Shown here: positions 1 to 64,000 of the stretch, piece by piece
How positions within the stretch are numbered: position 1 is the first letter of the stretch
Layout of the letters: each line of letters starts with the position of its first letter
Source of the DNA: Emiliania huxleyi CCMP1516
Taxonomy: Eukaryota
Reading direction: 5' to 3'
Length of the DNA stretch: 64,000 nucleotides
Assembly: GCF_000372725.1 (NCBI RefSeq)
Contig: NW_005201231.1
Span: forward strand, 296,246 to 360,245
The notes under the pieces: model-generated
Database searches by the model: none
Told to the model about the DNA's origin: nothing
What the model saw: only the letters and a program-made list of their open reading frames with translations
Translations under genes and position numbers: made by a program

Positions 1-1371
1 CCCATCAGGCGCGCCACGACGCGCTCTCCCGCCTTGCACCCCTTGCATGCCTGCCCTGGCCACGCGGGCAAGAAAGCACCGGCGCCGCCGGCGGCAGCGC
101 CGTCGGCGGCGGCGCGCGCCGCGGTGCTGCTGGTGATTGGGCGCGTCCTCTCCGCCGGCAGCGGCGGCGGCGGTCGCGGTAGTGGCGGCGGTAGCGGAGG
201 CGGCGGTAGCGGCAGTCGCGGTGACGGCGGCGACGGCGGCTGCGGTGGGGGCGGGGGCGGCGGCGGCGGCGGCGGCGGCCGTGGCGGCGGCGGCGGCGGT
301 GACGGCGGTGCTCGCGCGATGGCTTCGCTGCGAGGGTCGCTCGAGGCGCTGGCGGAGGGCGGGGTTGCTGCGGGCGTGAGCGAGGTGGAACGTGCGGCCG
401 CCGCGCGCGCCTTGGCTTGTCCGCCGCGCGCAGCAAAGGCGGATGCGCATTAGAGGGTGGGGACAGACCCGTGCGCTCTGACCAGCTCTCGAGAGGAGAC
501 GCATGGCACCTTGCTGCATTCCACTCCTCGTGGCCCTCGCTCCCAACACACGGCGCGAGACCGTGTCCGCACCCTGACTGCGCCCCTGGCGGCGATCGGT
601 TGACACAGGCGGCCACGACGACGTGTGACGGGGATCGCGCCGCTCTCGCGAGCCGCGGCGCTCCCGCTCTACAGGCGAGCGGTGTGGCACGTCGGGCTGC
701 CGCAGGGAGGGCGGCGGCGGTGCCGGTTTTGGCGGTGCCGGTGGCGGTGCAGATTGTGGGCCAGCCGCCAGCGGGCATGCCCCACGGCTTCGCCACGGCT
801 TGCCACGCCGCGGTGCCTGTCGACCGCTTCTCCACCCCCGAGCATGCCAATGAGCAATCGCCCGGTTATACGTTTGGGCTTTGCCCGTAATGAGTCTGGT
901 GTCTGGGGAGAGAGCCTGTAGTGCTCGTCCAGCCTACGCTTCTACCCACGACTACGTAACACTCGTAAAGTAATGTGTTCGACAGACGACACTCCGCGCG
1001 CACGGCGAGAGAGAGACGAGAGAGGATCACATGAAGAGCGAACGCGTATATATATAAAGCCGTAATTTTGGTAATACTACTCTCATGAGCATTGTGAGTG
1101 CATTGAGAGAGCCGCAAAAAGCGCAAGTTTTGCCGTACAAGGGACTCACCCGTCAGAGCCCTAGAGCAAACCGCCAACTGTTGTTTAGCCTAAATAAATA
1201 CACCGTGCGGTAGAGAGGTCGGCGTGCAACCCGCAATCGGGCTGCAGGCTCCCGCGGTGCCCAGCGAAGCCCCGGCCGGCCTGCTCAGCGCTGCATCTCG
1301 ATAGAGGGCGGGGCAGCTAGGGGCATCCGCGTCGGCGACTTTCTCCGAAGTCGGCAGCTTCACATTCTTGA

Positions 1372-1719
1372 TCAGCGTTCCATCTCCGCGCTGCCCATTG
1401 GAGCCCCCTGGGCCTGGCCCTGGGCTTCATACTTCGCATACGTAGTCCCGCAACCGTCCGAAAAAGTGCCATCGGGGTTCGGGCACATGCACATCGGGCC
1501 ACAATAAAGAGCGAACGGTTCCGAGCAGAACAAACCCCCGCCGAGCGGGTAGGCGCACGCGACGCCAGTCGGACAACCGTCGCAGCTGTGTGTCATGAAC
1601 ATGCAGGGGCCCACCTGGTTGATGTTGAGCGTCTGCCCGCCTTTGGTCCCGTCCTTCTTCTTCTCCGTCCATGTACCGGCGTAATCCTGTGCGCCCTTCA
1701 GCTTCGCCACGTCCGCCAT
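1372..1719 (-). CDS. Small cysteine-rich hypothetical protein (115 aa)
   Basis: Clean ATG-to-stop ORF with non-repetitive composition, a Cys-rich core (GPCMFMTHSCDGCPTGVACAYP...YCGPMCMCPNPDG) and the C-terminus GAPMGSAEMER. Confidence 0.7.
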   Translation of the reverse strand: MADVAKLKGAQDYAGTWTEKKKDGTKGGQTLNINQVGPCMFMTHSCDGCPTGVACAYPLGGGLFCSEPFALYCGPMCMCPNPDGTFSDGCGTTYAKYEAQGQAQGAPMGSAEMER

Positions 1720-2796
1720 GGCAAACCGAAAGGCGGCGGGGGTTCTGCGCCACAGCAGTTTGTTCGAGTTTGGCTAGTGCCATTTCACTCTGACACGCTA
1801 ATCTTGAAAACGTCTCCAACGGAGCTCCGTGTTGCTTCCAGCGCCCTCCCCCGCGCTCCCTGCGGCCATGGCCGATGATCCTAGTATGAGAGGTCATCTG
1901 GCTACCGCGAGAGCGACCCAAGGCAACTCGTCGACATCGTCCGATGATGGTGCCTCAAAGTCAGCCTTCGGAGGCTATCGTGGGGTCGAGCCGGCAGTAG
2001 CCGTGACATGTGGTTCCACCACCCCTCGTAGGCTTTGCCTCTGATCGCCACCGTTCCCAGGCTGCCTAATGGGATGGAAAGGAAGGCTCGGCGAGCGTAT
2101 AGAAGCGTGCTCGACCTCGTTGTGGCAACCTGTACGGCAGCGCTGGTAGGCGCGATGAGCGTCGTGCCACCTGACCCGAGACGGGTCGCAGGCGTCGTAC
2201 CGAGCGCGTCGAGACCGTGTCCTGATGTGATCTGCACGGGTGAATCACGTCGGCGTCAAAGGAGCGACGTGCGACCTGTCAGAGCTTGATCTCCGATCTC
2301 AGCGGCGTCGAGTCATCTCCGGCGCGCGACAAAGGTACGTCCACAGGACGCGCAGAGGCAGCTGCGACCCCGCCGAGTGGATCGATGTCACACAGCGCCA
2401 CCTGCTGTGGACGCCGCCCACTCGGCGGGGTCTCAGCTGCCTCTGGAAGGCACCGAGATGTACCTTTTTGCGCAAATGGTCAAATCAAGGTTTTGTAACG
2501 CGGGCTGTGCCACAGTGAAATGGCACTAGCCTTTGTAAAAAACTCTAGAGCGTTCACGTGACGTCTCCCGCAATTAAAATCATGTTCTTGCCTGGGCACA
2601 GTCAAACAACACACTGGGTCGGCCCGTCCGCCGCCGTCCGACGCACCCGGTCGGAACTCCGCACACCCCCGACACCAAAAACGCAAAACCACAACGCCAC
2701 AACCGTCAACCCGCGAGCCACAATGCACAAACTTTCGGGACAAACAAAAGTCGCCCGTGCGACCCCGATGTGCCCGAAACGCCGATCTGCGCAATC

Positions 2797-5139
2797 TCAC
2801 GACGCCCCCGGCTGCAACCGCACGCTCCTCGTGGTCTCACCGCCGCCCTCTCCCCCGCTGCCCCCCGCGCCCGCCGCCGGTCCCCGCTGTCGAACACGCT
2901 CTGCGGCGGCGGCGGCGACGCGCTGGCCCCACAAGCGCGCCGCCTCCACAAAGGGCGGCGCGATGGCGCCTATTCACACGGTGCGGTTCTTGTATGAGTC
3001 GCCTCACCACCGCCGGTAGCCCACAAAGGGGCGCGGCGATCGTACCGCTGCGGTTCGCCGCGAACGGTGGGGCGGTCACCGCCACCGCGCCTGTTCACAG
3101 CATCTCTGATTCTCAGCCAATCGTAGCGGCGGGGCGGCCACTGCCACCGCGCCATCGGAGCCGAAGTTGGAGCTAGATCTTGGCTAGATCTCGGCTAGAT
3201 CTCGGCTGCAACTCGGCTAGATCTCTCGGCTGCCTCTCGGCTGCCTCTCGGCTGCCTCTCGGCTGCCTCTCGGCTGCCTCTCGGCTGCCTCTCGGCTGCC
3301 TCTCGGCTGCCTCTCGGCTGCCTCTCGGCTGCCTCTCGGCTGCCTCTCGGCTGCCTCTCGGCTGCCTCTCGGCTGCCTCTCGGCTGCCTCTCGGCTGCCT
3401 CTCGGCTGCCTCTCGGCTGCCTCTCGGCTGCCTCTCGGCTGCCTCTCGGCTGCCTCTCGGCTGCCTCTCGCCGTAGGAGCCGAAGCTTGAGCTCGTCGGC
3501 GAGCCGGCGACGATCTGGACGCGGAAGCTCTCGAGGGTGCGGTGCAGCGAGGTGAGGGCGTGCTCGAGGCCTGCGCGACAGCGAGAGGTGTGAATCGACG
3601 CCGCCCACAGCTCCCGCCGAGAGAGCAAGCCTCGTGTGCTCGAGGCCCTGCGCCATGCCGCCGGCCGTGGCGAAGGCGCCGCCCAACTTGCCGTCGAGCC
3701 GCTCGTCCTGCCAGAAGGGGGCCCACCCCTCCTGTTCACACCTCCTCTGTTCACACCTCCTTCTAGGTGCGACTTGCCAGAAGGGGGCCCACCCCTCCTC
3801 CACCCAGGACAGGAGCGCGGCAGCCGCGTTGCCGTAGTGGACGGGAGCGCCTACCCACAGCTCCCCTTGTGAGGGGGGGTCAGCTTTCTGTTTTTCGCGC
3901 TGCCGCAGTGGAGCGGAGCGCCGAGCAACACAGCGTCCGCCCACTCGATCACATCCTGCAGGCATCCGAGAGCGAGCCGAGATCGAGCCGAGATCGAGCC
4001 GAGATCGAGCCGAGAGCGAGCCGAGATCGAGCCGAGATCGAGCCGAGATCGAGCCGAGATCGAGCCGAGATCGAGCCGAGATCGAGCCGAGATCGAGCCG
4101 AGATCGAGCCGAGATCGAGGATGGCATCGCTCCACCTGCTCCACGTCGACGTCCGTCAGGCTGCGGACTCGCACCTGTTCACAGCTCCCTTCCTCTTGTT
4201 CACACCTGCTACTCCAGAGTCCACCAAGCTGCAAAGTCGAACCTCGGCACGCAGCGCACCCACTGCCCGCCCGCCGCTGCCTCCGCCGCCGCCGCTGCCT
4301 CCGCCGCTGCCTGCGCTCCTGCCTTCGTCTCCTCCGCCACCGCCGCCGCCTTCGCCGCCTTCGCCGCGCGCGCCTTCGCCGACAGCTTCGGCGAGGGCGC
4401 GCGTGTGGTTGGTGACCTGCGCTGCGAACCCGTGGTGAGGATGCCTGCGCTCTCGAGTGATAGTTGGAATCCGTAGATGGTGATGCCGTGAGATGGTGAA
4501 CTCTCGGCTGTTGGAATCCAATTGAAGACGTGGGGAGAGTGTTCCGCATCTAGGATTGCTGACGGTGTGGTAGGCGATGAGGATGCGCGGAGGCCGGGAG
4601 CCGCTCTCTCGGCTGATGCGAGCCGCCGCGCCGGAGGCGGAGCCAAGGCGAGCCTCCTCTGGTATTGGACGGCGAGGCTCTGCAGCGCCGCCGCTCGAAG
4701 GCAGCTCTGCTCTCGCGTCGGGCGAGCGTGTGGTGGCGCGCATCGCCTGCCGGTGCCCGATGGGCGTCGCTATCGCCAGCTCGTGCCCTGACGGGTCGAG
4801 GATGTGAAAGTACCGCTCTCCCCAGTCCGCGTCGCGAGGCGCGTGCTCCGGCGTGAGGCCGTTCCGAAGCGCGAGCCCGTAGACTGCGTCGACATCGCTC
4901 ACGTAAAAGACGGCGCGGCCCCAGCCGTTCCACGTGGAGCGCGGCTGCGCCGTCGGCGCGAGGAAGAGGTTGACAAACATCGAGTCTTTCCCGCTCCCAT
5001 GCGGACTGACGGTCGCAAAGTCGGGCGAGTACCACTCGAGCTGGAGGCCGAGCTTTTGGTAGTAGGCGATGCTTGCGTTGATTGACGACGTGGCAAGCGT
5101 GACGGCGTTGATGGTCTGCCAGAGCGAGCCTGGCTTCAT
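2797..5139 (-). CDS. Multi-exon VOC/glyoxalase domain fused to WrbA-like flavodoxin (NAD(P)H:quinone oxidoreductase)
   Basis: Exon 1: MKPGSLWQTINAVTL...SIAYYQKLGL...AVFYVSDVDAVY...PRDADWGERYFHILDPSGHELAI (VOC fold), then RILIAYHT. Later exons: TNHTRALAEAVGEGA, DVIEWADAVLLGAPVHYGNAAA, LDGKLGGAFATAGGMAQGLEHAL, SYG, EAARLWGQRVA (WrbA motifs). Stop at 2797-2799. Confidence 0.8.
3222..3471. repeat. Intronic 11-bp tandem repeat (CTCGGCTGCCT)n
   Basis: About 22 near-perfect copies inside an intron of the VOC-WrbA gene. Confidence 0.95.
3966..4119. repeat. Intronic 11-bp tandem repeat (GAGCCGAGATC)n
   Basis: Directly visible tandem array. Confidence 0.95.
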
Positions 5140-5263
5140 CGTTGAAGCCAGAGTGACGAGAGAGCACTGGCTAGCAGGGCGAGCGCTTTGTCGGACTTCA
5201 GAAGCGGGTCTCGATTTCTTCTTTTGCCTTTCCAATCGCTGCCAAGTTTTCTTCTTCCAGAGA

Positions 5264-8131
5264 ATGCCGGTTAGCGGCCCGATTTGCAGCCTCCTCTCGC
5301 TGGCGCTGCTCGCGCCGCGGCCTCCGCCGCACGCTCGCGGCGCTGTGGCGCTGAGCACTGCCACCGTTACTGCCAGGCCGACCTTCGACGAGTCGGTGCT
5401 TCAGTCTCCGCGGGACTGTGATCTCCACCGAGCGCTGCGGGCGTCGCTCAAAGGCGGCGGCGGCAAGGCTGCCGTGCAACGCGCGGCTTGCGCTGCCATC
5501 GTCCGCGCCTTTGGCTACTCTCCTGGCGACGGTGGTGACGCGACGGGCCGCGGCGACGATGCCGGCGGCGGCGGCGCCGCGCCTGGCGACGGCGAGGTGG
5601 CTTCGCGGGCGACGGCGGTGCTTCCCAGCGGCGCCGGCAAGACCGTCCTCGCCTTGCGCGTCGCCGAGGCGCTCGCCTCGTCTCTCACCGTCGTGCTCGT
5701 CCCAGCGCGCGACCTCGTTTCGCAGTCGCATCGCGACTGGGAGCGCTGGCGGTCGGCTCCAGGCCCGCTCGAAGGCCTGCGGTCGCTGGCAGTCTGCTCG
5801 TCAACGTCGGTGCCGCGAGCGGTGCTGCCGCGCTCGACGGACCCTAACGCCATTGTCACCTTCCTCCGGGAGACTGAGGGCGCGCCGCGCGTCATCTTCT
5901 GCACCTACCACTCTGTGGATCGCGTGGGCGCGGCGTTGCGGGAGGTTGGAGCTGCGGCCGACCTGCTGGTGTGCGACGAGGCGCACCGCTGCACGGGACG
6001 GACGAGCAAGCTGTTTGCGAGGCCGCTCTTCGACGAGTTTCTTCCCGCCCGCCGCCGCCTCTTCCTCACCGCCACGCCCAAGCTCATCGGCGAGAAGCGC
6101 GACGCAGACGGAGCCCTCATCCCGGCCGGATCGATGGACGACGAGAGCCTTTTTGGGCGGCATGTTTACCGGCTAAGCTACGGCGAGGCGGTGCGGCTCG
6201 GCGTCGTGTCGCCGCTCAAGCTTGTCTTTCTGGACGTGGCCGACAAGTATGCAGCGTGGGCAGCCGGTCGCGCGTCCGACTCTGACACGGACGACTCGGA
6301 CATGGTCGCGCTCTGCCTCGCCATGCTCGACTGCCGCAGGAGCTATGGCGTGCGCACCGCCTTCGCCTTCTCCTCCTCCAACGTCCGCGCTGCTAGGCTC
6401 GAGCGAGTCGCGACGTCGGTCCTCGAGCCTGACGAGTTTGCCGTTGGCCGCATCAACGGTTCGATGCTGTCGGACGCGCGAGAGCGGCGGCTGGCGCCGC
6501 TGCGCCGGGCGGGCGAGTATGAGGCACCGACTCAGCTCGTGACCAACTGCCGCGTGCTTGCGGAGGGCGTCGACTTGCCGTCGGTCGACCTAGTCGTGTT
6601 TGCCGACGCGAAGCAGAGCCACGTCGACATCCTCCAGTGCATGGGCCGCGCGTCGCGCCTCGCGCCGGGCAAGGAGTTTGGATACATTTTGGTGCCGGTG
6701 AGCGAGGCAGCGGCCGAGGGCGGGGCACATGGCAGGGCGACGGCGGTGGTGAGGGCGTATGCCGAGCAGGACGCGGAGTTCCGCGAGGCCCTCGACGTGC
6801 TCGTCAGCGGCGAGGCGCGCGCAGGGCGGCCGCTCGACTACTCGGAATGGCCAGAGGCGTTGCGCAGTGTGCTGTTACTGCCAGATCGCGGCGACGTGCA
6901 GCGGGAGCGGATGGTTGCGACGGTGGCGCGGGAGCTCGTTGATCGCTGGGAGCGAATGTTTGGGCTGCTCCAGGCCTTCCGGGCGCGAGAGGGGCACGCC
7001 AATGTGCCGATGGGATACGAGGAGGATGGGGAGCAGCTTGGCGGATGGCTTAGCCACCAGCGCAACCTTCACAAAAATGGGCTGCTGCCGGGAATGCGCG
7101 CTCAACGGCTGGAGGCGTTGGGCGTTGCGTGGGATGTGCTGGCGGAGCAGTGGGAGCGCATGTTTGGGCTGCTGCAGGCCTTCCGGGAGCGAGAGGGGCA
7201 CGCCAACGTGCCAGCAAAGCATGTGGTGGAGGAGGGCGAGAAGCTCGGTGAATGGCTGCGGACCCAGCGGAAGCGCTACAAGGCGCGAGGGTGGAGCGAG
7301 GCGGAGCGCAAACGCAAGTCTGCCAGCGCAATGAGCGACGAGGAGGTGGAAAGGCTGGAGGCGGTGGGCGTGGCGTGGTATGTGCTGGCGGAGCAGTGGG
7401 GGCGCATGTTTGGGCTACTGCAGGCGTTCCGGGAGCGAGAGGGGCACGCCAACGTGCCACAGCGTCACGTGGAGGATGGCGAGAAGCTTGGTTCGTGGCT
7501 GTCGGTCCAGCGGAAGCGTTACAAGGCGCGAGGGTGGAGCGAGGCGGAGCGTAAACGCAGGTATACCAGCGCATTGAGCGACGAGGAGGTGGAGCGGATG
7601 GAGGCGTTGGGCGTGGTGTGGGATTCGCTGGCGGAGCAGTGGGAGCGAATGTTTGCGCTGCTGCAGGCGTTCAAGAAGCGAGAGGGGCACGCCAATGTGC
7701 CATACGGGCACGTGGAGGATGGCGAGAAGCTTGGTGTCTGGCTAAAGAACCAGCGGATGCGCTACAAGGCCCGAGGGTGGAACGAGGCGGAGCGTAAACG
7801 CTTGTCGGCCAGCGCGATGAGCGACGAGGAGGTGGAGCGGATGGAGGCGTTGGGCGTGGTGTGGGATTCGCTGGCGGAGCAGTGGGAGCGAATGTTTGCG
7901 CTGCTGCAGGCGTTCAAGAAGCGAGAGGGGCACGCCAATGTGCCATACGGGCACGTGGAGGACGGCGAGAAGCTTGGTTCATGGTTGCAGAAGCAGCGGA
8001 CGCGCTACAAGGCGCGAGGGCTGAGCGAGGCGGAGCGTAAACGATTGTCGGCCAGCGCGATGAGCGACGAGGAGGTGGAGCGGATGGAGGCGGTGGGCGT
8101 GGTATGGGATGCTCGGTCGCGCGCGCGGTAG
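5264..8131 (+). CDS. Intronless superfamily-2 (ResIII/DEAH-like) helicase with five C-terminal helicase-associated (HA, PF03457-like) repeats
   Basis: Motif I LPSGAGKT, II LLVCDEAH, III LTATP, V VLAEGVDLP, VI QCMGRASR. Five repeats WERMFxLLQAFxxREGHANVP...LGxWLxxQR...RLEALGVxWD. Likely start is the ATG at 5264 (the ORF track extends to 5069). Confidence 0.9.
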   Translation: MPVSGPICSLLSLALLAPRPPPHARGAVALSTATVTARPTFDESVLQSPRDCDLHRALRASLKGGGGKAAVQRAACAAIVRAFGYSPGDGGDATGRGDDAGGGGAAPGDGEVASRATAVLPSGAGKTVLALRVAEALASSLTVVLVPARDLVSQSHRDWERWRSAPGPLEGLRSLAVCSSTSVPRAVLPRSTDPNAIVTFLRETEGAPRVIFCTYHSVDRVGAALREVGAAADLLVCDEAHRCTGRTSKLFARPLFDEFLPARRRLFLTATPKLIGEKRDADGALIPAGSMDDESLFGRHVYRLSYGEAVRLGVVSPLKLVFLDVADKYAAWAAGRASDSDTDDSDMVALCLAMLDCRRSYGVRTAFAFSSSNVRAARLERVATSVLEPDEFAVGRINGSMLSDARERRLAPLRRAGEYEAPTQLVTNCRVLAEGVDLPSVDLVVFADAKQSHVDILQCMGRASRLAPGKEFGYILVPVSEAAAEGGAHGRATAVVRAYAEQDAEFREALDVLVSGEARAGRPLDYSEWPEALRSVLLLPDRGDVQRERMVATVARELVDRWERMFGLLQAFRAREGHANVPMGYEEDGEQLGGWLSHQRNLHKNGLLPGMRAQRLEALGVAWDVLAEQWERMFGLLQAFREREGHANVPAKHVVEEGEKLGEWLRTQRKRYKARGWSEAERKRKSASAMSDEEVERLEAVGVAWYVLAEQWGRMFGLLQAFREREGHANVPQRHVEDGEKLGSWLSVQRKRYKARGWSEAERKRRYTSALSDEEVERMEALGVVWDSLAEQWERMFALLQAFKKREGHANVPYGHVEDGEKLGVWLKNQRMRYKARGWNEAERKRLSASAMSDEEVERMEALGVVWDSLAEQWERMFALLQAFKKREGHANVPYGHVEDGEKLGSWLQKQRTRYKARGLSEAERKRLSASAMSDEEVERMEAVGVVWDARSRAR

Positions 8132-8770
8132 AACGTAGATGCCGGGGGGTTCGCGGGCCTGCCGACCCCGGTCGGGCCCGAAGGTGCGCGTGCAGCTGCA
8201 GGGGGCGCTGCAGCTGCAGGTGCAGCGAGGTGATCTTGTCTTAGTTTCCACGAGACGCAGACGCAGGATACGGTGATACGGTGTTATAGCTTATAGTTCA
8301 ATAAAATTCTTTTCTTTGTTAGTTGTTTCTATCACCCGCACGTATCAAAAGAATAGACAAGAGTAGTACTTGTGGGACGGCCCTTCGCATCTCGCGTCTT
8401 CGCCCCCCCCCCGCGCGCGCGCGCGCCACATGGACATATCGCGGCTGTACACATACCCTCCCCAGACAAACATGAAAGCACCAGAGTGCAGAGACCCCTT
8501 CGGCTTCGCGGCGCCGCACGCAACCCGTTCTCCCCCGTGGCGTCGTCCCCACCCACCCTCGGCGTGGCGCATCGTGCACCACAACAGCGCCAGACACCGG
8601 TCTCTGCTTGCAGCGCGTGCGGCTCTGCTCGCGGCCGCGCTCTCTAGACCAGAGCCGGCAATCGCGCCCGTCGCCCCCCCCCTCCCCCCCGCCCTCCCCG
8701 GTCCCCCGGTTCTCCTCAGCACGCCACGCCCTGCGCCGCCAGCCCCTGCGTGCTCTCCGAGGCCGACCTA

Positions 8771-12716
<3,946 letters not shown>

Positions 12717-13070
12717 CGCTGGCCGTTTGCTTTGAGAGAGAGAGCCGGGCAGAGAAAAGAATTTTTAGAATGGCTCCAAGTTACGAGCACTCCAAGTGCT
12801 CCAAGTGCTCCGAGCACCGCTGAAATGAGAATCTTACCACAAAACTCCCTCGCACAACACTGGGCACGGGACTGGCGCGCACTGGCACTAAATGAGAAAA
12901 CGGCGGTCTGGAGAAGGAGGTGAGGGCGACGAACGGGGCACACGCGCCAGGCGTGGTGAGGATTGTCCGAGAGGAGAAAAACAAACGCATCGCGGCACAG
13001 TGAGATCTCGGTGTGTCAGTCGTGTGCCAGCAGTCGTGTGCCAGCGCTCGCGTGGGAGCCCCTCTCTCAC

Positions 13071-14720
13071 TTACAGCTCGACCCCCCGCTCCTCGCACGC
13101 GGCCACCAGCTGCTCACGCTGATCGTCACGCAACCAGTAGCCCACGACGAGCATCTGCACGCGAGCGGGGAGGCGCGATGAGCTTTGGGCGTGGAAGGGG
13201 CGTGTGGCGAGGGGGGCGTCTCGCGCCTTCAAGCTCGGGGCGGCCCCCTCCTTGAGGGCGGCGGCCAGCGCCTTGCATCCCTCGTCGCCAATCTGGAAGT
13301 TCTCGCCGAGACTGAGCTCCTCGAGCCGCGGCACTGCCCCCTCCTTGCCGAGAGCGGCGGCCAGCGCCTTGCAACCTTCGTCGCCAATCTCGTTGCACTC
13401 GAGATTGAGCACCTCGAGCCGCGGCGCTGCCCCGCTCGCGAGGACCTCCGCCAGCTGCGCCGCCTCCGCGTCGCCCCAGCCGAGGTTCCAGTACTTAAGC
13501 ACGGTCGCCTTGCCAAACTGCTCCTGGAAGGCGTCCTCGTACAGCCGCTTCACGAGCGGATAGTCCTCCTTGCCGTTAGTGAAGCTCTTTGTCTCCAGCT
13601 CCGCCGCGAACGCAGACGGCAGCAGCGGAGGGCGCCGGCCGCCGTCCTGGACGCAGTCGTCTCGAAGGCTGCTCCAGTCGTACTCCTCGCCGTCGCGCAT
13701 CTTGCCGAGGTCGAGCGAGAGGCTGCTGCCCTTGGTCAGGCCCGCCCAGCTGCCCTCGGTGTAGCACCATCCGCGGTCAAAGTACTTGGCCACGTTGGTG
13801 CCCTCGGCCTGGTCCTCCGCCTTGTGGCCGTCCGGGAAGGAGGTCAGCCGCAGCACGGTCGTGTTCGGGTGGGAGTAGAGTGTGCCGAGGCAGCCCAGCC
13901 CCTGCTTGAAGAGCGCGTTCTGCTCCTCGGTGCGCAGGACGCCGTTGAGCGGGTCGGGGTGCTGGTGCAGCGAGCCGAAGTCCCAAAAGACGCCGAGCCG
14001 TGTGATGCCGTAGGGATTGTTGAGCAGGGCCTTGAGCGCCCTTGCGACGCGGGAGAGGTTGGCTCCGAGCGGGTCGGGGTGGTCCTTGGTCAGCCACGGG
14101 TATGAGAGCGCGGCGACGGGAAGCGATCCCACATTCTCGTTGGTCGCCTCGACGAGGTCGGTGAAGGAGAGGAAGGCCTCTTTGGGCAGCGCCTGGCGGT
14201 GGTTTAGGACGCCGCCCGCCTCGGCGTGGCGGATGATCCACCGCGTGTCGAGGAGGGCGACGGCGCCGCTCGCGACGACCGGCTCCAGGTCGCCGCCGCC
14301 GAGCTTGCGCCACAATTCCAGCCTCCCCGCGTCCACGCCGAGATCGGTGGCGGATGGGAGGGCTGCCGGCTCTGCTGGAGCAGGAGGGGCTGCGGTTGCC
14401 TGGGCACTAGCGTCCTCCTGCCTCTCGTTGCATGAACCATCCACCTTCGTGCTCGCCAGCTCATCTGCCGTGCCAAGAACTGCGGCGTCAGCAGCTACAT
14501 CTGCCGCCTTTCGTGCGTTCGCCTGCTGCAATGCAGCCGCCCTCGCCAACGCCGCCTTGACCAGCGTGGCACCTTCCGCCAATGCCGGCCCTGCACCAGC
14601 TCCCTTCAGCACGGCCGCCCGCTGCAATGCAGCCGCCCTCGCCAACGCAGCCTGCACCAGAGCGGCTTTCTCAGCCACCGCACGCTCTGCAATAGCCCGC
14701 TTCTCAACGCTGGAGGACAT
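13071..14720 (-). CDS. HET (TIR-like) domain protein with C-terminal RNI-like leucine-rich repeats
   Basis: VAALSYPWLTKDHPDPLG...GVFWDFGSLHQ...LYSHPNTTVLRL...YFDRGWCYTE (HET-type motifs); LRRs LEVLNLECNEIGDEGCKALAAAL and LEELSLGENFQIGDEGCKALAAAL; probable in-frame GC-AG intron near the 3' end. Confidence 0.8.
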   Translation of the reverse strand: MSSSVEKRAIAERAVAEKAALVQAALARAAALQRAAVLKGAGAGPALAEGATLVKAALARAAALQQANARKAADVAADAAVLGTADELASTKVDGSCNERQEDASAQATAAPPAPAEPAALPSATDLGVDAGRLELWRKLGGGDLEPVVASGAVALLDTRWIIRHAEAGGVLNHRQALPKEAFLSFTDLVEATNENVGSLPVAALSYPWLTKDHPDPLGANLSRVARALKALLNNPYGITRLGVFWDFGSLHQHPDPLNGVLRTEEQNALFKQGLGCLGTLYSHPNTTVLRLTSFPDGHKAEDQAEGTNVAKYFDRGWCYTEGSWAGLTKGSSLSLDLGKMRDGEEYDWSSLRDDCVQDGGRRPPLLPSAFAAELETKSFTNGKEDYPLVKRLYEDAFQEQFGKATVLKYWNLGWGDAEAAQLAEVLASGAAPRLEVLNLECNEIGDEGCKALAAALGKEGAVPRLEELSLGENFQIGDEGCKALAAALKEGAAPSLKARDAPLATRPFHAQSSSRLPARVQMLVVGYWLRDDQREQLVAACEERGVEL

Positions 14721-14782
14721 GGCGACCGGGAGCGCGATCTGTTACATACCTGGGGGTTTTCTTTCGTGCTTACAAGTGTCTA

Positions 14783-16112
14783 TCTGAAGGAGTTACTTCC
14801 TGAAGTAACTACTTACTTCGAGAAGTAACTATCCCCGCCCCGCGCCTGCAATGGCCCCTAGCCCCCGCCCACAGCTCCCTAGACACAGGGCAGACCTGGA
14901 CTGGAGCGGACCCGCTCCCTAATACTCCTCTGAGGAGTGGTGGTCACCGTCGGAGTCGGTGTAGGAGCTCCACCGCGCCCGCCGGGGCTTGTTCTTAGGA
15001 CTTGTGTACGCCGGGCGTATCGTGCACTTGGTCGCGGAGGCGAAGGGACCTCCTGCGCTCCCCAGGCGGCCTCACCGGAGCCTGCGGCATGCTTGGGCCT
15101 GGCAGGGGACGGTGAGGGGTGCGCTCAGTACAGTCGGGGGCGCCTGCACCGCGTGAAGGCGTGAAAAAAGAAACGGAGCAATGCCGGAGATAATCATGCT
15201 CAAGCTGTTGTCGGCGGGCGATGGCGCGATGGACTTGAAACGGACGGCACGTCCCGGCTCGCGGCGCGCGGTGCATGATGTGAGCGCGTGCGGCAGAGGC
15301 GCGCCTTGAGGCGCGGCAGCGCCTTGCGGGGCTTCATGCTTCGCCTTCGATCGTGTCGTCACCATGTCGTTGACTCGCTGACCCGTGACAGCTTTGACTG
15401 CGACCGTGACCGGGTCGGGTCGAGCGTCAGATGCCCCCAAAGCGTGCAAAGGGAAAGAAGCCCGCTGCCGCCGCGGCGGCGCCGGGCCCAGCGGCGGCAC
15501 TACTCGCAGCAGCAGCTTCCACAAGGCTGCAGTGGGCGCCGGCCCCAGGTGCAGCTGGCCCAAGCACGTTGCCGCCGCCGGTCGTGCAAGCGGAGTATGG
15601 AACCGCCGATGATGACCTCGTGCGGGTCGGCCAGCTCGGTGTCGAGCTCCTTCCGCCGCATCGGCGCGGCGGCAGAGCCGCCCCAGCCGCTGCGCCTTCG
15701 CCTGCGGAGGCTCCTGCGGCGGCTGCACCTGCTGCTGCGGGTGAGTGAGCCCGACGACGACGAGCAGCCTGACGGCGCGCGCATTCCAGACCTCGATGAT
15801 GTCTTGGGCTGGGGGGGTGGCAAGGGTGTAGGAGGGCTCTCAGGAGACCGTTTGCCGGCAGCAGGGGGCGCGCGCTCGGCCGACATGTGCGCCAGAATGC
15901 CGCAGAAGTAACTATGAAGTAACTGTGTTTGGGCTGTCTCCCGGGCGTGTTTGAACCCTAATTGTCGGCCCCAGTGACCGGTCTAGAGGTCTGTGTGTGG
16001 CCTGGGGGGGCCAAACAATAAGGCGAGGGGTTCCTAGTAAGCGGTTGGGGGGTGCGAGCCCGTGCTATAGTGCAGTGAATACTTACTTCCTGAAGTAACT
16101 TCATCCTTCAGA
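14783..16112. mobile_element. Non-autonomous DNA transposon with imperfect terminal inverted repeats and TA flanks
   Basis: Left end TA|TCTGAAGGAGTTACTTCCTGAAGTAAC; the right end reverse-complements to TA|TCTGAAGGATGAAGTTACTTCAGGAAGTAAG. Internal GAAGTAACT copies at ~15905-15925; internal ORF fragment 15431-15748 (MPPKRAKGKK...). Confidence 0.7.
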
Positions 16113-16205
16113 TATAGACAAGGTACCAACGCGGCCAAAGGATATCCACCTCTGACGAATATACAGTCCGACACGACTGGGACACCGGCAGACCCTTCGG
16201 TCCCG

Positions 16206-16881
16206 ATGCTCCGCCGTCCGGTCGTGCGCGCCGCCCTCGCGGTTCTTGGCGGCTCCTCCACGGCGGCCGTCCGCAGCAGCCTTCACGCCGCCGCTCCCTC
16301 CGACGAGTCGCTCAGCGCTCTGTGGGGAGCGGCGATCGACGGGATGATAGCCGTGCCGGGTGCCGAGCGAATCGCCGCTCCAAACGGGGTGCTCTACCTC
16401 GCGCCTCTGCCGCCCGGCGCGGCGCCGCCCGAAGGTGTCGAGTGCAAAGGTTCTGGCCAAGAGCGCAGTTTTCGCGCTCACCGCGCACAATCCGATGGGC
16501 GAGGCGGCGCCCGCGGCTGTAAACCGCGAGGCGAACCGCAAGCTGCAGGCCGACATTGCCAGCCTGCGGCCAGTCCCGCGCGCGTGGTGGCACAGCTTTG
16601 GCTTCAGCGCCGAGGAGGGCTGGCGAGAGGACGGCTTCTGCGTCGCCTTTGCCACTGACGAGCGAAGGTTCGCGCGCGCGCAGGTGCTGAAGCTGGCACG
16701 GGCGTACCGGCAAGCGGCCATCTACCAGTTCAGCTACAAGGACGGCGTGCTGCTGCGCGAGGTTGTGTGGTGCGATCCGACCAAGCAGGAGCAGGCTGCC
16801 GAGGCGCCCGAGCGGATGGCGCCGCTGCGGATGCCGCCAGAGAGCGAGCTGGCGGACGTTGGCGGTGCCCGGGATTTATAG
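16206..16881 (+). CDS. DUF3293-like protein, with a frame change near 16435-16450
   Basis: Second frame VFALTAHNPMGE...NREANRKL...WREDGF...VLKLARAYRQAAIY matches the DUF3293 pattern; first frame MLRRPVVRAALAVLGG... resembles a transit peptide. Confidence 0.65.
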
Positions 16882-17559
16882 ATCTGCAGCTGGTGAAAGT
16901 TTAGGTGTGTGAGCTGGCCGTTCGTTGTTCTCGCGCTTTAAACTTTCCGCCGCCAACCCGGCTCCACAAATCTCACACGCCACACTTACCTACGTCCTTA
17001 CCCGTTACCGACTACCGTCCTGGATGCGCCTGTCCCTGAGCGGAACCCCCCTCGCTCGCCACTCGTCTCGGAGCACGGACGACGGAGGTCGGCTCGCGCT
17101 CGCCGTCAGTCAGATGTCTGCCCATCCAAAGTAAGCCATGGAGCGACCGAAGTCGCGCGAGGATTCGCCATACATCCGCCGCGTCCGCGCTGCCGCTCTC
17201 TGCAGAGCCGCGACCTTCTTCGAGTAGGCCTTGTCCTGAGCGCGGCTCTGGGGGGGTAAGGGGGCCCCCGGAGGCACCGTGCGCCGCGCAGCAGTGCGGA
17301 AACGGGGCTCCGGCTCTATTAGTCTCTATTAGCACCGACTTCCCGATTGAGAAGACGGGCACTGGACCACGCCTGCGTGGATCGCGTCACACCAATCCTC
17401 GCTACCCAACGCGGCCAAAGGATATCAACCTCGAGAACCTCGAGAGCACTTGGAGATAGACTAGAATTCTTTGTTGGCGGCTCCGGTGCGTTGTCGAGCC
17501 TGTCTCGACTAGCGAGTTCTTTTGTTGATATAAGAATTCTTTTGTTAATCTTTGCACAA

Positions 17560-19374
17560 ATGCTAAGTGATTTTGGCGCGGCCACCGCCACGGCCGCCGG
17601 TCTCGCGTGCGTCGCCCTCCTGTTGTTGCGGAGTCAGCGCCGCCGGCCTCGGCGCGACGACAGCGTCGCCTCCAACGCGCTCGATCTGATCGGCAACACG
17701 CCGCTGCTGGAGTTGCCGTCCCTCTCGGCGGCGACCGGCTGCCGCGTGCTGGCCAAAGCTGAGGTGCGCCTCCGCTCTCGCCCCACGTCACAGCGGCCTC
17801 CCGTGCCGCCGCACCACGCCGACACCGCGCGCCCGTGGCCGCGCGCAGTTCCTCAATCCGGGCGGCAGCGCCAAGGACCGGGTGGCGGCCGCGATTGTCG
17901 CTGAGGCCGAGGCGGCTGGCACACTGCGCGAGGGCGGGACGGTCGTCGAGGCGACGGCCGGGAGCACCGGCATCTCCCTCGCCCTGGTGTGCGCCGCCAA
18001 GGGCTACCGCTGCCACCTCGTCGCCGCAGACGACGTGTCGCCTCAGAAGCGCGAGCTCATCACCGCGCTCGGCGCGACGCTCGAGCTGGTCCGGCCTGCC
18101 GCGATCGCGGACGCGGCGCACCCGGTCAACGTGGCGAGGGCGCGCGCCGCCGCCCTCGGCGACGGCTCCATCTTTGCCGACCAGTTTGAGAACCTGGCAA
18201 ACACGCGCGCGCACGAGGCGGGGACGGCGGCTGAGATCTGGGCGCAGAGGAGCCGCGAGTGCCACACACGGCTAGATTGGCCGGTTGGACGTGGCTGGCG
18301 TGATTTGGGCGGGATGCGAGGAGGTGGATTCGGTTGGACGATATTCGCGGGCCCCTCCCCGCTGCAGGCGCAGACGCGCGGTACCGTCGATGCCTTTGTG
18401 ATGGGCGCTGGCACCGGAGGCACGCTCGCCGGTGTCTCGCGCACGCTCAAGCGGCGGAAAGCCGACCCCAGAAGCAGAAGGCGTAGTCTGGTCTCCCAAC
18501 TAGCGCCGGAGAGGACACGTATGCGGCCGTACTCGGCCGTATTCAGCCGTGCGCACTGTCTTCGCACCCCCTCGTACTCACGCGGCGCTCTGATACACGG
18601 CACTCTACCGCCCTCCCGCCCTGAGGATGGCGGGCTCAGCACGCAGGAAGCCGTCGGTGCGCGTCTTCCTCGCCGACCCGCCGGGCTCGGCCCTCTTCCA
18701 CCGCGTGGAGCACGGCGTGCTGTATGCGCCGCAGCAGCAGGAGCGGACGGCGCGCCGGAACCGGTGCGGCAGAACAGCGTCGTGGAGCCGGGGGTGAGAC
18801 GCTGCTCCGAGCGGCCGCGAGTTCTTTGTTCTTGTCAGGTGCGAGACACCGGCGTGGAGGGCGTCGGCCGAGGGCGTCGGCCGGCGCACGTAGCTCTGGG
18901 TCATCCTCCACTCACCATCAGGTACGACACCATCGTGGAGGGCGGGCGCTGCGACTTCTTTACGAGTTCTTTTTTCTTGTGAGGTACGACACCATCATGG
19001 AGGGCGTCGGGTGCGACCGCCTCACCGCCAACTTCGCGGCCGCTCGAATCGACGCCGCGTTTCGTGTGAGCGACGAGGCCGCGCGCGATGGCGCGGCCCC
19101 CCTCCCATGTTCATGTGAGCGACGTCCGTTCACCACGAGGGCGGTGTGCGCCTAGGAGTCGTGTGCGATGGCGCGGCGGCTGCTGCGGGACGAGGGGCTC
19201 TTCGTCGGCGGCTCCGCCGCGATGAACTGCGTCGGAGTGCTGCGTGCTGCGGAGGTGTTGCCGCCGGGCAGCACGATCGTCACTGTGCTGTGCGACGGTG
19301 GGCAGCGGTACCTGCACTCGGTGTGGAGGGAGGAGCGGAGGCGGGAGGGCGAGAGCTGCGCACAGTGTGGTTAG
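17560..19374 (+). CDS. PLP-dependent cysteine synthase-like protein (multi-exon)
   Basis: LIGNTPLLEL...LAKAE|FLNPGGSAKDRVA (PLP lysine), VVEATAGSTGISLA, ADQFENLAN, GAGTGGTLAG, EGVG, EGLFVGGSAAMN, IVTVLCDGGQRY; N-terminal hydrophobic segment. Confidence 0.9.
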
Positions 19375-19698
19375 AGCCGAGTATGTAGCTGCGGGCTCTC
19401 AAGCAAGATCCCGATTGTACGTACAGAGAGTGAGCCGGCATGCGGCAACTTGAGAAGTTCACACAGCTTGGTTCACCGACCGGAACACTTGCGGCCGCCA
19501 CGTGGTGCATTTCCGATTTCGCGTGGACCACATGGGAAGGGAAACAGCGGGAGTGGACCGACAGACACAGACTGAGAGCCTTACTTGCAACTACTCGTAT
19601 TCGTACGGTGCAACGACCTCAACGTGAATTGAGACACTGCGTCACTGACGTACATTCGACATATCGCGCATGCTGAGTCACACGCAACCTCACATGTT

Positions 19699-20061
19699 TT
19701 AAGGCGTGTACGACCGATTCCCCTTCGCCTTCATGGCGTTCACTTTTGCTGGGCGGGGAGGCGGAATGCTACGCGGTTTGGTGCGCACTGGGTTCTGCTT
19801 CTGGCGAGACGATGCCGGTGGCGGTGAGCGATATATGTGTATATGCGGCGGCGGCGGCGGCGGCGGCGGCGACTGTGGTGGCGGCGGCGGCGGAATGCGT
19901 GAAACGACGAAGAGCAGAGCGAACAGAACAAAGATGCTGGCCCACAGCCGACGAACATCATTTCGCCGCTGACGCTGCCATTTAGCGATGCGATCGTCGC
20001 GTATAGCCGCCTCATCGAATCTCACGCTTCTCTGACCCTTCGTCGGCGGGTCGTTCGACAT
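19699..20061 (-). CDS. Small single-pass membrane protein with proline-rich C-terminus
   Basis: MSNDPPTKGQRSVRFDEA...LWASIFVLFALLFVVSRIPPPPPP...; ATG at 20059-20061. Confidence 0.55.
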   Translation of the reverse strand: MSNDPPTKGQRSVRFDEAAIRDDRIAKWQRQRRNDVRRLWASIFVLFALLFVVSRIPPPPPPQSPPPPPPPPHIHIYRSPPPASSRQKQNPVRTKPRSIPPPRPAKVNAMKAKGNRSYTP

Positions 20062-20520
20062 ATCGCCGTGTTTTGGTGCCGTGAGCGGTGCTTGCGACAA
20101 GGAGCAGAGAAGCGAGCGCTGGAACAAGCAGCGATCCGAGTGTGGCGTGCAGGAAAAAAAGAAAAGCGCCAAGTCCCTCCTGTGTGTGTGTGTGTGTGTA
20201 CGCGCCCCTCCTCTCTTGCCTCCTCCTCCCTCGCCGCCTCCTCCCTCGCCGCCCCTCCGCCCTCGCCGCCTCCGCCCTCGCCCTCGCCGCCTCCGCCCTC
20301 GCCCTCGCCGCCTCCGCCCTCGCCCTCGCCGCCTCCGCCCTCGCCCTCGCCGGAGCCGCCTAAGGACAGCATGTTCTTGGGCACGGTCTGGTGTGGCACG
20401 GTCTGGTGTGCAGGCATCTGTGGATGACTGGGCCGCTCTGTGTCGTCGTGGTTTCGTATCAAGAATACTCACTCACTTCTCGCTGTATCGTGGCGTCTTG
20501 CTACTTGCACCAGAACAAGA

Positions 20521-21210
20521 AGCACTTGGAGCACTTGGAGTGCAGTCATTAGCCTCACATCCAGGGCCGGGGAGCTAAGAAGCGCACCCAGCGGGCCGCC
20601 CGGATGATCGGGATCGGGTTGCGGGCAAGAGAGCCCTAGCCCCGGGGAAGACGTCAGGTTGAGCTGGACTCGCCAGGCTGAGGCCCCTCCCCGAAAGGCA
20701 AGTTTTAGCCACATAAAACCGAGACCCCTCCCCCCCGCCCCGATCCCCCCACCCCCTTGCTCCCCTCCCCCCCTCGGGAGGGCCGAACTGAGGCGCCCGT
20801 GGGGACCCCACAATTCCCTTCCCCCCTCGGAGGGGGCCGGACGGAGGCGTACCCCGTGGGCCCCGCTCTTTCCCTCGCATAGCGGCCACTCTTCGGATCG
20901 CTGGTCGAGCGACCCGGGGGATGCCCCGCGCGCCTGACCCAGGCGCGAAAACGAATCTGCGAGGCGAGGCCGCTCACGCGGCCCGATGGGGAGGAACGGG
21001 GCGAGCCCCCTCCAACCCACCCGCGCTAGGTCTCGGGGGACGAAGGGGTCACACCCGACGACCTCGGGAACTAGCCGGGGCAGTCGGAGAAGTGGCAACT
21101 CCGTGCACTGACGGTCGGCCGCCAGAAAACACGCCTCCGTGGCTCGGGTTACACCAATCCTCGCTACCCAACGCGGCCAAAGGATATCCAGCTCGAGAAC
21201 CTCGAGAACC
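20521..21210 (+). mobile_element. Dispersed repeat family A, longest copy (~690 bp)
   Basis: Head AGCACTTGGAGCACTTGGAGTGCAG...CCAGGGCCGGGGAGCTAAGAAGCGCACCCAGCGGGCCG recurs at ~55452, ~63510 and, reversed and partial, at ~12786-12815. Body recurs at 22010-22612. Tail CCAACGCGGCCAAAGGATATC recurs at ~16126, ~17406 and reversed at ~42185-42203. Confidence 0.8.
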
Positions 21211-21249
21211 CGCAAAATTGGCCGCGAATCCCGCCTTCTAACTGCCATG

Positions 21250-21823
21250 TCACGGCCGGTCGGCTGCTGCTCTCGCCTCGCCGGCGGCGCGGTCTGGTGC
21301 CGCGGCGCCCAGCTCTCCTGTGGGCTCGCGGCGGCTCGCCGCCGCGGTGCCGAACAATGTGATCAGTCCGGATTCGTCCCGGCGTGCCGCCGGTGCTGCT
21401 TCCTCGCCGATTTTTGGCTCGACCAGTTTGTCGACAAACCTGTGCCAGAGCTCCTGCTGGTCGACTGAGCGGCGGAGCCGGCCCTTCGCGGCCGAGAGGC
21501 GATGCGCCGACACCGGGGCTACGGCTCGGGACCGTTTCCAGGCTCTCTCGAGCAACCTCAAATTCTGATGATTTCATGCTCGCCACTTTGCTGCACACTT
21601 TGACCTCGACCCGCGGCCCGCTGCGCGGCTCTTCGAGCGCGAGAGGTGACGTCTGCGAGGCGGCGGCGAGCGCAGGCGGCGCAGGCGGCGGCGGCGCGGC
21701 GGCGCGGCGGCGGATCGCGGCGCAGACAACGGCAGCAATCTGCGGCAGGCTGCTGCCTGCTGCTGTAGCAGCTGCTGCTGCTGCTGCTGATCCGCTGATT
21801 GTGGATACGACTTCTCCGATCAC
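21250..21823 (-). other. Possible 3' fragment of a membrane-protein gene cut by the gap
   Basis: Protein-like text (QIAAVVCAAIRRR...; LRRSVDQQELWHRFVDKLVEPK) in two frames; no recognisable domain. Confidence 0.3.
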
Positions 21824-21923
21824 NNNNNNNNNNNNNNNNNNNNNNNNNNNNNNNNNNNNNNNNNNNNNNNNNNNNNNNNNNNNNNNNNNNNNNNNNNNNN
21901 NNNNNNNNNNNNNNNNNNNNNNN
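21824..21923. other. Assembly gap (100 N)
   Basis: N run. Confidence 0.99.
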
Positions 21924-22009
21924 ACCACCCATTCCCATCACCATCTCACATACCTTCATATAGGCGCTCGAGACCTCCTCTCGCTGCCTACTCGCTGCCT
22001 CGAGGGAGG

Positions 22010-22612
22010 AGGGGAAGACGTCAGGCAGCTCTCACTGTGATGACTCGCGCTTGAACGGAGGCCCCTCCCCGAAAGGCAAGTCTTAGCCACATGAAACCCG
22101 AGACCCCTCCCCACCGCCCCGATCCCCCCACCCCCTTGCTCCCCTCCCCCCCTCGGGAGGGCCGAACTGAGGCGCCCGAGGGGACCCCGCAATTCCCTTC
22201 CCCCCTCGGAGGGCCGGACTGAGGCGTCGAGGGCCCCGCTCTGTCCCTCGCATAGCGGCCACTCTTCGGATCGCTGGTCGAGCGACCCGGGGGATGCCCC
22301 GCGCGCCTGACCCAGGCGCGAAAACGAATCTGCGAGGCGTGGCCGCTCACGCGGCCCGATGGGGAGGAGGGGAAGACGTAGGGCGTGCTTGCGCGCCTTT
22401 CCGAGGCCCCTCCAACCCACCCGCGCTAGGTCTCGGGTTTGACGCATGGGGTCACACCCGCGAAACTCGTGAACTAGCCGGGGCAGTCGGAGAAGGGGCA
22501 ACTCCGTGCACTGACGGTCGGCCGTCAGAAAACACGCCTCCGTGGCTCGGGTTACACCAATCCTCGCTACCCAACGCGGCCAAAGGATATCCACCTCGAG
22601 AACCTCGAGAAC
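22010..22612 (+). mobile_element. Dispersed repeat family A, second copy lacking the head
   Basis: Colinear and highly similar to 20645-21210; ends CTCGAGAACCTCGAGAAC about 35 bp before the ATG at 22646. Confidence 0.85.
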
Positions 22613-22645
22613 GCACGAGGTGTGCGGCAAAGGAGGCGGGATACG

Positions 22646-25077
22646 ATGGCGACTCGCGTCAAGTGCGCTCAATTGAGCATGGCTGACATGGCTGACGACG
22701 ATGGCGGCTGCCACGCATGCACCTTCTTCATGCTGGACGCTGCTTTTGTGCGCACATTCCCGGGCAAGAGCCTGCCGTTCTTCCAGGAGATTCGCGACGA
22801 CTACGCCACCGAAGAGCCGCTCGTCGAAGAGGCGCTCGACTACGCTGACGTGGTGAAGGGCACCCACATTGAGACGACCTTGGCGGTCTCGCACCGCTGG
22901 ATGCAGCCGGACGACCCGGACCCCGACGGCGAGCAGCTCAAGGCGCTCAAGGGCTTCCTCAACTCGCCCAACGGCAAGAAGATTGAGCGCGTCTGGATTG
23001 ACTCGGCTTGCATGCCACAGGACCACCCCAAGGGCTCCCGCAGCGCGGAGGACGCGGCCGCCTTCAAGAGGATGCTCAAGGAGGTGAACCGGCTTTACCT
23101 CGGCACCACCGTCCTGATCCTCCTCGACCTGTCGTACGTCTCCCGCTTCTGGACTCAGTTTGAGTCGTGGCTGTCCATGCAGTACGCCACCCCCTCCGGC
23201 CTGAAGTCGGCGGTGGGCACCAAGAACGAGCGGCACCACATTGTTTGCATCCAGAACGCGGCCGAGCAATCCGAGCTGCACGAGAAGATGCTCATCCAGA
23301 GCTGGGCGACGAAGACGCCGGAGCAGGCGCACGCCTTCCTCTCCAAGCCCGACGTCACCGTGACCAACCAGGGCGACAAGGACGGGCGCTGCCGAAAATC
23401 AAGGCGCTCGACAAGACCGTGCAGGGCGCGTTTGGGGACATCTCGCGGTCGCTAGAGGATGAACTTGCGGCGAGCGAGGCGGCGGCTGCGCTCGCGGAGG
23501 CGGAGCTGACCGCGTGGGAGACGGAGAACGATGCCAAGGCCGGCGAGAAGAACCGGCTGAAGGTGGCGGCGCGGCAGGCGGCGAGCGCGGTGGCGGCGGC
23601 GCGCTTGGCGAAGGAGGAGCACGCGCGGGCGATCTCGAGTAGTGTCGTCCCGGCAATGATGAAGCGGGCAGAGGCAGCGTTGGCAGAGGACAGCCTGAGC
23701 ATGTCCGACGTGCGGGAGCTGGTGCTGCAGCTGAGCGGCGGAGGGGACAAGCGGAAGGAGCGGGCCGCGGCGGCGCTGGCGAACCTCGCAGGAGCCAACG
23801 ATGACAACGTTTCGAACCAGCACAAGGCCGACGTCCAAGCGGCGATTGCGGCCGCAGGCGGCATCGCGCCTCTCGTAGCGCTGGCTCGCGGCGGCACAGA
23901 CGGGCAGATGGAGGCGGCCGCGTCGGCGCTGAGGACCCTCGCTCGCAACGCCGACAACAGGGTGGCGATCGCGAGGGCGGGCGGCATCGCGCCGCTGGTG
24001 GCGCTGGCTCGCGGCGGCACGGACGGGCAGAAGCATTGGGCCGCGGGGGCGCTGCGGAACCTCGCTCTCAACGCCGACAACCAGGTGGCGATCGCGAGGG
24101 CGGGTGGCATCGCGCCGCTGGTGGCGCTGGCTCGCGGCGGCACGGACGGGCAGAAGGAGAAGGCCGCGGCGACGCTGGCGAACCTCGCAGGAGCCAACGA
24201 TGACAACGTTTTATTTCGGACCACAACGCCGACATCCAAACGGCGATTGCGGCCGCAGGCGGCATCGCGCCTCTCGTAGCGCTGGCTCGCGGCGGCACAG
24301 ACGGGCAGATGGAGGCGGCCGCGTGGGCGCTGAGGACCCTCGCTCTCAACGCCGACAACCAGGTGGCGATCGCGAGGGCGGGCGGCATCGCGCCGCTGGT
24401 GGCGCTGGCTCACGGCGGCACGGACGGGCAGAAGGAGAAGGCCGCGGGGGCGCTGCGGACCCTCGCTCTCAACGCCGACAACCAGGTGGCGATCGCGAGG
24501 GCGGGTGGCATCGCGCCGCTGGTGGCGCTGGCTCGCGGCGGCACGGACGGGCAGAAGGAGAAGGCCGCGGCGACGCTGGCGAACCTCGCAGGAGCCAACG
24601 ATGACAACGTTATTTCGGACCACAACGCCGACATCCAAACGGCGATTGCGGCCGCAGGCGGCATCGCGCCTCTCGTAGCGCTGGCTCGCGGCGGCACAGA
24701 CGGGCAGATGGAGGCGGCCGCGTGGGCGCTGAGGACCCTCGCTCGCAACGCCGACAACAGGGCGGCGATCGCGAGGGCGGGCGGCATCGCGCCGCTGGTG
24801 GCGCTGGCTCGCGGCGGCACAGACGGGCAGAAGCATTGCTTGGGCCGCGGGGGCGCTGCGGAACCTCGCTCTCAACGCCGACAACCAGGTGGCGATCGCG
24901 AGGGCGGGTGGCATCGCGCCGCTGGTGGCGCTGGCTCGCGGCGGCACGGACGGGCAGAAGGAGAAGGCCGCGGGGGCGCTGCGGAACCTCTCCTGCAACA
25001 AAACGAACCTCGCGGCTATGAAGGACCTGGGGTACGGCAAGAAAAAGTCGTCCTTCGGAGGCTGCTTGATGATGTAG
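22646..25077 (+). pseudogene. HET (TIR-like) domain + coiled coil + ~10 armadillo repeats + C-terminal CaaX; three frameshifts (pseudogene or sequencing errors)
   Basis: LAVSHRWMQPDDPDPDGEQL...VWIDSACMPQ...VNRLYLGTTVLILLD...YVSRFWTQFE; ARM units IAPLVALARGGTDGQKEKAAGALRNLA; ends KKKSSFGGCLMM*. Frameshifts at ~23387 (-1 nt), ~24210 (+2 T versus the sister repeat at ~24608) and ~24838 (+4 nt versus ~24035). Confidence 0.8.
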
Positions 25078-26244
25078 GTGAGGAGGTGCTAGCTGGTGTG
25101 GTCTCGGTAGGTCTGTAGAGAACTCTGAATTACCTCTTACCAGATACCACTGGTCATATTGACACCGCCCGTATTTTGGTCGGAAGGGATCTATACATAT
25201 TCATATACAGGGGATCTGCGACTGCGTGCGCACGCCCCCGGGTCTCCTCACCCACACGGGTCCCTCCTCACCCTGGAGGTCGGAGCGAGGCGGGGGTGCA
25301 TATATGGAAGCCTTTCACGAGTAACACGACGCATCTTTCTCCAGTCAATAGACACCCGTGCGATCCGATCGACAGGAGGTTGGAAACTGCAGAGAGCCAC
25401 GACGCACGAGAGAGGGGAGAGATAGCCAAATACGTAAATAAAACGGTCAAACTCTGAGACGAGATGGGATTTAGGGACATGTGTCCCAGTTGTCTCTGCT
25501 TCTCTGCTTTTTTTTCAGATGGGAGGACGGGGAAGAGTCGAGTGGGAAGAGTCAAGTGTGCGTCTGAAGACGGAGAGAGAGCGCCGCGCGGGTCGGAGCG
25601 ACAGGGGGCGCGGGTTCATACATGTACATGGAAGCCTTCCACGAGTAACACAAACGCGCTCGCATCCCACGCAAACAAAACAACGCAGCCTCTACCGCTC
25701 GCGGTCACAGGACCGCCTCCACCTCGAGCAGCGATGATGCTCTGCACACGCATACTAGATCGATAGAGAGGCGCTCACAGTCAACGATTGGGACACCGGG
25801 GTACTCTATGGGAGACACACGTATATGCAGCGCGGAACCGCGGTGACCGGTGTACGACTGCAAAAAGAAGTATAAGTAAAAAGCGGAGTGTTTACCTCTC
25901 GAGAGAAATGCGACGGTGTATCAGTCGCCTTTTACTGGGCTGGGTTTTTAGGCATTGTGGGGTTGGCACTCCCATCGACCCTCATGACCTCCTGCGGTCT
26001 CTGAGATGGACACCAGTGGGTGCGGCGACCTCGACCGACTATGGAGGACCCGTCGCCAGACGACGCAGGGCAGACGATGTGGAGGCGGAGCCGCCCGCTG
26101 CCAAGGTGAGCTCTCTCCCGCAAGCTGAGCCGGCGCTGCCAGAGGTGCGACGGGCCAATGCTGCTCCGGAGGGCCGCACGACGGCGCTCTGGCACCCCGC
26201 GGCGCTCTGGCACCTTGCGGCACCCCGCGGCTAGCAGCGCGGCC

Positions 26245-29200
26245 CTAGCACCCCTTTCCGCCGGCGATCTCGAGGCAGGCCGTCTGCGGGAAGATTGGCA
26301 GCACGGCGAGGGTCGTGCCTGTTCACAGACGACCGTGTGAAGAGACCTCACGTCCACGTTCACAGGACCGGGACGGAGCGCCGTGCCGAAGATGACGAGG
26401 AAGGCGAGCAGCGCAAGCATCGCCCAGCCGGCGGCGCGGCTGCGGGGCAGCTCCGCGAGCCGGCGCACCTCCTCCTTTTGGCTCGGCATCAGGGGCAGGA
26501 AGAGGAGCGAGAGGCAAGCGGTGGCGGTGGCGAGCAGCGTGAGCCACGCCATGTTCCACTGCACCTCCTCGCACGACGCGCCTGGCGAGAGATGAGCAGA
26601 GATGAGCCGAGATGGATCGAGGGGCGTCACTGCGCACACATCGTCGTGCGGCCGCACCGGCCTCCGACGCGCTTAGCCGTGCGCGTCCAAGGGCGCACGC
26701 CTTCAGCGTAGCGACAACAAGAACAATGATGATGATGATGCTAGTTCATAATCGTACTCGTGACAGCAATACCAACAACCGCAACCAAAGCAATGGCACA
26801 AATGGTGATGGCCATAACAAGAGAATGGCGTGCGGCGGGCGCAAGCGCCTTGAGCTCGTCGTTGTTCGTGTTGGACGGCCTAAGAACAACGAGAGGCGTG
26901 ACCCCGGAAAGAAGAAAAACGCGGCCCCGCCGGCCGTGTCGGAGGGCCAGACGGCGAGGAGGAGGTTGTTGATGGCGTTGGCCACGTTCATCGCCTGGTT
27001 TCGTGGACGGGGCGACACACACACGTCTGGATTAGTTGCTCATCAACGCATTCAACACATCACTCCGCGCCTGGTTCGTGTACGTGGTGACGGCGCCGTA
27101 GATGACTCCCTCGAAGCCGGGCACCGTGATCTCGGGGATCACCTGATGATTAATTAAGACTGATTATAATTAAGACTGATTAATTAATCAATCGCCGTGA
27201 TCTCGGGGATCACCACGATGCCGATCGCAGACGTGAGCGCGTACGCGAGCGACATGTCCACCTGCGTCATGGGGAGATGTGGGGAGATGTGGGGAGATGT
27301 GGGGAGATGTGGGACGGGACATGCCCACCTGCGCTTGGGGAGAGATGGGGAGATGTGCCGAGAGATGGGGAGATATGCCGAGACGTGTCCACCTGCGTCA
27401 AGACGTGCCGGCGCCGTTCTTTCAGTCAATTCATTCGTGAGTTGACTCACTGTCCGCTGTGTGAAGACGTACCCACCACAGCTGTTCTTTCAACTGAGTC
27501 ATCAATTAATTAATTAATTAATCAATTGACTCTCCACCTGCGTGAAGACGTACCACCAGCCGTTCTTGAAGAGCGGGACGAAGATGGTGAGCAGGTAGAG
27601 CAGCGAGAAGAGCTGTGTGCCTACGTGTGGTGCTCGCAGGGCGGGATGAGGACTACAGGGCGGGATGGCTAGGGCGGGAGTACGGTGTGCAAGCAATCCA
27701 CACGTTGACGACATCTCCTCAGATCTCCCCACATCTCCCCATATCTCCCGCAAGCAACCCACACGTTGACGACATCAGGGCGGGATCACGGCACTGTGCA
27801 GGCAGTGTGTGCTCAGTGTATGCACGGGGTTGCGAGGGACACGACTGCAGTGAATGCGACTGACTACGGCCGAAGAGAAGGGGGCACACGTGCCCCCCTC
27901 AAGAGCCTCCACACGGGTGGAATACAAGGACCACACATCCCCCGCTTCTGCAGCTGCGCGCCGAGGATACCTCCGGCGTACGTCAGCCGCCAGCTCGCCT
28001 GCAGCAGATCACAGCCTCGTAGGGCGTGCGCATCCCTGCCGCCTCTCGCCCGCAAGGCTCTCCGGCGGGCGGCGCTCTCGGCCATTACGCGAGCAGGCTC
28101 CCCCTCGCCCACGCCCCCTCGCCACCGCACACAGCGCGTCCGCATGCGGGCGGGACTGGGCTGATGCTCGCGTCTCCCTGCATCTCTCCCCCTATCTCCC
28201 CCTATCTCCCCACATCTCCCCACATCTCCCCACATCTCCCCCTATCTCCCCATATCTCCCTGCCCGCACGCCCTCCCTGGCCCTCCCTCCCTGGCCCTCC
28301 CTCCCTGGCCCCCGGGCACGCGCTGGGGGGGGCTCCCTCCCTCCCTCCCTCCCTCCCTCCCTCCCTGCCCGCACGCCCCTGGGGGGGGTCCCCCCCCCCC
28401 CCCCCCCTCTGCTCTCCTGCAGCAGGTACCGCTTGAAGGCCCACATGCCGACCGCCATCATCAGGCTCTGGAAGCAGGCCGACAGGCCGAGCTGCAGCGG
28501 CTCGATGTGGAACCTATGGGGAGATGGGGGGAGATGGGGGGAGATATGCCGAGAGGCCGAGCTGCAGCGGCTCGATAGTGGAACCACTGAGCGTTTGCGT
28601 TGATCTGCGCCTAGTGTTGGAGACGGGCGGGAGCGTGATGCTGTGATGGTGATAATCATGAAACAATGGTAATCGTTAATATCATAAGACTCCTGGTTTG
28701 GGTGCTACTAGTAAAACAATAGTGAGAATGAGAGCGTAGTAATAACAACCACAACAGGAAGGAGAAGGATGCCTGGTTGGTGACGAGCGAGAGCGTGGTG
28801 ACGCTGACCAGCGCGACGATGAGCCTCCACACCGGCGCCTACCGCAGGAGGGGAGATGTGGGGAGAGATGGAGAGATATGGGCCTGCCGCAGGAGGCGAA
28901 GCAGCTGCTTGGGGAGATGTGGGGAGGTGTGGGGAGGTGTGGGGAGATGTGGGGAGACACGGGCCTGCTGCAGGAGGCGAAGCAGCTGCTTGGGGAGATG
29001 TGGGGAGATGTGGGGAGATGTGGGGAGACACGGGCCTGCTGCAGGAGGCGAAGCAGCTGCTTGCACCGCCTCCGGAAGCTGAGCTGCTTGCCGGGAGGCG
29101 CCTCGTGCAGGGAGCGGAGGGAGGCGCCCATCAGAACGGGAGATATGGGGAGATATGGGGAGATATGGGGAGATCGCCTCGTGCAGGGAGGGGAGGGAGG

Positions 29201-30690
29201 CGCCCATCAGAACGGGAGATGTGGGGAGATATGGGGAGATATGGGGAGATCGCCTCGTGCAGGGAGGGGAGGGAGGCGCCCATCAGAACGGGAGATGTGG
29301 GGAGATATGGGGAGATATGGGGAGATCGCCTCGTGCAGGAAGGGGAGGGAGGCGCCCATCAGGACGCCGACGAAGGCGACGATGATCCACATCAGCTGCT
29401 GTGTGGTCAGGCCCCAGCTGAACGAGCCGCCGCTGGGGGGGCCTGATTAATTAATTAAGACTGTTTAATTAATTAAGACTGATTAATTAAGGAGCCGCCG
29501 CTCGGGGGGCCGTTGTAGCAGAACGCGACGACTCCGTTCGCCAGAACGTTGACCGAGTGCCGGATCAGGTAGGCGGTGGAGATGAGCGAGCCTGCCGTGC
29601 CGAGGGCGCCAACATCAGGCCGGGAGGACGGGATCGTGCAGAGCATTCAGAGCACCGTGTGAATACGAGGGGCACGAATGCAGCGGAGTACAGCGGGATA
29701 CGGCCGAATAAGGTTGAGTACGTGTCCTCTCGAGCGCCGTTTGGAGTACAAGAAGACGTATTCCGCTTCTAGGCCAGCGAGCCTCGCGCCTCGGCCGCCT
29801 CTCTCGTCGAGAGGGCGACGAGCACCGCGTCGGCGGCGCAGTCGGCGAGGAGGTACGAGACGGTCATGCACAGGAAGATGGTCGAGGCGAGCGGCAGAGT
29901 GAGCGTCGGGAGGACGGCGAGCAGGAGGGCGCCGCCCCAGAGCATGCCCCAGCCGAGGACCATGTACGGCTTGCGGTGCAAGCCGCAGATCGGCACCTAG
30001 TTAATTCATTCATGAGTTCATTCTTGCGCCGCAAGCCGCAGATCGGCACCTAGTTAATTCATTCATCAGTTCATTCTTGCGCCGCAAGCCGCAGATCGGC
30101 ACCTAGACTCGGACGGCAGGCAAGGACCGGCGGTGCGCTTTCAGCCGCACGGACTGTTTGGCTCGAATCACGCGGCGACTCTCGTGCTGACCGCGTCGCT
30201 GAGCATGCCGTATTCATCGCTTCTGATCATGCCGTGTCCGCAGCACTAATAACTGGTGGAGATATACTGCACTGACCGCGTCGCTGAGCATGCCGTACGC
30301 AAGCTTGAAGCCCCACGGAAGGTTGACAAAGGTGGAGACCGTCGCGCACGTGTTTGGCTGGCCATGGACTACGTAGAGGCAGTACGGCAGCAGCGTCTGC
30401 GACAGAAGCCCATTGACCATGCCGACGCACGCATAGTGGCTGTAGATGGCAATCTGCGGCAGCGACCACATGTCGGGCGCAGCCTCGAGAATGGCGGGCT
30501 CCACATCTAGCAGGGGCACAGTCAGCGTCTCCTGTTTCGGCGGCCTGCCCGGCGGCGGAGGGCCTGGGTGGAGCGGCGGCTCGGGAGTCACGAGGAAGCG
30601 ATCGCGCGAGGCGTCGGGACTCTGCTGGTACGGAGCCAGCCTCTCGCCAAGCCTTGGCGAGCGGTGGTGCTTTGGGTTGAGCTGCAGCAT
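26245..30690 (-). CDS. BT1 folate-biopterin transporter-like MFS protein (many introns)
   Basis: LPWGFKLAYGMLSDAV|PICGLHRKPYMVLGW; LADCAADAVLVALSTREAAEARGSL; later TM exons; C-terminus LPIFPQTACLEIAGGKGC* (stop 26245-26247). Confidence 0.85.
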
Positions 30691-30796
30691 CGACGACGAG
30701 CCGCGGCGACGGGGATGAGCGAGCCGATGGCGCGGCGACGGCCAACGCCCGACAGTCGCGCCTCTGACAGTACCCCGCGTGCGGCTGTGTTTTTTT

Positions 30797-31571
30797 ATTT
30801 TGAGCTTAGCCTTCGATGTTATGAACTTTTATTTTGAGCTAAGCCTTCGGTGTTATGAAACAACGCAAGGCGGACATGGCATATCACTCTCGGCCCCACA
30901 GACATCCCGCACACCCGCCGCCCCCGCGCGCGCCCCACTCCGGCCGGGAGAGAGGGGAGTGACAGTTTGGGACGGCGACAGCCCGAGTATGTTGAGTCCT
31001 GGCTCAACAACGCAGGTTCAAGAGGGGGTGGTCCGGCTCACAAGTCCGGCTCACGCGCCTCGAGCTGACCATCTACCGCACTGAGCACTTCCGCCCCCTC
31101 GCTCCCAGCCCATCCACCCCGCCTCGGGCCGCGCCGCGCGATCTCGGGCAATCTCGCGCTATCTCGGGCGATCTCGGGGCCGCGCCGCGCTATCTCGGGC
31201 GATCTCGGAGCGTCGCTCGCGCGGCGTCACACCTGCTCAAAAAGGAAGGAGGTTGGAGGCAGGAGGTCACGCCCCATCCAGAGCGCCGTCGTCGCCGGGT
31301 TTTTGGCCCCCGGGTCGTCGCCCGACGGTTGCTGCGCGGGGCAGCAGACCATCGGACGGCGCGACGACGCCCCGTCCGGCACGCTCCCCCACCTCCACTC
31401 GGCTATTGCCGCACGAGCGCCCTCAGCGGCGGAATTTTTCCCTCGCGCTTCCTTGGGCCCCCGGCAACGCCGACGGACTTCCCGTCCCCCCACCTGCGCC
31501 GCAATCACCGCCGTGATTGTCGGCGCTGCGCCCCTTGGCGCCTGTGCATGTCCCGCGTGCCCGCCCGCCAA
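30797..31571 (+). mobile_element. Dispersed repeat family B (~780 bp), copy 1
   Basis: Colinear near-identical copy at 62252-63051; head TTTTGAGCTTAGCCTTCGATGTTATGAA (duplicated here); internal ATCTCGGGCG repeats. Confidence 0.9.
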
Positions 31572-32782
31572 CTTTTATTTTTGAGAGCGCTTGTTGTTAA
31601 TAATACAAGCCCAATGGTCCACGTAGAGTTTCTCGCACATCATCACGCACAACACAACATAACACAAGTTCTGATTCTTGCCCTATATACAAGGGGATCT
31701 AATGAAGCTGACTCGACTCCAGTGCTGGCCGAGGAGGCGGATGGTTTGGAGGAGCAAGAGAGAGAGAGGGAGTCGCGATTGGTACCCCCACTCGGTCTGA
31801 GCGCAAAGGCGCAGCGGATGGAGCAGGGTGGCTGGGCCACTGCGCCGTGGGGAGTCGGCGGGAGAGAGGTCCTCACAAACACAGAGGTCCTCACATCAGA
31901 CAGAGGTCCTCACAGACGAGGTCCTCAGTATGCTTTTGAGGACCCCTCTCTTGATGTGACACTGATGGCATGTGAGACAGAACCTTGTTTGTTGTCGTGC
32001 GAGTGAGGATCTCACTCAAAGTGCGCTCACCCTGGGAGCGTATGGTTTATCAATGAAGGGGGGAGCAGAAGCCAGCCGCAGCCCACGGCTTGGGAGGACC
32101 TCTTGCTGTGAGAGGGGCTTGTATGGTAGAACTCTTTCGTGAGGACCTGTTTCCATCGTGAGGACCTCTTTCTTGAGTGAGGAATGATCGCTCCGACGTG
32201 TCCAACTTAAGTAGGTAGAACCGAGCTACACCGCTCCGACGCGAGCTACACCCCTCCAAGACTGCTCTGGTGGCGCCAGGCTGTTGTTGGGTTCTCTGTG
32301 TACCGCTGGTCCATATGGTAAGGTAGGTAGGTAGTAAGGTGAAGAACAGCCAGGCTCGGACTGGACACCAACGCGGTATGGGTGGACGCTAGACAGATGA
32401 TGACGACACGCACGAGCGACACACAGACACAAACAGGCTCACAAGACACACAGCCAGCGGGCGGCTGGTGCTGCCACACACCCTGAGTCGGCGTACACAT
32501 AACTCAGGGCCACATCCTCCCTGTCGCCCCCATGGTAAGGTAGGTAGGTAGGTAGGTAGGTAGGTAAGATCCTTCTAGAAAAAGAATTTAAACAAAACAA
32601 CTCTCTCTCACAGCAGACAGGCTAGAAAAAGAAAACATCGCTCTTTCGCTCACGTCGCGGTCCAAGGCGTCGTGGAGGCGCTGCTGTGACCAATTGGCGC
32701 AAAAGCGTGTGGAGCCGTCTACGCGCAGCTGCCGTCACTCGCGAGCCATACCTTCGCCACACCCCACACCCCTCGCGTGGCC

Positions 32783-35700
32783 ATGCCGCCCAAGAGCGGC
32801 ACCGACCTGACGTCGCGCGGCGACGACGACGACCCCGACAAGTACAAGAGCACGCGCTACAACCAGGTCAACGCCGACGTCGAGGACATCTACCGGCAGT
32901 GGGACGAGCTGGTGAATGAGGAGCAGCTGCGCGAGTTGAGCCGGATCGTGCGCGACCTGGCGGCCGACCCACCGGCCGACGGCAAGGCCCTCGAGCACCA
33001 GCTCATGCTGCACCGCAAGCGGATGCGGCGCGCAGACACGTTCCGCAAGGCGCAGCTGCTGCACGCGTACCACTGCCTCGTCTCGCGCGGCGAGCTGGAG
33101 GCGAATCCGCACCTGCACTCGCTGCTGGTGAAGAAGTCGTCCAAGTCGCAGTCGGGCGTCCTCGTCATCACCGTCCTCACCTCGCCCTACCCAACCTTCA
33201 CTGAGCCCGAATCGGGAAAGAAGGCGACCAGCCACTCTCCGCGGACCAGACCACACTTCCTAGACACTCACTTCCGAGAGAGTCTCCCCAGACACGCCCC
33301 AGAACACCGCGGGTACATCGCAGACGCCAGAATCGTGCTATCCAGCGCTGGCTCGCCAGGTCAAGCAGCGCTCCTTTCTCGCGCTCGCCGCCCGGAAGCT
33401 TCCGCGACCCTTCCCTGACGCTTCTCGGAACACTCCTCCACGCCAGGTGAAGCAGCGCTTCTCGTGCGCGTGGAACTGCTACTACTGCCCGTCCGAGCCG
33501 GGGCAGCCAAAGTCGTACTTGCACGACGAGCCCGCCGTCAAGCGCGCCAATGAGAACGGCCCCGACCCTGTGTGATGCATCTCCACAGCTGCTGCTGCTC
33601 CGCGACAGACGCCCGTCTGTCTTCTTCTCTGCAGGCTTCGACCCCGTCATGCAGCTGACCGACCGCGCCGCCACTCTCGCCCAGAACGGCCACCCCGTCG
33701 ACAAGATCGAGCTAGTGGGCCGTGAACAGCGTCTCTTCACACCTCTAGCTGTGAATAGGCCACCCCGTCGACAAGATCGAGCTAGTGGGCCGTGAACAGC
33801 GTCTCTTCACACCTCTAGCTGTGAATAGGCCACCCCGTCGACAAGATCGAGCTCCTCGTGCTGGGCGGCACTTGGTCCTCCTACCCGCACGTCTACCAGG
33901 AGCGAGATATGGGGGAGATATGGGGGAGATATGGGCGGCACTTGGTCCTCCTACCCGCACGTCTACCAGGAGCGAGATATGGGGGAGATATGGGCGGCAC
34001 TTGGTCCTCCTACCCGCACGTCTACCAGGAGCGAGATATGGGGGAGATATGGGGGAGATATGGGCGGCACTTGGTCCTCCTACCCGCACGTCTACCAGGA
34101 GCGAGATATGGGGGAGATATGGGGGAGATATGGGCGGCACTTGGTCCTCCTACCCGCACGTCTACCAGGAGCGAGATATGGGGGAGATATGGGGGAGATA
34201 TAGGGAGATATGGGCGGCACTTGGTCCTCCTACCCGCACGTCTACCAGGAGCGAGATATGGGGGAGATATGGGGGAGATATAGGGAGATATGGGCGGCAC
34301 TTGGTCCTCCTACCCGCACGTGTACCAGTAGCGAGATATGGGGAGATATGGGGGAGATATAGGGAGATATGGGCGGCACTTGGTCGTCCTACCGCGCACG
34401 TGTACCAGGAGCGAGGTGCGCGACCGCTCACATCTCCCCATCTCTCCCCCATCCCTCCCCCACACCTCCCCGTACCAGGAGGAGTTTGTGCGCGACCTCT
34501 TCTACGCCGCTAACACCTTTTGGCAGCGCGAGAAGCGGCCTCGGCGCGGCCCTTGTCAAGGAGGAAGGAGTCCTGTCGGGCAGCACTGTTGACCGTACCA
34601 GTTGTCTCTGCCAGGAGGGGGCTGCTGGAGGAGCAGGCACTCAACGAGACCGCCGCCTGCAAGATCATCGGCCTCACGCTCGAGACGCGGCCGGACATGT
34701 CCACGACATGTCCACGACATGTCCGAGACACGACCCCATAGGCCTCACGCTCGAGACGAGGCCGGACATGTCCACGACATGTCCACGACATGTCCGAGAC
34801 ACGGCCCCATAGGCCTCACGCTCGAGACGCGGCCGGACATGTCCACGACATGTCCACGACATGTCCGAGACACGCCCCATAGGCCTCACGCTCGAGACGC
34901 GGCCGGACACGTCCACGACATGTCCACGACATGTCCGAGACACGCCCCATAGGCCTCACGCTCGAGACGAGGCCGGACATGTCCACGACATGTCCACGAC
35001 ATGTCCGAGACACGCCCCATAGGCCTCACGCTCGAGACGCGGCCGGACATGTCCACGACATGTCCACGACATGTCCGAGACACGCCCCATAGGCCTCACG
35101 CTCGAGACGCGGCCGGACATGTCCACGACATGTCCACGACATGTCCGAGACACGCCCCATAGGCCTCACGCTCGAGACGCGGCCGGACATGTCCACGACA
35201 TGTCCACGACATGTCCGAGACACGCCCCATAGGCCTCACGCTCGAGACGAGGCCGGACACCATCGACGCGGCGGAGCTGCTGCGCCTCCGCCGGCGCTGT
35301 CGCCTAGAAGCGTAGTACGTATGTCGACCGTCCTCCGCTGTAGTCACTGCACTCCCCCCCCTCGTACCCACGCGGTGCTCTGAATACATTACATTGCACA
35401 AGATCGTCTGTCCGCCCCCGGAGATTGGCGGCTCCTAGCACGTAGGTATGGGTGATCTCCCCCATATCTCCCCATATCTCCCTATATCTCCAGCACGTAG
35501 GTATGGGTGATCTCCCCCATATCTCCCCATATCTCCCCATATCTCCAGCACGTAGGTATGGGTGATCTCCCCCATATCTCCCCATATCTCCCCATATCTC
35601 CCCCATATCTCCAGCGCGTAGGTACGGGTGCACGCGCGTGCAGCTCGGAGTGCAGCACACCGACGACCACGTGCGCAAGCGGATCAACCCCATATCTCCC

Positions 35701-38559
35701 CATATCTCCCCATGTCTCCCCACATCTCCCCACATCTCCCCACATCTCCCCACATCTCCCCACATCTCCCCACATCTCCCCATATCTCCTCATATCTCCC
35801 CACATCTCCCCATATCTCCCCACATCTCCCCGGCCAGGTGCTCAAGCGGATCAACCGCGGCTGCACGACGGCAGACACGGTGACGGCCCTGAAGCGGCTC
35901 AAGGACGCCTGCTACAAGATCGACATCCACCTGATGCCAAACTTGCCCGGCGCGACCGCAGCGGTGGACCGCGCCATGTTCGAGCGCGTGCTGAGTGACC
36001 CGCAGCTGCAGGCCGACCAGTGGAAGGTCTACCCGACCCAGGCGTGGTGCCGTGGACCGTCATCAAGCGAGATCACGGGCGAGATTAGCCGAGACTGTGC
36101 CGACCCAGGTGGTGCCGTGGACCGTCATCAAGCGCTGGTTTGAGGCGGGCAGCTACGTGCCGTATGCGAGCGACCAGATGTTTGAGCTCCTCATGCAGGT
36201 CAATTTGTTACTACTATTATTATTATTATGAGTAATAATAATTCTGTTCGAGCTCCTCAAGTCGCCTTATTATCATTATTATTATCATTATTATCATCAT
36301 CATCATCATCATTATTATTATCATTATTATTATCATTATTGTTGTTGTTATTATTGTTATTGTTATTGTGTGTCCTCTTCAGGTCAAGTCGCGCGTGCAC
36401 CCTTGGATCCGGCGCCACCCGCCTGGTGCGGCGCGAGGCGGCGCTGCGCACGGCGTCTCTTCACACCTGCGGCTGTGCACAGGCTCAACCGCGTGGTTCG
36501 AGACATCCCAATGCAGTACGTGTCTGGCGGGTCCGCCGGCCTAGAAGCGGAAGCTTCGTACTCTTGTCTCTCCCCACCAGTGCTCGAGAGGACACGGATT
36601 CAGCCGTGCCCGTACCGCACTCCGCTGTACTCGCTGTTTTCGTGGCCCCTCGTCCTCACGCGGTGCTCTGAAGACGCTGCACAGCGCCGTAGTCGTTGGC
36701 TCGACGCCCCCCCCTATCTCCGCCCTATCTCCCCCTATCTCCGCCATATCTCCCCCATATCTCCCCCATATCTCCCCCATATCTCCCCCGTATCTCCCCC
36801 GTATCTCCCCCATATCTCCCCATATCTCCCCCATATCTCCCCCGTATCTCCCCCGTATCTCCCCCATATCTCCCCCATATCTCCCCCATATCTCCCCACG
36901 GAGGCTCGACGTCCCGAACTTGCGCGAGGACTTGCTCGCAGAGATGAGGGACAAGGGGCTCACTTGCCGCTGCATCCGATGCCGCGAGCCAGGCGCCGCC
37001 TCGAAGAAGCGGCTGCCACCGCGGCCGCCCCCCGCCCGAGGTGACCCGAGATTGCGCGAGATCAGGCGCCGCCTCGAAGAAGGTGCTGCCAAGGCAGACG
37101 CTCGTGCGGCGCGTCTACGCGGCGTCGGGCGGCGCGGAGCACTTCGTCTCCATCGAGTCCGCCGACCGCGCCACCCTCCTCGGCTTCGTGCGGCTGCGGC
37201 TGCCGCCGCCCTGGAGCGACGCGCCGGAGCACCAGCCGCCGTTCGAGGAGCTGCGCGGAGCAGCGCTGGTGCGCGAGAATTGCACGTGCGCGGGCGGGCT
37301 CTCGCGGGCTCTCGCCGGGACGTGTCTCGGACATGTCCTCGTTAGGTGCGGGAGCTGCACGTGTACGGGCAGCTCATCGCCACCGCCGACAAGAGCAACG
37401 CCGACGCGCAGCACACCGGCCTCGGTCGCACGCTCATGGCCGAGGCGGAGGCGACCGCGCGCGCACACGGCTTCCGGCGAGTCTGGCCCAGATGCGGAGG
37501 GTAGACCCACATCTCCCCGTATCTCCCCACATCACCCCATATCTCCCCATATCACGAGGCCCAGATGCGGAGGGTAGACCCACATCTCCCCGTATCTCCC
37601 CACATCTCCCCATATCTCCCCATATCACGAGGCCCAGATGCGGAGGGTAGACCCACATCTCCCCGTATCTCCCCACATCTCCCCATATCTCCCCATATCA
37701 CGAGGCCCAGATGCGGAGGGACAGACCCACATCTCCCCGTATCTCCCCACATCTCCTCATATCTCCCCATATCACGAGGCCCAGACACACCCGTGCGTGC
37801 CGAATTAGCACTCGAGGAGAGGCGTGACGAGGCGGATGCTCTCACTGCAAACCGAGCTTTCCCGTGTGCGCGTGCGGTGCTCTCCCTGCCGCGCCCTGAC
37901 GCCGGTGTCTCGCCTTCCGGCAGGCGCGTCGCCGTGATCGCGGGAGTGGGGTCGCGCGGCTACTACCGCAGGCTCGGCTACGCCCTCGACCCGCGCCCGG
38001 GGCTCTTCATGATGAAGGAGAGTAGCAGTAGTAGGCACTTCATGATGAACGGAGAGTAGCAGCAGTAGTAGGCACTTTATGATGAAACGAGAGTAGCAGC
38101 AGTAGTAGGCACTTCATGATGAACGGAGAGTAGCAGTAGTAGGCAGCCTTCACTCCAAGATCGGACCCCCTCTCCACGCCCAAGTGACTGGCGACACGAG
38201 ACGTGGCTCAAAGCCACACGGAACTCACGCTCACTGGTGAGAGAAGTGAAAGCGCGCAGAGACAGAGCGGGGAGCGGAAAGGAGAGAGCGCCGCTCGCCG
38301 CGCAGTCGCCACGGCGCTCTGTTCGCCCCTCGCCTTCACCGCGCTCGGAGCCTCGCCTCTGTAGGAGCTCGCCTTCCTTGCGCCCGGCTGGAGACAGGCG
38401 CTCCTCCCGGCGGCACGCTGCGCGCTGATCGCGCTGCTCCCGCCCCTGCTGCTGCTGCTGCTGGCGTGGGTCAGCGCGCTCGGATGCCCCGACGAGGCGG
38501 CCGCGGGGCACCCGCATAGCCTCCGCTCGCTCGCGCGCTGCGCCTCCGCCTTGGTGTAG
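32783..38559 (+). CDS. ELP3: ELP3-like radical SAM / GNAT acetyltransferase (multi-exon) with probable C-terminal transmembrane exon
   Basis: KSQSGVLVITVLTSP; FSCAWNCYYCP (CxxxCxxC); DKIELLVLGGTW; IGLTLETRPD; YGCTRVQLGVQ; IHLMPNLPG; ADQWKVYP; RLNRVVRDIP; CRCIRCRE; RELHVYG; QHTGLGRTL; VIAGVGSRGYYRRLGY. Putative last exon 38365-38559. It may be the stand-alone protist-type paralogue rather than the Elongator subunit. Confidence 0.9.
33862..34412 (+). repeat. Tandem array (8 copies) of the ELP3 exon segment GGTWSSYPHVYQE alternating with GAGATATGGGG filler
   Basis: GGCGGCACTTGGTC counted 8 times with 60-80 nt spacing. Confidence 0.9.
34670..35258 (+). repeat. 70-bp tandem array (9 copies) of the ELP3 exon segment GLTLETRPD plus GACATGTCCAC filler
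   Basis: GGCCTCACGCTCGAGACG repeats with a ~70 nt period. Confidence 0.9.
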
Positions 38560-39350
38560 TGTCCCTGTCCGGACCCGCCCGTTGGACTCTCCGGGTCACG
38601 AGATAAAGCTCTTCTTGGACAACTCTTTTTGGTTCTCTCGACGGAATATACGCAACACGCCGAGTAATTTAAGGTGGTTCTTGAGAGTTGTATTCTTGAG
38701 AGTTGTGTGAACCAGGCCGCTTCTCTCAAAGTCGCATGAGGCGGCCGCCCGACGCGGCCCTTCAGCCAGCCCTCACAACCCGGGCATGCACCCGCACACC
38801 CTCCTCTCGCGCATGCCGATGCGCTCAGTCGATGCGGTCGTGGTGCTGCAACTCTGCAGCGCTGCGACCGCACCGGTCTCCCGCGTCGCCGCCTTCGGTC
38901 CTGCCGCTCCCGCCAGCTCCGCTGCCCGCCGACGCGGTGGTACGCGCGCTCTCCGGATCCCGTCCGAGGGGCGGAGGCTCGAGCGTTGGTCCCGGGCGAG
39001 CCGCCAGACTCGAAGACGGCACCCCTAACCGCGTCCCCATCCTTAGCTTCTGTTCTTTCCTCCCCGTGAGCCGTCTCTGTCGCGAGACCGCCGAGTGTGT
39101 GCCCTCGTGAGTCCGTCGGGTACTTTTCGCGTATAAAAATTGGCTGCGCGGGCGTTCCATCTGGTGCTACCAACGGCCTGGCGGCCTCGGATCCGGCCTC
39201 GCAGGTCGACGCGAGCGCCAAGGTGGACCTGTCTCCAGCCTCTCGCGCCCCTCTCGGAGCCGTGAGAGGGTGCAGGCCGAAACCACAGCCGCTAACGTCC
39301 GTGTGGCCGAACGGAGCCAAACTTTCGCCGCCGGATCCCGGGCCACGGGT

Positions 39351-39520
39351 AATGGCACCGATCCCGCATTTTCCCCGGGGCTTACTCGACGCTCTTGTGC
39401 CCCGAACTTTCCTCTCCCCGTCCCGAGCACGACCAGAGCTGCTCCGGCGTGGTTTGGAGCGAGGTACGGGTGGCGGCGGGTTCGAGTAAGCCCCGGGGAA
39501 AATGCGGGATCGGCGCCATT
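39351..39520. repeat. 39-bp inverted repeat pair with 92-bp spacer (MITE-like or hairpin)
   Basis: AATGGCACCGATCCCGCATTTTCCCCGGGGCTTACTCGA (39351-39389) matches the reverse complement of 39482-39520 with one mismatch. Confidence 0.85.
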
Positions 39521-39640
39521 CCATAGGTGCTCCAACGCCCTAGCCGGCTCGGGAGCACTGTCCTGCCCGTTATATACGCACCCGCTTACGCTTTTAGGCT
39601 CTCCGGCGGCCTCAGGGGCCTTGCCGAGGGCTGCTCCAGC

Positions 39641-40381
39641 GCGGTCACAGTGCCGTGGAGCCGGCCAGCGTGCTCGCAGCCATGCTGCTGGTGGACCATG
39701 CCCGCCTCCCGCCCGGTGGCTCCAACCACAGCCCGCCTCACCGTCGGCGAAGCACCTCGGGCCCTTCGCGGCTGCGTTGTCTGTCCGGCTCCACGGGGCC
39801 TTTCCGAGACACTTCCGCGCGGGCCGAGGGACTCATCGACCCCTCACATCCCGGAGGGACGGCGCACGCGCTGCCCAGTGACCGGGCGGGTCGGCCCCGA
39901 TTAGGAGCGGCCCCAGCCGGGCGGAGAAGACCATCCCACTCGCGGTGCGTCGCACCGGCCGGTCCGGTTTTCGTCTCGAGCGGGTCGCGAGACGGCCGCG
40001 AGAGCGAGCACCGCGGTCACAGTGCCGTTGAGGCCACGGACGTCGCCGGAGCGGCACTCCCGGGGCGCCACTCCCTCACCCGGTCGGGGGGGGGGCAACC
40101 ACAGCCCGCCTCACCGTCCGTGGAGCTTCCGTGGTCCGCTGCTCCGGCTTCGATTTTCGACCCTCCCGAGGCTGCTAGAGCAGCCCCGCGGAGCCTCCCG
40201 GATGCACCAGCACACCGTCGTCCAGGACGACGGCGCAAGCGCTGCCCAGTGATCGGGCGGGTCGGCCCCGACTAGGGGCGGGCCCAGCCGCGCGGAGAAG
40301 ACCACCGAGCTCGAAACACGTCGCCACGGCCGGCCGTTTCGCAAGCCTGAGCGGGTCGCCAGACACCCGCGAGAGCCAGCA
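39641..40381. repeat. Two diverged ~372-bp tandem units
   Basis: Shared blocks GCGGTCACAGTGCCGT, CAACCACAGCCCGCCTCACCGTC, GCTGCCCAGTGAYCGGGCGGGTCGGCCCCGAYTAGG and GAGCGGGTCGC in the same order. Confidence 0.8.
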
Positions 40382-41084
40382 GCTAGAGCGCCGTCGTAGC
40401 CGCAGATCGAGTCGAGGAGCTTAATGTCCACGGTAGCAGTTGTGGAGAGCGGTGGCGCGGTGCGTGTAGAGGGGTCGATCGAGGGCTCTTTTTCGAAACG
40501 CGACGGGTACGGCATGACAACTGCCAGTACAGTTTTACGCCGGCCAGGGTGAGAGCACAACAGGGAGCCGGCGACCCGTACGCTTTACGCGTGGCGGCCG
40601 GTGGCTGTCTGGAGCTCGTGCGAGCTGGGCCGACGCGTGGCCGAGCCGAGAGGACCAGCGAGCGACCACGTTGGCGATGAAGCTTGGCGGCCGGCGCCTC
40701 GTCGCCAGACGTCACAGCGGCGTGGACGCAGGAGTGTGCGGCGACGAGTACCGGCAAATCCGGCCCGGTGTGGCCGGCAGCTGCATAGCGCTGGCCTGTG
40801 ACCGGCGCCGCGGTGGCGGAAGAGGCGTCTCGCCGCCGTGGCGGCGGTCGGCAGGTGCGAGCGTGACGGCCATCGTGCGGCAGAGTCCGGGCACAATTTA
40901 ACAAAACAACTCTCTCACAGCACACAGGCTCGACACAGGTGCGAACTGGCGCGTGCTAGTACTATCACCGGCGAAGAACCACCTTAAATCGCCCATACGG
41001 TCTTGTGCGTTGTGGTGCGTGTACCGAACTCCGCGCGACGCGGTTCCATTCCGCATTCGGCCGTCGCTGACAACGTGGCAGTTC

Positions 41085-41579
41085 CTATCGCTTCGTAAGG
41101 TACAAGTGCTTCCAGTGAACAGCGACGCGCTGCGACAGTGAGCTGGACAGTTCTCCTGCCAGACGGCGATCATTGGTCACGTACAAGAACGGCACGTCAG
41201 GAGGCTCTGCGCTGTGTAGCTCCTGCGCCCTGGCAACCATGAGGCGGTCGGCCGCGTCGTTGGTGGGATCCGGAGTAGTCTCGTGGAATGCACGCCGGCC
41301 GGCTGCTTGACTACAGAAGTCGTTCACATGTCTAAGCACCTTCTGTCCGCCCGAAGGGTACACAGAGCAGCTGAAGAAGCGCACCTCGAAACTCTGCGGC
41401 ATCTCTGCAATTCGCTGCATGTGCTTTGCCTGGGAAAACTGGTCTGCGTCCACAAGCACAATGACGCGCAATTCGCCCAATGCCGCCTCTGGTGGAACGC
41501 TTGCAGCGGAGGTGGCAGTGGCGCCTTCGTGTAGACGACGCTTAATCTCGTCGAGCCGCCGCCGACATTTGCTGACCAT
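41085..41579 (-). CDS. Stand-alone NYN/PIN-like nuclease domain protein (164 aa)
   Basis: Acidic motifs in PIN/NYN order: VIVLVDADQ, NDAADRLM, FLYVTNDRRLA; intronless. Confidence 0.65.
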   Translation of the reverse strand: MVSKCRRRLDEIKRRLHEGATATSAASVPPEAALGELRVIVLVDADQFSQAKHMQRIAEMPQSFEVRFFSCSVYPSGGQKVLRHVNDFCSQAAGRRAFHETTPDPTNDAADRLMVARAQELHSAEPPDVPFLYVTNDRRLAGELSSSLSQRVAVHWKHLYLTKR

Positions 41580-41829
41580 ATTACACTAGGCGTCGGCGGA
41601 GCCCCGCGACCGGCGAGCGAGTCCGGCGACGGGTGACCGGCGCGGGAGTATGCTGGGGTCGCGAGTAAGCAAGGCGACGCTAACCGGTCTTCTGAATATA
41701 AAATGAACTATAGCACGGGACGCGGCACAAACGGGGCACAAACGCCAGGCTACAAAGACGGGGAGGCACGTAGTGACGCAGGGGAGTCTAGGCGACGGCG
41801 GCGTCCTCCGACGCCGCGGCGAGCCTGAG

Positions 41830-42040
41830 CTCGGTCGCAATCTCTTCCGCCGCCGCGAGGCGCGAGCTGCAGCGCGACTGACATGCGCTGGGCCTGCAGC
41901 GACAGCCACGACCGCGTCGACCAGGTCGCCTCGTCCTCGTGCTGCCGCTTCGAGAGCTTGTTGCGCACCTTGTCCTTCATCTGGTAGAACAGCCGTTTGA
42001 CCGCGTTGCACCACCCGCCGAAGGTTTCAAACAGGTCTAC
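41830..42040 (-). mobile_element. 3' fragment of a non-LTR retrotransposon (restriction-like endonuclease C-terminus, CRE-type)
   Basis: LFETFGGWCNAVKRLFYQM...SWLSLQAQRMSVALQLA resembles the ETFGxW...QRxSVALQ tail of RLE-encoding elements. Confidence 0.55.
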
Positions 42041-43944
42041 TGAAGAAAGAATTTAGAAATTCTTGGCACAGGCCCCTCTCACAGCTGAAGAAAGAAAAGA
42101 AGGAAGACAGGTCTACTGAGGCGGCGCGACCTCGCTGGCCGCGATTTCTTTTCTCCTTAGGTTTTCGAGGTGGATACAGTTGTATATCCTTTGGCCGCGT
42201 TGGGTTCTTTTGAGCTAGCCTTCGATGCGCTCTTGCGCTCCTCGGACCTCGAGCGCAATCCATAAGTAGGAGACGCCCACTGTCGCCATAGATTCTCAGG
42301 CGCCTGATCTCTCTCAGCAAAGCGATGGCCTATACCTGGTACGAGTTCAGATGCGCGCCCGGCAGAAGACAGACGCGTGTGATGCCGCATGCAGTGGAAT
42401 GCGCACAGTCCACAGAGAACGGACGGCAAGAGATGGCAAGGGAAGGAAGAGAAACGGCTGGTGAAGCTCAGTTCATGGCGTAGTATTGCGTAAGCAACCG
42501 CGGTCACTCACCATCCACGGCAAGAGTCACGGTGAATGCTGCCGCATAAAGCAACAGAGTCGACGCGCTTGGCGCGACGGTCTTGTCGCGGTTCACGACT
42601 TGACGTTGCACACGGTCATAGGCGCAGGATCTATTTGGCGAGTCTCAAGCAGCGAAAGTAGGCGCGAGAAATTAATGTCGATCCTGAGATCTCAATTTTG
42701 GCGCTAGTTTCGTTTTCTGGTACATCACGACGACTTGCTTGGGTCTCATGTAGCTCGACGGCTCTTCGACGGCGGGGTCTTTCTGGTTGGATCAGACAGT
42801 GCTATCAGTCAATCGGCGGAGCGCGGGTGCTGCGCTTCTCCCCGCCCGCGACCGGCGAGCGACCGAGTCCGGCGACGGGTCGGTCGGGGTGTGGGGTGAC
42901 CGGCAGTCGCGCTCCCAATACGTGCATCACTTTTGTGACAGGTCTCAGACTTTGAGCGGCCATATCTCGGTAACTATTGATGGTCCACCTGAATGAAAAC
43001 TCTTCGGATTTGGAACGGGCGCCCGGCGCCCGTTCGAATGGCGATGAGTTCTCCGGGGCGGCGCGGGGGGGAGTAGTGTATTGTGTAATTAGGGGGTAGA
43101 CAGCGGAAGAAAGAAAGAAAGAAAGAAAACAGACACGCCAAACGAGGGATGGGACGAGGACAGGGTCCCCACCTGCACGAGCAGGATTTTGGAAGAACGA
43201 TCAGGGGGACAGGTGGGGCTCTCCTGCTCCTGACAGCGGACAGCACCAAGATCCACTAGTTTGGGATTTTTTAATTTGCTTGACTCTGAAAAGCTCGCGC
43301 TGTGGTCGCCGCAGACTGGCTCCGGCTTGACGGGCGCATGGAGACGTGATGCCTCCATGCGCCCGTCGAGTCAAAATCGACATGCGAGGCGAGCTTTGGC
43401 CCGCCAGAGGGATAGGCGGCGTTTTGGGCGACAACAGCGCTGCGACCGCGAAGTGGCAGTGGACATGCTCCCATGTTGCCGACGCGGCGCCGGAGTGGCC
43501 GGCGCTGCTCGCCGCGACCACGACGGCTACTCTGATACTCTGGGCCGACCCGTCCTACCCGACGGTGGCACTCTTCCACGTCTCGCTCATGAGAAAAATT
43601 CTGAAACGGCGTGCAGCAGAGTCACCGACGAGTCGGTCCGCGTGCCTCCTCGTGTCCCAATCCGTTCTCACACATCCATAAACTCACTTTGGCCCCACTG
43701 AAGCCTCAATCCTGTCCACCCCCTACGCGGCGCCCTAGTCGCTAGCGAGTGAAAGCCGTAATGTCTAATGTGGGGCGCCGTCGGCGTCGCGTGGGACCGT
43801 GGGTAAGAGCGGCGCGACAGGTGAGGGTCGGGGGAGGGCGCTGCCGCCCGATTTCTTTTTGTTTATTCTAATGAGAAAAAACTCCTGCGGTTTCCATTGA
43901 GTTTTTCTCTCTTTTTCCGCGAGGCGAGACGAAGGCACCCCCCC

Positions 43945-44199
43945 TCAGATGGCGGCGGCGGCGGCGAGCAGAAGCGCCGCAAACACGCCCGCCGTCCGCG
44001 CCACCTTCGGCCGCCCGCCGTCCGCGTCGCCGCCTCGGCTCGCCTCGCGCTCGCGAAGGGCGGCCAGCTTCGCGCGCAGCGCCGCCAGGCCGCCGCCACC
44101 CTCCCTGGACTCGGGCCCCGCTGCCGCCGCTCCAGGCTCCGAGGCCGCTGCCGTCGCCGCGTCGCCGCTCGCACCTCCTCCTCCTCCTCCTCCGCCGCC

Positions 44200-44238
<39 letters not shown>

Positions 44239-44979
44239 CGCTGCCCTCGCTGGCTCAGGCGCGTGCTGCGGCTTCTCCCAGCTCGTCTCGCCCGACTCCT
44301 CGTTCCAGTAGTACGTGCGGCCGCTCTCCTTGTCCAGTGCGGCGCGCCACGGCGAGGGAGTGTCGGGCGGAGAGCCGCGCGAGGGCGGGGAGGGGGCGCG
44401 GCGCGCGCTGCCACCGCGCGCGGACGCGTCCTCGCGCGCGGCGCGGGAAGGGAGGGGAGGCAGCAGCGCGCGGCCGCGTGCTGCGAGAGACGAGGCGTTG
44501 AGAGCGCGCGGCCTGCGCCGGACCTCCGCCTGAACGACCGCCCGCTCCGCCGCTGCGCCCGCCGCCTTGCCCGCCGCCTGGCCTGCCTCCGCGTCGGCTG
44601 CCTCGTCCGTCGCACGCACCGCCGCCCGATCCACCTTCCGGCCGCGTTGCGGCGCCGCCTCGCCGAGCTCGCCGAGCAGAAGCAGCTCCGACTCGGCCGC
44701 GGCGCGCATGGCGCGGTCGCGCAGCTGGCGGCGGACGCGCTGCGCCCGCGGGTCGCCGGCCGCCGCCGCGTCCGCGGTCGCGCAGTCCAGCCGTAGCCTC
44801 GCCGCCAGCCGGGCCGCGCCGCACCGCAACAGCAGCCGGTGCGTCGCCCGCGCCGGCGGGGCGAGGCGCGCCGTGGCGGCCTCGTGGACGACGTCGCGCA
44901 CCTCCGAGTTGGAGAGGTAGCTCACCTGGACCCTCGAGGGGACAGCGAGCGCGGCGAGCAGGAAAAGCGTGGCAGACAT
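43945..44979 (-). CDS. WW-domain protein with N-terminal signal-like and C-terminal hydrophobic segments
   Basis: MSATLFLLAALAVP...; PWRAALDKESGRTYYWNEESGETSWEKP (WW domain); ends VFAALLLAAAAAI. Confidence 0.75.
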
Positions 44980-44985
44980 GGACAC

Positions 44986-45730
44986 CAGCACCGGCAGACG
45001 AGCCGCCGCCTCCCAGCACCTTCGAGCCGGTACCTGAGCCCCTCGGCGGCGTGAAGCGCTACGCGACCAACTCCGCCGAGTACAGGAAGGCCTTCTGGGA
45101 GGTCTTCCACTCCGTCCCCAAGGCGCGCGCCATGTCCGTGGACGGCGTCAGCTACGAGGAGCTCGAGTTCCTGCACTACTCGGGCCCGGACGTGAGGGAG
45201 ATCCTGTTCGACATCGTGGCCGCCATCAACCAGGGCAGGGTGCACGACAGCGCCGCCGCGCTCTGGGGCGACCTCCAGCTGCTCGGGATCGAGAAGCGAG
45301 ACGACATGGGCAACGTCACCGGCACCCGCCCCATCGGCATCCCTGCAGCCATCCGCCGCCTCGCCAACCGGGTCCTCATGAAACACCGCAGCTCTGACAT
45401 GTGCGACCTGTTTACCGGCCGCACCGCCGACTCGCGCCGCCTCATTGTCGACGACATGCGCGAAATCTGCCGCCGCCCGCTCGCGGAAGGCGGCCTGGGC
45501 ATGTCGGAGGAGGAGGCGGAGGCGCGCGTCAAGGACTGCAACATCCCTCTGCAGGTTGGCGTGGGCCTCGCAGGCGGCGCCGAGGTCGCCGTGCAGCTTC
45601 TGTCAGAGCACCTGCGGCGCAACCCGGGCCACGCCGTCGCCTCGGACGACAAGAAGAACGGCTTCAACTCCATCTCACGAGAGGCCATCTTTGCTGGCCT
45701 GCGTCGCTGGTACCCCGAGCTCATCCCACA
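44986..45730 (+). mobile_element. Truncated reverse-transcriptase fragment of a CRE-like non-LTR retrotransposon
   Basis: SVDGVSYEEL; EK...TRPIGIPAAIRRLANR; PLQVGVGLAGGAE; SDDKKNGFNSISREAI...PELIP. Breaks before the YxDD motif, next to a short (CA)n run. Confidence 0.8.
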
Positions 45731-45894
45731 CTGGGAACCACACACACACACATGCGCCGAGCGCCGGAACTGGTTGCCCCCCACCCGTCGAACACGGCCG
45801 TGTTCGACGCGTGTTCGACGCTCTGCCCCCGTGTTCGACGGGGGTGCTGGACGGCGCGGGGGGCTTGCCCTCCGCGCCGTCCGAGGTTGCGGGG

Positions 45895-46623
45895 ATGGCC
45901 ACCAACCAAGCCGTGGGCGCCGGACCATCGGCCTCCACGGCGGCAACGTCTTCAGCAACCCCAGCTCCTCTGTATGTGCCGCACACCTGGCGCGGCGTGC
46001 CCTATGGAGCGCCGGCGCTGCAGGCGACAAAGCACCGGTTCCCTTGCATTGGCGCGAGGTGTGCCGCTCAGTCGATGATACACGACCCGCCGACCCTCTG
46101 CCAGCCCTACTTCGACTCCAGTCGCGAGCCCGGGGACAGGTACCGCTTTCAGAGGATGTGCGGGGCGTGTTGGAACGCTGGCGCGCAGCTGTGGTACTCG
46201 GCGGCAGAGGCGGCACAGGCGGCTGCGACTGCAGCGGCGGCTGCGAGCGCGGCGGCCATTAGTGCGGAGCTCGACGCGATCCCCGATGCAGTGCTGGAGG
46301 TGGCGGTGCGGCAGGCAGAGGGAGGCGAGGCGGCGGCGGCTTCAGACGACGACGCATTGCCGCCCGACGACAGCTATCTTGCCGCCGCGTCGGGAGACGA
46401 GGCGGAGGACGCCGAGCCGCTGCCGCCGCCGCCGCCGCTACCACCGCCGTCTGACCAGCCGCAGCCGGCGCCCCTCGTCGTGCCACCCCCGCCGCTTCCG
46501 CTCACCGATGAGCAACGGTCGGCCGCACCAGTGGCGTCACCGTCCCATCTCTCCACCGCATCTCCGCAGCCCGAGCCGGAGTACATGTCGACGGACGACG
46601 AGCGTGGCTTGGCCAAGCGGTGA
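45895..46623 (+). CDS. Hypothetical protein with Cys cluster and acidic/proline-rich tail (possibly element-borne)
   Basis: MATNQAVG...FPCIGARC...LCQPYFD...RMCGACWN; open to the stop at 46623. Confidence 0.4.
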   Translation: MATNQAVGAGPSASTAATSSATPAPLYVPHTWRGVPYGAPALQATKHRFPCIGARCAAQSMIHDPPTLCQPYFDSSREPGDRYRFQRMCGACWNAGAQLWYSAAEAAQAAATAAAAASAAAISAELDAIPDAVLEVAVRQAEGGEAAAASDDDALPPDDSYLAAASGDEAEDAEPLPPPPPLPPPSDQPQPAPLVVPPPPLPLTDEQRSAAPVASPSHLSTASPQPEPEYMSTDDERGLAKR

Positions 46624-48621
46624 CGGAGGCGATCGGAGCGCTCCGCGAGGCGGGATGAAGAAGGGGCTCGCTGGTGGCCCTTTTTTGTGTGTCTCGTTTC
46701 GTTTTCCCCGCCGTCTACGTACCGTCTTCCGTGTCCCCGGTGTGGGACAGGGGGGTGGGGGCGCGCGCCCTGCGCGGTACTCTGACTCCTGTCGCATCAG
46801 ACCTCAGCGCCGCAACCCTGTAAAACCGTGTAACAAACGGGTAACCCCCTTACGTCCCGGCGCTCCCTGGAGCTGTAGCCGGCACAAGCGCTACCCCGCA
46901 CACACACCGGCACACGGGGAGAGGGGTCACGCCCTCAGTCCCCGACCAACGGGCAGGCAGCCCTCTCATGCTAGCGGCTAAAGAGCCGTACACGGCTTTA
47001 GCGCCTCGCTATCCTTGCCGTCTCTCCCCGCGGCCTCCGCATACGTTGCGGTCGCGGCGGCGTCACATCACCGCCTTCATCGCCCCCATCGCCTCGAGAA
47101 GTTGCCCATCGACTTGCGGAGGATCTGCAGCGGGGTAAACTCTTGAGGCACGGGACGCCGATCACGCCCCAGTCGTGTCCGGCTTGGATTACAATGTGGG
47201 AGCCGACCGAATTGTCGGGCGCCAGCGTTTCGTCGTCCATCGTGGTCACGGGCATGGGCGGCCCCAGGCGGGAAGCGGACTGCATTGCCCTGCCGAGGTG
47301 GAATTGCTGCTCCTTCAGCACCTCAAAGTGGCCCGTCATCATCCAACACTTCTTGGGCCGCGGGCCGCGTCCTCCGGCGTCATCAGCGCGGGGGAGACAA
47401 GGATGCTCTTGCCGGTCCACTCCTCCTCCGTGAGGTACGTTTTGATGCCGCTCATTTCCAGGTCGCCCCAGAGCGGCGGGCGGTTGTGCTGCCGTTAAGG
47501 AGGTTGCCCGGGTACGAGGCGGGTCCAGCCGTCACTAGTGCCGGGCGTCATCAAGGGCAAGCACAACCTCGAGCACCTCTCCCGAGCCAACGTCGAGTAC
47601 CTGACCCGTGCGCTCCCCCCCCCCTCCAGCACACACCCGCCGCGCCGCTGATCAGGCACCCTTCCCGACGACGGCACCTCGGACACGGCGTCGACGCGGT
47701 TGAAGGCGCACGGGCTGCCAAGCCAGCTGGCCAAGAGCCCCAACCTGCTCTGCGAGGAGTTGCGCGCGCGCGAGGCCGAGTGGCGGCTGCATGCGTCGCT
47801 GCGCGAGGTCAAGTTGACGCGCTACCGCCACGGGCGGGCTCACGCCACAGCGACGCCACGTGCCGCCGGACCGCCACCTCGGTCGTGAGAGCGATTGGGA
47901 GGTCGGGGCCGAGAGTGATAACCTACTCACCTGCCTCGTTTGTCGCATCAGGATCAAGCTCATCCTGAAGATGGAGGGCGGGCACTTCATCTTCCGCGGC
48001 GCCGACGGACGGCGCCCCCGCCTGTCACCGTCTCGGCCCCAGGGGGTGTCAAGTATGTTACATCATAAAGTCGCCGAAGATTGCCGCTCAAGAAGCAGCA
48101 AAGAGAACCGGGAACAGGAGGATGCTGAGGCGGCGATTGGTTTGCTGAGCATGAGGAGGATCGATCGCCCGCCGCAGGCGAAGAAAATTTGGGGCTGCGC
48201 CATATCGTTATCACGGTGCGGGAGCCTCTCTCTGAAACTCGGCCCCAGGCCGTGCCACGTGCCACGGGCACGGCCGACTTAGCCGATGTAAGAGGCTCCC
48301 GCTGATGCCGCGCAAGCACTCCAGCGTGGCTAGCCACACTTAGACCCGCTAGGCCTCGAGGTGTACGAGGCTAGAACTTAGACTACTACCCAACTAGAGT
48401 ACAGTGCTACTGTCGTACTCTGGTTCTCTATATAAGCTACAACACATCTTTTGGGGTTCTTGTTCTGCACCGCGCAGCGTGGAGTCTGTGTGCTCTTGGG
48501 CGCGTTTACGGTTTCCCCCCGCCCGTCTCTGGAGGTCGCCTTCGTTCACGATCCTCTCGAAACGATAGACAATACACAATGATTCAAGCCCAGTGCTGAC
48601 GCAGAGCGTGCTGCGTGGTTA

Positions 48622-51600
48622 CTAGCAGTACGTCCACCAGATCGTTCTGAAGGATTCGGCGCGAGTGCAGTCGGCCGAGACCAGGCAGTAGCCCTGTGAA
48701 ACCGCAGTGGCCCCGGTGCACGCAGAAGTGCAAGGGCAAGCTTGCACAGGGCGCTGTTGCGGCGAGAGCAGCGGCTGGGGCGGTGACGGCCAGGGTGGCA
48801 AAGATGGCTGCGACGGAGAGGGCGGTATGGGCGGTAGCGGAAAGGGAGGCACTGTTAACGGTTGCGGCGGAGGCGCTGATGGTGGCGGCTGCACAGGTGG
48901 CCAACGGGGAGAGGGCGGCGCGGGAGAGGGCGGCGGAGAGGGCAAGGGCGGCGGCGGCGGCGAGGGCGGCGGCGGCGAGGGCGGTTGAGACGGAGAGGGC
49001 GACGGCGGCGGCGGCGGCGGCGGCTGCGGAGGAGTTGGCGGCAGCGGAGGAGGTGGCGAGTGTGACGGCGGCGGCGAAGGAGAGTGCGGCGGCGGCGACA
49101 GAGGCGATGGTGGCGGTGGCGACGTGGGCGGCGGTGGCGAGGGAGAAGGCGGCGGCGCCGGCGGAGGCGAGGGCGGCGGAGAGGGAGACGGCGGCGGCGG
49201 CGGCGGTGGCGAGGGCGGCGGTGGCGAGGGCGGCGGCGAGGGCGAGGGCGGCGGCGGCGACGGAGAGGGCGGAGAGGGCGGCGGGGGCGGCGGCGGCGGC
49301 GGCGAGGGAGAGGGCGGGGGTGATGGCGAGGGCGATGGACCCAAAGGCGGCGGCGGCAACGGTGGTGGCGGCGGAGGCGGAGGCGAGGCCAGAGGCGGTG
49401 CCGTCACTGTGATCTGAGCATTCATGCAGTCAGGGGACGAGCAAAAGTAGGGTACTCGCGGCGGCGGCGGCGGCGGCGGCGAAGGAGTGGGCGGCGGCGG
49501 AGGAGGTGGCGAGTGTGGCGGTGGCGAGGGAGAGTGCGGCGGCGGCGGCAGAGGCGACGGTGGCGGTGGCGGCGCGGGCAGCGGTGGCGACGGAGAAGGC
49601 GGCGGCGGCGGAGGCGAGGGCGGCGGAGAGGGAGACGGCGGCGGCGGCGGCGGTGGCGAGGGCGGCGGTGGCGAGGGCGGCGGCGAGGGCGAGGGCGGCG
49701 GCGGCGGCGGAGGCTGGGGCGGTGGTGGCGAGGGCGGCGGCGACGGAGAGGGCGGCGGCGGCGGCGGCAGCGGCAGCGGCGGCGAGGGAGAGGGCGGGGG
49801 TGATGGCGAGGGCGATGGACCCAAAGGCGGCGGCGGCAATGGTGGTGGCGGCGGAGGCGGAGGCGAGGCCGGAGGCGGTGCCGTCACTGTGATCTGAGCA
49901 TTCATGCAGTCGTGGGACGAGCAAAAGTAGGGGTACTCGCCGGGCTCATCGAAGGTGTACGAGTATGTTGCGCCACTCTCGAGCCACGGCGACGCGAACT
50001 GAAAGTCGAAGAACGGGCGCGTCCCGCTCACAATGTCGTAACCGGCGTCCCCAGCGGAGAGCCACGTCACCGTGTCGCCCACATGGATTATGAGCGAGGC
50101 GTTGGGGCAGTCGCCGCTCGGCCCAATGCACGAGCCGCACGAGGCAGCCGACCAACGGATCACGTGCAGGCGACTCTCCATGTACACATCCGTCGAGCGC
50201 GCTGCTGTTGCTGCAGCGCGCTCCGCTTCTAGCAAGGACACTGACAGGAGCGTGGGTGGCGGCCGGGGTGAGGGCGGCGGCGGAGAAGGCGATGGAGGCG
50301 GTGGCGAGGGTGGTGGAGAGGGAGAGGGCGGCGGCGGCGGCGGTTGCGAGGGCGGCGGTGGCGAGGGTGGCGGCGACGGAGAGGGCGGCGGCGGCGGCGG
50401 TGGCGAGGGCGGCGGTGGCGAGGGTGGCGGCGAGGGAGAGGGCGGCGGCGGCGGCGGCAGCGGCGGCGGCGGCGATGAGGGCGGCGGCGGCGACGGAGAG
50501 GGCGGCGATGGCGAGGGGGGTGGAGGCGGCAGTGGCGAGGGCGGCGGCGGAGGCGGCGGCGATGGAGAGGGCGGCGACGGAGAGGGCGGCCTCGGAGAGG
50601 GCGGCCTCGGAGAGGGCGGTGGAGGCGGCAGTGGCGAGGGCGGCGGCGGAGGCGGCGGCGGCGGCGACGGAGAGGGCGGCGACGGAGAGGGCGGTGGCGG
50701 CGAGGGTTGTGGCGGTGAGGGCGGCGGTGAGGACGGCAGTGAGGGCGGCAGTGAGGGCGGTGCTGTGGGTGGTGGCAGTGAGGGTGGCGGCGGCGCTGGC
50801 GGCGAGGGCGGCGGCGGTGAGGGGGGCGTTGGTGGTGAGGGCAGTGTCGAGGGTGGCGGCGTCGACGGCAGCGGCGGCCGCGAGGGAGGCGGCGAGGGCG
50901 GCGGCAAGGGCTGCGGCGAGGGCGGCGGTGGCGCAGGTGGTGGCGGCGAGGGCGGTGGAGGTGAAGGCGGCGGCGGTGAGGGTGGTGGCGGTGAAGGCGG
51001 CGGCGGTGAGGGTGGTGGAGGAGCGGGAAGCGGCGGCGTGGGTGGGGGCGGCGCGGGAAACGGCGGTGGCGGCGTTGGCATTAGCGGCGATGGCGAGGGC
51101 GACGGCTGCGCGGGCGGCGGCGGCGAGGGCGGCGGCGTTGTGGGCGGCGGCGAGGGAAAGGGAGGTGGCGGCGGCGGTGGCGGTGGCGGCGGCGGCAAGG
51201 GTGGCAGCGACGGAGAGGGCGGTGAGGGCGGCGGCAGCGACGGAGAGGGCAGCCTCGGAGAGGGCGGTGGAGGCGGCAGTGGCGAGGGCGGAGGCGGAGG
51301 CGGCGGCGGCGGCGAGGGCGAGGGCGGCGGCGGCGAGGGCGGTGGCGGCGAGGGCGGTGGCGGCGAGGATGAAGGCGGCGGCGGTGAGGGTGGTGGAGGA
51401 GCGGGAAGCGGCGGCGTGGGCGGTGGCGGCGCGGGAAACGGCGGTGGCGGCGTTGGCAATAGCGGCGGTGGCGAGGGCGACGGCTGCGCGGGCGGCGGCG
51501 GCGAGGGCGGCGGCGTTATGGGCGGCGGCGAGGGAAAGGGAGGTGGCGGCGGCGGTGGCGGGGGCGGCGGCGGCGAGGGTGGCAGCGACGGAGAGGGCGG

Positions 51601-54457
51601 TGAGGGCGGCGGCAGCGACGGAGAGGGCAGCCTCGGAGAGGGCGGCAGAGGCGGCAGTGGCGAGGGCGGAGGCGGAGGCGGCGGCGGCGGCGAGGGCGAG
51701 GGCGGCGGCGGCGAGGGCGGTGGCGGCGAGGGCGGTGGCGGCGAGGATGAAGGCGGCGGCGGTGAGGGTGGTGGAGGAGCGGGAAGCGGCGGTGTGGGCG
51801 GTGGCGGCGCGGGAAACGGCGGTGGCGGCGTTGGCAATAGCGGCGGTGGCGAGGGCGACGGCTGGGCGGGCGGCGGCGGCGAGGGCGGCGGCGTTATGGG
51901 CGGCGGCGAGGGAAAGGGGGGTGGCGGCGGCGGTGGCGAGGGCGGCGGCGAGCGTGGCGGCGATGGAGAGGGCGGTGAGGGCGGCGGCGGCGACGGAGAG
52001 GGCAGCCTCGGAGAGGGCGGTGGGGGCGGCAGTGGCGAGGGCGGCGGCGGAGGCGGCGGCGGCGGCGAGGGCGAGGGCGGCGGCGGCGAGGGCGGTGGCG
52101 GCGAGGATGAAGGCGGCGGCGGTGAGGGTGGTGGAGGAGCGGGAAGCAGCGGCGTGGGCGGTGGCGGCGTTGGCGATAGCGGCGGTGGCGAGGGCGACGG
52201 CGTTATTGGCGGCGGCGAGGGAGAGGGCGGCGGCGGCGGCGGTGGCGAGGGCGGCAGCAGCGAGGGCGGCAGCGGTGGGTATGGAGTTGTAGCGGGCAGC
52301 GGCGGGGGCGGTGGCTGCTCGATGCTGCAGCGTCGCCATCGCGTGCTCTCAGAGAAGGACAGGGACTCATTGCAGTCGGCCGAGACCAGGCAATAGCCCA
52401 TGGAGAGGGGTGTGGCTCCGAAGCACGCAGAGGTGCAAGGACACAGCGAGGGCGGTGAGGGCGGCAACGGTGCGGGTAGTGGCGGTGATGGCGCCCACCA
52501 CTCTGGCGGTGGCGGCGGCGGGGGCGAGGGAGGCCGAGGTGCATAGCCGGTCATCGGAACCGCATTCCCTCCTGGGCGGCCGTCAGTGATCCCCGGCATC
52601 GGTCGACTCGACAGGTTGTGCTGGGGAAGAGGAAAAGGCTCGTGCGTCTGTGGCGGCGGCGATAAAGAGGCCGGTGGCGGTGGTGGGAGCGATGGCGAGG
52701 GCGTCTCGGTTGAAGTCTCTGACCTCTCCCCCGATGCGAGATCGCCAAGGCCCGAGCCATAGTCACCTGAGCTGAAATCTCCCGAGCCAACCTCGTCACC
52801 CGATGCGAAGTCGCCCTGTGCGTCCTCTCCAGAGTCGTCTCCAGAGGCGTAGTCCCCATCGGCGTCCAGCTCCAGGGCATCATTGTCTGGGTTTCCGCTG
52901 CCGGTCGCAAAGGACGGTGGCGGTGGTAAGGGCACAGGAGATGGTGGCGGCGATGGCACGTCGGATGGTGGCGGCGAGGGTGCGCCGGACGGTGGTGGTG
53001 AGGGTGCGCCCGACGGCGGTGGAGAGGGCGCACCTGGTGGTGGCGGCGGTGCTGGTGGCGGCGATGAAGGCAGCGGTGGGAGTGAAGGTAGAGGTGTCGA
53101 CGGCAGCGGCGGCGGAAGTGGGGGCTTCGCGGGCAGTGGAGACGGCGAAAGAACCGGAAGCAAGGGAGGTGGCGACGGCAAAGATGGCGGCGTTGGCGCC
53201 TTGCCAGGTGCAAACGGCGGCGGCGGCTCGTACACGCACTCGCCAACAAGCGGTCCCGGGCCGTTGATGACGAGGCCTGCACCAGCCAAGCCTGGTTGAT
53301 CGCTAAGCGTGTTGTTAGCGCTCGTCGAGGGGGTGTTCCCCAGGCGCATCGAAAGGTCCAGGTACAGCTTCGAGAACGGGCCCATTAGCTTCACGGAGAC
53401 CGTGGAATCCAGCGCGACCTGGGACCAAGCATAGCCGTAGATGTTCGAGAGATTGCCATCGCAGGAAGGGCACTTTAGCGGAGTGCGATCTGTGCAGCCG
53501 TCCGTCTCGTGCTCTCGCGCGCTAATCTCTACGTAGCCGAGGGATTCGCTCTTCCACAGCTTCTTTGAGTCCTGATTACTGCAGGTGGTGGCGTTGCCGC
53601 ACGACGTGCAGATGACGTCCTCGACCGTGACATCTGCACCTCTGACTGCCAGTGCCTCTGCCTTTTCGGCAGGGGGGCCTTTTGGGTCGCCGTCTATGTC
53701 GAACCACGACAGGTAGGTGCCAAATATGCTATACGCCGTGTTGGTGCCCGCAACCACAAACTCGAGCCCCAGTGTCGCCCTGGTCCCAACAGCGACCTTG
53801 TAGTTGAAGGCGCCACACTGGGTTCTGCAGCCTGGGTCTCGGGCGCCCTCGCATACCTTCTGCAAGATGCACGACCCGTCGTCGCATGCAAAAGACTCCC
53901 CGTCGGCGTCCGTCTCTGGAACGAACTTGACGACCAAGTCGAACACCACTCCTTGGTGCTCGCCCAGCCGCGACAGCCGGACGCCGTCCGTCGAGGTGAG
54001 ATTGCCGGTAATGCGGTCATCAAGGAGCCGCTTTTGGCCGGTGTCGCTGTATGGGTCGTCGTCGCAGTACTCGGCAAAGTCCAGCTCCACGAGCCTGGTG
54101 TCGCAGGCCGCCAACGCGTTTGGTGTCAAGGGCGGCGGCGGCGATGAGGGCGGGGGCGGCGAGGGCGGCGGAGGGGAGGGCGAGAGCGAGGGCGGCGGCG
54201 GCGTGGGCGGCGGAGGGGCGGGCGGCGGCGGCGAGGGCGAGGTGGAGGGCGGCGGCGTCGTGGGCGGCGGAGGCAGAGTCGGGGGAGGCGATTCCGGAGG
54301 CGAGACGCATGCACGCAGCAATAGTTTGGTGTCGCTTGCGCGAGAGGTGCCAACGCACTCCTCACTGGCGGGGAAGCAGCAGCCGTTTGATTCAACGACC
54401 ACGAGCTCGGCGCAGCCGCCCAAGCCCACGCACGCTGCCTTGCACTGGTCGAGGGTG
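48622..54457 (-). CDS. Giant Ser-Pro-rich (extensin/pherophorin-like) modular protein with a cupredoxin-like domain and Cys-rich modules; 5' end uncertain
   Basis: Uninterrupted ORF of >1900 aa: Cys-rich N-region, ~300-aa globular domain, acidic SG-rich patch, SPn tracts, two CPCTSAC.GAT..S.GYCLVSADC modules, and IHVGDTVTW...SGATYSYTFDEPGEYPYFCSSHDCMNAQITV. Confidence 0.8.
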
Positions 54458-54586
54458 AGTTACGTCGGCGGCGAGCCGCGTCGCCAGCCGTCTCGCGAGA
54501 GAGCGGCGCCGCCGCGTGCGCGCAGCAGCCGCCGCGGCAGAGACGAGCCGCGGCGACGGCCGCACAACCGATAACTGCCATTGGCG

Positions 54587-54636
<50 letters not shown>

Positions 54637-55451
54637 ACCTGCTCCGGCGACACTAGGGACTCGGGCCTGATCCCGCACAAAACATCTCCACACTCTCTCC
54701 TCTCCTATGACACGACTCTCCGACCTGGACTAGATTCCCATGTTTCACCACAAGCGCCACTGCTTCGCCGCGCGCTGCTTACAGCGTCAAGTGCGGCCCT
54801 TAGCTGAGTAGAACTCGAAGTGGGCGTCGAGGGGGCCTATAGTAGAGTGTGAGCCCGCGCGCTGCAAAGCGCTCGAGTGTGGGCGATGGCGCGAGCTGGG
54901 CCATGTACTAAAGCGTGTGACTGTTTCTGCCGTCTTTGAGGGGGTGTGGGCGTAGGAGTGGTGCTCTGCTACCCTTGCAGCCGAGCGCCTTCTCTCAGCT
55001 CCATTGCCTCTAGGGGGTTGTGGCCGTGGATTTGGCCCCCTAGCCCCCCTCTCCGAGAGCAGGCCTGTCCAGTCTGGGTGGGGCGGCGTTATAGCGCCGT
55101 CGTGGCGTGGATTATTCCTGCCGATGTTGGGGTGTTGCCGAGGTGGCGTGTCGGGGTGTCGCCGTACGCGGAGGGTGGTAGTCGCCTCTGGTCTCGAGGT
55201 GTGAATGGAGCTGTGTCAGCTCTGACTAGATCTCGCGTGATATCGCATATCGGCCGTGTTGGCGGTTTCAGCGTGCTTCAGGCGAGGGACTTGGTTGGTG
55301 AGGGCGCGGGTGGGGCGCGTCCGAGGGCTTGCGGGCGCGGGCGAGTGCCAAAGGTGGTGTGGCGCGCCTCAGACCGAGGTCTGTTTGCGCCTGGTCAGCT
55401 GGTGGGTGTGAACAGCACTGTGAAGGCGCGTGGCGGCGGGGTGAGAGTTGA

Positions 55452-55582
55452 GGAGCACTTGGAGCACTTGGAGTGCAGTTATCAACCTCACATCCAGGGC
55501 CGGGGAGCTCAGAAGCGCACCCAGCGGGCCGGATGATCGGGATCGGGTTACGGGCTAGAGAGCCCTAGGCCTAGCCCCGGGG
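55452..55582 (+). mobile_element. Repeat family A, head fragment
   Basis: Matches 20521-20646. Confidence 0.8.
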
Positions 55583-56118
55583 GTGCGCGTTCGCAGGGAA
55601 AGGGCCGTAAAGTAAACACTGGTCTCCGAGGGTTAGTTCCGTGTACCGGGTTTCCCCTTAACTGCAGAACGCCCCCTCCTACTCGGAGCTAACGGACACA
55701 CAACACTGTACTCCACGCACGTACACGGATACGCCTCATGTGCGCCCGCCCGACTCCGGTCCCAGAGTCCCTTCCTTCGCCCGTCAGGGCGAGTCCTCGG
55801 CTCGTCCCGCCCCCTTGCCCCGATCTAAATTCTTGTTTCGGTGAACGAGCTAGCGTGCGGGGACAGCGGCATTGTGCACGGAGCTAAGTGCATTGCCGTT
55901 CTTAACGGAGTCGCTTAGGCGGCTCCGGTGGTGTGCCGGTGATAGTACTAGCACGCGCCAGTTCGCACCTGTGTCGAGCCTGTCTGCTGTGAGAGAGAGT
56001 TGTCTTGTCAAAATTCTTGTGTGCGAGGGAGTTTTGTTGTAAGATTCTTGTTTAGCCCCGCTCGACGCCGAAGGGGTGGCCGAGCGGGGCAATTTGAGCG
56101 GTAGCCGTCCAGCCGACA

Positions 56119-57715
56119 ATGGACGGCCTCGACGCCCTCTTGGCCGAGGCTGCGGCCGAGCGTGAGGTCAAGCGCTCGCCTCCGCCGCCGGTTGCCGCCG
56201 CCGCACCGAGAGTGGCACCAGTCGCACCGCCGCCAGCTTCCCACCAGCCTTCGAGTGAGGCTGCGTCGGAGCTGCACGCAGCACTGAAGGGGTACATCGC
56301 GCACCTGCTCTGCCCGGACGCGCTAGACGCGCTGTCGCTAGCTCTCGCGAGTCGCACGTACGCCGAGGTGGAGGAGTATATCGTCGCTCGGCCAGAGCTC
56401 TCTCGGTACACCCTCAGCGCAGAGGTTGGGCGGATGTCCTATACGGTCTTCCCTTCCGGCGGCGGGTCGCCCGTCACCGAGCCAGGGGCGATCCGCGCGT
56501 ATTACGCCCGCCAGTCCGGAGACGCAGGACGCGACGGCGGCGGCGGCGGCGGCGGCGGCGTGGCCGCGTCTTCTTGCGGCGTGGCCGAGCTGCTGTGGCG
56601 CGCCGCCAACCAGAGCCTCTTCGGCGAGGTGCTCGGCAGCCTGCAGGAGGCGTGGCTTGAGCCGCGGCTGAGCACGTGCGTCGTCGCCACCGCCTCCTCG
56701 CTCAGGCTCGGCGTCATAACAATCGATCAGTGAATGGATTCATTGAACGTCACCGTCACCGCCTCCTCGCTCGTTGATTCTGAAGGAGCCGCCGCCTCCT
56801 CGCGCAGGCTCGACTTCAGGGACGAGACGCAGCCGCGGCTCGACGCCTCGTGCGAGCTGGCCCCGCAGAGACGCGCTCGGACGGAGCATCCACAGCTGCC
56901 CCGCTTCTTGAGAGTCGTCTTTATCTGTGTCGCAGGCCGTGCAGACGCTCGGCGCATCTGACGAGCCGCTCGTCCTCGCGACTATTAATTTACTTTTAAT
57001 TCACGATTAATTAACTATTAATTAGGCGCATCTGACGAGCCGCTTGTCCTCGCGACCACTTCCTAGACACTTCCGAGACACTTCCGAGACACTTCCGAGA
57101 CACTTCCTAGGCGCATCTGACGAGCCGCTTGTCCTCGCGACCACTCAGGCGGCCACTTGGCCACTTCCGAGACACTTCCGAGACGCCTCCTAGATCCCCG
57201 AGACACTTCCGAGACACCTCCTAGACACTTCCGAGACACTTCGGAGAGACTCGCCTCCGAGATGCCTCCTGACGCCTCCCAAGGCGCTGCTGTCCAGGCC
57301 ATGCTGTCTACGCCAGCCTCCCCATTGCTGTCCGCCTCCCATTGCTGTCCGCCTCCCATTGCCGCCTAGGTCAGCGTCTCGCTGTCGCCCGCGCGGCGCG
57401 AGCTGCGGCGAGCTCGAGCTCCACCCAGCGATTACTAATCAACTTGTGATGACCTTTTAATGAGCTATTCATTAGGCGAGCTTGAGCTCCACCCAGCGGC
57501 CGCCGCAATGGCTGCGAACGGCGTCTCTTCACACGCCGCCGGTGTGAACAGGCAAGCGGTGGACAAGCCGCGGCTGGCGACGTACCGCGCGCACGGCGAG
57601 CGGCCTCGACGAGATTGCCCGAGATTAGTCGAGATTTCCCGAGCTCAGGTGCTGCATCTTCGACGAGCGAATCCTCGAGACGGCAGAGGCGATGGCGCGG
57701 TGGGAGGCCGCTTCG

Positions 57716-57763
<48 letters not shown>

Positions 57764-58179
57764 AGCGGGGAGGGTGGAGGGGCGCTGGGCGGTCTTGCTG
57801 CCGGGATCGGTCGTCTGATGCGGCCGGGTCGAGGAGAGGGAGAGGGCGGCGACGGTAGCGGCGGTGGCGGCGGCGGCGGCGGCGGCTGTGGCGGCGGCGG
57901 CGCTGGAGGCGGCGGCGACGGTGCGGGAGGTAGCGGCGGAATTCGCCTCTTGAGCTCCCTCAGCGCGATCGGTGGCAGCGTCGCTTCCGCCGCTTCGGGC
58001 CTCGCGCAGGAGTCGGCCAATCTCGGCCAATTCGGCTGATCTCGCCCGATCTCGGCCAAATCTCTGTTGACTCGGCCTCGGGCGCGCGCGTGCAGGAGTC
58101 GGTCTCGGGGCTGACGGCACTCGCGTCCGACGTTGGCACGGCCGCGGGGATCGGCCAGGCCACGCCGCAGAACGAGTGA
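56119..58179 (+). CDS. Multi-exon hypothetical protein
   Basis: 204-aa first ORF MDGLDALLAEAAAERE...; downstream exon pieces are separated by duplication-type introns (GGCGCATCTGACGAGCCGCTYGTCCTCGCGAC x3); last exon ...GIGQATPQNE*. Confidence 0.6.
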
Positions 58180-58407
58180 TGCGCCGAATTTCGATACTTG
58201 CACAATGCTACGGGCGTGGTATTCACAATGCTATGTGAACGCTCCTGTCCTTGCAGCTTGGTTGCACGTACATAGGAGGCGTGTAGTAATAACTGGTATG
58301 GCCTTCTAGTTTGGTCTTCTCGTGTTTTACTGCCTCGGCTGTCGGCAGCCGCCAGCATCTGAGTGTTCTCCACCGTCGCTCTGTTTCCATTCGCACATTA
58401 CCACGTC

Positions 58408-59430
58408 TAATACCGGTATACTATACTATACGTCAGTAAGTTACTTGATCACGAACACGCGCGCCAAAGACTAGTATGTAGTATACTCCGCCACGTCGAA
58501 AGTGGAGCGAAAACTCAGCCTTGAGTTCTCAGCGCCCTCACGGCCCGCCAATGGCAAACCCGACTCCCTCCGTGTGGCGCCGCCCGATGGTGTTGGGAAC
58601 CCTATTCCGGAGCGATTTCCCCTAGGGTTAGCGCAGAAAAAGCCGGCCCCCTTAGCTCCGGCTAGGGCTAAGGGGCCTCCGCGGCCGACCACGAGGGAGG
58701 GCCGACTTTGGCTTAGCATAGCGGGCCGAGAAAGCCGCCCACACCCGCGAGGATGGTTGTGTGGTTGCCTCCCCGACTCGGACGGCCGCCTCAGAGGGCG
58801 GGTATGCTTCCTCTCGCCCTCTCACCCGCGGGAGATGGCCGAGTCCACGGAGCCGCACGCTGCCTCTCCTTGGACGCAAGGCTCCGACTTCTATAGAGAA
58901 AACCCCATCTGCACCAGCGTTTTAAAGTGAAATCGTCAAGAGAAATCGATGCCCCGGGCTGGGCTTTGGGGTAGGCAGCCACCCTTTCGAAGGTGAGGCG
59001 TAAAGCCGTATCTGCCGACCTGTGAAGACGCTTTACTTGCGAGCAGTGCGTGGACCAAATGGCGCGAGAGCACCGCAACATGGCTAAGGAGGCAGGGAAG
59101 CTTCTGCTCCGAGACGGCCGCTCAGGACCGCAAAATGGTGTTCCTCAAGGTTGTCGTGTTGATCGGGCTGGCCAGTCCCCGGGGCCTGACGGTCCAAGCT
59201 CCAAGGTTTCCCTCAAGAGTACTTCTCCCCTACCCCACCCTTTCACTTTAGATGTGTCGGACCATAATAAAGTAAAGAGCTAAGAGGTAAAGTCAGGGAT
59301 GGGAGGAGCGAGGACGGCACGCCGCCGCCACCACACACACATGATTTTAAAGCCGTATAAAGGAGATTAGCCTTCGTGGTCATCGTGCGGATGCCTCTTC
59401 CTATCTCTGCCACCACCCTCAAAGAACGGC
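58408..59430 (+). repeat. Dispersed repeat C, copy 1
   Basis: 58408-58635 and 59377-59428 are reproduced, joined together, at 63713-64000. Confidence 0.85.
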
Positions 59431-59629
59431 ACCCGCGACAGCCCCCATTACACCCGCGGGCGCGGCTCCCAGATCCGACCCGTCCCGCTAGCATCGCTGA
59501 CTGAGCCCCGCCGGCCCGCAACTCCCACCGTCCCAGATCCCCAGCGGGCGGACCGGGGGGGGGGGCGGGGGGGCGGGCAGGAGCCCCCCGGTGCCGGACA
59601 ATGTTGCCCTCTTGAAGGCCCGCGCTTGC

Positions 59630-61520
59630 TTAGCTAGGGGGCTTCGGGTTCATCACCTTTGGCGAATAGGTCGAGCACGGCCGCTGCTTGCCGGCTGCGT
59701 CCTCGTTCTGGTACGCCCCCTTGTAGAGCGTCCATAGCAGGAACTGGTTCATGTGGCTCATTACGCCGCAGAAACCGAACGCGCACGAGTACCCGGGGAT
59801 GCGCATCCAGTACGCTTGCTTGGGCACGTACGTGCGGTCGTGTGACGAGTAGTGGTCGAAGGAATCGACCGGGTAGGTCGGCTTGTTGCACCAGATGCAC
59901 ACCCCTGGCCAGCAAGGCACCTTGCGAAGGCAGCCCGGGGCAGGAAGGCAAGCCGGCAGGCATGCAAAGAGCGCGCTCTTTGCGACGCAGCCCCAAGTGT
60001 CCCAGGACGGCGGTCCTGCGCGGAACGAGCAGAGGGGGCCGTGGGTCACCTGGGCCAGAGCGAGAAACGGCATGCGTTCTCTTCTTTTACCGAGGCACAA
60101 TCCGGCGTTGTAGGCGCGCAAGACCAGCGCCTCCGAGATGTGGCCGTCGCCGAGCTTGCTCAGGAAGGGGTAGCAGCCCACGGGGCTGGGGCAGAACCAA
60201 AGTCCCCACATTGGGCAGAGGAACGGGGCAATCGACGCGTAAGAGCCGTCCATCACCCACCTATTAATCACGTGCAAGCGCTGTCGCTCGGGCGTTCGCC
60301 CATACTCTCGCACGTCGTCGCTGAATGACGCACCGTTGCGAGTTGATCTTGCCCGCGGCGGGGAAGTCGCCGATCGCGTCCTTATCGATCATGCACTTGT
60401 CAATGTCGCAGGCCGACTCGGGCGTGAAGGCGAGAATCGAGTCGAATGTGATGAGCCGCACCTTGGCGTTGTACTTCTTGGCGATTTCGACCGCGGCGAT
60501 CTGAGCCTGCGCGCCGCCGAGGCTCCACCCCACGATCGTGATCTTCTTCTCGTCCCCGTCGGGCGGCGAGCAAACGAAACCCTCATGGTCGAGCGCCTCG
60601 GTCACGCCTTTCATCCGGTTGACCTTGTTGTCGCCGCAATCCGGCACCCCCTTGAACATCTTGTCGTGCGCCTGCATCCGACAAATTCCGCGGGATGAAG
60701 GAGGGGGGGGGGGGTGAGGGTGTGTGGGTGATACGGAGGGACACCTCGAGGTCTTTCTTGTAGACGCAATACCCCGTTTCGATGACGTCCTCGCCCTGGC
60801 AGTAGGAGAGCTCGCACGCCTTCCAGTTGCCGCAGGGGCCGCAGAAGCCGTCTTGCAAAATGCCCTGCCCGTAGGGGATGCCTTCGGTCTCTGTGGCCGA
60901 GAAGCAAAGGATGTAAGAGCCAGCGGGGGCGAAATGCGTGCCATCGAGCACGTAGTCGCAGTCCACCTTGACGAGATAGTATCGGTCGAGAAGAGTGCCC
61001 GGGCACGCACAGTTGTTCCGGGCGTTGAAGAAGGAGCCCATCGCAATGTACTCTCCCATTTTGGGAGTGTCGGGAGGGCACGGAGGCGATCCGCCGTTTG
61101 CCTTGTCCACGCGCGTGATAGGTGTTTGCCTTCCCGGCGTACTTAGGGCCGTTCTTGCCCGAACCGTTCAAGGAGTGCCCGCAGAACTGAAAGGGGATCC
61201 CCGTGTCCGGCACGCTCGCGCCTAGCCACGACTGGATCATCCAAAACGGGGCCACCTGTTGGATCTCCTCCGGGATCTTGGCCTACAGGTGCGGGGTGGG
61301 GGATGTCCGGGGTGGGGGATGTCGAGGGCGCAGGGGGAAGCTAGGCAGGGGGATGGGGATCCTCGTCCTGCGGCGGCGGCTTGTTGGCTTGGCGCTGCTT
61401 CGCCACGTAGTCCATGGATGGCTTGGGCTGCTTGGGCTGGGAAGGGAGCCTATAAGGGGGGAGATCCCCGTTGACAACACGCTGGAAGATAGGATGGGAG
61501 GCTGCGATGCAACGGGACAT
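59630..61520 (-). CDS. Cysteine-rich class-3 lipase-like alpha/beta hydrolase (introns plus two apparent frameshifts)
   Basis: YILCFSATET (lipase-3 FRGT-like motif) and KITIVGWSLGGAQAQIAA...VRLITFDS (GxSxG elbow). Frame changes near ~61120 and ~60330 with no room for an intron. Exon 1 MSRCIAASHPIFQ... starts at 61520. Confidence 0.7.
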
Positions 61521-62251
61521 TGTGCGGCGAGGAAAGCTCAGTTTTTTTGGATCTGTGAGCGGGAAGGCGGCGGCGGGCGAGCGTCAGCACCGTGAAATAT
61601 GGATGAGCATTGCGCGCGCTCGCTGCGGGCGTCGCGGGCAAAGGGCGTGGAGGCGACCGCCATCCGATTGTGCCAGCTTTGCGTCGTGTGCGTCTACTTG
61701 CTAGGGCGGCGTGCAAGCGAGCGGGCTGCGTCGCTCTCTCGCCGGAAAAGAGTGGGGGCAATCGGGCGGGTTCGCTCGGTGTAAGGGTGGGGAACGAGCG
61801 GCAGCGGCCGCGTCTCGTGGCTCCTCGATGGCAGCAGCCTCACCTGCGAACGGGAGGTGCAGGCATTGTGAGGCCGAGAGGGGGCGTAGCCGCTCGGGCG
61901 CCAAAGGCATGGTGGGAGCGGAGAGGGAGCGGCGGGTTGCGTGAGCAAGAGGCGTCGCGCCGCTCGGGCGTGCAGCTCCCCGCGGCCATGTGCGTCGATG
62001 CGGCGGGGCCAGCGCGAGCGGAACGGGAAAGGCGAGGGTTGGGCCGCCTGTGTGGAAATCAGCAAGGAGGGGGAATGTGTGATGGCCTGTCTCGAGGTCT
62101 CGCGGAGTACAATTTTTCGTTTTTCATGGAGATTTTGGCGATCGCGCACGCGACGTGGTTGGTGAGAGTGGAGGAGAGTGGGGTGAGAGAGAGAGTGGCG
62201 CCTCATGTGTGTGTGTGAGTGTGTGTGTATAAACGCTGGTCCGGGGTTGTG

Positions 62252-63051
62252 TTTTGAGCTTAGCCTTCGATGTTATGAAACAACGCAAGGCGGACATGGC
62301 ATATCGCTCTCGGGCCCACAGACATCCCGCACACTCGCCGCACACCCGCCGCCCCCGCGCGCGCCCCGCCCCGGCCGGGAGAAAGGGGAGTGACAGTTTG
62401 GGACTCGCAAGCCCGAGTATGTTGAGTCCTGGCTCAACAACGCAGAGAACAAGAGGGGGTGGTCCGGCTCACAAGTCCGGCTCACGCGCCTCGAGCTCGC
62501 CATCTACCGCACTGAACACTTCCGCCCCCTCGCTCCCAACCCATCCACCTCGCCTCGGGCCGCGCCGCGCGATCTCGGGCGATCTCGCGCGATCTCGGGC
62601 GATCTCGGGGCCGCGCCGCGCTATCTCGGGCGATCTCGCGCTATCTCGGGCGATCTCGGGGCCGCGCCGCGCTATCTCGGGCGATCTCGGAGCGTCGCTC
62701 GCGCGGCGTCACACCTGCTCAAAAAGGAAGGAGGTTGGAGGCAGGAGGTCACGCCCCATCCAGAGCGCCGTCGTCGCCGGGTTTTTGGCCCCCGGGTCGT
62801 CGCCCGACGGTTGCTGCGCGGGGCAGCAGACCATCGGACGGCGCGACGACGCCCCGTCCGGCACGCTCCCCCCTCCACCCGGCTATTGCCGCACGAGCGC
62901 CCTCAGCGGCGGAATTTTCCCCTCGCGCTTCCTTGGGCCCCCGGCAACGCCGACGGACTTCCCGTCCCCCCACCTGCGCCGCAATCACCGCCGTGATTGT
63001 CGGCGCCGCGCCCCTTGGCGCCTGTGCATGTCCCGCGTGCCCGCCCGCCAA
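62252..63051 (+). mobile_element. Dispersed repeat family B, copy 2
   Basis: Matches 30832-31571, with extra ATCTCGGGCG units. Confidence 0.9.
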
Positions 63052-63329
63052 GGCTGGTGCCAAGGCCAACTCAACTGTGTTTTTGTATAAACGCTACACT
63101 GCGGTTGCGCGGCACGGTGTGCAGTGATGGTGGCTGGCTGCGTTAGGTGCTGGGCAGGGGCAGGGGAGTGTGGCCGCTCATGCTGCGGCCGGATGGGGAG
63201 GAGTGGGGCTCACGCCTTCTGGACAGCGACGCCTTGGTTGGTGTAGTAGAAGGGTAGAAGGCTCGAAGAACGCTGCACGACATCTCGACGGCCAGGAAGC
63301 GGCCGAGGCACGCACGCTTGCTCGCGCTA

Positions 63330-63510
63330 GGCTGTCACGTTAGGGAAGGATCTGACAGCACCGGATCACCTCGGATGTCAGACTCTGCTGTCAGGCTGTC
63401 AGATACGTTCTGTCAGGCTGTCGGAGAAAGTGCTGTCAGAGCTATCGGGCTGTGTCGGGCACTGTCAGGCGCTATCCGGGTTTGCTGTCAGGCTGTCAGA
63501 CCAGGGCTCA
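63330..63510. repeat. CTGTCAG-rich degenerate repeat cluster abutting a family A head (63510-63630)
   Basis: About 9 CTGTC(A/G)G motifs plus one inverted CTGACAG. Confidence 0.7.
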
Positions 63511-63712
63511 GAGCACTTGGAAGCGTGCGGTCATTAACCACACGCCCAGGGCCGGGGAGCTAAGAAGCGCACCCAGCGGGCCGGACGGTTGTATCGGGCT
63601 GCGGGCTAGAGAGCCCTGACCCTGGGGGGTGCGCCGTCGCAGGCTGCCGACTCTGTGCTCGTGTCATGTATACGACGGTCCTTTCTTGTTTCTATATTCT
63701 TAATTCAAATTT

Positions 63713-64000
63713 CTAATACCGGTATACTATACTATACGTCAGTAAGTTACTTGTAACTTGATCACGAACACGCGCGCCAAAGACTAGTATGTAGTATACT
63801 CCGCCACGTCGAAAGTGGAGCGAAAACTCAGCCTTGAGTTCTCAGCGCCCTCACGGCCCGCCAATGGCAAACCCGACTCCCTCCGTGTGGCGCCGCCCGA
63901 TGGTGTTGGGAACCCTATTCCGGAGCGATTTCCCCTAGGGTTAGCGCATGGTCATCGTGCGGATGCCTCTTCCTATCTCTGCCACCACCCTCAAAGAACG
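63713..64000 (+). repeat. Dispersed repeat C, internally deleted copy 2 (runs off the window)
   Basis: Near-identical to 58408-58635, then jumps to the sequence at 59377. Confidence 0.85.

What the first reader, a model, noticed from the sequence alone, without database searches (positions are those of the whole stretch)
32783..38364. Introns built from duplicated exon sequence plus a simple-repeat filler: a candidate ongoing intron-generating mechanism
Seen: many introns begin with a 20-40-nt copy of the next exon's start and/or end with a copy of the previous exon's end, with a 10-11-bp-period filler between. ELP3 36042-36108 reads CCGACCCAG|GC-GTGGTGCCGTGGACCGTCATCAAGCG-filler-CCGACCCAG|GTGGTGCCGTGGACCGTCATCAAGCG. 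In 33559-33634 the intron start is a decayed copy of the next exon. In 34671-35232 the GC donor is the exon's own G|GCCTCACG and the AG comes from the filler end (CCCCATAG). The same design occurs in NUF2 (12020-12086 minus: GTGCCACGAGGACAAGCTGCC + (TTTCCTGGACC)n + TAG), WrbA, BT1 and the gene at 56119. Known: frequent GC donors and 10-11-bp intronic repeats are reported for E. huxleyi. Inference: insertions with long target-site duplications (break repair or TPRT-like) create splice-ready introns, which could explain the excess of GC donors. Copies range from perfect to decayed, suggesting continuing activity.
Basis: partly seen in the sequence, partly recalled or inferred. Interest (0 to 1): 0.85.

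Follow-up and report, generated by a model that had tools for sequence, protein, structure and literature searches.

The report
Alga builds introns from copied exons
In the bloom-forming alga Emiliania huxleyi, most introns examined carry copies of the neighbouring coding sequence next to repetitive filler DNA, are missing from related algae and in one case from wild members of the species, so they were likely made by an ongoing duplicate-and-fill mutation that would explain this alga's odd GC splice sites.

Summary
Confirmed and extended. The window is Emiliania huxleyi. ELP3 has 16 introns (13 joints seen in RNA contigs; 10 GC, 4 GT, 2 GA donors). Among 51 introns mapped in four genes, 31 carry a copy of the flanking exon, the donor equals the first two bases of the next exon in 39 (permuted mean 23.7) and the next exon starts with G in 50. 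ELP3 orthologues from about seven other algal lineages lack these introns (119 of 120 site calls; the exception is a different intron). Intron 3 is precisely absent in a conspecific metagenome contig and very likely in a second sample; DNA runs show the duplications are not assembly errors. Two other lineages have their own introns of the same design, one with telomere-like filler. Best reading: intron gain by 12-40 nt duplication plus filler, about 70 nt per event, probably end-joining of staggered breaks with filler copied from other introns; the donor is inherited from the exon. Corrections: fillers include dispersed cassettes, and many copies are secondary events at existing splice sites. 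Enzyme unknown. A variant of the tandem-duplication, break-repair and introner models; not found described in ten literature searches.

The parts
32783..38559 (+). ELP3-type radical SAM / GNAT gene, 17 exons, 663 aa after splicing
   Evidence: P0002 colinear, 663 aa; Pfam Radical_SAM, Radical_SAM_C, Acetyltransf_1 on P0002
33224..33446 (+). Intron 1, GC-AG; internal copy of acceptor plus exon start (secondary duplication); length polymorphic
33559..33634 (+). Intron 2, GC-AG in the window, GT-AG in L039 and 4 of 4 DNA runs; borderline decayed copy of next exon
33689..33828 (+). Intron 3, GC-AG: two 70-nt units of 25-nt exon copy + dispersed acceptor cassette; precisely absent in L039 and probably in run X3
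33900..34478 (+). Intron 4, GA-AG: 70-nt core (34409-34478) starting with a decayed copy of the next exon, plus 8 secondary copies of the previous exon end with GGGGAGATAT filler
   Evidence: one secondary unit in L039
34544..34614 (+). Intron 5, GC-AG, 71 nt, no significant copy
34671..35232 (+). Intron 6, GC-AG: 8 units of 27-nt exon copy + 11-mer filler ending in AG
   Evidence: 16-nt copy in L039
35294..35621 (+). Intron 7, GC-AG: dispersed 150-170 nt cassette plus three secondary duplications across the acceptor with ATATCTCCCC filler
35671..35837 (+). Intron 8, GT-AG: 19-nt exon copy (18 of 19) + 10-mer array
36042..36108 (+). Intron 9, GC-AG: GC + 26-nt copy of next exon + filler + 9-nt copy of previous exon end
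36199..36382 (+). Intron 10, GT-AG, AT-rich microsatellite filler, weak internal copy (below control)
36412..36482 (+). Intron 11, GC-AG, 71 nt, borderline decayed copy, ends in the acceptor cassette
36531..36903 (+). Intron 12, GT-AG: dispersed long cassette + 11-mer array
36993..37065 (+). Intron 13, GC-AG, 73 nt: duplicated CAG|GC segment gives both donor and acceptor, filler between
37269..37345 (+). Intron 14, GT-AG, 77 nt, decayed copy of next exon
37477..37923 (+). Intron 15, GC-AG, internal 73-nt tandem units with 10-mer filler
38018..38364 (+). Intron 16, GA-AG, secondary copies of the previous exon end (33-37 nt units)
8700..12716 (-). NUF2 gene, 13 introns, 10 with exon copies (e.g. 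12086-12020, 11832-11617, 9217-9084); intron 1 (12444-12198, GT-AG followed by CC) is the only one of 51 whose next exon does not start with G
26200..30690 (-). BT1-family transporter gene, 16 introns, 10 with exon copies
56119..58180 (+). Gene of no Pfam family, 6 introns mapped, 2 with significant exon copies (56706-56807, 56952-57110)
33722..33760 (+). Dispersed 35-45 nt acceptor cassette (core TCTCTTCACAC ... TGTGAACAG); also at 33792, 36453, 57521 (+) and 9100, 9167, 26335 (-), always sense to the host gene; hundreds-fold depth in DNA runs
35300..35440 (+). Dispersed 150-170 nt cassette; also at 36535-36700 (+), 18470-18640 (+), 29775-29600 (-), 4 of 4 sense to the host gene

Best explanation
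These introns carry copies of their flanking exons and are absent from related algae, and they were likely gained when repair of a staggered DNA break duplicated 12-40 bases of coding sequence and inserted filler between the two copies, the filler probably being copied from other introns. Shown: the exon-copy/filler/exon anatomy, splicing of the ELP3 introns, lineage-specific positions, one presence/absence polymorphism, shared fillers between genes. Inferred: (1) both ends of a staggered break are filled in, giving a direct repeat of variable length; (2) 20-60 nt of low-complexity or cassette DNA is added before joining, primed by short homology; (3) an event in an exon survives only if the copy starts with a usable donor (G followed by C, T or rarely A, taken from the exon itself), an AG is supplied by the filler or by the duplicated segment, and the insert reaches about 67 nt; (4) the same process then keeps hitting existing introns and splice sites, and unequal crossing-over multiplies the roughly 70-nt units, giving long introns; (5) fillers that make good acceptor tracts become the commonest templates, so a few families spread without a transposase. 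I put intron gain by duplication plus filler at about 0.85 and this particular molecular route at about 0.55.
For: Copies at the intron 5' end in 18 of 51 introns, at either end in 24, anywhere in 31; donor equals next-exon start in 39 of 51, next exon starts with G in 50 of 51; shortest intron 67 nt, 19 of 51 are 65-80 nt. Both ELP3 GA donors are followed by an exon starting GA, and the 70-nt core of intron 4 is a decayed copy of its next exon. Outgroups intron-free at 119 of 120 site calls in 10 loci, controls correct; the sister clade (99 SH-aLRT, quick tree) includes genomic L008 with its own different introns. Intron 3 absent in L039 with introns 1, 2, 4, 5, 6 present; run X3 shares L039's haplotype and its contig leaves the window exactly at the spliced joint with 64 letters left, which equals the distance to the next 31-mer repeat. 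Independent introns of the same design in L011 (22-nt duplication, GC-AG) and L015 (12-nt duplication, GT-AG). Variable duplication length, at least six unrelated filler types, both orientations of the commonest 10-mer (10 versus 4 introns) fit repair better than one element. Junction microhomology of 2 nt or more in 4 of 20 junctions versus 3.9% in controls (p 0.02). End-joining of staggered breaks is shown to make tandem duplications in mouse cells (PMC5730883, passages).
Against: 20 of 51 introns show no detectable copy. The outgroup test covers one gene only, and the outgroup genes are intron-poor, so wholesale loss there is not formally excluded. The intron-3 polymorphism cannot be polarised: a 26-nt direct repeat can also collapse precisely. 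Several copies are secondary (introns 1, 4, 7, 16), so a copy inside an intron is not itself proof of origin. The microhomology test is small, hand-picked (11 of 17 events kept, then 10) and weak. The two cassettes are always sense to the gene and high-copy, as mobile introners would be, and five introner families were already listed for this species. 48 of 53 10/11-mer arrays and all 81 copies of the commonest 10-mer lie inside six spliced genes that make up 31% of the window, which random break repair alone does not predict. Intron 9 has two extra bases before the copy and its 3' copy is less exact in run X2.
Confidence: 0.55

Rival explanations
1. The fillers are several non-autonomous mobile elements (introner-like, or the tails of non-LTR retroelements inserted by target-primed reverse transcription) that make unusually long, variable target-site duplications; the donor is co-opted from the duplication and the acceptor is carried by the element.
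For: Two dispersed cassettes, sense-oriented in every gene seen, one ending in the acceptor AG and reaching hundreds-fold depth with 19-22 unrelated flanks per run. Known introners can take the donor from the TSD (PMC9860276, passages), and that study lists 653 elements in 5 families for this species.
Against: Duplications of 12-38 nt versus 3-9 bp in known introners; at least six unrelated and often composite fillers with ragged ends; no significant hairpin in the short cassette; most fillers are simple repeats in both orientations; no autonomous partner found (an RT-like fragment at 45033-45734 had no Pfam hit).
Confidence: 0.2
2. A telomerase-like, reiterative reverse transcriptase adds the filler de novo to the 3' end of a staggered break before joining; telomerase itself would do this in lineages with (CCCTAA)-like introns and variant templates would give the 10-11-mers here.
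For: L015's ELP3 intron is a 12-nt duplication around a telomere-like tract, with the G-rich strand continuing from a GG end; L011 has another telomere-like intron; pervasive interstitial TTAGGG is reported in the coccolithophore Calcidiscus (PMC13518057, passages). The commonest filler here has a G-run strand and variable run length.
Against: Fillers in this window are not telomere repeats and come in many families; dispersed non-periodic cassettes cannot be made by reiteration; L011's telomere-like intron shows no exon copy. No genome was available to look for TERT or template RNAs.
Confidence: 0.12
3. The introns were gained in this lineage by some other route, and all exon copies are later duplications or slippage at existing splice sites.
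For: Secondary duplications across existing donors and acceptors are plain in ELP3 introns 1, 4, 7, 16, at 18920 and at 57023; 20 of 51 introns have no copy.
Against: Short introns such as 3, 13, NUF2-2, BT1-3, -7, -11 consist of nothing but copy + filler, with no trace of an older intron; the donor itself is the copy; intron 3 differs from the intron-less allele by exactly copy + filler; GA donors match GA exon starts.
Confidence: 0.1
4. The introns are ancient and were lost in the other lineages, or the duplications are assembly artefacts.
For: The window has N gaps and low-quality stretches; copy numbers of the long arrays (introns 4, 6) could not be checked; orthologues are intron-poor.
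Against: Introns 9 and 13 are bridged in 4 of 4 DNA runs, intron 14 in 3 of 4; RNA removes them; loss would have to be complete and parallel in about seven lineages, three of which carry introns elsewhere in the gene.
Confidence: 0.03

Closest known systems
Intron gain by tandem genomic duplication of a protosplice-site segment (Rogers model; reviewed in PMC3443670)
   Same: Duplicated exon sequence supplies the donor, sometimes also the acceptor (intron 13 CAG|GC, L011, L015); splicing restores the coding sequence exactly.
   Different: Duplication is too short to be an intron alone and is padded by foreign filler; often the AG comes from the filler; donor is GC or GA as often as the exon dictates; seen in most introns of a gene rather than as rare events.
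[quoted passage not shown]
   Same: New introns flanked by direct repeats, read as repair of staggered breaks; presence/absence polymorphism.
   Different: Repeats here are 12-38 nt rather than short; filler is shared among genes and repetitive rather than organellar or unique; the repeat itself is the splice donor.
Introners (PMC9860276), including five families listed for E. huxleyi CCMP1516
   Same: Families of similar intron sequence at unrelated sites; donor co-opted from the duplication and acceptor carried; lengths of 37-70 nt resemble the cassette and the unit size here.
   Different: Known TSDs are 3-9 bp and family-specific; the E. huxleyi families were scored TSD '?' or 'N'; here only the filler is shared, ends are ragged, and most events use simple repeats. 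Whether the cassettes are those families was not checked (sequences not seen).
GC-AG dominance in E. huxleyi (PMC4028052)
   Same: 56-65% GC donors and about 4% GA donors; here 33 GC, 15 GT, 3 GA of 51.
   Different: That paper suggests high genomic GC as the cause; here the donor type is predicted intron by intron by the start of the next exon.
Interstitial telomeric insertions at repaired breaks (recalled, no call)
   Same: Telomere-like tract between direct repeats in L015.
   Different: Here the product is a spliced intron; fillers in this window are not telomeric.

Membership tests
Tandem genomic duplication (Rogers model) | Duplicated exon segment provides the donor | tested here: met
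   18 of 51 significant 5' copies; donor equals next-exon start in 39 of 51
Tandem genomic duplication (Rogers model) | The same duplicated AG|GY gives the acceptor too | tested here: inconclusive
   Met in ELP3 intron 13, L011, L015; not met in introns 3, 6, NUF2-2, NUF2-11, where the AG is in the filler
Tandem genomic duplication (Rogers model) | Intron consists only of duplicated sequence | tested here: not met
   Filler of about 40-85 nt in the single-unit events
Intron gain by double-strand break repair | Novel introns flanked by direct repeats above background | tested here: met
   Against 2,550 non-own pairings; no set of conserved introns was available as a second control
Intron gain by double-strand break repair | Position absent in outgroups or polymorphic | tested here: met
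Intron gain by double-strand break repair | Repair signatures at junctions (microhomology, templated filler) | tested here: inconclusive
   4 of 20 junctions with 2 nt or more versus 3.9%
Intron gain by double-strand break repair | Dependence on end-joining enzymes | not testable with these tools
   needs genetics
Introners | Similar intron sequence at many unrelated sites | tested here: met
   Two cassettes; only part of the intron is shared
Introners | Short family-specific TSD (3-9 bp) or none | tested here: not met
   Duplications 12-38 nt, variable
Introners | Terminal inverted repeats or fixed ends | tested here: not met
   Ragged 5' ends; folding no better than shuffles in 5 of 5 copies
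Introners | Autonomous transposase partner | not testable with these tools
   No genome held
Non-LTR retroelement insertion (TPRT) | Variable-length TSD with one common 3' tail | tested here: not met
   Variable duplication yes; at least six unrelated fillers, no common tail
Telomerase-added interstitial repeats | Filler equals the telomere repeat | tested here: not met
   Not in the window; telomere-like only in L015 and L011

The most novel reading that the evidence does not exclude
Haptophyte algae run a transposon-free intron factory: breaks targeted to transcribed genes are healed with a long target duplication and a filler written by a telomerase-like or template-switching polymerase, and this single process has made most of the introns of E. 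huxleyi, rewired its splice code to GC/GA donors, and works independently in other lineages with telomere-like filler.
Probability: 0.25. Interest if true: 0.92.

Novelty: new variant of a known kind. Interest (0 to 1): 0.8.

Why it matters
Where new introns come from is a long-standing question, and outside introner-bearing genomes most gained introns have no traceable source. Here the source is legible in the majority of introns of ordinary genes, at every stage from polymorphic to decayed, in a species with many sequenced strains, so rate, insertion spectrum and selection can be measured directly. It also gives a testable, intron-by-intron explanation of the species' GC-AG majority and GA donors, and explains why its gene models are error-prone (an intron that begins with a copy of the next exon reads as coding sequence).

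Tried and rejected
No whole genome was held, so no genome-wide count. The cassette pattern found nothing in viral or prokaryote collections. Rfam gave only sub-threshold miRNA matches on repeats: no RNA family behind the fillers. A hairpin in the short cassette was considered and dropped. Two versions of the outgroup site test failed their positive control, calling L039's real introns absent because exon copies translate like exons; only the flank-placement test, which passes on the window (16 of 16) and L039 (5 of 5 sites called), is used. The first microhomology count was inflated by two tandem arrays and was redone. The careful tree did not finish; the quick tree is used only to place L007/L008 as sister and L003/L006/L010 with Chrysochromulina. 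The 78 viral ELP3 loci were not used. A spliced alignment proposed GC 'introns' in L001 and L003 near aa 502-509; these are probably in-frame protein insertions and were ignored. An RT-like fragment at 45033-45734 had no Pfam hit and cannot be tied to the fillers. Micro-exon alternatives to the two GA donors were considered and rejected because the expressed protein follows the first copy. Earlier scan findings: nothing on this genome.


Full report
Identity and gene model. No whole genome was held. NUF2 exon 1 is 100% identical to a protein named for Emiliania huxleyi CCMP1516, which fixes the species. RNA contigs from 4 runs (3 studies) laid on 25500-38500 show 13 ELP3 joints among the 15 rows displayed (51 more rows were not shown); 12 are in all four runs and one in three. 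Three more introns (33900-34478, 34671-35232, 36199-36382) follow from contig length arithmetic and an open frame. The spliced frame is 663 aa and colinear with an independent 663-aa database protein, P0002, which carries Radical_SAM, Radical_SAM_C and GNAT domains. ELP3 thus has 16 introns: 10 GC-AG, 4 GT-AG, 2 GA-AG.

Further introns. Spliced alignment gave 13 introns in NUF2 (from P0069, itself a gene model, not independent RNA), 16 in BT1 (1-8 from near-identical P0062, 9-16 from distant homologues that disagree on introns 14-15) and 6 in the gene at 56119 (a weak seventh was dropped). Total 51 introns: 33 GC, 15 GT, 3 GA, close to published proportions (PMC4028052, passages and section 21).

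Is it more than chance? With the splice dinucleotides left out, the intron start matches its own next exon above the 99th percentile of 2,550 other pairings in 18 of 51 (17 above the background maximum), the intron end matches the previous exon in 9 of 51, either end in 24, and any copy including internal ones in 31; 20 have none. The donor equals the first two bases of the next exon in 39 of 51 (permutation mean 23.7, maximum 35 in 10,000). The next exon starts with G in 50 of 51; the exception is NUF2 intron 1. No intron is shorter than 67 nt and 19 are 65-80 nt. Duplicated segments are 12-38 nt once array-inflated cases are set aside, and copy + filler units are mostly 55-95 nt. Both ELP3 GA donors precede exons starting GA, and the 70-nt core of intron 4 begins with a decayed copy of its next exon.

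Artefact? DNA contigs of four runs bridge intron 9 (4 of 4), intron 13 (4 of 4) and intron 14 (3 of 4) and carry their own SNPs. Copy numbers of the long arrays in introns 4 and 6 cannot be checked with such contigs; L039 has one secondary unit in intron 4, which may be collapse. In run X2 two extra bases make the 3' copy of intron 9 less exact.

Gain or ancient? A metagenome scan returned 80 ELP3 loci of 172 confirmed. I tested 10 loci from about seven eukaryote lineages closest to the window. With a flank-placement test that is correct on the window (16 of 16) and on conspecific L039 (5 of 5 called), 119 of 120 site calls are intron-free. The one exception, L008 site 8, is caused by L008's own intron nine codons upstream; the site itself is contiguous. 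A quick tree puts L007/L008 with a Tisochrysis-labelled protein as sister to the window (99) and L003/L006/L010 with Chrysochromulina tobinii. L008, L011 and L015 are genomic, since they hold introns of their own. Limits: one gene, intron-poor outgroups, two earlier tests discarded for failing controls.

Ongoing? L039 differs from the window by five substitutions in about 1.2 kb up to intron 6, keeps introns 1, 2, 4, 5 and 6, and lacks intron 3 exactly, with a single copy of the duplicated 26-mer. Run X3 shares L039's substitutions and a 13-nt deletion; its contig leaves the window at 33687, the same place as the RNA joint, with 64 letters left, which is the distance from 33828 to the first repeated 31-mer. 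That joint was not displayed, so this second case is inferred. X1, X2 and X7 carry intron 3 with different copy/filler junctions. Direction is unresolved within the species, because direct repeats can also collapse. Intron 2 has GT in L039 and all four DNA runs but GC in the window.

Fillers. They include several 10-11-mer families, AT-rich tracts and two dispersed cassettes. A 35-45 nt cassette ending in the acceptor occurs in ELP3, NUF2, BT1 and the gene at 56119, always sense (9 matches, two of them probably chance, 0.55 expected); its bin has several hundred times single-copy depth and 19-22 contigs per run enter it from unrelated flanks. It does not fold better than shuffles. A 150-170 nt cassette occurs 4 times, always sense. 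Neither matches Rfam above threshold. 48 of 53 10/11-mer arrays, and all 81 copies of the commonest 10-mer, lie in six spliced genes covering 19.9 of 64 kb; that 10-mer is C-rich on the sense strand in 10 introns and G-rich in 4. Microhomology of 2 nt or more at copy/filler junctions: 4 of 20 versus 3.9% (p 0.02; 10 hand-picked events). The process also hits existing splice sites (introns 1, 4, 7, 16; 18920; 57023), so some copies are secondary.

Beyond this species. L011 (ELP3 about 70% identical) has its own 104-nt GC-AG intron at aa 73: CAG|GC duplication of 22 nt around a repetitive filler ending TGAACAG. L015 (53-57% identical, placement uncertain) has a 95-nt GT-AG intron near the C-terminus: 12-nt duplication around a telomere-like tract. 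Other outgroup introns (L008, L016, L018, and two more in L011) show no copy.

Mechanism. The anatomy demands an insertion with a long, variable target duplication. I favour end-joining of staggered breaks with templated filler (0.55), over mobile elements with long TSDs (0.2), a telomerase-like writer (0.12), purely secondary copies (0.1) and ancient or artefact (0.03). Survival rules are inferred: donor from the exon copy, AG from filler or copy, about 67 nt minimum. The concentration in spliced genes is unexplained and may mean targeting.

Literature. Ten full-text searches gave no paper describing exon copies plus filler in haptophyte introns; the library lacks most subscription papers, including the 2013 genome paper, whose report of 10-11 bp intronic repeats I only recall. 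Seen: PMC3443670 parts 1-2 of 6 (tandem-duplication and break-repair models); PMC9860276 passages and spreadsheet rows (introner TSDs 3-9 bp; E. huxleyi listed with 653 elements in 5 families, TSD '?' or 'N'; file cut when stored, appendix and sequences not seen); PMC4028052 passages (GC donors ascribed to genome GC); passages of PMC5730883, PMC13518057, PMC11347835, PMC10290126, PMC2784329, PMC3488318 and bioRxiv 10.1101/2024.05.26.595999 (supplements closed). So repeated intron families and GC donors in this species are known; the long-duplication anatomy, its share of introns and its link to donor type were not found. The scan noted one pure tandem-duplication intron in another protist, unchecked.

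Verdict. Real, quantitatively strong, supported by outgroups and a polymorphism; a new variant combining three known intron-gain models, apparently at the scale of most introns of these genes. Interest 0.8.

Noticed in passing
L011 1316-1419 (+): Independent GC-AG intron in another haptophyte-like ELP3 with a 22-nt duplication and repetitive filler ending TGAACAG, like the window's cassette end.
   Followed up: yes
L015 6149-6243 (+); L011 56-200 (-): Introns filled with telomere-like (CCCTAA/CCCTGA/CCCGAA) tracts ending CCAG; L015's is flanked by a 12-nt duplication, L011's is not.
   Followed up: partly
window 33900 and 38018 (+), 28416 (-): Three GA-AG introns; the ELP3 ones are supported by RNA or by the expressed protein.
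   Followed up: yes
window 12444-12198 (-): NUF2 intron 1 is the only one of 51 whose next exon does not start with G and has no exon copy: a candidate ancestral intron.
   Followed up: no
window 30840-31570 and 62255-63030: Two copies of a dispersed repeat that itself holds a copy-filler-copy structure with a GATCTCGG-type 10-mer, outside the annotated genes.
   Followed up: no
window 45033-45734 (+): Fragment reading like a non-LTR reverse transcriptase (by eye), interrupted by other repeats; no Pfam hit.
   Followed up: partly
window 5264-8130 (+), 13050-14720 (-), 22630-25055 (+): Long intron-free genes (helicase with five HA domains; LRR-like; armadillo-repeat-like with frameshifts) without any filler insertion, in contrast to the intron-dense genes.
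   Followed up: partly
window 56936-56951, 28611-28584 region, 10279-10248 region: Micro-exons of 16-30 nt between neighbouring copy-bearing introns; ELP3 has 16 introns in 663 codons.
   Followed up: no
window 10821-11500: N gap followed by low-quality G/T-rich sequence that looks like a poor read of the NUF2 intron 4 tandem array.
   Followed up: no
L081-L158: This ELP3 type is common in giant-virus contigs (78 loci, 34-51% identity).
   Followed up: no
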